Shown here piece after piece: positions 1-32,000 of a stretch of 32,000 nucleotides of DNA. Position 1 is the first letter of the stretch; every line of letters begins with the position of its first letter. Under the pieces are notes generated by a model. The model did not search any database. It was not told where the DNA came from and saw only the letters and a list, made by a program, of their open reading frames with translations. The stretch spans positions 120,001 through 152,000 of the forward strand of contig NZ_AP018159.1 of NCBI RefSeq assembly GCF_004296535.1, in the 5' to 3' direction. This DNA is from Candidatus Saccharimonadota bacterium (GTDB lineage: Bacteria > Pseudomonadota > Gammaproteobacteria > Enterobacterales > Enterobacteriaceae). Both the position numbers and the translations under genes were made by a program.

Positions 1-1
1 A

Positions 2-1669
2 ATGGCTATAGACAGATCTGGTATACAATTTAGAAAATTGAATACTAGTAAAGGATTAGCTGTTCAATCTACTAGAGCTCAAGCTGATAGATATATATAT
101 AGTAGAGAAGTAAAAAAAATATTATTTAGTAACAAAAATTTATATGTATTTCAAGATAAAGTTATAAAGTTATTAATAAATAATAATAAAATAAATGGTA
201 TATCTACTGTATTAGGGTTTAATTTTTTTTCTAAATCTGTTATTTTATGTTTAGGAACTTTTTTAAATGGATTTATATATATAGGAACAAAATTTAAATA
301 TAAAGGTGGAAGATCTAATGATATATCATCTACATATTTATCTAATCAATTAAAAGAAATATTTCCATTTTCTATAAATAAGTTAAAAACAGGAACTCCA
401 CCTAGATTAGATTTAAAAACTATAAATTTTAATAAGTTAAATTTTCAAAAAAGCGATTATCCTATACCAATGTTTTCTTTTATTAAACAAAATAATAATT
501 TAAAAAAAATATATTGTTATATAACATATACAAATGAAAATACACATAATATAATATATAAAAATCTACATTATAGTCCAATGTATACAAATAAAATATG
601 TAGTATAGGACCAAGATATTGCCCATCTATAGAAGATAAAATAATAAAATTTAAAGATAAAAAAAGTCATCATATATTTTTAGAACCTGAAAGCTTATTT
701 AGTAATGAAATATATCCAAATGGAATATCTACTAGTTTACCTATAAATATTCAATTTAAAATAATAAAATCTATAAAGGGATTAGAAAAATGTAGAATAA
801 CAAGACCAGGATATGCTGTAGAATATAATTTTTTAGACCCTAAAAATCTTTATTATACATTAGAAAGCAAAATTATATCTGGATTATTTATATCTGGGCA
901 ATTAAACGGTACAACAGGATATGAAGAAGCTGCTTCTCAAGGAATTATATCTGGCATAAATGCTGCATTATTTTCTAAAAATATGGAATCTTGGTATCCA
1001 AAAAAAGAATATTCTTATATAGGATTAATGATAAAAGATTTATGTGATAATGGAGTTATTGAACCATATAGAATGTTTACATCTAGGTCTGAAAATAGAT
1101 TTTTTTTAAGAGAAGATAATGCTGATATGAGATTAACAAAATATGGGTATAATTTAGGTTTAATTAATGAGTTTAGATGGAAAATTTTTGTTAATAAAAA
1201 AAATAATATATTAAATGAAAAAAACAGACTAAAAAATTTAAATATAGATATAAAAAAAATTAATAATAAAATTAATAAAAAAATAAATATAGAAAAAAAA
1301 GAAATAAATGCATTTGAATTATTAAAATTAAATGAAATATCTTATAAAGATATATTAAATATAATAGATTACACTTATAATAAGAATAAAAATTATATTG
1401 AAGAAATTTATAAATTAATAGAAATAGATATAAAATATGAATATTTTATATTAAAACAAAAAAAAGAAGTTGATATAAAAAATAAATTTTTAAAAATGTT
1501 AATACCTAAAGATATAAATTATAACAATATATCTGGATTATCTAATGAATCAAAATATTTATTATATAAATACAGACCAAATAATATAGAAGATATATTA
1601 AAAATACCAAATATAACATCATCATCTATTTTTATATTAATTATTTGGATTAAAAATAATAGAAAATGA
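2..1669 (+). CDS. mnmG: tRNA uridine-5-carboxymethylaminomethyl modification enzyme MnmG (GidA), 5' end truncated by window edge
   Basis: The ORF runs from the window edge. Long collinear matches to E. coli MnmG (GIQFRxLNxSKGxAVxxTRAQADR, GPRYCPSIEDK, FLEPE, IYPNGISTSLP, RPGYAxEY, GQxNGTTGYEEAAxQG, EPYRMFTSR). TGA stop at 1667-1669 overlaps the murB ATG (ATGA). Confidence 0.95.
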   Translation: MAIDRSGIQFRKLNTSKGLAVQSTRAQADRYIYSREVKKILFSNKNLYVFQDKVIKLLINNNKINGISTVLGFNFFSKSVILCLGTFLNGFIYIGTKFKYKGGRSNDISSTYLSNQLKEIFPFSINKLKTGTPPRLDLKTINFNKLNFQKSDYPIPMFSFIKQNNNLKKIYCYITYTNENTHNIIYKNLHYSPMYTNKICSIGPRYCPSIEDKIIKFKDKKSHHIFLEPESLFSNEIYPNGISTSLPINIQFKIIKSIKGLEKCRITRPGYAVEYNFLDPKNLYYTLESKIISGLFISGQLNGTTGYEEAASQGIISGINAALFSKNMESWYPKKEYSYIGLMIKDLCDNGVIEPYRMFTSRSENRFFLREDNADMRLTKYGYNLGLINEFRWKIFVNKKNNILNEKNRLKNLNIDIKKINNKINKKINIEKKEINAFELLKLNEISYKDILNIIDYTYNKNKNYIEEIYKLIEIDIKYEYFILKQKKEVDIKNKFLKMLIPKDINYNNISGLSNESKYLLYKYRPNNIEDILKIPNITSSSIFILIIWIKNNRK

Positions 1670-2742
1670 AATTTATTTCTATAAAAAAAATTCATAGTTT
1701 TAGATTAAATTCTAAAGCTAAAAAAATAATAAAAATACATTCTGTTATAGATTTAATTAATATATATAATATGTTAATTATTAAAAAAATAAATTTTATA
1801 ATTATAGGGAATGGAACTAATACTATTTTTTTAAACAATTTTAATGGAATTATTATAATAAATAAAATATTAGGAATAAAAAATAAAAGTGATAAAATAA
1901 ATTGGAAATTACATATAAACTCTGGAGAAAATTGGAATAAAATAATTAAATATACTTTAAAAAATAAAATATTTGGATTAGAAAATCTTGCTATGATACC
2001 TGGGAAAATTGGTTCTGCATCAATATATAATATAGGAGCTTATGGTTCTGAATTTAAAAATTTTTGTGAATATGTTGACATATTAAATTTAAAAAATAAT
2101 AAAATAATAAGATTTAGTAATAAAGATTGTAAATTTTCATATAGAAATAGCATATTTAAAAATAAAAATAATAAAAAAAATATATTTATTTTATCTATAG
2201 GATTAATAATTCCTAAAAAATGGAAACCAAATATATCTCATAGTATATTTAATAATAAATATTTTTTTATTAAAAAAAATATAACAGCTAATAAAATATA
2301 TAATTTTATATGTAAAATAAGAAAAAAAAATATACCTAATTATAATATTTATGGAAATTCAGGAAGTTTTTTTATTAATCCAATAATAAATAAAAAAAAA
2401 ATTAAATATTTAAAAAAGAAATATAATAATATTCCTTATAGTTTGGAAAAAAAATATAAATACAAAATATATGGTGGATGGCTAATAGAACAATGTGGAA
2501 TAAAAGGATTAATTATTGAAAATTTTTTTATAAATGATAAAAATTCATTAATAATTATTAATAAAGGAAATTATAATGGATATAATTTAATTTCAATAAT
2601 AAAAATAATTTATTATATTGTATTAATAAAATTTAATGTAAAATTAGAATTAGAAGTTTTTTTAATACTTAATAATAAATGTATAAATAGTAAAAAAATT
2701 TTTACTAATTTTTTAAAATATAATTTAAATTTATTATGTTAA
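1666..2742 (+). CDS. murB: UDP-N-acetylenolpyruvoylglucosamine reductase MurB
   Basis: 358 aa, collinear with E. coli MurB (GxGSN/TN..F, GENW, GLENLAxIPG, IQNIGAYG, CxFxYRxSIFK, GNxGSFFxNP, GWLIxQC). Confidence 0.9.
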   Translation: MKFISIKKIHSFRLNSKAKKIIKIHSVIDLINIYNMLIIKKINFIIIGNGTNTIFLNNFNGIIIINKILGIKNKSDKINWKLHINSGENWNKIIKYTLKNKIFGLENLAMIPGKIGSASIYNIGAYGSEFKNFCEYVDILNLKNNKIIRFSNKDCKFSYRNSIFKNKNNKKNIFILSIGLIIPKKWKPNISHSIFNNKYFFIKKNITANKIYNFICKIRKKNIPNYNIYGNSGSFFINPIINKKKIKYLKKKYNNIPYSLEKKYKYKIYGGWLIEQCGIKGLIIENFFINDKNSLIIINKGNYNGYNLISIIKIIYYIVLIKFNVKLELEVFLILNNKCINSKKIFTNFLKYNLNLLC

Positions 2743-2978
2743 ATATAAAATTATCTAAAATAGGTAGAAAAAATAAAATATCTTATAGAATAGTAGTAGC
2801 TTCATCTAAATCATCTAAAAATAGTAAATTTATAGAAAAAATAGGTTTTTTTAATCCATTTGATAAAAAAAATCAATTTAATATAAATATTAATAGATTT
2901 ATATACTGGAAAAAATGTGGATCAAAAATTTCAAATAGAGTTAAATTTATAATAAATAAATTTCATTATTTAAAATAA
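2736..2978 (+). CDS. rpsP: 30S ribosomal protein S16
   Basis: 80 aa; the N-terminus matches the S16 pattern (xxIxLxxxGxKxxxxYxxVVAxSxxxxNxxFIExxGFFNP). Overlaps the murB 3' end by 7 nt. Confidence 0.93.
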   Translation: MLNIKLSKIGRKNKISYRIVVASSKSSKNSKFIEKIGFFNPFDKKNQFNININRFIYWKKCGSKISNRVKFIINKFHYLK

Positions 2979-2993
2979 AAAAATTTTTTAAAT

Positions 2994-3723
2994 ATGAAAA
3001 TTATAATAATAACTATGTTTCCTAAAATTTTTAAAAATATATTTAATTATGGATTAATAAAAAAAGCTATTGTAAACAATATAATAAAATTAATTATTTT
3101 AGATTTAAAAAAATTTGTAAGTTTAGGAGAAAAAATAGATAATTATTCATATGGTGGCGGAGGTATGGTTATATCTTGTAATCCATTATACAAATCAATA
3201 TTAAAAGCTAAAGAAAATAATAAAAAATCAAAAATCATATACCTATCTCCACAAGGAAAAAAATTAAATCAAAATTATATTAATAATTTATCAAAATTTA
3301 AATCTATTATAATAATATGTGGTAGATACGAAGGAATAGATGAAAGAATAAAATCTAAAATAGATTATGAAATATCAATAGGAGATTATATATTAAGTGG
3401 AGGAGAAATACCTGCAATTGTATTAATAGATTCTATTTCTAGATTAATTCCCAGGAGTAATTAAAAATAAAATATCTATTAATAATGAATCATTTTATAA
3501 TAATTTATTAGATTTTCCTCATTATACAAGACCATATATTTTTTTAAATATGAAAGTTCCATCTATATTATTATCTGGAAATCATTTTGAAATTTATAAA
3601 TGGAGATTAAAACAATCATTAATTAATACATGGATAAATAGACCCGATTTAATAAATAAAATAAATTTAAAAAAATTAAAAAAAATATTCTTAAATAATT
3701 TTAAGAATTTTATAAATAAATAA
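2994..3723 (+). CDS. trmD: tRNA (guanine37-N1)-methyltransferase TrmD, interrupted by a +1 frameshift (segments 2994..3452 and 3454..3720, stop 3721-3723)
   Basis: Frame-0 ORF 2994..3464 matches TrmD residues 1-153 (YGGGxGM, IYLSPQG, CGRYEGIDER, IGDYxLSGGExPA, LIDSxSRxIP). Homology continues without a gap in the +1 frame from 3454 (GVIKN..ESF..LLDFPHYTRP..VPSILLSGNHFEIYKWRLKQSL..RPDL). The joined product is 242 aa, against 255 aa in E. coli. Confidence 0.9.
3447..3456 (+). other. frameshift junction ATT-CCC-A-GGA (0-frame reading ATT CCC AGG AGT AAT TAA); candidate +1 recoding site, 1-nt insertion or sequencing error
   Basis: Reading ATT CCC, skipping A3453 and continuing GGA GTA ATT AAA restores the conserved I-P-G-V motif exactly. 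The 0-frame terminates 3 codons later. Confidence 0.4.
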
Positions 3724-3738
3724 AACAACATAATAAAT

Positions 3739-4056
3739 ATGAAAAATATCATAAAAAATTTAAATTTGAGTCAATTAAAAAATAATAATTTAAAATTAAA
3801 ATCTGGATATTTTGTGGATGTTAATTTTTATATAGATTCAAATAAAAAAAAAAATCAAATATTTTCTGGATTAATTATATCTATAAAAAATAAATCTTTT
3901 TTAACATCAATAATAGTTAGAAAAATATCCTATAATGTAGGAGTAGAAAAAACATTTTATATTCATGCTCCTAACATAAAAAAAATTGTAATAAATAAAA
4001 TCAAAAAATATAGAAAATCTAAATTATATTTTTTAAGAAAAATTTCAAGATTATAA
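3739..4056 (+). CDS. rplS: 50S ribosomal protein L19
   Basis: 105 aa; matches L19 (MxNIIKxL, F.G..I.I.N.....S..VRKIS.GVE..F..H.P, KLY.LR). Lies in the syntenic position after trmD. Confidence 0.93.
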   Translation: MKNIIKNLNLSQLKNNNLKLKSGYFVDVNFYIDSNKKKNQIFSGLIISIKNKSFLTSIIVRKISYNVGVEKTFYIHAPNIKKIVINKIKKYRKSKLYFLRKISRL

Positions 4057-4159
4057 ATTATATAATTATATAATAATATTACATAAATTAATTAATTGAA
4101 ATATTAAATTAATTATAGTAATATATATATATAATCAAATTAATTAATTTAAATAAATT

Positions 4160-5206
4160 ATGATAACTAATAAAAATTATTTAGAAAAAAAAATAATAAC
4201 ACCAAAAAAAATTAAAAGTAAATATAAATTAAATTTAAAAAATAAATTAAAAATAATAAATAATAAAAATACAATTTCAGATATTATAAATAAAAAAAAT
4301 AATAAATTTTTAATTATTTGCGGGCCATGTTCTATAAGTGATTATAAATCTTCTATAGAATATGGGAAAAAATTATATAATTTATATAAAAAAGTAAAAA
4401 ATTATATATATATAGTAATGAGAACATATTTAGAAAAACCAAGAACTTCAATAGGATGGAAAGGTATTATAAATGACCCATATATTAATAATACAAACAA
4501 AATAGAAGATGGAATAATCATATCAAGAAAAATATTAGTAGATTTAATAAAAATTAATATACCAATTGGAACAGAATTGCTAAATCCAATATATTTTAAA
4601 TATTTTGATGATTTATTTAGTTGGATTTCTATAGGAGCTAGAACTTCAGAATCACAAATTCATAGAGAAATAGTATCATCATTAGATATTCCAACAGGAT
4701 TTAAAAATAGTTTAGATGGTACAATAAATTCTTCAATAAATTCAATAAAATCTTCTTCAACAAAACACACTTTTATAAGTATAAAAGATGATGGAAAAAT
4801 ATGTTTATTAGATTCCAATGGTAATAATAATACTCATATAATTTTAAGGGGTGGTAAAAATGGTCCAAATTATTACAGTGATAAAATAAATTCTTATATT
4901 GATATACTAAAAAAAGAAAATTTAAATAAATCAATTATTATAGATTGTAGTCATGATAATTCTTATAAAAATTATAAATTACAAAAAAAAGTATCAGATA
5001 ATATTATAGAACAAAAAATAAATGGAAATGAATATATATCTGGAATAATGTTAGAGAGTAATCTTTTTGAAGGAAATCAATACTGTAATTCATTAAATAA
5101 TTTAAAATTTGGAATATCAATTACAGATTCATGTATTGGTTGGGATGAAACTGAATATATTATTAATAATATATATAAAAAATTAAAAAAAATAAATAAA
5201 AAATAA
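4160..5206 (+). CDS. aroF: 3-deoxy-D-arabino-heptulosonate-7-phosphate (DAHP) synthase, class I; aroF by synteny with tyrA
   Basis: 348 aa, collinear with E. coli DAHP synthases (CGPCSI, MRxYxEKPRTxxGWKGxINDP, FSWxxIGARTxESQxHRE, GFKNxxDG, ILRGG, DCSHxNS, GxMxESNxxEGNQ). Sits immediately upstream of tyrA, as in the E. coli aroF-tyrA operon. The isozyme call is based on synteny only. Confidence 0.88.
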   Translation: MITNKNYLEKKIITPKKIKSKYKLNLKNKLKIINNKNTISDIINKKNNKFLIICGPCSISDYKSSIEYGKKLYNLYKKVKNYIYIVMRTYLEKPRTSIGWKGIINDPYINNTNKIEDGIIISRKILVDLIKINIPIGTELLNPIYFKYFDDLFSWISIGARTSESQIHREIVSSLDIPTGFKNSLDGTINSSINSIKSSSTKHTFISIKDDGKICLLDSNGNNNTHIILRGGKNGPNYYSDKINSYIDILKKENLNKSIIIDCSHDNSYKNYKLQKKVSDNIIEQKINGNEYISGIMLESNLFEGNQYCNSLNNLKFGISITDSCIGWDETEYIINNIYKKLKKINKK

Positions 5207-5214
5207 ATTTCAAT

Positions 5215-6315
5215 ATGATAAAGAATATAGAAAATATAAGAAAAAAAATAGATATAATCGATAATAAAATATTGGATTTAATAGAAAAAAGATTGAAAAA
5301 AGTTCATAAATTATCAATATTAAAAAATAAGTTAAATATACCATCATATATAAAAGAAAGAGAAAAAGATGTTATTTATAATAAAATAATTGAAAATAAA
5401 AGAATTAATATTTCTAATGATTTAATAAAAGATATATTAAAAAGAATAATGTATGAATCTTATTCAATAGAAAATAAATATATAAAAATAAAAAAATACA
5501 AACTATATAAAATATTATTTATAGGTAAAAATAAAAATTTATTTAAAAATTTATTTTTAAAATCAAATTATAAAATTTATGAATTAGATATTAATTTTGA
5601 CAAAAAAGATGAAAAATATATTAAATTAACAAATGTAATTTTTATACAAGTTCCAATATCAGAATTTAAGATCACTTTAAATAAAATAGTACATTTAATA
5701 AAAAAAAAGTGTATTATAATAGATTTATCTTATAATAAACATTTATCTGTAAAAATTATTTCTAATTATAAGATGCCGTTTTTATCAATATGTATAACAA
5801 AAGAATATGATTCAAATTATATTACTAAAAATTCAATAATAATTTGTTATTTAAATGATAAAGAAAAATTTATATGGTTCTTTAATCAACTTAAATTATG
5901 GGGTATAAATTTAATAGAATTAGATTATACTATTTATAATGAATATATTATAAAAAATGAATCATTAAAATATTTTATATTTATAACATATATATATTTA
6001 ATAAAAAATAAAAATATAGATTTAGAAAAAATTTTTAAATATTCATCTCCGTTAAATAAAATATTTATGTGTTTTATATTATTTTTTATAAAAAATAATG
6101 AATTATATTTAGAAAATATAATAAACTTTCATAATATAGAAAAATATATAAAAGAATATATTTATTATATGAATAGATTGCTTAATGATATAAAAAACAA
6201 AAAATATTTAAATATTAAATTATGTATAAATAATATATTAAAAATAGAAAAAAGCAATATACTTATCTTAGAAAAATATAATAATTTATTATTAAGATCT
6301 TTAAATATATACTAA
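5215..6315 (+). CDS. tyrA: T-protein homolog: chorismate mutase fused to a (possibly degenerate) prephenate dehydrogenase domain
   Basis: 366 aa. The first ~85 residues align without indels to E. coli TyrA (R9, K25-R26, K37, P43, Y45, E48-R49-E50, RxMxESYS). The C-terminal domain is alignable (VDLxxxK, LWG, SSP) but lacks key motifs; see findings. Confidence 0.85.
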   Translation: MIKNIENIRKKIDIIDNKILDLIEKRLKKVHKLSILKNKLNIPSYIKEREKDVIYNKIIENKRINISNDLIKDILKRIMYESYSIENKYIKIKKYKLYKILFIGKNKNLFKNLFLKSNYKIYELDINFDKKDEKYIKLTNVIFIQVPISEFKITLNKIVHLIKKKCIIIDLSYNKHLSVKIISNYKMPFLSICITKEYDSNYITKNSIIICYLNDKEKFIWFFNQLKLWGINLIELDYTIYNEYIIKNESLKYFIFITYIYLIKNKNIDLEKIFKYSSPLNKIFMCFILFFIKNNELYLENIINFHNIEKYIKEYIYYMNRLLNDIKNKKYLNIKLCINNILKIEKSNILILEKYNNLLLRSLNIY

Positions 6316-6319
6316 AAAC

Positions 6320-7048
6320 ATGAATAATACAAATTCAAATATTATAAATAATATAAACATTATTTATGAAGATGAATATTTGTTTATAATTAATAAACCT
6401 TGTAATTTAATAGTTAATTTAAATAATAAATATATAAATTTAATAAATATTATAAACAATAATATAAAAGATCTTAGTAATATAGAAAACAATGGATTAG
6501 TACATAGATTAGATAAAAATACAACTGGATTAATAATTATAGCTAAAAATAATTTATGTTATTTTAAACTTAAAAAACTTTTTTATAAAAAAAAAATATA
6601 CAAAGAGTATATAGGAGTTGTTACAGGAGAAATGTTATCTGGAGGATCTATATATAAAAGTATTTCTAGAGATAAAAAAAGAAATAAAATGTGTATAAAT
6701 GAAGAATATGGAAAAAAATCAATAACTTATTATAAAGTAATTAAAAAATTATATCTTCATACTTTAATAAAAATAAATATAATTACAGGAAGAACACATC
6801 AAATAAGAGTTCATATGTCTAATATTGGTTATACTCTTGTTGGAGATAAAAAATACATAAATAACAATTCTAATTACAAAAAATCTTTTGATTTTTTAAA
6901 GAAAAAAAAATTTTTATTTGAAAGACAAGCGTTACATTCATATAAAATAAAATTTATACATCCAATAACTAAAAAAAATATAAAATGCATTTCTAAATGT
7001 CCTGATGATATAAATAAATTAATTAAATTTATAGAAATTTATAGTTGA
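6320..7048 (+). CDS. rluD: 23S rRNA pseudouridine synthase, RluA/RluD family (rluD by synteny), lacking the N-terminal S4 domain
   Basis: 242 aa; matches IxYEDExxxxINKP, HRLDKxTTGLxxxAK, EYxxV, TGRTHQIRVHM, LVGDxxY, RQALH. Syntenic with E. coli rluD downstream of tyrA. An in-frame stop at 6302-6304 rules out a longer N-terminus. Confidence 0.8.
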   Translation: MNNTNSNIINNINIIYEDEYLFIINKPCNLIVNLNNKYINLINIINNNIKDLSNIENNGLVHRLDKNTTGLIIIAKNNLCYFKLKKLFYKKKIYKEYIGVVTGEMLSGGSIYKSISRDKKRNKMCINEEYGKKSITYYKVIKKLYLHTLIKINIITGRTHQIRVHMSNIGYTLVGDKKYINNNSNYKKSFDFLKKKKFLFERQALHSYKIKFIHPITKKNIKCISKCPDDINKLIKFIEIYS

Positions 7049-7121
7049 AAATAGCATTAATTTATATTATGATATATATAACAATATATAACTTATTCAA
7101 AATTATTACTTATAAATTAAT

Positions 7122-7682
7122 ATGTTCAAAAATTATACTAATTTAATTTTAATAGGTCATACAGGATCAGGAAAAACAACAATAGCAAATAAATTATCTA
7201 AAATATTAAATATAAATTTTTTTGATTCAGATAATGAAATAGAAAATATATTAAGTTTAAATATAAATAATATATTTAAATTATACGGTGAACAATTTTT
7301 TAGAGAAAAAGAAAATGAATTTCTTATTTATATAAAAAATAAATCTAAATTCATATTATCAACAGGAGCAGGTATATTAACAAAAAAAAATATAAAAATT
7401 ATTAATAAAATAGGAATTATAATTTATATAAAATTAGATATTAAAGAATGTATAAAAAGAATTATAAATGCTAAAAATAGACCATTATTAAATAATTATA
7501 TAAAAAATAAAAATTATATTGATAAAATTTTTAAAAATAGAGAATCTTTATATAAAGATATATCTAATATAATAATTGATGCAAATAATAAAAATATAAA
7601 TAAAATCTTAAAAGATATTTTATTTATTTTAAATAAAAATTTACTATATAAAAATGAAAAAAATAAAAATATTTTCAAATAG
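7122..7682 (+). CDS. aroK: shikimate kinase
   Basis: 186 aa; Walker A GHTGSGKTT, FxDSDxEIE, STGxG, RPLL. Followed by aroB, as in the E. coli aroK-aroB operon. Confidence 0.9.
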   Translation: MFKNYTNLILIGHTGSGKTTIANKLSKILNINFFDSDNEIENILSLNINNIFKLYGEQFFREKENEFLIYIKNKSKFILSTGAGILTKKNIKIINKIGIIIYIKLDIKECIKRIINAKNRPLLNNYIKNKNYIDKIFKNRESLYKDISNIIIDANNKNINKILKDILFILNKNLLYKNEKNKNIFK

Positions 7683-8748
7683 AATAAAAAAATATGAAAT
7701 ATTAATAGATTTTGACTTATTAAATAAAATAAATATTTTTTCTAAAATAGAAAATAATCATAAAATAATGTTTATTACAAATGATTTTTTATTTAAAAAA
7801 TATTTTAGATATATAATAAAAAAAAATATAAATAATTTATATTATAAATATTATATAATTCCAGATGGAGAATTTAGTAAATCAATAAATATATTAAATA
7901 ATATAATAACTGCATTATTAAATTTTAATTATAATAAAAAAACATATTTAATAGCAATAGGAGGAGGAGTTATAGGAGATTTAACTGGATTTGTATCTTC
8001 TATATATTTAAGAGGAATAAAATATGTACAAATACCAACTACATTATTATCACAAGTTGATTCTTCAATAGGAGGTAAAACTGCTATAAATCATGCTTTA
8101 GGAAAAAATATGATTGGAACATTTTATAATCCAGAATTTGTATTTACAGATACTAAATTTTTATACAGTTTGCCAAATAAAGAATTATTATCTGGTATAG
8201 CTGAAATTATTAAATATTCTCTAATATTAGATTATAATTTTTTTATTTGGATAGAAAAAAATATATTTAAAATATTAAAATTAGATAAAAAAACAATTTT
8301 ATATTGTATAAAAAAATGCTGCACATTAAAATCTTTATTAATAAATAAAGATGAAAAAGATTTAAATATAAGAAATATATTAAATTTTGGACATACATTT
8401 GGTCATGCTATAGAAGCTTTTATGGGTTATGGAAATTGGACTCACGGAGAGTCTATATCTGCAGGTATGATAATTGCTTCTAAATTATCATTTAAGTTGA
8501 ATAAAATAACATATTTAGAATTAAATAGAATAAAAAATTTAATATTAATGTTTAAATTACCAATTAAGGGACCAAGTAATATGAAGTTTAATGATTATAT
8601 AAATTATATGAACAGAGATAAAAAAAATTCTATAAATTCTAACAATAAAATAAATATAAATTTAATTTTATTAGAAAAAATAGGAAAAGCTAAAATAGTA
8701 AATGATATAAATATAAATGATATTAAATATGCCATAAAAAATCATTAA
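7654..8748 (+). CDS. aroB: 3-dehydroquinate synthase
   Basis: 364 aa; matches PDGExxKS, GGGVIGDLTGF, YxxxxxxxQIPTTLLSQVDSSIGGKTAxNH, GKNMIGxFYxP, AEIIKY, LNFGHTFGHAIE, GxWxHGExxxxGM. The start is uncertain; the called start overlaps aroK by 29 nt. Confidence 0.93.
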   Translation: MKKIKIFSNRIKKYEILIDFDLLNKINIFSKIENNHKIMFITNDFLFKKYFRYIIKKNINNLYYKYYIIPDGEFSKSINILNNIITALLNFNYNKKTYLIAIGGGVIGDLTGFVSSIYLRGIKYVQIPTTLLSQVDSSIGGKTAINHALGKNMIGTFYNPEFVFTDTKFLYSLPNKELLSGIAEIIKYSLILDYNFFIWIEKNIFKILKLDKKTILYCIKKCCTLKSLLINKDEKDLNIRNILNFGHTFGHAIEAFMGYGNWTHGESISAGMIIASKLSFKLNKITYLELNRIKNLILMFKLPIKGPSNMKFNDYINYMNRDKKNSINSNNKININLILLEKIGKAKIVNDININDIKYAIKNH

Positions 8749-9308
8749 ATTCTATTTAAATAATTCATTGCAAAATTAGGATTATTATTTATAAAATAAA
8801 ATATTGAAATAATACATTTATTTATAGAATTATCTATTAATTTTTTTTCTAAATTTGTTGGTTTTAACAATACAAAATTATTTAAAAAATTTTTAAGTTT
8901 AGGTTTTCCTATCCCTATTCTTATTCTATAAAACATTTTAGAATTTAAATTATAAATAATATCTTTTATTCCATTATGGCCTCCATCACTAATATTAAAT
9001 TGCATTTTAGAAATACCTGGTAAAAAATATATATCATCATGTATAACAATTAAATTATTATTTTTTATGTTATATTTTTCTAATAATTTTTTTATATTAT
9101 ACCCGCAATTATTAATATAAGAATTTGGAATATAAATAATATTATCTATATTATTTATATTATATATACAATAAAATCCATTTATATCTTTGTTAAATAT
9201 TAATTTTAAATTTATTTTTTTTAATAATTTATTAATAAAATATATTCCTATACTATGTCTAGTATTTGTATATTTATTTAAATTACCTATCCCTATTATA
9301 GCATTCAT
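8745..9308 (-). CDS. pth: peptidyl-tRNA hydrolase
   Basis: 187 aa; matches xIIGxGN, TRHSxG, NxxGxxxxxL, IHDDxxxxPGxxKxxxxxxxGGHNGxKDI, RIRIGIG. Its stop overlaps the aroB stop in a shared TTAA. Confidence 0.88.
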   Translation of the reverse strand: MNAIIGIGNLNKYTNTRHSIGIYFINKLLKKINLKLIFNKDINGFYCIYNINNIDNIIYIPNSYINNCGYNIKKLLEKYNIKNNNLIVIHDDIYFLPGISKMQFNISDGGHNGIKDIIYNLNSKMFYRIRIGIGKPKLKNFLNNFVLLKPTNLEKKLIDNSINKCIISIFYFINNNPNFAMNYLNRI

Positions 9309-9314
9309 TTTTTT

Positions 9315-9986
9315 TTAATTAATATTCCATTTTTTAATTGTTATATCTAACATAATATCATTTTGTATAATTTTTATTTTTTTAGGCAATACTGGATTAA
9401 AATTATCATTATATTCATAAAAAATTTTATAATTTTTTTTGTTACAATCGTCAATATAATTCATTTCTCTTATATATCCATTTTTATTTAAAAAAAATAA
9501 AGTATATTTTCCAGGAAGCCCTATTATCCAATTTTTTATATTACTTATTGGTATATTAGTTTTAGACATTTGCTCAAATAAACTTTGAGGATTACTATTT
9601 TTTACAGGATCAGAACCTATATTTTTATAATATGAATCACTTGAATTATTTACAAATTCCATTAATTTTAATCCAAAAAATGTAGATAATTCAAATTTGA
9701 AATAATCTTTATCAAAATTATCTAAATAAAAATTTAATAACATTCTTTTTATTCCATTTTTATAAACTAAAGCACCACTAATTTGGAATGTTTTTATATT
9801 TGATATATTTTTTTTATGATTATTCCACTTAATTTTGTTTTTATTTAAATTTAAATTTTCATTATTTATATAACTTATATTTTCTACATAATTTTTATTT
9901 AAAAAATAATTATTTTTAAATGATAATTTATTATGAAAAATATAAATTAATTTTATAAATATTTTTAAAAAAAAATTATTATACAT
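9315..9986 (-). CDS. lolB: outer-membrane lipoprotein receptor LolB homolog (no lipobox Cys)
   Basis: 223 aa; divergent from prfA, as in E. coli. Matches: IPISNIKNWIIGLPGKYT vs E. coli IPLNSLRQWILGLPGDAT; FQISGALVY vs YQTRGAFAY; C-terminal IxLxIxxWNI vs IKLKMDNWIV. Confidence 0.75.
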   Translation of the reverse strand: MYNNFFLKIFIKLIYIFHNKLSFKNNYFLNKNYVENISYINNENLNLNKNKIKWNNHKKNISNIKTFQISGALVYKNGIKRMLLNFYLDNFDKDYFKFELSTFFGLKLMEFVNNSSDSYYKNIGSDPVKNSNPQSLFEQMSKTNIPISNIKNWIIGLPGKYTLFFLNKNGYIREMNYIDDCNKKNYKIFYEYNDNFNPVLPKKIKIIQNDIMLDITIKKWNIN

Positions 9987-10143
9987 AATTATTAAATATT
10001 AATTGATTTTATAAATATAAAAATTTAAAATTATTTATTTTATTAAAATAAATTAAATAAATTTATATTAAAATTATATATATTATATACTAATAATTAT
10101 TAAATTAAAAAAAAATATAAAATTTATTGGATACTTTTAAAAT

Positions 10144-11199
10144 ATGAATAATGATATTATAGAATCAATAAAAAAAATTAATATATTAAAATTAGAAATT
10201 GAAGAAAATATATATATTTTAAAAAAAAACAAAAATAATAAAAATAGATTAGAAATTTTAAAAAATAAATTAAATTGTTATAACAATTTAATAGAAAATA
10301 ATTTAAAATTAATTAAAATTAATAATGAAATATATAAAGTAAGTAATATAAATGACAAAGAAATAGAAATACTTATAAAAGAAGAAATAAATTTATTAAA
10401 TAGTGAAAAAAATAATATATTATTTAATATTGAATCTATAAAAAAAAGTTTAAAAAAAATAAATTATAATAATAAAGGTTGTTTAATAGAAATAAAATTA
10501 GGAACTGGAGGAAATGAATCTTCATTATTTATAGAAAATTTATATAAAATGTATATTAAATATTTTTATAAAAAAAATTGGAATTTTTTTTTAATAAATA
10601 AAATTTTAAATAACAAAGGAGGATATAAAGAAATAGTAATTAAAGTATTAAATGAAATATCTTATGAAAAATTAAAATTTGAATCTGGAGGACACAGAGT
10701 TCAAAGAATTCCTGAAACAGAATCTAAAAATAGAATACATACATCAACATGTATAGTTGCTGTTACACCTATAATAGAAGAAAATTATCTTAAAAAAGAT
10801 ATTAATTTATCAGATTTAAAAATAGATACATTTAAATCTTCAGGTTCTGGTGGTCAACATGTGAATACTACTGATTCTGCAATAAGAGTTACTCATATTC
10901 CAACAGGAATAGTTGTAGAATGTCAAGATGAAAGATCACAACATAGAAATAAATCAAAAGCTATATCAATTTTAAAATCTAAAATAAATTTTATAGAAGA
11001 AAAAAAAATAAAGGAAAAAAATAATATAATAAAAAAAAAATTATTAGGAACAGGGCATAGAATAGATAGAATAAGAACTTATAATTTTGTAAAAAATAGA
11101 ATTACAGATCATAGATTTAATATAACTATATATAATAAATTATTTTATATTTTAAATGGAGAATTAGATATATTATTAAATATATTAGAAAAAAAATAA
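10144..11199 (+). CDS. prfA: peptide chain release factor 1
   Basis: 351 aa; [13 protein letters not shown] (PxT tripeptide typical of RF1), [39 protein letters not shown] (GGQ motif), RIRTYNFxxxRxTDHR. Confidence 0.95.
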
Positions 11200-11274
11200 T
11201 TAATTTACTATCTATATTATTTTAAATAATATATTATTATATTATACATATAATAATACTATAATTTATTTACA

Positions 11275-11751
11275 TTATTGATGTAAATTATAAGTATATA
11301 ATAAGAATATTAATATTATAATTATAAATAAAAAAAATTTATTAAATTTAAATTTAAATTTTATTGGCCATAATAAACATATTCCATGTTTAGTTAACAT
11401 ATCTGCTAACATATGATTTATACAGCCTAAAATTATTCCATAATGTATTGATTTATTTAAATAAAAATTATTTTTATATAAAATATATTTAGATAAAAAA
11501 TATATTATAATTAAAAATAATATACTATGAGTAATTTTTCTATGTCCAAAAAATTTATTTATAAATGTTGAAATAAATTTTAATTTGTTTCCTATTGAAG
11601 AAATTGGATGATCTATATCTGGAAAAAAAGAAAATATTATCGAAGTTATTAATAATATATTCCATTCTATTATAGAAAATTTTAATATTTTAAAATTTTT
11701 TAATACAAAAATAGAAATTGTATTAAATATTATATGATCTTTGATATTCAT
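11275..11751 (-). CDS. ydjM: YdjM-family (DUF457) membrane-bound metal-dependent hydrolase homolog
   Basis: 158 aa, hydrophobic. Matches E. coli YdjM: PDIDHPxSxxGxxLKxIS, FGHRxxTHS, GxxxHxLADMLTxxGxxLLWP. E. coli ydjM lies near thrS, so it is syntenic here. Confidence 0.8.
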   Translation of the reverse strand: MNIKDHIIFNTISIFVLKNFKILKFSIIEWNILLITSIIFSFFPDIDHPISSIGNKLKFISTFINKFFGHRKITHSILFLIIIYFLSKYILYKNNFYLNKSIHYGIILGCINHMLADMLTKHGICLLWPIKFKFKFNKFFLFIIIILIFLLYTYNLHQ

Positions 11752-11836
11752 AATATTTACTTTTTATTTTTTTTTTAAATTTAAAATTTAATTTAAATAT
11801 TTATATAATAAAATTTATATTTTATAATAAAAAATT

Positions 11837-13534
11837 ATGAACATAAATAATTCTTGCTCAATATATTTATATTTATTAAAATATTCTATTAATAAAATGC
11901 TAGTTCATTCATATATAGTTAATTTTGGGATAATAAAAAATTATTTTTTTTGTGATTTTATATATAAAAAAAATATAAAAACAAAAAATATATATGATAT
12001 AGAAAAAAATATATTAAATTTAAATACGCTAAATAAAAAAATATTAAAATTTAATATTGATAATATAAATTTATTAAAATATTTTAAAAATAATAAAAAT
12101 ATATATAGTTATAATAATCTTAAAAAATATACAAAATCAAATATTATATATTTTATATACAAAATAGATAATTTTATAGATATATCTTTAAGAGAGTTTA
12201 ATTTTAATATAAATATTAATAATTTAAATATAGAAAAAAAAATATATCAAACATGGTATAAAAATAAAATAATATATAGAATATGCGGTAATGAAAAAAA
12301 TACTTTAGATATAATAAAAAATAATAATAATATAAAAAAAAATAAATTTAATAAATTGTACTATATATTTAAAGAATCTCCTGGTATGATATTTTGGAAT
12401 AATAATGGTGTAATAATATTTAATGAATTAGAAAAATATATAACAGAAAAATTATTTTTATATGATAATTATTTTAAAGTAAAAACTCCTATAATATTAA
12501 ATAGCTCTTTATGGAACAAAACAAAACATTCTATTTTTTATTCAAAAAATATATATAATTTAGTTATAAATAATATTAATTATTATATAAAACCGATGAA
12601 TTGTCCTTGTCATATAAAATTTTTTTTAAAAGAAGTAAAATCATATAAAGATTTACCTTATAGAATATTAGAGTTTGGAAATTGTCATAGAAATGAATCT
12701 TCAGGATCATTACATAATTTAATGAGAACTAGAAGTTTTTTTCAAGATGATACTCATATATTTTGTTCAGAAAAAGATTTAGAAAATGAGATAATTAAAT
12801 CTATAAATATAATATTTGAAGTGTATAATATATTTAATTTTAAAAATATTGATATATTTTTATCAACAAGACCTAATATTAAGATAGGAAATGAAGATAT
12901 ATGGAATAATTCTGAAAATATTATTAAAAATATCTTAAATAAAAAAAAAATTATTTTTAATATAAATTGTGGCAATGGAGCATTTTATGGTCCTAAAATA
13001 GAGTTTGTATTAAAAGATTTATATAATAGATCGTGGCAATGTGGAACTATACAATTAGATTTTTTTACTTCAAAAAATTTAGATGCTTCTTATATAGATA
13101 ATAATAATAATAAAAAGTTTCCTATTATTATACATAGAGCTATATTAGGTTCCATAGAAAGATTTATAGGAATAATATCTAATCATTATTTAAATAAATA
13201 TCCATTATGGTTATCTCCTATTCAAATTATAATTTTATCTATTACAGAAAAACAAATAGATTATGTTAAAAAAATTTTTAAAAAAATATTATTTTTAAAA
13301 ATTAGAGTAAAAATAGATATTAGAAACAAAACTTTAAATTATAAAATAAGAGAACATAAATTAAATAATATTCCATATATTATAATTTGTGGAGAAAAAG
13401 AAAAAAAAAATAAAAAAATTACTATTAAAAGTATAAATAATATAAATTATTATTTAATATCTTTAAATAAATTTTTAAAAAAAATAATAAAAGAAATTAA
13501 TTTAAAAAAACATAACGAAATTTTTAATGGTTAA
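11837..13534 (+). CDS. thrS: threonine--tRNA ligase (N-terminally reduced)
   Basis: 565 aa. The catalytic and anticodon-binding domains are collinear with E. coli ThrRS (ESPGMxFW, IKPMNCPCH, GNCHRNExSGSLHxLMRxRxFxQDDxHIF, GAFYGPKIEF, WQCGTxQLDF, IHRAILGSxERFIG). The N-terminal ~180 aa is low-complexity and ~77 aa shorter than in E. coli. Confidence 0.92.
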   Translation: MNINNSCSIYLYLLKYSINKMLVHSYIVNFGIIKNYFFCDFIYKKNIKTKNIYDIEKNILNLNTLNKKILKFNIDNINLLKYFKNNKNIYSYNNLKKYTKSNIIYFIYKIDNFIDISLREFNFNININNLNIEKKIYQTWYKNKIIYRICGNEKNTLDIIKNNNNIKKNKFNKLYYIFKESPGMIFWNNNGVIIFNELEKYITEKLFLYDNYFKVKTPIILNSSLWNKTKHSIFYSKNIYNLVINNINYYIKPMNCPCHIKFFLKEVKSYKDLPYRILEFGNCHRNESSGSLHNLMRTRSFFQDDTHIFCSEKDLENEIIKSINIIFEVYNIFNFKNIDIFLSTRPNIKIGNEDIWNNSENIIKNILNKKKIIFNINCGNGAFYGPKIEFVLKDLYNRSWQCGTIQLDFFTSKNLDASYIDNNNNKKFPIIIHRAILGSIERFIGIISNHYLNKYPLWLSPIQIIILSITEKQIDYVKKIFKKILFLKIRVKIDIRNKTLNYKIREHKLNNIPYIIICGEKEKKNKKITIKSINNINYYLISLNKFLKKIIKEINLKKHNEIFNG

Positions 13535-14063
13535 TAATAAAGATAAAATAATAGATAATAGATATCTTATAAATTATGATATTAATTTTGAAAAGATAAG
13601 ATTAATAGATATAAATGGAAAACAATTGGGTATCTTTTATACAAAAGATGCTATAAAAAAGTATAAAAAAGAAGATCTTGATTTAGTTTTAATAAATAAA
13701 AACATAAATCCTCCTATATGTAAAATAATAAATTATAATAAATATATATATAATAAAAATAAATTTTTAAAAAATTTAAAAAAAAAACAAAGTTTTATTC
13801 AAATTAAAGAAATACAAATGAAACTTAATATAGATAATAATGATTATCTAATTAAATTAAAAAAAATTAGAAATTTTTTAAATAAAAAAAATAGAGTTAA
13901 AATAATTATAAAATTTAGTGGTAGAGAGATAGTACATAACAGTATAGGTTTTTCATTATTTAAAAAAATTTATGAAGAATTAGATGATATTTGCAAAATA
14001 CATTTTATTTCTAATAAAATAGAAGATAAACAAATAATTATGATTTTATCTAGCAAAAATTAA
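13527..14063 (+). CDS. infC: translation initiation factor IF-3
   Basis: 178 aa; matches IRLIDxxGxQLGI, DLDLVxI, PPICKIxxYxKYxY, IKEIxxxxxIDxxDY, RFRGRE-like FSGRE, QIIMILS. The called start is ATG at 13527, inside the last codons of thrS, whereas E. coli uses AUU. Confidence 0.9.
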   Translation: MVNNKDKIIDNRYLINYDINFEKIRLIDINGKQLGIFYTKDAIKKYKKEDLDLVLINKNINPPICKIINYNKYIYNKNKFLKNLKKKQSFIQIKEIQMKLNIDNNDYLIKLKKIRNFLNKKNRVKIIIKFSGREIVHNSIGFSLFKKIYEELDDICKIHFISNKIEDKQIIMILSSKN

Positions 14064-14075
14064 AATAAATATTTT

Positions 14076-14279
14076 ATGAATAAAAATAATAAAATAAAAA
14101 CTTTAAAAAGTATTAAAAAAAGATTTATTATAAATAATAATAATAAACAAATAAAATATAAACATTCTAATACAAAACATCTTTTAAGAAAAAAAAATTC
14201 TAAAAAAAAAAGAAACTTAAGAAAGTTGTTTTATTTATTGAATAAAAAAAATAAAAAAAGAATATTAAAATCAATATAA
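14076..14279 (+). CDS. rpmI: 50S ribosomal protein L35
   Basis: 67 aa, very basic; KxKTxKSxxKRF...KHxxxxxxHLLxKK. Sits between infC and rplT. Confidence 0.85.
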   Translation: MNKNNKIKTLKSIKKRFIINNNNKQIKYKHSNTKHLLRKKNSKKKRNLRKLFYLLNKKNKKRILKSI

Positions 14280-14307
14280 TTTAAAAAATTAATAATTTTA
14301 AAAAAAA

Positions 14308-14655
14308 ATGACTAGAGTTAACCATAGTGTTCAATCAAGAAATAAACATAAAAAAATATTAAAACAAGCAAAAGGATATTATAGTGCAAGATCTAAAAAT
14401 TTTAAATCTGCAAAACAGTCTGTTATAAAATCTTGTCAATATTCATATATACATAGAAAAGTTAAAAAAAGAGATTTTAGAAAAACATGGATTATAAAAA
14501 TAAATGCTGAATTAAAAAAAAATAATTTATCATATAATAATTTTATTTTTTTATTAAAAAATAAAAAAATAAATATTAATAAAAAAATATTATCTTATAT
14601 TGCAGAATTTAAACAAAATGATTTTAAAAAAATTATAAATTATATAATAAAATAA
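14308..14655 (+). CDS. rplT: 50S ribosomal protein L20
   Basis: 115 aa; MxRVxxxVxxRxxHKKILKQAKGYYxARS, QYxYxxRxxxKRxFRxxWIxxINA. Confidence 0.95.
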   Translation: MTRVNHSVQSRNKHKKILKQAKGYYSARSKNFKSAKQSVIKSCQYSYIHRKVKKRDFRKTWIIKINAELKKNNLSYNNFIFLLKNKKININKKILSYIAEFKQNDFKKIINYIIK

Positions 14656-14656
14656 A

Positions 14657-15658
14657 ATGTATAAAGAAATAAAAATAAAATTAAATGATATACTAAATGA
14701 TATTAAAAAGTATAATATTAAAAATTTTTATAATATAAATGATTTAAATATATTTAAATCTAAATTAATTGGTAAAAAAAGTTATATATATAATATAATA
14801 AAAAATTTTTCAAATATAAATGAAATAAATAAAAAAGATATAGGAAAACTAATTAATATAATAAAAAATAAAGTAAACATTATTTATAAAAATAATATAA
14901 AAAATATTTACTTATTAAAAAAAAAAAATAATAAAAAATTTTTAGATATTACAATTCCTACGTATTTAAATAATGTTGGTAGTTTAAATTTAATATCTAT
15001 AATAATAAACAAACTTAAGAATAAATTTTTAAATTTAGGTTTTAATATAATTAATGGGAAAGAAATTGAAGATTCAAAACATAATTTTGATTTATTAAAT
15101 ATACATTTAGAACATCCATCTAGAAATTATAATGATACTTTTTGGATAAACGATAATTATTTATTAAGAACACAAATTTCTAGTATACAAACTAGAATTA
15201 ATAATAGAAATATTCCAATAAAAATAATATCGTATGGAAAAGTTTATAGAAAAGACAAAGGGAAAAAACATTCTTTTATGTTTCATCAAATGGATGGTAT
15301 ATATATTGATAAAAATATAAGTATATCTAATTTAAAATTTATACTAGTAAATATAGTAAAATTTATATTAAATGATAATGATATAAAAATAAAATTTAGA
15401 ATTTCTTATTTTCCATTTACAGAACCTTCAATAGAAATGGATATATTTTTTAATGATAGATGGATAGAGATATTAGGAGCTGGAATGATACATAACAAAA
15501 TATTAAAATATTTAAATTTAAATAATAATTTATATTCTGGTTTTGCTTTTGGAATTGGTATAGAAAGATTAATCATGATAAAATATAGGATTAAAAATAT
15601 TAAATTACTTTATGAAAATAATATAAATGTATTAAACAATTTTAAACATAAAATATAA
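14657..15658 (+). CDS. pheS: phenylalanine--tRNA ligase alpha subunit
   Basis: 333 aa; matches HPxR, LLRTQxSxxQ, GKVYRxD, HxxxFHQxDG, FPFTEPSxExD, ILGxGMxHxxxL, GFAFGxGxERLxM. Confidence 0.92.
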   Translation: MYKEIKIKLNDILNDIKKYNIKNFYNINDLNIFKSKLIGKKSYIYNIIKNFSNINEINKKDIGKLINIIKNKVNIIYKNNIKNIYLLKKKNNKKFLDITIPTYLNNVGSLNLISIIINKLKNKFLNLGFNIINGKEIEDSKHNFDLLNIHLEHPSRNYNDTFWINDNYLLRTQISSIQTRINNRNIPIKIISYGKVYRKDKGKKHSFMFHQMDGIYIDKNISISNLKFILVNIVKFILNDNDIKIKFRISYFPFTEPSIEMDIFFNDRWIEILGAGMIHNKILKYLNLNNNLYSGFAFGIGIERLIMIKYRIKNIKLLYENNINVLNNFKHKI

Positions 15659-15663
15659 TAATA

Positions 15664-17922
15664 ATGAGATTTAGTCTAAATTTAATAAAAAATAATTTTA
15701 TTACAGAAACTAAAGTAAACTTAATTAAATTAATAAATAATTTAAAAAAAATAGGAATAGAAATAAATTCTAAAAATAAAATATTTAATAATAAAATTAA
15801 TATTTTTATAGGAAAAATAATTTTTAAAAAAAAAAATAAAAATAATATTTTTTTGTTAAAAATAAAATCAAAATATATAAAATTAATTGATATATATACA
15901 AATATTAGTATATTTAAAAAAGGTCAAATAATTCTATTAATAAAAGAAATTAGTAATATAAATAAAGAAAATAAATATTATATAAGTAATAATGTATTTT
16001 TTAAATTAAATATAAAAAAAATTAAAATAGGAACTAATATTAATAAATTTATAAATATAAATAAAGATACAATATTAGATATTTCAATACCATTTAATAG
16101 ACCTGATTGTACAAATATTTTAGGTTTACTAAGAGAAATAAATAAAACAAAATTTTTAAATAAATATAAAAATAATAATATTAAAAATATTTGTAATAAT
16201 GATATATATAAAATTGATTTAGATATAAAATGTAATAATTTTATATATTATTATAATTATATAATTAAAGATTTAAATATAAATAATAGCACTTCTATAA
16301 TAATAAAAAATATTTTAAATATACATAATATTAATATAAAAAATAATATAGAAGATATAGTAAAGTATGTATTTTTGCAAACTGGTTATTATGTTCATAT
16401 TATAGATTATGAATTTATAAAAAATAATAAAATAATAATAGAATGCATAAAAAATGAAAAAAATGAATGTGGAATATTAAATATTAAAAATAATAATTTT
16501 TCATTTATTCCAAATATAGAAAATAATATTTTTATAAATAAAAATACAAAAGAAATATTTATAGGATGTATAATATTTATTCCAAATAATATAAATGATT
16601 ATTTATATAATAAATATTTAAAAAATAATTATTATAAATTATTAAATAATACTGATCCCTTTTTTGTTGATATTTTAATGAATAATTTATCAAAATTAAT
16701 TATAAATACATATGGAGGAATATGTAAAAATAAAATAAAAATATTTAACAATAAAATTAAAAATAAAATTATAAATATTAATTTTGATAAAATAAGAAAA
16801 ATTATAGGATTGCCTATAAGAAATTGTACTATAATTAATATTTTAAAAAAAATATATTGTAAATATAAAATAATAAAAAACAATTTAACAATTAATATAC
16901 CATATTATAGATCAGATTTAAATTATGAAGAAGATATAATAGAAGAAGTATTAAAAAATTATAATATAAATAATATCCCATGTAAAAAAATATTATCTAA
17001 TTTAAATATTAATAATTATGATGCAAATGAATATTTAAATAAAATTAAAAATTTTCTAGTATTTAATGGATATAATGAAGTTATAAACTTTAGTATATCA
17101 AATAGTAAATTACAAAAAATATTTTATAAAAAAAATAAATTTGTATATATAAAAAATCCTTTATCAAATAAACTTAATACAATGAGAATATCATTATTAA
17201 CAGGATTGTTAAATAATGTTATATATAATATAAATAGAAAAATATATAAAATAAAAATATTTGAAATAGGTAATTGTTTTGAAAATAATAATAAATTTAT
17301 AGAAACAGAATTTTTATCTACATTAAATTTAATAAATAATGATTTTATAAAAAATGATATATCTTATGATAATATATTTAATAAAATCAAATCAGAAATA
17401 GAAGATATTTTATTATTATTTATTAATAATAACGATTTTTTTTTTAAAAAAAAAAATGTATATTTTTTAAATAAAAATAACAGCATATATATATATAATA
17501 AAAAAAAAATATTAGGAATTTTAGGAATATTAAATAATAAATTAATAAAAAATAAAAATATAAATAATTATTCAATAATATATTCTGAAATAAATTTAAG
17601 TTATTTAAAAAATATAAAAAAAAATATTAAAAATAATAATGTTAATAATAATATATCGAAATTTAATTTAATTGATAGAGATATATCAATAGAAATTAAT
17701 TTAAATATTAATATAGATAATATAATAGCTAGCTTATATTCATATAATTCAAATATTTATAAAATTGAAATTAAAGAATTTTATATTAAAAATAATAATA
17801 AATGTCTTTTATTAAGAATTTATATTAAATATATTAAACATATAAAAAATAGTTATATAAATAAGTTTATTATCTCTTGTTTAGAATATTTAAAAAAGAA
17901 ATTTAACATTTATTATAAATAA
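15664..17922 (+). CDS. pheT: phenylalanine--tRNA ligase beta subunit (highly diverged, N/K/I-rich)
   Basis: 752 aa, directly after pheS. Recognisable PheT segments (NRPDCxxxxGxxRE, PYYRxDL..EEDxxEE, NPLSxxxxxMRxSLLxGLL, FEIG). The call rests mainly on synteny and size. Confidence 0.8.
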   Translation: MRFSLNLIKNNFITETKVNLIKLINNLKKIGIEINSKNKIFNNKINIFIGKIIFKKKNKNNIFLLKIKSKYIKLIDIYTNISIFKKGQIILLIKEISNINKENKYYISNNVFFKLNIKKIKIGTNINKFININKDTILDISIPFNRPDCTNILGLLREINKTKFLNKYKNNNIKNICNNDIYKIDLDIKCNNFIYYYNYIIKDLNINNSTSIIIKNILNIHNINIKNNIEDIVKYVFLQTGYYVHIIDYEFIKNNKIIIECIKNEKNECGILNIKNNNFSFIPNIENNIFINKNTKEIFIGCIIFIPNNINDYLYNKYLKNNYYKLLNNTDPFFVDILMNNLSKLIINTYGGICKNKIKIFNNKIKNKIININFDKIRKIIGLPIRNCTIINILKKIYCKYKIIKNNLTINIPYYRSDLNYEEDIIEEVLKNYNINNIPCKKILSNLNINNYDANEYLNKIKNFLVFNGYNEVINFSISNSKLQKIFYKKNKFVYIKNPLSNKLNTMRISLLTGLLNNVIYNINRKIYKIKIFEIGNCFENNNKFIETEFLSTLNLINNDFIKNDISYDNIFNKIKSEIEDILLLFINNNDFFFKKKNVYFLNKNNSIYIYNKKKILGILGILNNKLIKNKNINNYSIIYSEINLSYLKNIKKNIKNNNVNNNISKFNLIDRDISIEINLNINIDNIIASLYSYNSNIYKIEIKEFYIKNNNKCLLLRIYIKYIKHIKNSYINKFIISCLEYLKKKFNIYYK

Positions 17923-17951
17923 ATATTATTAAAAATTTAATAAATTTTTTT

Positions 17952-19166
17952 ATGTATTGTGTAAAAAAAATAAGATCATATTTTCCTATTTTTAAAAAAA
18001 AAAATAGATTATATTTAGATAATGCTGCTAGCACATATAAACCAATAAGCGTTATTAATAAAGAATATAATTTTTATAAATATGAATATTTATCATATAA
18101 TAAAAGTTTATATAGTAATTCATTAAATAATAAAGTAGAGTATACTAGAAAAATAATTTCCAAATTTATAAATTCTAATTATAATGAAATAATATTCACT
18201 AAAGGAGCTACAGAAAGTATAAATTTAGTTTCAAACTCATTATTATATAATAATGAGTTTTTAAAAAAAGGTGATAATATAATAATTTCAAATATAGAAC
18301 ATCATTCTAATTTTGTTACATGGAAATTTTTATTAAAAAAAAAAAATATAGAAATTAAAATTTTACCTATTAATAAAAAAAATGGTTATTTTAAAAAAAA
18401 TTTTTTAAAAAAAATTATAAATAATAAAACTAAATTTATTTCAATAACTCATGTTTCAAATGTTTTAGGAGTATTAAATGATATAGAAGAAATAATTTGT
18501 ATTATTAAAAATATAAACAAAAATATATTAGTTTTAGTAGATGGATCTCAAGCTATATCACATATAAAAGTTGATGTTAAAAAAATAAATTGTGATTTTT
18601 ATGTTTTTTCTGGTCATAAAATGTATGGACCACTGGGTATAGGAATTTTATATGGAAAAAAAAAAATTTTAGATAAAATGAAACCTTGGCAATTAGGAGG
18701 GTCAATAATTAAAAATATATATAATAATAAAATTATTTTTGTTGATTCACCTTGGAAATTTGAAACTGGAACAATGAATTCAGCATCTGTAATAGGCATT
18801 AATGAATCTATAAAATTTATTAATAAAATAGGAATAAATAATATTTATAATTGGGAAAATAAAATATTAGAATATTCTATAAATAAATTAAAAAAAATTA
18901 AAGATATTATTATTTATTGTGATAATATTTATAATAAATTAAGTATAATATCATTTAATATAAAAAATATAAATTGTAATGATATAGGGTTTTTATTAAA
19001 AAATTCTAATATATATATTAGAACAGGACATCAATGTTCAATACCAATAATGAATTTATATAAAATATCAGGAGTATGTAGAATATCATATGCTATGTAC
19101 ACAAATTTTGATGATATAGATTTTTTTATAGAAAATCTAAAATTTATTAAAAAAAAATTTTTTTAA
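17952..19166 (+). CDS. sufS: cysteine desulfurase SufS (class II aminotransferase V)
   Basis: 404 aa; matches YLDNAAxT, HHSNxVxW, ITHVSNVLG, VDGxQAxxH, DFYxFSGHKMYGPxGIGxLYG (PLP Lys), FExGT, RTGHQCxxP (catalytic Cys). Confidence 0.9.
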   Translation: MYCVKKIRSYFPIFKKKNRLYLDNAASTYKPISVINKEYNFYKYEYLSYNKSLYSNSLNNKVEYTRKIISKFINSNYNEIIFTKGATESINLVSNSLLYNNEFLKKGDNIIISNIEHHSNFVTWKFLLKKKNIEIKILPINKKNGYFKKNFLKKIINNKTKFISITHVSNVLGVLNDIEEIICIIKNINKNILVLVDGSQAISHIKVDVKKINCDFYVFSGHKMYGPLGIGILYGKKKILDKMKPWQLGGSIIKNIYNNKIIFVDSPWKFETGTMNSASVIGINESIKFINKIGINNIYNWENKILEYSINKLKKIKDIIIYCDNIYNKLSIISFNIKNINCNDIGFLLKNSNIYIRTGHQCSIPIMNLYKISGVCRISYAMYTNFDDIDFFIENLKFIKKKFF

Positions 19167-19168
19167 AA

Positions 19169-19615
19169 ATGTTAAATAATAATTTTATTTTAATAAAATC
19201 TATTAATAATTCTAATACAAATATTAATAATATATTATATGATTTTAATAAAATTAATAATCTAATAGATAAATATAAATATATTATAAAATTAGAGAAA
19301 AATTTACTAAAAGATAATAGTATTAGAAATAAAAATACTATTATAAATTCATGTGATAGTAATATATGGTTTTATTGTTTATATAATAATAAAAGAATAA
19401 TAATGTTTTCTGATAGTGAATCTTTAATTATGAAAGGATTAATTTCAATTATCCATATATATTTTAATAATAAAAATATTGATTTTTTTTTAAATAAAAA
19501 AAATATTCATTATATAATAGAAAATATTTTTATAAAAAAATTAAAAATTAAAAATTACAAATTTATAAATATATATCAATTTATGAAATATAAAATTTTA
19601 AAAATAATAAAATAA
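19169..19615 (+). CDS. sufE: sulfur acceptor protein SufE
   Basis: 148 aa, immediately after sufS. CDSNIWF matches the E. coli SufE Cys51 region (CQSQVW). The rest is diverged. Confidence 0.7.
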   Translation: MLNNNFILIKSINNSNTNINNILYDFNKINNLIDKYKYIIKLEKNLLKDNSIRNKNTIINSCDSNIWFYCLYNNKRIIMFSDSESLIMKGLISIIHIYFNNKNIDFFLNKKNIHYIIENIFIKKLKIKNYKFINIYQFMKYKILKIIK

Positions 19616-19783
19616 TAAAAAAAATAAATTTATTATAACTCTAATATTTTATTATTTTTTTTATATAATAAGATATTATTTATTATTTTATAAATTTTTT
19701 TTATTTTATAAAATATTTAAAAAATAAAATATTATTTTATAATAATATTTAAAACAATAATAAAATAATAAAATAATAAAAAA

Positions 19784-20236
19784 ATGTCAATTTTAAGTAT
19801 ATTAATTTATCCCGATGAAAATTTAAGAAAAAAAGCAGAATTAGTTTCTGATAAAGAAAATTTAAATGAAATAAATATTTTTGTAAAAAATATGTTTGAT
19901 ACAATGTATTATTATAATGGAATAGGCTTATCGGCTACTCAAGTCAATATACATAAACAAATAATAACTATAGATATAGATAATAATAAAATAGTTTTAA
20001 TTAATCCTATAATAAAAAATAAAAAAGGTTATGTTAGTTTTTGTGAAGGATGTTTATCTATACCTAATTTTTTTTTAAATATAATAAGATATAAAAATAT
20101 AGAAATTGAATATTTAGATATAGATTTAAAAAAAAAAAAGTTAAAAGCAAGTAACATATTGTCTTCATGTATACAACATGAAATAGATCATTTATATGGA
20201 ATTTTAATAATAGATCATTTAAAAAAAAATAAATAA
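19784..20236 (+). CDS. def: peptide deformylase
   Basis: 150 aa; all three Def motifs are present: GIGLSATQ, EGCLS, QHEIDH. Confidence 0.95.
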   Translation: MSILSILIYPDENLRKKAELVSDKENLNEINIFVKNMFDTMYYYNGIGLSATQVNIHKQIITIDIDNNKIVLINPIIKNKKGYVSFCEGCLSIPNFFLNIIRYKNIEIEYLDIDLKKKKLKASNILSSCIQHEIDHLYGILIIDHLKKNK

Positions 20237-20240
20237 AAAA

Positions 20241-21167
20241 ATGTTTTTAAAAAAAAATAATTTAAAAATAATTTTTATGGGTTCTTGTTATTTTTCTTTG
20301 AATCAATTATTTATTTTAAATAAAAAATATATTATATCTTTAATTATTTTTAAAGAAAAAATTAATTTTTATAAAATAAAAGAATTTGCTATAAAAAATA
20401 AAATATTTTTTTTAAAAATAAAAAATTTTTCCAATGAAATTATTAATATAATAAAAAACATTAATCCAGATATAATTATAGTTTCATCTTTTGGTTTATT
20501 ATTAAATAATACTATATTAAATATTCCAAAGTACGGATGTATAAATATTCATCCATCATTATTACCAAGTTTAAAAGGACCTGCTCCAATATATTGGGCT
20601 ATAATTAAAAATTATAAATACACAGGAATATCTATTATAAAAATGAATGATATATTTGATAATGGAAATATAATATTTCAAATTAAATATAAAATAAAAA
20701 AACATTTTGATTATAAATATCTATCAAATAAATTATCTAATATGTCTGGTATTGTATTAAATAATATATTAGAAAAAATAGAATATTATATTAATTTAAA
20801 AGTAAAAAATAATTATATAGAAAGTTATGCTAGAAAAATTACAAAAAGTGATGCATTATTAAATTTTAATAATAATTCATTTTTAGAATATAAAAAAATA
20901 AAATCTTTTAATATATGGCCAATATGTTATTTTATTTTTAATGATAAAAAAATTAAAATAATAGATTCAAAATATAGATTTAGTAAAATTAAATTTAATA
21001 AAAAAATAGGAAATATATTTTTTTTTAAAAAAAAAGTATTTATAATATTAAAATATGGGTTATTAGAAATAATTAAAATAAAAATACAAAATAAAAAAAA
21101 TATATTATATATGAGAAACGATATATTTACTTTTTTTAATAATTTAAAAAAGAAAACTATTTTTTAA
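20241..21167 (+). CDS. fmt: methionyl-tRNA formyltransferase
   Basis: 308 aa, after def; matches IIFMG, CINIHPSLLPxxxGxAPI, TGxSIxxMxxxxDxGxI. The C-terminal domain is diverged. Confidence 0.85.
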   Translation: MFLKKNNLKIIFMGSCYFSLNQLFILNKKYIISLIIFKEKINFYKIKEFAIKNKIFFLKIKNFSNEIINIIKNINPDIIIVSSFGLLLNNTILNIPKYGCINIHPSLLPSLKGPAPIYWAIIKNYKYTGISIIKMNDIFDNGNIIFQIKYKIKKHFDYKYLSNKLSNMSGIVLNNILEKIEYYINLKVKNNYIESYARKITKSDALLNFNNNSFLEYKKIKSFNIWPICYFIFNDKKIKIIDSKYRFSKIKFNKKIGNIFFFKKKVFIILKYGLLEIIKIKIQNKKNILYMRNDIFTFFNNLKKKTIF

Positions 21168-21519
21168 TATTTATTATTATATAAACCATATTAGCATTAT
21201 CTCCATTTCTGAATTTATAATATTTTATAATTTTTGTATATCCTCCATTAATATTAGAAAAATATTTTCCAAATACATTAATTGTTTTTTTTGTATTTTC
21301 CATATTTCTTATTTTTGAAAATATTATTCTTTTATTATGTAGACAATTTTTTTTTGATATGTTTATTATTTTTTCTATAACTCTTCTTAGCTCTTTTGCT
21401 TTTTGTAAAGTTGTTTTTATTTTTTCATATTTTATTAAAGAATTACACATATTCCTTAACATTAATTTATAATGACTTCTAGTTCTATTTAAATGTCTAC
21501 CTATTATTTTATGATTCAT
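21157..21519 (-). CDS. rplQ: 50S ribosomal protein L17
   Basis: 120 aa; GRxLNRxxSHxxxMxRNMxxSLxxxExIKTTLxKAKELRRVxE, GGYTxIxK. Overlaps the fmt 3' end by 11 nt (convergent). Confidence 0.95.
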   Translation of the reverse strand: MNHKIIGRHLNRTRSHYKLMLRNMCNSLIKYEKIKTTLQKAKELRRVIEKIINISKKNCLHNKRIIFSKIRNMENTKKTINVFGKYFSNINGGYTKIIKYYKFRNGDNANMVYIIINIKK

Positions 21520-21538
21520 AAAAATTCTAAAAATTTTT

Positions 21539-22555
21539 TTATTTTTTTAAATTTAATAAATTTTTATCATTTATATTCATTCCTAATTTTAATTCATATA
21601 ATGATAATATATTTTTAATTTCTAGTAAAGATTTTTTACCTAAATTTGGTATTTTTAATAATTCAAATTCTGTTTTTGAAACTAGATCATATACATAGTT
21701 TATAGATTCTAATTTTAAACAATTATATGATCTTACAGTTAAATCTAAATTATCTATAGATTTAAATAATATTGGATTTACATTATTTTTTTCTAAATTA
21801 TTATTATTTTTTATTATTATTTTTTCATTATTATTATTATTAATATTATTATTATAATTATTAAAATTAAAAATATTTAATTTATTTATTAATAATTTAG
21901 AAGCATACTCTATAGCATATTTTGAATCTATAGTTCCATTCGTAATTATATGAATTATTAATTTATCTAAATCTAAATTTTCTTTGAATTTAGTTGTTTC
22001 TATTTTATAAGATACATTTTCTATTGGATTATATATAGCATCTATAAATATTTTATGAGACATTATATTCTTTTCATTATAATTAATATATTTATTATTG
22101 ATTTCTGATGATGATATATATCCAATTCCTTTTTGTATTTTCATTTTTATATTTATAGAAACATCATTTTTTGTTATATTACATATAACATGATCTTTAT
22201 TATATATAAAAAATTCTTTATCTGAAGTTATATCACTAGATTTTACAGGACCAATTTCATTTTTATATATATTTAATATACCTATATCATCATTAATTAA
22301 TTTTATTGATATTTCTTTTATATTTAATATTATATTAATAATATCTTCCTTTATACCATATTTATTAGAATATTCATGAAATATATTATCTATTTCAATT
22401 TCAGTTATAGCATATCCTGGTATTGATGATAATAATATTCTTCTCATAGAATTTCCTATTGTATGTCCAAATCCTTTTTCTAATGGGCTTAATGTTATAA
22501 TTGATTCTTTTTTGCTTATATTTTCTACATTTATATTAGTATCTAAATTTTTCAT
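21539..22555 (-). CDS. rpoA: DNA-directed RNA polymerase alpha subunit
   Basis: 338 aa; matches PLExGFGxTxGNxxRRxLLSSxPG, NTD motifs, and the CTD motifs LDLTVRSxNCLK and [12 protein letters not shown]. Confidence 0.95.
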
Positions 22556-22584
22556 AAATTTTATAAATTAATTTTATTAAAAAT

Positions 22585-23205
22585 TTATCTAGAGTAAAAT
22601 TCTATTATTAAATTTTCATTTATTTCTTTTAAAAATTCCTTTCTATCTGGTATATATAAAAAAAAACCATATAATTCATTCTCATTTATATTAACCCATG
22701 GAATATTCTCTCTATTTTTCATTAAATTTATAGAAAATTTTATTTTTACATTGTTTATCATTTTTTCAGATAATTCTATTTTAGAATTAGGTAATAAATT
22801 ATAAGAAGGTATATTTATTATTTTACCATTTACTTTTATTAATTTATGATTTATTAATTGTCTTGATTCTAATCTAGTAGACCCAAATCCCATTCTATAT
22901 ACAATATTATCTAATCTTGATTCTAACATTTGTAATAATACTACACCAGTATTTCTTTTTTTCTTTATAGATTTTTTATAATAATTATAAAATTGTTTTT
23001 CTAATATACAATATATTCTTTTTAATTTTTGTTTTTCTCTTAATTGTATAGAATAATTAGAAATTCTTGATTTTCTTAGATGAATTTGTCCAGGAGTTTG
23101 ATTTATTTTACATTTATTTTCTATATTTTTTATTCCAGATTTTAAATATAAATCAGTTTTTTCTCTTCTAATTAGTTTTAATTTAGGACCGATATATTTA
23201 GACAT
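22585..23205 (-). CDS. rpsD: 30S ribosomal protein S4
   Basis: 206 aa; YxGPKLKLxRRExTDLxLKSG, QLREKQKxxRIY, LExRLDNxVYRMGFGxTR. Confidence 0.95.
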   Translation of the reverse strand: MSKYIGPKLKLIRREKTDLYLKSGIKNIENKCKINQTPGQIHLRKSRISNYSIQLREKQKLKRIYCILEKQFYNYYKKSIKKKRNTGVVLLQMLESRLDNIVYRMGFGSTRLESRQLINHKLIKVNGKIINIPSYNLLPNSKIELSEKMINNVKIKFSINLMKNRENIPWVNINENELYGFFLYIPDRKEFLKEINENLIIEFYSR

Positions 23206-23260
23206 ATTTTTTTATATTTTTTTTTAAATTTTAAAAAATTTTTTTTATTTTAATTTAAAA

Positions 23261-23656
23261 TTAAACTCTTCTTTTTTTAGGAGGTTTACATCCATTATGA
23301 GGTATTGGAGTTACATCCATTATACTATTTATTTGAAATCCAGAATTATATATTGCTCTTATAACAGATTCTCTTCCAGGACCAGGACCAGATACTTTAA
23401 CATAAACAAATTCTAATCCATAATTTTCTTTAACATATTTAGAACATTTTTCAGCAGCTATTTGAGCAGCAAACGGAGTTGATTTTCTATGACCTTTAAA
23501 CCCAGAACTGCCAGAAGTTGCCCACCCTAATGTATTTCCATATAAATCAGTTATATTAATTATAGTATTATTAAAAGAAGAATGTATATTTACTATACCT
23601 TCATTAATTTGTTTTCTTTTTTTTTTTATTTTTTTCAAAAATTTTATTTTTTTCAT
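23261..23656 (-). CDS. rpsK: 30S ribosomal protein S11
   Basis: 131 aa; [50 protein letters not shown], GPGPGRES, [17 protein letters not shown]. Confidence 0.96.
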
Positions 23657-23681
23657 AATTTAAAAAAATTTATTTTCTTTT

Positions 23682-24041
23682 TTAGAAAATTTTATATTTT
23701 TTCCTAGTTTTAGCATTTGTTTTTGTTCTTTGCCCTCTAGTAGGCAATCCTCTTTTATGTCTTATACCTCTATATGATCCTATATTAATTAATCTTTTTA
23801 TATTGGATAATATATTTTTTTTTAAGTCTCCTTCTATATTTATATAAGATATTTCTTTTCTTATTTCATCTATTAATTTTGAATCAATATCACATATTTT
23901 AGTACTATATTTTATATTTAATTTATTACATATTTTTCTAGATGTAGAAATTCCTATTCCAAAAATATAAGTTAATGCTATTAATATTTGTTTATTATCA
24001 GGAATATTAACTCCATATATTCTAATCAATTTTAAAACCAA
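23682..24041 (-). CDS. rpsM: 30S ribosomal protein S13
   Basis: 119 aa; GVNIPxxK, GxGxxxxxKI, EGDLxxxxxxxIKRLxxIGxYRGxRHxxGLPxRGQRTKTNAxTRK. The called start is TTG at 24041. A second in-frame TTG at 24029 would give an N-terminus of the same length as E. coli (MxRIxGxNIP), so the start is uncertain. Confidence 0.93.
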   Translation of the reverse strand: MVLKLIRIYGVNIPDNKQILIALTYIFGIGISTSRKICNKLNIKYSTKICDIDSKLIDEIRKEISYINIEGDLKKNILSNIKRLINIGSYRGIRHKRGLPTRGQRTKTNAKTRKKYKIF

Positions 24042-24073
24042 TTTTTGTTCAAAAAAAAATAAAAAAATTTTTT

Positions 24074-24190
24074 TTATTTTTGTCTTTGTTTATGTTTTTG
24101 ATTTTTATTACATATAACTCTAATTATACTATTTCTTTTAATTATTTTGCAATTATTACAAATTTTTTTAATAGAAACTCTTACTTTCAT
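24074..24190 (-). CDS. rpmJ: 50S ribosomal protein L36 (not in the supplied ORF track)
   Basis: Manual minus-strand translation gives [38 protein letters not shown] (38 aa), against E. coli L36 [38 protein letters not shown]. Lies in the canonical position between secY and rpsM. Confidence 0.93.
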
Positions 24191-24211
24191 ATAAATATTT
24201 TTTTTAAAAAA

Positions 24212-25540
24212 TTAATAATCTAAATTTAATTTCTTTAATATTAAAGAATATTTATTTGAAATTAAATTATTTTGTAATTGATTTATAATTTCTATAGAAA
24301 TAACAACAACTATTAATAAAGATGAACCACTCACATTAATTAAATTTATTTTATTTAACATTTCAGTAATAATATATATAAAAAATATATATAAAAAACT
24401 TATAAAAATTAAATTATTAATTATTTTACTTAAATATATTTCAGTATTAATTCCAGGACGTATTCCTGGTATTAATATTCCTGATTTTTTTAGATTGTTG
24501 GACGTATTACTAATATTAAATGATATAAAAGAATATGCATAATTAAATATAAATATTAAAATAGCATAAATTATAATATATGATAATGTTCCTGATTTTA
24601 AAAATAATAATATTAAATTAAATATATTAAATTTTGTATATATATATATGTTATATATCAACATTCTAAAAAATGTAATTAATGTAGAAGAAAATGATAT
24701 TGGCATTATACCTGATATATTAATTTTAATTGGTAAATATGAAGGAGAAAATATATTAGTAAAATTTTTATTAAAAATATATTGTTTTGGGTAGTTTATA
24801 ATTATTTTTCTTTGACTACATTCTATAAAAGTAATTGCATATATTAAAATATATAAAATTATTAGTATTAATATTAATAATATTATTTCAAATTTTATAC
24901 TATTATTAAATATTTTTTTGATTATTTTTGTTACATAAGTTGGTAAATTATTTATTATTCCAATAAATACCATAATTGAGCCTCCATTTCCTATTCCTAT
25001 ATCAGTTATTTTATTAGATAACCATATTAATATAAAAGTTCCTGATATTAAACTAATCATAGAAAATATAAAAGAAATAATATTAATATCAATTATATTG
25101 AATATCCTATTAATACTTAACAAAGTTATAAATGAATTTATAATAGATATTATAAATGTAAATATATATATATATAAATTATATATATTTTTAGAATTAA
25201 AATCATTTTTTAATTTTATAAAATATGGAACAGTATTTGACAAAAATTGAATTAAAATAGTAGAAGATATATAAGGCATCATTCCCATAGAAAATATAGA
25301 AAATTTAACTAAAGACCCTCCAGAAAATAAATTATATATTTTTAATATAGGATGATCATTAAAATCTATAAATTTATTTACTATAAATGACATTTTAATA
25401 TTATATATTGGTATAAATGATCCAATTCTAAATAATATTAAAAATAAAATAATTTTTATAAATTTTTTTCCTATATTAAAAGAAAAAAAATTATACATAT
25501 CTAAATATGTTTTTAAATTTAAATAAAATTTATTATTCAA
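24212..25540 (-). CDS. secY: protein translocase subunit SecY
   Basis: 442 aa, multi-pass hydrophobic protein in the canonical position after rplO. SecY-like segments present (FSxGxxPYISSxIxxQ, GGxSxxxxxGI). The start codon is TTG at 25540-25538. Confidence 0.9.
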
Positions 25541-25970
25541 TTTTACCTCCTATAAGTTTTATATTATTAATTACACCATTAGACAATTTTAATCCAATTA
25601 TTGAAATTGGATTAATAATTTTATCTTTTAATATTATTTTAACTTCTTTTATACTTTTATTTATTAATTTATTTTCTTTTAAAATATCTAAATTTATTAT
25701 ATTAGAATGTATTTTTTTTATATCATTAGTAGTTAATGTTTTTTTATATATATTTTTATTTATATTATTTTTAAATCCATATTTAGGCACTTTTCTATAA
25801 AATGGAGTTTGCCCTCCTTCAAAATTTATTCTTATTTTTGAACCTGATCTAGATTTTTGTCCTTTATGACCTCTTCCTCCAGTTTTTCCATAACCAGAAC
25901 TAATTCCTCTACAAATTCTTTTTTTTTTTTTTTTAGATCCTTTAGAACATTTAATATTATTTAATTTCAT
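25533..25970 (-). CDS. rplO: 50S ribosomal protein L15
   Basis: 145 aa; [24 protein letters not shown], FEGGQxPxxRxxPKxGF, C-terminal GGKIE. Overlaps secY by 8 nt. Confidence 0.95.
25545..25550 (-). promoter_or_regulatory. Shine-Dalgarno-like GGAGGT 4 nt upstream of the secY TTG start, embedded in the last codons of rplO
   Basis: The minus-strand sequence reads GGAGGTAAAATTG. The GGAGGT also encodes the conserved Gly-Gly of the L15 C-terminus (GGKIE), so its presence may be due to coding alone. Confidence 0.45.
25919..25934 (-). repeat. 16-nt homopolymer (T16 on + strand, A16 in rplO mRNA, encoding KKKKK plus the first base of R)
   Basis: Counted directly at 25919-25934. Lies at codons 13-18 of rplO. 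Confidence 0.95.
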
Positions 25971-25990
25971 ATAAATATTTTTTTTATATT

Positions 25991-26473
25991 TTATTTATTT
26001 ATTAATAAGTATTTTATATTTTTATTTCTTTTTCTTGATAAATATTGTATAGATTTTATTTTTTTTATTGCTATAATAGTTGCTTTTACTACATTTATTG
26101 GATTTGTAGAACCATATATTTTAGTGATAATATTTTTTATACCAGATAATTGAAATATTAATCTTACAGTGTTACCTGCTATTATACCAGTACCTTTTGA
26201 AGGTTTTATTAATACTTTAGATTTTATATATTTTCCATAAGATTCATAATATATACTCTTATTAGAATTAATATAAATATCTATTATATTTTTATACGCA
26301 TTATTTATAGATTTTTGTATTGATATAGGAGCTTCTTTAGATTTTCCATAACCAAATCCAACTTTTCCATTTTGATTACCCACTACAGTTAAAGATGAAA
26401 AACTAAATATTCTACCTCCTTTTACTGTTTTTGAAACTCTTTTTATAGATATTAACTTTTCTATAAACTCCAT
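25991..26473 (-). CDS. rpsE: 30S ribosomal protein S5
   Basis: 160 aa; RVxKxVKGGRxFxFxxLxVVGxxxGxVGFGYGKxxExxxxIxK, GTGIIAG. Confidence 0.95.
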
Positions 26474-26511
26474 AATTATTATTAAATTTTTTCGTATATA
26501 TTTTTTATTTT

Positions 26512-26886
26512 TTAAAATATTAATCCATTATTTCTAGAACTATTTGCTAAAGATTTTATTCTTCCATGAAATTTAAATCTAGATCTATTAAATATAACTT
26601 TTTTTATGTTTTTTTCAATTGCTCTTTTTGCTATTATTTCTCCTATTATTTCTGCTGATTTTCTATTCCCTGTATATATTTTTTTATCTATTAAAAGTTT
26701 TAATATTTTTTTTTCTGTAGTAGAAGCATAAACTTCTATTTTAGATTTATCCACAGATAATATTTTAGCATAAATATGCCTTGATGTTCTATAAACAGTA
26801 AATATATTTGTATTTTTATTTTTTATTTTTTTTTTTATTTTTTTAGATTTTATTTTGTTATGAATAAATTTATTTTTAATTTTCAT
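26512..26886 (-). CDS. rplR: 50S ribosomal protein L18
   Basis: 124 aa; RxSxHIYAxxxSxDxSKxxxxAST, FxRxxxxxHGRIKxLAxxxRxxGL. Sits between rplF and rpsE. Confidence 0.9.
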
Positions 26887-26889
26887 ATT

Positions 26890-27453
26890 TTATTTAACTT
26901 TTTTAGATTCTTTTAAAAATATTTTTTGTCCTAAATATCTTACACCTTTCCCTTTATAAGGATCAGGTTTTTTTAAATTAAATATATCACTAGATACTTG
27001 CCCTACAAATTGTTTATCTATTCCATTTATAGATAATTCAATGTTATTTTTACAAATTATATTAATATTATTAGGTATTTTATATAAAATACTATGAGAA
27101 AATCCTAAATTAAATATTAAAAAATTATCTTTTAACTCAACTTTATATCCTATTCCATATAATATTAAATTTTTGGTATATCCTATATCTACTCCTATAA
27201 TTGCATTTTTTATTAAAGATATATATGTATGAATTAATGATTTAATATTTATTCTAAAATAATTATTAATAGGATTTATAATTATTTTTTTATTGTATAT
27301 ATTTATTTCTAAAAATTTATTAAATAATATATTTATTTTACCCAATTTACCACATACAGATATAATATTATCTTTTTTTATATCAATATTTATATTGTCT
27401 GGTATTAATAAAATATTTTTTATTTTTTTATTTTTTTTTATATTTTTTATCAT
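26890..27453 (-). CDS. rplF: 50S ribosomal protein L6
   Basis: 187 aa; C-terminal KPxPYKGKGxRY plus the GYxxxLxLxGxGY pattern. Canonical spc-operon position. Confidence 0.9.
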   Translation of the reverse strand: MIKNIKKNKKIKNILLIPDNINIDIKKDNIISVCGKLGKINILFNKFLEINIYNKKIIINPINNYFRINIKSLIHTYISLIKNAIIGVDIGYTKNLILYGIGYKVELKDNFLIFNLGFSHSILYKIPNNINIICKNNIELSINGIDKQFVGQVSSDIFNLKKPDPYKGKGVRYLGQKIFLKESKKVK

Positions 27454-27467
27454 TTTATTTTATTTTT

Positions 27468-27854
27468 TTAATATACATAACATATAGCTTCTCCGCCTAT
27501 ATTAAAAAATCTAGCATCTTTATGAGTCATAATTCCTTTAGAAGTAGAAATAATTATTATTCCATTTTTAATACTTATTTTTTTTATTTTATTAATATTA
27601 TAATAAACTCTTAAACTTGGTTTACTTATTAATATAATATCATCTATTACAGAATTATTTTTATAATACTTTAAATTTATTTCTATAATATATTTTTTAA
27701 ATATATTAAATTTGTTTATATATCCTTCTTTACAAAGAATATTTAATATATTTTTATTTATTTTTGAATTAAAACAATATATATTTTTCTTTTTATTAAA
27801 TTTTGTATTTTTAATTCTAATAAACATATCTGATAATGTACATTGTATATTCAT
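27468..27854 (-). CDS. rpsH: 30S ribosomal protein S8
   Basis: 128 aa; DMxxRIKN, xxxLxxEGYIxxF, SKPSLRVY, STSxGxMTxxxARxxxxGGExxCYV. Confidence 0.93.
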   Translation of the reverse strand: MNIQCTLSDMFIRIKNTKFNKKKNIYCFNSKINKNILNILCKEGYINKFNIFKKYIIEINLKYYKNNSVIDDIILISKPSLRVYYNINKIKKISIKNGIIIISTSKGIMTHKDARFFNIGGEAICYVY

Positions 27855-27861
27855 TGTATAT

Positions 27862-28167
27862 TTACCAACTAGATTTTTTTAATCCTGGAATTAATCCTAA
27901 CATAGCCATTTCTCTTAGTTTTATTCTACTTAATCCAAATCTTCTTAAATATGATCTTGATCTTCCTGTTATATAACATCTATTTCTTATTCTTATTTTA
28001 CAAGAATTTTTAGGAAGCTTTTGTAATTTTAACATAGATTCCCATCTTTCTTTTTCTTGTATATTTTTATTAGATATTATTTTTTTTAAATACAATCTTT
28101 TTTTATAATATTTATTATATAATAATATTCTTTTATTATTTCTAAATATAATTGATTTTTTTGTCAT
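27862..28167 (-). CDS. rpsN: 30S ribosomal protein S14
   Basis: 101 aa; RxRNRCxxTGRxRxYxRxFGLSRIxLRExAxxGxIPGxxKxSW. Confidence 0.95.
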   Translation of the reverse strand: MTKKSIIFRNNKRILLYNKYYKKRLYLKKIISNKNIQEKERWESMLKLQKLPKNSCKIRIRNRCYITGRSRSYLRRFGLSRIKLREMAMLGLIPGLKKSSW

Positions 28168-28178
28168 TTTATTTTTTT

Positions 28179-28721
28179 TTAATTTTCTATTTTTAATGGA
28201 AAATTTAATAATTTTAAAAGTTCTAAAGATTCACTAATTTTTTTAGATTTTATTGAAATACAAATATCTAATCCCTTCATATTATTAGATTCATTATAAT
28301 CAACTTCAGTAAAAACTATCTGTTCTTTTATACCGAAATTATAGTTTCCAAATTTATCAAAAGATTTAATTGATAATCCTTTAAAATCTCTTATTCTTGG
28401 AATAGTTATATAAATTAGTCTATCAATAAATAACCACATATTATATTTTCTTAATGTAACTTTACAACCTATAACAAAATTTTCTCTTATTTTAAAATTA
28501 GATATTGATTTTTTTGATTTTGTTAGTATAGGTTTTTGACCAGATATTAAAGATATATTTTTTATATATTTATTCAATATATTTTTATCTGAAGCTAAAT
28601 GTCCTATTCCTATATTTAATGTTATTTTATATATATATGGAACTTCCATTATAGATTTATAATTAAATTTTTCCATCATATTATTAATAACATAATCTTT
28701 ATATAATTTTAATATACTCAT
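28179..28721 (-). CDS. rplE: 50S ribosomal protein L5
   Basis: 180 aa; matches xxxLxxYxxxxxxxMxxxFxYxSxMxVP, GQKPxxTxxKKSIxxFKxRE, LRxxxMWxFxDRL, RDFxGLSxKSFDxxGNYxFGIKEQIxFxE. Confidence 0.95.
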   Translation of the reverse strand: MSILKLYKDYVINNMMEKFNYKSIMEVPYIYKITLNIGIGHLASDKNILNKYIKNISLISGQKPILTKSKKSISNFKIRENFVIGCKVTLRKYNMWLFIDRLIYITIPRIRDFKGLSIKSFDKFGNYNFGIKEQIVFTEVDYNESNNMKGLDICISIKSKKISESLELLKLLNFPLKIEN

Positions 28722-28729
28722 AAAAAAAA

Positions 28730-28951
28730 CTACTTTATTAAAGTAACATTAGATATATGAATTTTAGATTCAATATAAATAATTCCACCAACTCTATTTA
28801 AATTAGGTGAAGGTTTAACATGTTTTTTTACTAATTTTACATTTTCTACAAATACAAAATTATTTTTTATTTTTATTATTTTACCAATTTTTCCTTTATC
28901 TTTTCCATATATAATTTTTACTACATCATTTAATTTTATTTTATATTTCAT
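28730..28951 (-). CDS. rplX: 50S ribosomal protein L24 (C-terminally short, 73 aa vs 104 in E. coli)
   Basis: IKxxDxVxxIxGKDKGKxGKI, VENVxLVKKHxKP, GGIxxxExxIxxSNV. Confidence 0.9.
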   Translation of the reverse strand: MKYKIKLNDVVKIIYGKDKGKIGKIIKIKNNFVFVENVKLVKKHVKPSPNLNRVGGIIYIESKIHISNVTLIK

Positions 28952-28977
28952 AATAAATAAAATGTTAAAGATTAAAA

Positions 28978-29352
28978 TTATAAAACTTCATTTGCTAATG
29001 ATATTATTTTCATAAAATTTTTATCTCTTAACTCTTTAGTAACAGGACCAAATATTCTTGTTCCAATAGGTTGTAATGTTTTATCATTTAATAATATACA
29101 AAAATTATTATCAAATTTTATAAAAGTTCCATCTTTTCTATATATTTTTTTTTTAATTCTTATAATTAAAGCTTTTAAAACTTCTCCTTTTTTTACTTTA
29201 CTCTTATTATTTAATATTTCTTTAACAGATATTTTTATAATATCACCTATATATGCATATTTTTTTCTAGATCCTCCTAAAACCTTAATACATAATACTT
29301 TTTTTGCTCCAGAATTATCAGCAACATATAAAATACTTTGTTCTTGTATCAT
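28978..29352 (-). CDS. rplN: 50S ribosomal protein L14
   Basis: 124 aa; [45 protein letters not shown], [13 protein letters not shown]. Confidence 0.97.
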
Positions 29353-29363
29353 AATTTTATTTT

Positions 29364-29615
29364 TTAGCTATTTATTTTTTTATATAGAATCCATGATTTA
29401 GTTTTTGATATTGGTCTAAAATATCTTACTAAAATTATATCTCCTATATTAGAAATATTATACTCGTCATGAATTTTAATTTTAATATTAAGTTTTATAT
29501 TTTTTTTATAAAGATTATGTTTTTTAATTCTTAAATAAGAAGCTATAATAGACTTATTTCCATTTTTTTTTATAACACAGCATTTTAAAAATTTACATAT
29601 TTTCAAATTATTCAT
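29364..29615 (-). CDS. rpsQ: 30S ribosomal protein S17
   Basis: 83 aa; matches HDExNxxxxGDxxxxxxxRPxSKxKxW. Canonical position between rpmC and rplN. Confidence 0.88.
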
Positions 29616-29619
29616 TTTT

Positions 29620-29802
29620 TCATTTTTTATTATTATTTTTTTTTTTATATGAAATCATCATTTTTATCCTTGCTATATTTTTATTATTTTTTTTTATTAA
29701 ATGAGTTTTTTTTAAAAGATTATTAGCTAATTTTATCTTTAATTTAATTTTATTATTTAACATCATTAATAATTTGTTATAAACATTTTCATTATATTTC
29801 AT
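29620..29802 (-). CDS. rpmC: 50S ribosomal protein L29
   Basis: 60 aa, K/N-rich. The call rests mainly on its position between rplP and rpsQ, its size, and a weak match to the L29 helical pattern. Confidence 0.7.
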   Translation of the reverse strand: MKYNENVYNKLLMMLNNKIKLKIKLANNLLKKTHLIKKNNKNIARIKMMISYKKKNNNKK

Positions 29803-30205
29803 ATAATCTTTTTTTCATAAGTATTATTTTTATTGGTAATTTAAAAGAAGCGTGTTTACAAGACTTATTCGCTAATTTTTCATCAACATTATCTATTTCA
29901 TATAATATAGATCCAGGTTTTATAAAAGAAACCCAATATTCTAAATTTCCTTTTCCTTTTCCCATTCTAACTTCTAATGGCTTTTTTGTAAAAGGTTTAT
30001 CTGGAAATATTCTTATCCATATCTTACTTTCTTTTTTTAAAATTTTAGTTATAACTCTTCTTGTAGATTCTATTTGAAAAGAAGTTATTCTTCCACTTTC
30101 CATAGAAACTATGGCAAATGAACCAAAATTTATAAACATATTTAAAATTCCTTTTGTCTTACTTTTATGACATTTAGTATATTTTGAATTTTTTGGTTGT
30201 AGCAT
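29792..30205 (-). CDS. rplP: 50S ribosomal protein L16
   Basis: 137 aa; MLQPKxxKYxKxxK, GxxxxxxxExGRITxxQIExxRRxITxxxKxxxKIWIRIFPDKPxTKKPxExRMGKGKGxxEYWV, KPGxILYE. Confidence 0.96.
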   Translation of the reverse strand: MLQPKNSKYTKCHKSKTKGILNMFINFGSFAIVSMESGRITSFQIESTRRVITKILKKESKIWIRIFPDKPFTKKPLEVRMGKGKGNLEYWVSFIKPGSILYEIDNVDEKLANKSCKHASFKLPIKIILMKKRLYEI

Positions 30206-30218
30206 ATTTTTTTTTTTT

Positions 30219-30845
30219 TTAAAAAATCATTCCTTTAAATACCCAAACTTTTATTCCAATTATACCATATGTAGTTTTACATATTGAACAATTATAATCT
30301 ATATTAGATCTTATTGTGTGTAATGGAATTCTTCCTTCTTTGTACCATTCTGATCTTGCTATATCCGAACCTCCTAACCTTCCACTTATTTTAATTTTTA
30401 TACCTAAAGCTCCATATTTCATAGATTGTTGTATATATCTTTTAATAACTTTTCTAAATGATTTTTTTTTTTTTATTTGAAAAGATATATTTTCAGAAAT
30501 TAATTTTGCATCTAATTCGGGATTTTTAACTTCAAAAACTTTAATTAAAGTTTCTATTTTTGATATACCACTAATTTTATTTTTTAACTTTATTAAATCT
30601 TCTCCTTTTTTACCTATTATAATTCCTGGTTTAGAAGTATATATATTAATAATAATATTACTAGATAATCTTTCTATTATTATATTTGATATTGGAACTT
30701 TATGTAAATAAATATTAATAAAATTTCTTATTAAATAATCATTTCTTAAATTATCTAAAAATTTTTTTTTATCTGAATACCATATAGAATTCCAAAATTT
30801 ATTTATTCCTAATCTAAATATTATAGGATTAACTTTTTGTCCCAT
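30219..30845 (-). CDS. rpsC: 30S ribosomal protein S3 (C-terminal tail shortened)
   Basis: 208 aa; MGQKVNPxxxRLGIxKxWxSxWY, KPGIIIGKKGEDIxxLK-like, RLGGxxIARxEWYxEGRxPLHTxRxxIDY. Confidence 0.96.
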   Translation of the reverse strand: MGQKVNPIIFRLGINKFWNSIWYSDKKKFLDNLRNDYLIRNFINIYLHKVPISNIIIERLSSNIIINIYTSKPGIIIGKKGEDLIKLKNKISGISKIETLIKVFEVKNPELDAKLISENISFQIKKKKSFRKVIKRYIQQSMKYGALGIKIKISGRLGGSDIARSEWYKEGRIPLHTIRSNIDYNCSICKTTYGIIGIKVWVFKGMIF

Positions 30846-31185
30846 CTTTTTTTTTAATATTTAATTTTATTATTATATGACTAGTTCTTTTTTTTATATA
30901 ATTAACTCTACCTTTTGCTCTAGGAAAAACTTTTTTTATATAAGGCCCTTTATTAATTAATATTTTTTCTATAAATAAATCATTAATATTTATATTATAA
31001 TTATTTATTGCATTAAATATAGCAGATTTTAATGCTTTATTTATTAAAAATGAAGATTTTTTGTTAGATAAAGATAATATATGCATATTTTTTTCAGCAG
31101 ACAATTTTTTATTTATAGAATTGGCAACAATTCTTAATTTTAAATCAGAAGATTTAGCAAATTTGTACTTTGAATATATATTCAT
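30829..31185 (-). CDS. rplV: 50S ribosomal protein L22
   Basis: 118 aa; SxxKxRxVAxxI, LxSAxxNAxxN, LxIxxxxxxxGPxxKxxxPRAKGRxxxIxKRTSHI. Overlaps rpsC by 17 nt. Confidence 0.92.
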   Translation of the reverse strand: MNIYSKYKFAKSSDLKLRIVANSINKKLSAEKNMHILSLSNKKSSFLINKALKSAIFNAINNYNININDLFIEKILINKGPYIKKVFPRAKGRVNYIKKRTSHIIIKLNIKKKDGTKS

Positions 31186-31192
31186 ATATTTT

Positions 31193-31474
31193 TTATTTTT
31201 TATTTATTTTTTTATTTTTTGTAATATGCCCTTTATATGTTCTAGTAGGTGAAAATTCTCCTAATTTATGACCAACCATTTCTTCAGTTATATACACTGG
31301 TATATGCTTTTTACCATTATGAACAGCTATAGTTAGACCTATCATTTTAGGAAAAATAACAGATCTTCTAGACCAAGTTTTAATTATTTTATTATCTTTA
31401 TTTTTTAATAAATTATCTACCTTTTTTATTAAATGTAAATCAATAAAAGGACCTTTTTTAACAGAACGAGACAT
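31193..31474 (-). CDS. rpsS: 30S ribosomal protein S19
   Basis: 93 aa; MxRSxKKGPFIDxHLxKKV, [53 protein letters not shown]. Confidence 0.97.
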
Positions 31475-31479
31475 AAATT

Positions 31480-32000
31480 TTATTTTTTTCTTTTTTTAAT
31501 GATGAATTTATTTGTTCTTTTATTTTTTCTAGTTTTTTTACCTTTAGTTTTAATACCTAAAGGTGTAACAGGATGTTTACCAAAATTTTTTCCTTCACCA
31601 CCTCCATGAGGATGATCAACAGGATTCATAGCTGTTCCTCTAACTGTTGGTCTTGTTCCTCTCCATCTATTAGCTCCCGCTTTTCCTAAAGATTGTAAAA
31701 ACATTTTTTCATTTCCTACTTCTCCTATAGTAGCTCTACAAGAAGAAAGAATTTTTCTTATTTCACCAGATTTTAATTTTATTATAGAATATTTTTTATC
31801 TTTAGATAATAATTGAGAATAAGATCCTGCGGATCTAGATATTTTACCTCCTTTCTTTGGTAACATTTCTATATTATGTATATTAGTTCCTATAGGAATA
31901 TTTTTTATCTCCATACAATTTCCTATTTTTATATCAACTTTACTTCCAGATATAATTTTATCTCCTATATTTAAATTTTTTGGTAATAAAATATATTTTT
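31480..32000 (-). CDS. rplB: 50S ribosomal protein L2, 5' part beyond the window edge
   Basis: C-terminal [37 protein letters not shown]. L2 homology continues upstream of the track's ATG at 31914 (..[33 protein letters not shown] vs E. coli ..[31 protein letters not shown]), so the gene runs off the window. Confidence 0.95.

Follow-up and report, generated by a model that had tools for sequence, protein, structure and literature searches.

A single extra base splits trmD in the genome of Nardonella, the endosymbiont that lives in Euscepes postfasciatus (the West Indian sweet potato weevil), and a +1 shift at the heptamer CCC AGG A would join the two pieces into one complete protein. The explanation favoured here, if tentatively, is that a C was really inserted in this lineage and that the insertion is tolerated via corrective +1 slippage at CCC-AGG-A, with a negative feedback built in. 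We infer that the base is real; slippage in Nardonella and how efficient it is, the set of tRNAs and the feedback loop are presumed likewise. The coincidence of a trmD frameshift with CCC-A was seen in one genome, where slipping could rescue the gene.

The split trmD gene and its restored product

The 32,000-nucleotide stretch of DNA that was analysed (the window) comes from the 219,841 bp genome of the E. postfasciatus Nardonella; GenBank entries within BBA84645-BBA84666, deposited under "endosymbiont of Euscepes postfasciatus", match eight of the window's proteins exactly. It has a GC content of approximately 14% and is approximately 95% coding, with tightly spaced genes, and no tRNA genes were found in its 32 kb. 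The gene order at the site is mnmG-murB-rpsP-trmD-rplS-aroG-tyrA, which is also that of the Nardonella of Sipalinus gigas (AP018162, locus L002) and of "Ca. Nardonella dryophthoridicola" NardRF from Rhynchophorus ferrugineus (CP069383, locus L004). The trmD operon context, rpsP-(rimM)-trmD-rplS, is found at 2736-4056, with rimM missing when 2978-2994 is set against the Sipalinus locus. The features discussed below are listed in Table 1.

Table 1. Position and nature of the features at and around the split trmD gene, in window coordinates.
Feature	Position	Strand	Description and basis
mnmG	2..1669		present in window
rpsP	2736..2978	+	upstream neighbour in the trmD operon; BBA84646.1 / WP_130624085.1; synteny with L002 and L004
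trmD 0-frame segment	2994..3452	+	codons 1-153, SPOUT N-terminal domain to ...SRLIP; PF01746 positions 32-132, E=1.5e-25
+1-frame TAA stop	3445..3447	+	upstream limit of the 14-nt rescue stretch 3448-3461; read directly
candidate +1 shift heptamer CCC AGG A	3450..3456	+	sequence, codon counts and published CCC-A motif
trmD +1-frame segment	3454..3723	+	89 codons and stop; PF01746 positions 133-195, E=9.2e-15
0-frame stop TAA	3462..3464	+	ends the unshifted 156-aa product
rplS	3739..4056	+	downstream neighbour in the trmD operon; BBA84648.1 / WP_232616959.1; synteny with L002 and L004

Read in frame 0, the trmD open reading frame (2994..3464) ends in TCT AGA TTA ATT CCC AGG AGT AAT TAA, which gives SRLIPRSN and a stop. 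The +1 frame from 3454 reads GVIKNKISINNESF...HYTRP...LLSGNH...RPDL and reaches its own stop at 3721-3723. The gene is interrupted by one extra base at 3450-3453, and omitting one base there yields a TrmD of 242 aa; both frame readings confirm the original prediction that trmD is split at CCC-AGG-A and that a +1 shift restores its IPGV motif. The earliest ATG, GTG or TTG in the +1 frame is the ATG at 3550, past the catalytic-base position and the HYTRP motif, in line with the earlier proposal that the downstream segment cannot be made independently. As the same frame is closed upstream by a TAA, full-length TrmD requires a change of frame within 3448-3461. Within these nucleotides, CCC-A (3450-3453) alone gives both good tRNA re-pairing and the conserved PGV motif: CCC in the P site re-pairs on CCA, which is cognate for a UGG anticodon, and the A-site codon is AGG in frame 0 and GGA in +1. 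A shift at AAT-TAA (3459-3464) was also considered but would swap the conserved G-V-I for R-S-N with poor re-pairing, and CCC-A was preferred.

The joined protein matches PF01746 with E=1.9e-47 (Pfam), and coverage of the profile runs on from position 132 to 133 across the two pieces, so nothing has been lost at the break. Against E. coli TrmD (1P9P) it aligns over residues 3-237 with E=3.6e-65 and is gapless at the junction, which falls between P157 and G158 (E. coli numbering). The claim that activity needs the shifted product holds, since this junction precedes the catalytic-base position D169; the +1-frame segment contains the linker with that position and the C-terminal tRNA-binding domain. 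The residue equivalent to D169 is Glu in the window, as it is in 88 of 190 TrmD homologs. Of the columns conserved in at least 90% of these homologs, the N-terminal part keeps 33 of 34 and the C-terminal part all 22 (55 of 56 in total). Judged on its sequence, the restored protein is a complete TrmD, tRNA (guanine37-N1)-methyltransferase (PF01746, SPOUT).

The 89 downstream codons had been described as a well-conserved TrmD C-terminus, and this description is borne out by the 22 conserved columns and by a frame that stays open in DNA of 14% GC. Identity between the window protein and the TrmD of the Sipalinus symbiont is 58.6% in the N-terminal part and 55.1% in the C-terminal part, and the corresponding values against NardRF are 56.0% and 57.8%. 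The Sipalinus symbiont and NardRF proteins, both intact, are 58.4% and 54.7% identical to each other in these parts, that is, the codons after the break show the identity found between intact orthologs. Neither a second lesion nor relaxed conservation was detected in the downstream segment, and the single lesion is the only one seen. The intact downstream part would fit selection on the shifted product, and would fit equally a very recent lesion or an error, as tests for decay on this segment have low power if the indel is recent.

Two ways in which TrmD might be made without a slipping ribosome were weighed. The break lies at a domain boundary, an AGGAG is present at 3453-3457 and an ATT at 3460 overlaps the stop, as could be expected if re-initiation near the TAA at 3462 produced the C-terminal piece as a second chain, which then combined with the 156-aa N-terminal domain into an active enzyme. 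The piece that starts at 3550 would however be beyond the catalytic-base position and the HYTRP motif, the ATT is merely 2 nt past the AGGAG, and the AGGAG is itself accounted for as the codons GGA G(TA). Furthermore, the genes of this genome do not rely on Shine-Dalgarno sequences, so that re-initiation driven by one was rejected and a split enzyme is considered very improbable. It is harder still to believe that RNA polymerase omits one C and leaves part of the mRNAs in frame: transcriptional slippage is known from the insect endosymbionts Buchnera and Blochmannia, where it occurs at poly(A) tracts (PMC5009743), but the known cases need homopolymers of approximately nine or more, whereas the longest run in 3448-3461 is C3.

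Origin of the extra base

The restored protein is identical to BBA84647.1 (100% identity, 100% length), an accession that falls between those of the rpsP and rplS proteins, and there is no RefSeq WP_ protein for trmD, though rpsP and rplS both have one. Taken together, these observations strongly suggest that the deposited DNA carries the frameshift; on the simplest reading the extra base is present there, the depositors translated across it, and the NCBI pipeline gave no protein. Neither the truncated 156-aa product nor the 57-aa product from the ATG at 3550 is present in the protein collection.

A full-length translation is the usual treatment of a position suspected to be of low quality or heterogeneous, and the extra C may be a sequencing or assembly artefact, or the consensus of a mixed (polyploid, heteroplasmic) population that includes intact trmD copies. 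The fully intact downstream part of the gene is consistent with this, as are the other genomes of the same 2017 study, which differ from later re-sequencing by indels: AP018160 and Pin-AIST are five indels apart, and in AP018161 the essential gene ileS is frameshifted by 1 nt relative to NardRF. Against it, trmD is the sole broken gene among approximately 45 in the 32-kb window, the 44 or so others being intact and contiguous, and there are no frame breaks at the A/T runs inside ORFs (110 of at least 8 nt, 213 of at least 7 nt), which counts against sloppy assembly. Since C3 is not among the usual hotspots of error, an indel error there, in an otherwise clean assembly, would not be of the expected type. 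The depositors also kept the base in the sequence uncorrected, and an error would have had to fall by chance on a small class of sites (0.05-0.55% of possible insertions; see below). An artefact or a mixed population is on balance somewhat unlikely, yet a serious rival. A possible second split gene, rplB (31480-31914), was rejected, as its frame simply leaves the window at its end. No independent assembly of the Euscepes symbiont was found by exact look-up of BBA84647.1, RpsP and RplS, and scanning metagenomes for the site, in versions with CC and with CCN, gave no hits.

The insertion can be placed by comparison with relatives. The Sipalinus gigas symbiont has AGA TTA ATA CCT GGA GTT at the orthologous codons and NardRF has AGA CTA TTA CCT GGA GTA, both in frame, whereas the window has AGA TTA ATT CCC A GGA GTA, which is one base more. 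Conservation of CCC-AGG-A at this codon, which had been raised as a possibility, was not borne out in the alignment with these two Nardonella, where CCT GGA stands in frame. Pairwise identity among the three Nardonella TrmD proteins is 55-59%, and a collection of 5.8 billion proteins contains nothing above approximately 57% identity to the window TrmD. At this testable depth (two Nardonella genomes, TrmD 55-59% identical) the shift is not conserved, and the indel is specific to the window's lineage in a gene that is otherwise retained and conserved. Several further loci were set aside: Logan loci L005-L008, whose TrmD is 53-56% identical to that of Sipalinus, and locus L003 belong to other symbionts and have a different gene context. 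A search with TyrA for additional Nardonella loci returned the query itself only, and when low-complexity peptide patterns of the restored protein were sought in genome contigs, an unrelated Oscillospiraceae contig was among the matches listed.

A shift restricted to one lineage is also what a young pseudogene would show, in which a real insertion inactivates trmD, the symbiont lives without m1G37 or with an unselected trace of read-through, and the gene is heading for decay. Its ORF is interrupted and has no RefSeq protein between two neighbours that do, and the genome is in extreme reduction, with rimM already gone from the same operon. In E. coli, trmD null mutants are viable and recover through changes in proS. 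However, the signs of a decaying pseudogene (more lesions, relaxed constraint, loss in relatives) were not found: the downstream segment is clean, which is a weak test if the lesion is very recent, and both other Nardonella genomes keep an intact trmD. A random insertion would moreover reach a restoring CCC-N site in only approximately 0.5% of cases. A young pseudogene is judged rather unlikely on this evidence. Of the two alternatives named in the original prediction, a homopolymer-type assembly error looks unlikely in so clean a window, and a recent inactivating insertion stays in contention, given that loss of trmD is survivable in E. coli.

Codon counts were made over the 10,151 codons of the window. 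CCC is used 5 times, against 101 for CCA, the commonest Pro codon, and 88 for CCT, and GGA (270 uses) is the commonest Gly codon. Apart from the trmD site, none of the 4 CCC codons precedes an A. AGG was correctly predicted to be uncommon relative to AGA, with 8 uses against 262 (8 of 272 Arg codons). The most economical history would be that CCA GGA gained one C and became CCC AGG A. As the rare CCC and AGG would both be the automatic result of such an insertion, their rarity is no sign of design.

The location is a separate matter. There are 2170 distinct single-base insertions possible in trmD, of which 12 (0.55%) give an in-frame CCC-N that restores the exact protein, 6 (0.28%) a restoring CCC-A and 1 (0.05%) CCC-AGG, so that the observed context is both shift-prone and one of a class of 0.05-0.55%, although the case was picked because of this coincidence and the statistical argument is weakened by it. 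Such a location is improbable if the position is random, be it by error or by neutral pseudogenisation, and is expected if only leaky frameshifts get fixed; a filter that spares only these would account for where the insertion lies.

Proposed slippage and feedback at CCC-A

Under corrective slippage, the explanation preferred here, the insertion would have landed where the N-terminal domain ends, on the Pro-Gly pair of the conserved IPGV motif, in a trmD that is still used. Some ribosomes holding peptidyl-tRNA-Pro, probably that of a single UGG isoacceptor, would slip from CCC to CCA with the rare AGG still undecoded in the A site, and the slipped ribosomes would then read GGA GTA and onwards to give full-length TrmD. 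The m1G37 that TrmD makes on tRNA-Pro would suppress the slip, and less methylation would thus lead to more slippage and to more TrmD. The indel may have become fixed since it landed by chance in a leaky context.

That tRNA-Pro(UGG) slips at CCC-A, and does so more without m1G37, was part of the original prediction and agrees with published E. coli data. CCC-A serves there as the model motif for +1 shifting by this tRNA. In a CCC-A lacZ reporter, the +1 shift was 1.5% with both tRNA-Pro isoacceptors, 4.2% with tRNA-Pro(UGG) only, and 11.6% when m1G37 was also lost from the UGG-only strain, which is explained by the exchange of a weak U34-C wobble pair for a stable U34-A pair in +1 (PMC8324841). 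CCC-A is also the fastest-shifting CCC-N context for tRNA-Pro(UGG) in vitro (PMC4519876). Buchnera is also a gammaproteobacterial symbiont and is reduced to a comparable degree; its tRNA-Pro(UGG) bears m1G37 made by TrmD, and its tRNA-Arg(UCU), with mnm5U made by MnmE/MnmG, reads AGG poorly (PMC3439896). The E. coli trmD mRNA is translated inefficiently, so little TrmD may be required and a shift of a few percent could suffice. More generally, indels are kept in small, vertically inherited genomes (mitochondria, endosymbionts) as frameshifting partly compensates for them (PMC5009743).

No Shine-Dalgarno-like stimulator was found upstream of the CCC, and 41 of 42 genes here are without a Shine-Dalgarno sequence altogether. 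Downstream of it, the predicted RNA fold is no better than that of shuffled sequence (z=0.66). The site thus has neither of the stimulators sought for a prfB-type signal. It had been proposed that the site evolved as a self-sensing one analogous to prfB, and this is not supported, there being no conservation in the two Nardonella and no stimulator. It is accordingly improbable that selection keeps the frameshift as a self-sensing recoding switch in which m1G37 status sets TrmD output. In the literature searched, no paper mentions trmD of Nardonella or connects trmD with a frameshift within that same gene, and such a switch, if true, would be the first natural tRNA-modification enzyme autoregulated via the decoding error that its modification prevents. 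In E. coli, control by mRNA structure holds TrmD low within a ribosomal-protein operon, and the switch, if it exists, might substitute for that control.

Should the base be real and decoded, the site would offer a testable case of an indel in a near-essential gene that was fixed in a bottlenecked, non-recombining endosymbiont owing to a leaky site. It would show how a recoding circuit of the prfB type might start by accident, and would let m1G37 status be read in a symbiont that cannot be cultured. If it is an error or a young pseudogene, the finding is an ordinary one, and its lesson concerns annotation, as the gene has a protein translated over the break in the original deposit and none in RefSeq.

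Comparison with known frameshifting systems

The prfB (RF2) site, CUU UGA C, combines a +1 slip in the P site with a slowly decoded 0-frame A-site codon, and its own product lowers the efficiency of the shift; a like slip, beside a codon that may be decoded slowly, and a like negative feedback are proposed here for trmD. Many bacteria share the prfB site, which is preceded by a Shine-Dalgarno-like stimulator (PMC12421855), whereas the trmD site is without a stimulator and without conservation. The A-site codon is a stop in prfB and a rare sense codon in trmD, where the feedback would act on modification of the P-site tRNA and not on A-site occupancy.

The heptamer logic of yeast Ty1, CUU AGG C, is nearly identical to that of CCC AGG A. 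In Ty1, a weak-wobble P-site tRNA re-pairs better in +1, a rare AGG follows, and no RNA structure is needed. Ty1 is a eukaryotic retrotransposon in which the shift makes a fusion protein at a set ratio, and unlike that at the trmD site its shift is conserved and experimentally proven.

The mitochondrial nad3 genes of birds and turtles are examples of corrective +1 frameshifting. As in trmD, an essential and otherwise conserved gene has one base too many, in a small genome that is inherited vertically; the frame after it is intact, and the codon of the shift, proposed in the case of trmD, precedes a rarely used AGN codon. The nad3-type cases are conserved in many species, which proves that they are decoded, whereas the trmD case is from one genome. 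The poly(A) rescue of Buchnera and Blochmannia is also similar, being that of an insect endosymbiont gene with a 1-nt indel whose function is recovered via decoding infidelity, as is proposed for trmD; that rescue acts at RNA polymerase on long A runs, however, and with a run of C3 in trmD the mechanism is not applicable.

The closest parallel in codon motif, tRNA and modification is with the CCC-N systems of Salmonella and E. coli, all three being shared with the window. In Salmonella trmD mutants, +1 frameshift mutations at CCC-N are suppressed when m1G37 is deficient (Bjork 1989 and Hagervall 1993, both cited in PMC3439896), and the trmD site amounts to the laboratory reporter in natural form. 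A frameshift in trmD itself that closes the m1G37 loop is unreported in the literature searched. In the Salmonella and E. coli systems the frameshift lies in his or lacZ genes, whereas in the window it lies in trmD, which would close this loop; if the base is real and decoded, Nardonella would provide a natural counterpart of the CCC-A reporter in which synthesis of the enzyme is tied to the very error that it suppresses.

Translation signals, composition and short genes

For 42 genes of the window, the 25 nt preceding the start codon were screened for Shine-Dalgarno-like sequences, which nearly all of these genes lack. Only secY, which begins with TTG, carries AGGAG upstream, and the gene leaders are made purely of A/T. 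Because such sequences are nearly absent and the leaders consist of A/T alone, initiation in this genome appears to be SD-independent. The stop codon is TGA in two genes of the window, mnmG and a pseudouridine-synthase-like gene, TAG in three and TAA in all the others; the only release factor gene located within the window is that for RF1 (prfA).

The composition profile of window positions 1-32000 shows GC skew and AT skew that are both positive to ~20 kb and negative beyond ~21 kb, with a dip at ~8-10 kb that coincides with two minus-strand genes. As the skew changes sign together with the coding strand (fmt lies on the plus strand and rplQ, at 21157, on the minus strand), it looks to be tied to the transcription strand and not to a replication landmark. 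Typical bacterial L24 and S3 proteins are probably longer than the products of rplX and rpsC in the window, which may reflect terminal truncation of these genes; terminal truncation is common in highly reduced genomes.

Features of the window, with positions or codon numbers
Feature	Position	Strand	Description
mnmG stop	1667-1669		TGA
CCC codon in trmD	3643-3645		outside shift site
Pseudouridine-synthase-like gene stop	7046-7048		TGA
ORF	9315-9986	-	223 aa
prfA	10144-11199		RF1
ORF	11275-11751	-	158 aa, looks like a membrane protein
secY start	25540		TTG
rplX	28730-28951		73 aa
rpsC	30219-30845		208 aa
CCC codon in pheT	codon 332		outside shift site
CCC codon in def	codon 10		outside shift site
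CCC codon in rpsC	codon 109		outside shift site

Gene content of the trmD operon

In the window, rpsP and trmD are separated by 15 nt (2978-2994) and rimM is missing. NardRF, the Nardonella of Rhynchophorus ferrugineus, likewise has no rimM between these two genes (2259-2501 of its trmD locus, L004), whereas the Nardonella of Sipalinus gigas retains a rimM of 163 aa (2008-2499 of its trmD locus, L002). Judged from this pattern of loss and retention, erosion of the trmD operon differs between Nardonella lineages.

TrmD residue 39, CCC codons and a second frameshifted gene

Among the family columns (TrmD alignment positions conserved at 90% or more in 190 homologs), the sole departure of the window's TrmD is at residue 39 (3108-3110), where Lys replaces an Arg of 98% conservation; this residue falls in the unshifted N-terminal part of the protein.

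In-frame CCC is rare in the window, at only 5 of 10,151 codons. The bases following the four CCC codons outside the candidate +1 shift site (CCC AGG A) are G, T, G and G, never A; four codons are too few to judge whether CCC-A is avoided.

According to the NardRF genome announcement, ileS of AP018161, the R. ferrugineus Nardonella genome from the 2017 study, has a 1-nt frameshift at position 820, and ileS of NardRF does not have that frameshift. The ileS of AP018161 is a second essential gene with a single-base frameshift among the 2017 Nardonella genomes.

Follow-up and report, generated by a model that had tools for sequence, protein, structure and literature searches.

The DNA analysed here (the window) is a stretch of 32,000 nt from the genome of Nardonella EPO, which lives as an endosymbiont in the weevil Euscepes postfasciatus; gene content is known from this window, and the remaining ~188 kb of the genome lie beyond it. 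All features discussed are on the + strand. An open reading frame of 366 aa plus stop at 5215..6315 is tyrA, the T-protein orthologue of EPO, and its product is 100% identical to the protein of the Euscepes postfasciatus endosymbiont named “T-protein” in GenBank and “chorismate mutase” in UniRef. Directly upstream lies the gene for an aroF/aroG-type DAHP synthase, the first enzyme of the shikimate pathway (4160..5206; Pfam DAHP_synth_1, E 3.1e-70), as is also the case in E. coli (the aroF-tyrA operon) and in the other sequenced Nardonella, those of Pachyrhynchus infernalis (PIN), Rhynchophorus ferrugineus (RFE), and Sipalinus gigas (SGI). The identity of EPO aroF to its counterparts in other Nardonella is not lowered, the ratio of EPO-to-others identity to that of the others among themselves being 1.03. 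Downstream follow rluD, encoding a pseudouridine synthase (6320..7048; Pfam PseudoU_synth_2, E 4.4e-30) and conserved as a neighbour by synteny, then aroK (7122..7682; Pfam SKI, E 1.3e-38) and aroB (7654..8748; DHQ_synthase in the orthologues). Both aroK and aroB are intact (7122..8748), with the glycine-rich motifs GSGKTT and GGGVIGDLTGF kept, which shows that the steps upstream of TyrA have been preserved. The trmD gene in the same window carries a frameshift and has retained its YGGGGM motif.

Two domains make up the protein, an AroQ-type chorismate mutase domain (CM; residues 1-88, 5215..5478; Pfam CM_2) and a prephenate-dehydrogenase-like domain (PDH; residues 99-366, 5509..6312), the latter recognised by homology and predicted fold, its catalytic and cofactor residues being gone. 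EPO tyrA is a true T-protein orthologue in a conserved aroF-tyrA-rluD-aroK-aroB synteny: full-length homology, the CM plus PDH architecture, and the aroF-tyrA context were all found. The alignment to the NCBIfam model of the bifunctional T-protein (NF008400/PRK11199) spans residues 1-330 with an E of 4.3e-50, and the score of 170.7 bits lies under the equivalog cut-off of 273. With the T-proteins of E. coli and H. influenzae EPO TyrA shares the sequence of AroQ mutase, Rossmann, and helical dimerisation domains and a similar length (373 versus 366 aa in EPO), and with that of E. coli also the aroF-tyrA-(bamD)-rluD neighbourhood.

The Chorismate Mutase Domain

The CM_2 profile (PF01817) matches residues 8-86 over positions 1-79 of its 80, with 47.2 bits against a gathering cut-off of 27. 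A first-pass annotation made from the letters of the window had aligned the mutase half to E. coli TyrA by eye, without indels and with the hallmark residues kept; MAFFT alignment with the E. coli protein agrees, residues 1-88 pairing with E. coli 1-88 with zero indels. All eight CM columns conserved in the family (R9, D13, D16, R26, K37, R49, E50, and S82) are retained in EPO, E86 is also kept, and the mutase catalytic residues are identical to those of the E. coli and H. influenzae T-proteins. We take R9, R26, K37, R49, E50, S82, and E86 of the T-protein to be R11, R28, K39, R51, E52, S84, and Q88 of EcCM. The identity ratio of this half is 1.01. On sequence, the chorismate mutase half of EPO TyrA is apparently intact.

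Residues Lost and Kept in the Dehydrogenase Domain

The register of the dehydrogenase half rests on three independent alignments, namely phmmer against 2pv7 (the crystal structure of H. influenzae TyrA), a MAFFT alignment to E. coli K-12 TyrA plus eight further sequences, and a larger MAFFT alignment of 46 sequences. When conserved columns are defined as those at least 85% conserved among 30 reference TyrA proteins, EPO retains only 10 of 36 PDH positions, as opposed to 31 in PIN, 26 in RFE, and 28 in SGI (Fisher p = 9e-7, 3e-4, and 4e-5, respectively, for EPO against each of them).

The losses fall on the sites that define the enzyme. Where E. coli has VGGGGQMGRLF, PIN IGGKGKMGSIF, RFE IGGTGKIGKIF, and SGI IGGDGNMGILF, EPO has I---GKNKNLF; what is left of the Rossmann GxGxxG loop, FIGKNKNLF (5518..5544), lacks the residues corresponding to G105-G106-G107 of E. 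coli by a 3-residue deletion, G111 is replaced by K107, and G108 survives as G104, the sole remaining glycine. The annotation had described the fingerprint as gone save for G104 (GGT, 5524-5526), and the three alignments give the same register. Tyr173 (TAT, 5731..5733) takes the place of the active-site serine (Ser176 in E. coli, Ser179 in H. influenzae, Ser126 in A. aeolicus), a column that is 100% Ser in the 30 references and Ser also in PIN, RFE, and SGI; the role of this serine has been described, and the Ser126Ala exchange lowers kcat 15-fold (PMC2954222). The catalytic His197, invariant in the reference proteins and in PIN, RFE, and SGI, is aligned to Cys193 (TGT, 5791..5793) within a HPMFG motif turned into CITKE, as proposed from the by-eye alignment and now seen in the phmmer and both MAFFT alignments; the codons cited for G104 and C193 were exact. 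A His197 mutant is without dehydrogenase activity (PMC2954222). Tyr241-Asn242 (5935..5940) occupy the position of the His245-Asp246 relay, which tunes the catalytic His (His248-Asp249 in H. influenzae, where the His200-His248-Asp249 network has been set out; PMC2954222); the references show 100% conservation at both columns, and PIN, RFE, and SGI retain the two residues. Further changes are H257 to Y253 and R286 to K282, while K178 is retained as K175 and Asp170 also persists.

The prephenate-binding Arg294 requires more care. It is aligned to Leu289 (TTA, 6079..6081), adjoining a 1-residue deletion. The annotation was right that the EPO segment it quoted holds no Arg. One detail is corrected here: R294 of E. 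coli is the Arg of “GRLF” and not that of “IYRLE”; the “GRLF” placement is backed by Arg297, Gln301, and Tyr306 of H. influenzae, which match a Pasteurellaceae-like homologue (P0013). Both arginines lie inside the quoted segment, and EPO is without either. At this position PIN has Lys, RFE Asn, and SGI Tyr. None of the four Nardonella has Arg294 or His257, so neither loss singles out EPO, and Arg294 is a weak discriminator within Nardonella. One of these Nardonella reportedly has a pathway shown experimentally to yield tyrosine precursors, which would mean that the clade tolerates a non-canonical site and counts against a dead dehydrogenase. Replacement of Arg294 by Gln in the enzyme leads to a higher Km (PMC2954222).

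The dehydrogenase might on these grounds be active through a non-canonical site, with Cys193, His176, or Lys282, for example, substituting for the lost residues and NAD(P)+ binding that does not need a GxGxxG loop. The domain has been preserved and has a predicted fold (see below), Lys175 (E. coli K178), Asp170, and Lys282 (aligned to R286) persist, and the other Nardonella already do without Arg294 and His257. We nevertheless consider such activity very improbable: 26 of the 36 conserved positions are altered, the pyrophosphate-binding loop has lost three residues, the Ser has been lost together with the His and the His-Asp relay, and mutation of the single His is enough to cripple the E. coli dehydrogenase (PMC2954222). 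Nor would His176 be a compensating novelty, since it is also present in SGI.

Profile models, a structure-based alignment, and related symbionts had been proposed in the annotation as checks, and they point the same way as the residues. Pfam PDH_N, with a cut-off of 26.5 bits, scores 47.2 for E. coli, 44.8 for PIN, 39.9 for RFE, and 33.8 for SGI, and a sub-threshold 26.3 for EPO, where its match is limited to residues 122-180; PDH_C has zero match in EPO TyrA, and the bifunctional model, as stated, stays below its cut-off, CM_2 being the one to pass. In the structure-anchored alignments (phmmer to 2pv7, and MAFFT), the catalytic His, the Arg, and GxGxxG are missing from the functional positions of EPO. 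PIN, RFE, and SGI TyrA resemble the EPO protein in gene order, in a similar AT bias, and by 34-36% identity, but unlike it they keep GxGxxG, the Ser, HPMF(G/S), and His-Asp and pass the PDH_N threshold. Thus what sets EPO TyrA apart from the E. coli and H. influenzae T-proteins is the lack of GxGxxG, Ser176, His197/HPMFG, His245-Asp246, His257, and Arg294 and the sub-cut-off scores; the GxGxxG loop, the His197/Ser176/His245-Asp246 set, and Arg294 are the features of T-protein membership that it does not show.

Drift, Artefact, and Rate

The annotation had set the losses against glycine-rich motifs preserved in other enzymes of the window, and GSGKTT in aroK, GGGVIGDLTGF in aroB, and YGGGGM in trmD were found as described. 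The glycine content of the PDH half is 0.8% in EPO versus 2.9-3.9% in the other Nardonella, and that of EPO aroF, aroB, and murB is 5.3-5.5%, similar to their orthologues. Pure drift under AT bias is rejected: four arginines of the mutase domain are kept, as are glycine-rich motifs elsewhere, and the depletion of glycine is confined to the PDH domain. A frameshift artefact is rejected as well; at five motif sites the other two frames are rich in stops and without a hidden GxGxxG, HPMF, or Arg motif, so the decay is no product of a frameshift.

The identity ratio of the PDH half is 0.77, compared with 0.84-1.08 for ten neighbouring genes. A relative-rate count gave 31 EPO-unique versus 16 PIN-unique changes in PDH and 145 versus 154 in the pooled neighbours (Fisher p = 0.028), a modest signal (p about 0.03-0.04). 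The acceleration of the PDH half of EPO is only about 2-fold, and there is none in the CM half. With the exception of Arg294 and His257, the residue losses are restricted to one domain and, within Nardonella, to one lineage. The core proposal of the annotation, an intact mutase joined to a dehydrogenase that would be non-functional for reasons beyond AT drift alone, finds support in these computational tests.

Constraint on the Decayed Domain

Not one of the 276 codons of the EPO PDH half is a stop, although 133 of them are a single substitution away from one; the other frames hold 12-44 stops, and shuffled sequences 33. Homology is still readily recognised, with an E of 1.6e-10 for phmmer of EPO TyrA against 2pv7 and alignment-score z values of 18-25 against shuffles for comparison with the PDH halves of other Nardonella; the z score replaced shuffled percent identity as a control because the latter is uninformative, free end gaps yielding about 31% over short aligned stretches. 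The AF2 model preserves the Rossmann strands at a pLDDT of 91.5, and Foldseek aligns it to 2pv7 with a TM of 0.84-0.86 normalised to target length; since AF2 draws this confidence from an alignment of functional homologues, it is not independent proof of folding. Selection still acts on the domain as an open, foldable unit, and it is no free-running pseudogene, a call of purifying selection that rests on the stop counts and the ~2-fold rate, the divergence being too great for dN/dS. Retention of homology and predicted fold, together with signs of continued purifying selection, would place the PDH half among the pseudo-enzymes.

These data also bear on the idea that EPO is losing all of tyrA, possibly along with its entire route to tyrosine, the gene being an early pseudogene that is still open and neither of whose activities matters to the host. 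The decayed PDH half and the frameshift in trmD would fit this, as would the absence of aroE from EPO; PMC8113238 and PMC10284843 report EPO to be without aroE and yet to “remain functional”. We regard such a loss as unlikely, for the mutase domain keeps eight of eight conserved positions without acceleration, the adjoining aroF, aroK, and aroB remain intact, with a conservation equal to that in other Nardonella, and without selection it is hard to keep 276 codons open when 133 of them are near-stop codons and composition predicts about 33 stops.

Comparison with Other Symbionts

The TyrA relatives came from an exhaustive search of representatives; a scan of GTDB species-representative genomes gave no relative of the protein, and word-indexed searches, dominated by low-complexity words, yielded no additional Nardonella TyrA. 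Like EPO, Candidatus Annandia adelgestsuga, the symbionts of Macroplea reed beetles, and two further symbionts (P0003 and P0010) have a TyrA with eight of eight CM positions and only 11-15 of 36 PDH positions. Their catalytic His is replaced by Gln in Annandia, by Tyr in the Macroplea symbionts and P0003, and by Cys in P0010, and CM_2 is the sole Pfam match in each of these proteins. They differ from EPO in belonging to other lineages with larger genomes (335-765 kb contigs) and in the gene contexts; EPO is the only case of decay inside a clade for which supply of tyrosine is the stated sole role. Annandia additionally has PheA (PMC6022629). Candidatus Shikimatogenerans, a member of the Bacteroidota found in grain and bostrichid beetles, is proposed to end its pathway at chorismate or prephenate, with tyrosine completed by the host (PMC8113238, PMC10284843); it resembles EPO in the absence of aroE, but its mutase is part of an unrelated AroG/PheA-type fusion and a TyrA relic is entirely absent.

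The dead domain could have taken on a new job beyond that of a scaffold, such as sensing of a ligand, docking of an enzyme imported from the host, or channelling of prephenate to an exporter. It is open and only about 2-fold accelerated, and import of a host aminotransferase has been proposed for the Nardonella of another weevil (PMC10816905). A new job nonetheless seems quite improbable: neither a new conserved motif nor an insertion can be seen, the sequence suggests no particular new function, and the parallel decay in four other symbiont lineages resembles loss and not gain. Co-option of the decayed Rossmann domain as a substitute for AroE was dismissed, the nucleotide-binding loop being lost.

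Function of TyrA and Completion of Tyrosine Synthesis

Nardonella is the reference case of a symbiont reduced to providing one amino acid, tyrosine, for hardening of the beetle cuticle, and in the accepted scheme the symbiont makes 4-hydroxyphenylpyruvate, to which the host adds the amino group. For EPO, the probable explanation in our view is that TyrA is a chorismate mutase with a catalytically dead PDH pseudo-domain kept as a scaffold, that the pathway ends at prephenate, and that the host finishes tyrosine; what we infer here is the loss of dehydrogenase activity, from sequence, together with the scaffold role and the route beyond prephenate. Catalysis by EPO TyrA would be confined to the N-terminal AroQ mutase, which converts chorismate to prephenate, and the C-terminal prephenate dehydrogenase would now be a pseudo-enzyme domain. 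With the dinucleotide loop, the Ser, the catalytic His, the His-Asp relay, and the substrate Arg lost, we propose that there can be no normal NAD(P)+ binding and no hydride transfer. The dehydrogenase body would be retained, full-length and foldable, as a structural or dimerisation scaffold, probably because the AroQ mutase dimer relies on it, notably on the helical dimerisation domain, for stability and activity; in E. coli TyrA both activities fall when the domains are separated (PMC1173090).

If the dehydrogenase is dead, the aromatic pathway of the symbiont would stop at prephenate. Completion of tyrosine outside EPO TyrA would then most plausibly proceed by way of phenylpyruvate and phenylalanine: prephenate could be converted to phenylpyruvate spontaneously or with the aid of the host, phenylpyruvate to phenylalanine by a host aminotransferase, and phenylalanine to tyrosine by host phenylalanine hydroxylase. 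A handover of prephenate or phenylpyruvate to the host would, by analogy, agree with the proposal for Shikimatogenerans. As EPO is reported to be functional without aroE, it is evident that missing steps can come from elsewhere, and these could include a dehydrogenase.

In the accessible literature, we found no earlier description of a TyrA consisting of a mutase and a dead dehydrogenase, on which the original Nardonella genome report (Anbutsu et al. 2017) may comment. More tentatively, and with rather less than even confidence, at least five independent lineages of insect symbionts may have such a TyrA, with the handover in EPO moved from 4-hydroxyphenylpyruvate up to prephenate. With aroE absent and the TyrA dehydrogenase dead, both NAD(P)-dependent steps of the route would be gone in EPO, and the pattern may reflect selection against steps requiring redox cofactors in a minimal cofactor economy; maps of gene presence based on tyrA would then be wrong for several published symbionts. 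Several published metabolic maps of symbionts, including that of Annandia (PMC6022629), do treat tyrA as a working dehydrogenase, with which the residues present in these proteins appear to disagree, and caution seems advisable.

If EPO TyrA is indeed a mutase only, the division of labour would vary among weevil lineages, and Euscepes postfasciatus, a pest of sweet potato, would need at least two extra steps as a host, aromatisation and hydroxylation via phenylalanine hydroxylase. Predictions would follow as to which intermediate builds up in the bacteriome and how sensitive the supply of tyrosine is to knock-down of the host phenylalanine hydroxylase (PAH).

Identity and neighbourhood of tyrA

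The open reading frame at 5215–6315 (+) in the window (G+C ~14%) encodes a 366-residue product with 100% identity to a protein of the Euscepes postfasciatus endosymbiont (Nardonella EPO) on a 219,841-bp contig, which is called "T-protein" in GenBank and "chorismate mutase" in UniRef. Nardonella EPO belongs to the weevil symbionts with genomes of ~0.2 Mb that have been characterised as tyrosine-supply specialists. The local order, mnmG, murB, rpsP, trmD, rplS, the DAHP synthase gene, tyrA, rluD, aroK, aroB, pth, lolB, prfA, is that of the other sequenced Nardonella, PIN, RFE and SGI (from Pachyrhynchus infernalis, Rhynchophorus ferrugineus and Sipalinus gigas), and the arrangement aroF-tyrA ... 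bamD-rluD seen in the enterobacterium E. coli is preserved too; the shared gene order thus identifies the EPO gene as a true tyrA orthologue and no look-alike.

bamD itself lies between tyrA and rluD in PIN (L006 11144–11875), SGI (L008 11164–11898) and E. coli; it is missing at this junction in EPO (4-base gap, 6315–6320) and RFE (L007 10361–10386), having been either lost or relocated. The aroK and aroB frames overlap by 29 bases in EPO (7654–7682) and similarly, by 20 bases, in PIN (L006 13509–13528), while the genes are apart in RFE and SGI. GC and AT skews track gene orientation across 1–32000: they are positive over the plus-strand genes (1–8000 and 10000–20000) and turn negative in the minus-strand pth/lolB block and, from ~21 kb onward, in the ribosomal-protein operon. 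trmD (2994–3723) is split: its frame 2994–3464 (156 aa) is closed by a TAA stop, and the C-terminal third is read one frame over (+1) from ~3451, where it shares 57% identity with residues 158–224 of PIN TrmD (E 2e-23). An additional base in or near CCC 3450–3452 would account for the split, which could be a sequencing error or a real frameshift (near 3450–3464), although the gene is normally essential.

Residues lost from the dehydrogenase half

The first-pass annotation had proposed a TyrA with an intact chorismate mutase (CM) and a prephenate dehydrogenase (PDH) half devoid of its hallmark residues. Its register was recovered identically in three alignments (phmmer against 2pv7, the H. influenzae TyrA crystal sequence; MAFFT including E. 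coli K-12 TyrA; and an alignment of 46 sequences, the full-length relatives recovered when HMMER was run exhaustively), and the codons it cited are exact (GGT 5524–5526, G104; TGT 5791–5793, C193). Residues 1–88 align with E. coli 1–88 without indels, as claimed, and retain R9, D13, D16, R26, K37, R49, E50, S82 and E86. The GxGxxG loop of a Rossmann fold binds the NAD pyrophosphate; in EPO it has lost three residues, E. coli G105-G106-G107 being deleted and G111 being K107, so that only G104 (E. coli G108) is left of the fingerprint. Further on, S176 is Y173, K178 is kept (K175), the catalytic H197 with its following P-M-F-G is C193-I-T-K-E, H245-D246 is Y241-N242, H257 is Y253, R286 is K282 and R294 is L289. 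For Arg294 the earlier claim stood in that the EPO segment contains no arginine at all; the exact residue had to be specified as that of "GRLF" within the segment, which agrees with Arg297, Gln301 and Tyr306 as numbered in H. influenzae (PMC2954222). No hidden motifs were found in the other reading frames at the motif sites.

His197 polarises the 4-OH of prephenate and is kept deprotonated by His245-Asp246, Ser176 (A. aeolicus Ser126) sets the orientation of both substrate and NAD+, and Arg294 binds the substrate carboxylate (PMC2954222); judged from the alignments, the residues lost in EPO are those defining dehydrogenase chemistry. Arg294 is missing in all four Nardonella proteins (Leu in EPO, 6079–6081; Lys in PIN, Asn in RFE, Tyr in SGI), as is His257, with Tyr in each (EPO: 5971–5973); these losses are therefore not EPO-specific, and the substrate pocket departs from the canonical one even in those Nardonella dehydrogenases that count as "functional".

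Extent and timing of the decay

At columns with ≥85% conservation across a reference set of 30 TyrA proteins, EPO keeps 8/8 in the CM and 10/36 in the PDH domain, versus 8/8 and 31/36 in PIN, 26/36 in RFE, 28/36 in SGI and 33/36 in Blochmannia, again with 8/8 in each mutase (Fisher p for EPO vs PIN 9e-7, vs RFE 3e-4, vs SGI 4e-5). Profile searches agree: Pfam CM_2 passes (47.2 bits, cut-off 27), PDH_N falls slightly below its cut-off of 26.5 (EPO 26.3; E. coli 47.2, PIN 44.8, RFE 39.9, SGI 33.8), PDH_C is not detected, and the score for the NCBIfam bifunctional equivalog is 170.7 (cut-off 273). The bare label "chorismate mutase" in RefSeq and UniRef is the output to be expected of an automated pipeline once the bifunctional model fails; the databases thus already flag the PDH problem implicitly. 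AT bias as the cause was ruled out, in line with the first-pass annotation: of the 269 residues of the PDH half, 2 are Gly (0.8%; 2.9–3.9% in other Nardonella), EPO aroF, aroB and murB have 5.3–5.5% as in their orthologues, and the control motifs GSGKTT, GGGVIGDLTGF and YGGGGM are all present in the window.

Mean identity of EPO to the other three Nardonella, divided by that within the three, is 1.01 for the CM and 0.77 for the PDH domain (ten neighbouring genes, 0.84 to 1.08). At sites where RFE equals SGI, the PDH half has 31 EPO-unique vs 16 PIN-unique changes (p = 0.04), the CM half 6 vs 4, and the pooled neighbours 145 vs 154 (Fisher p = 0.028 for the PDH contrast). The loss therefore occurred on the EPO branch and was confined to the PDH domain.

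Residue losses, profile scores and column counts support the mutase-only proposal: the dehydrogenase is probably catalytically dead, with EPO TyrA acting as a chorismate mutase. That a non-canonical dehydrogenase is still active is highly improbable, as this is hard to square with the loss of 26/36 conserved positions, and the sole nearby histidine, His176, is common to SGI.

A probable pseudo-domain under constraint

Acceleration of the PDH half is only ~2-fold, and it aligns with the other Nardonella PDH halves 18–25 SD above shuffles. Its 276 codons, 133 of them one substitution away from a stop, contain no stop (12–44 in the other five frames; shuffles average 33). Such heavy change at formerly invariant sites implies that constraint has been altered for a long time, and a frame kept open at the length of its orthologues throughout would imply selection for the full-length protein; the half is retained as a constrained pseudo-domain, not as a free-running pseudogene. 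An AlphaFold2 model (40-sequence alignment; pLDDT 91.5, pTM 0.86) has the Rossmann strands in place and matches 2pv7 best in the PDB (target-normalised TM 0.84–0.86, rmsd 2.3–2.7 Å); as the model leans on active homologues, it is supportive only of compatibility with the TyrA fold.

A new function of the dead domain would be one reading of this retention, though quite an improbable one, as its sequence shows no feature in favour of it. Chorismate mutases of the AroQ type are obligate dimers. In 2pv7, the C-terminal helical domain forms the dimer interface (PMC2954222), and splitting the two domains of the E. coli enzyme lowers both activities (PMC1173090); the dead domain of the predicted mutase is probably retained since the mutase depends on it.

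Consequences for the pathway

The EPO pathway product would be prephenate, which might plausibly proceed via phenylpyruvate to phenylalanine (host aminotransferase) and to tyrosine (host phenylalanine hydroxylase). In Shikimatogenerans systems, beetle hosts have been proposed to turn symbiont prephenate into tyrosine (PMC8113238, PMC10284843). The same two papers, citing earlier work on EPO, report that EPO has no aroE (shikimate dehydrogenase) yet "remains functional"; with a dead PDH, both NAD(P)-dependent steps would thus be missing or dead in this lineage, which hints either at cofactor economy or at outside enzymes filling the gaps. Decay of the whole pathway would fit the loss of aroE and the frameshift in trmD, but is unlikely, with the mutase intact and unaccelerated and aroF, aroK and aroB intact.

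By descent and architecture EPO TyrA belongs to the T-protein family, but it lacks the functional hallmarks of that family (GxGxxG, His, Ser, Arg) and stays below its HMM cut-off, and in predicted function it resembles a stand-alone AroQ chorismate mutase. The protein is a variant within a known enzyme family, and a well-known symbiotic pathway would have been shortened in this one lineage, a moderate surprise for specialists and one that can be tested directly. One study of TyrA evolution in a Sodalis symbiont concluded that the enzyme is still active, and a reconstruction of Annandia counts TyrA towards tyrosine synthesis (PMC6022629). No description of a decayed dehydrogenase domain in EPO or in four similar lineages was found in the accessible literature. 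These four have the same pattern (CM 8/8, PDH 11–15/36, Pfam CM_2 only), the catalytic His being Gln in Candidatus Annandia adelgestsuga (P0033), Tyr in the Macroplea symbionts (P0027) and in a symbiont from SRR32619173 (P0003; L001 10001–11083), and Cys in a symbiont with a 765-kb contig (P0010; L002 6001–7173).
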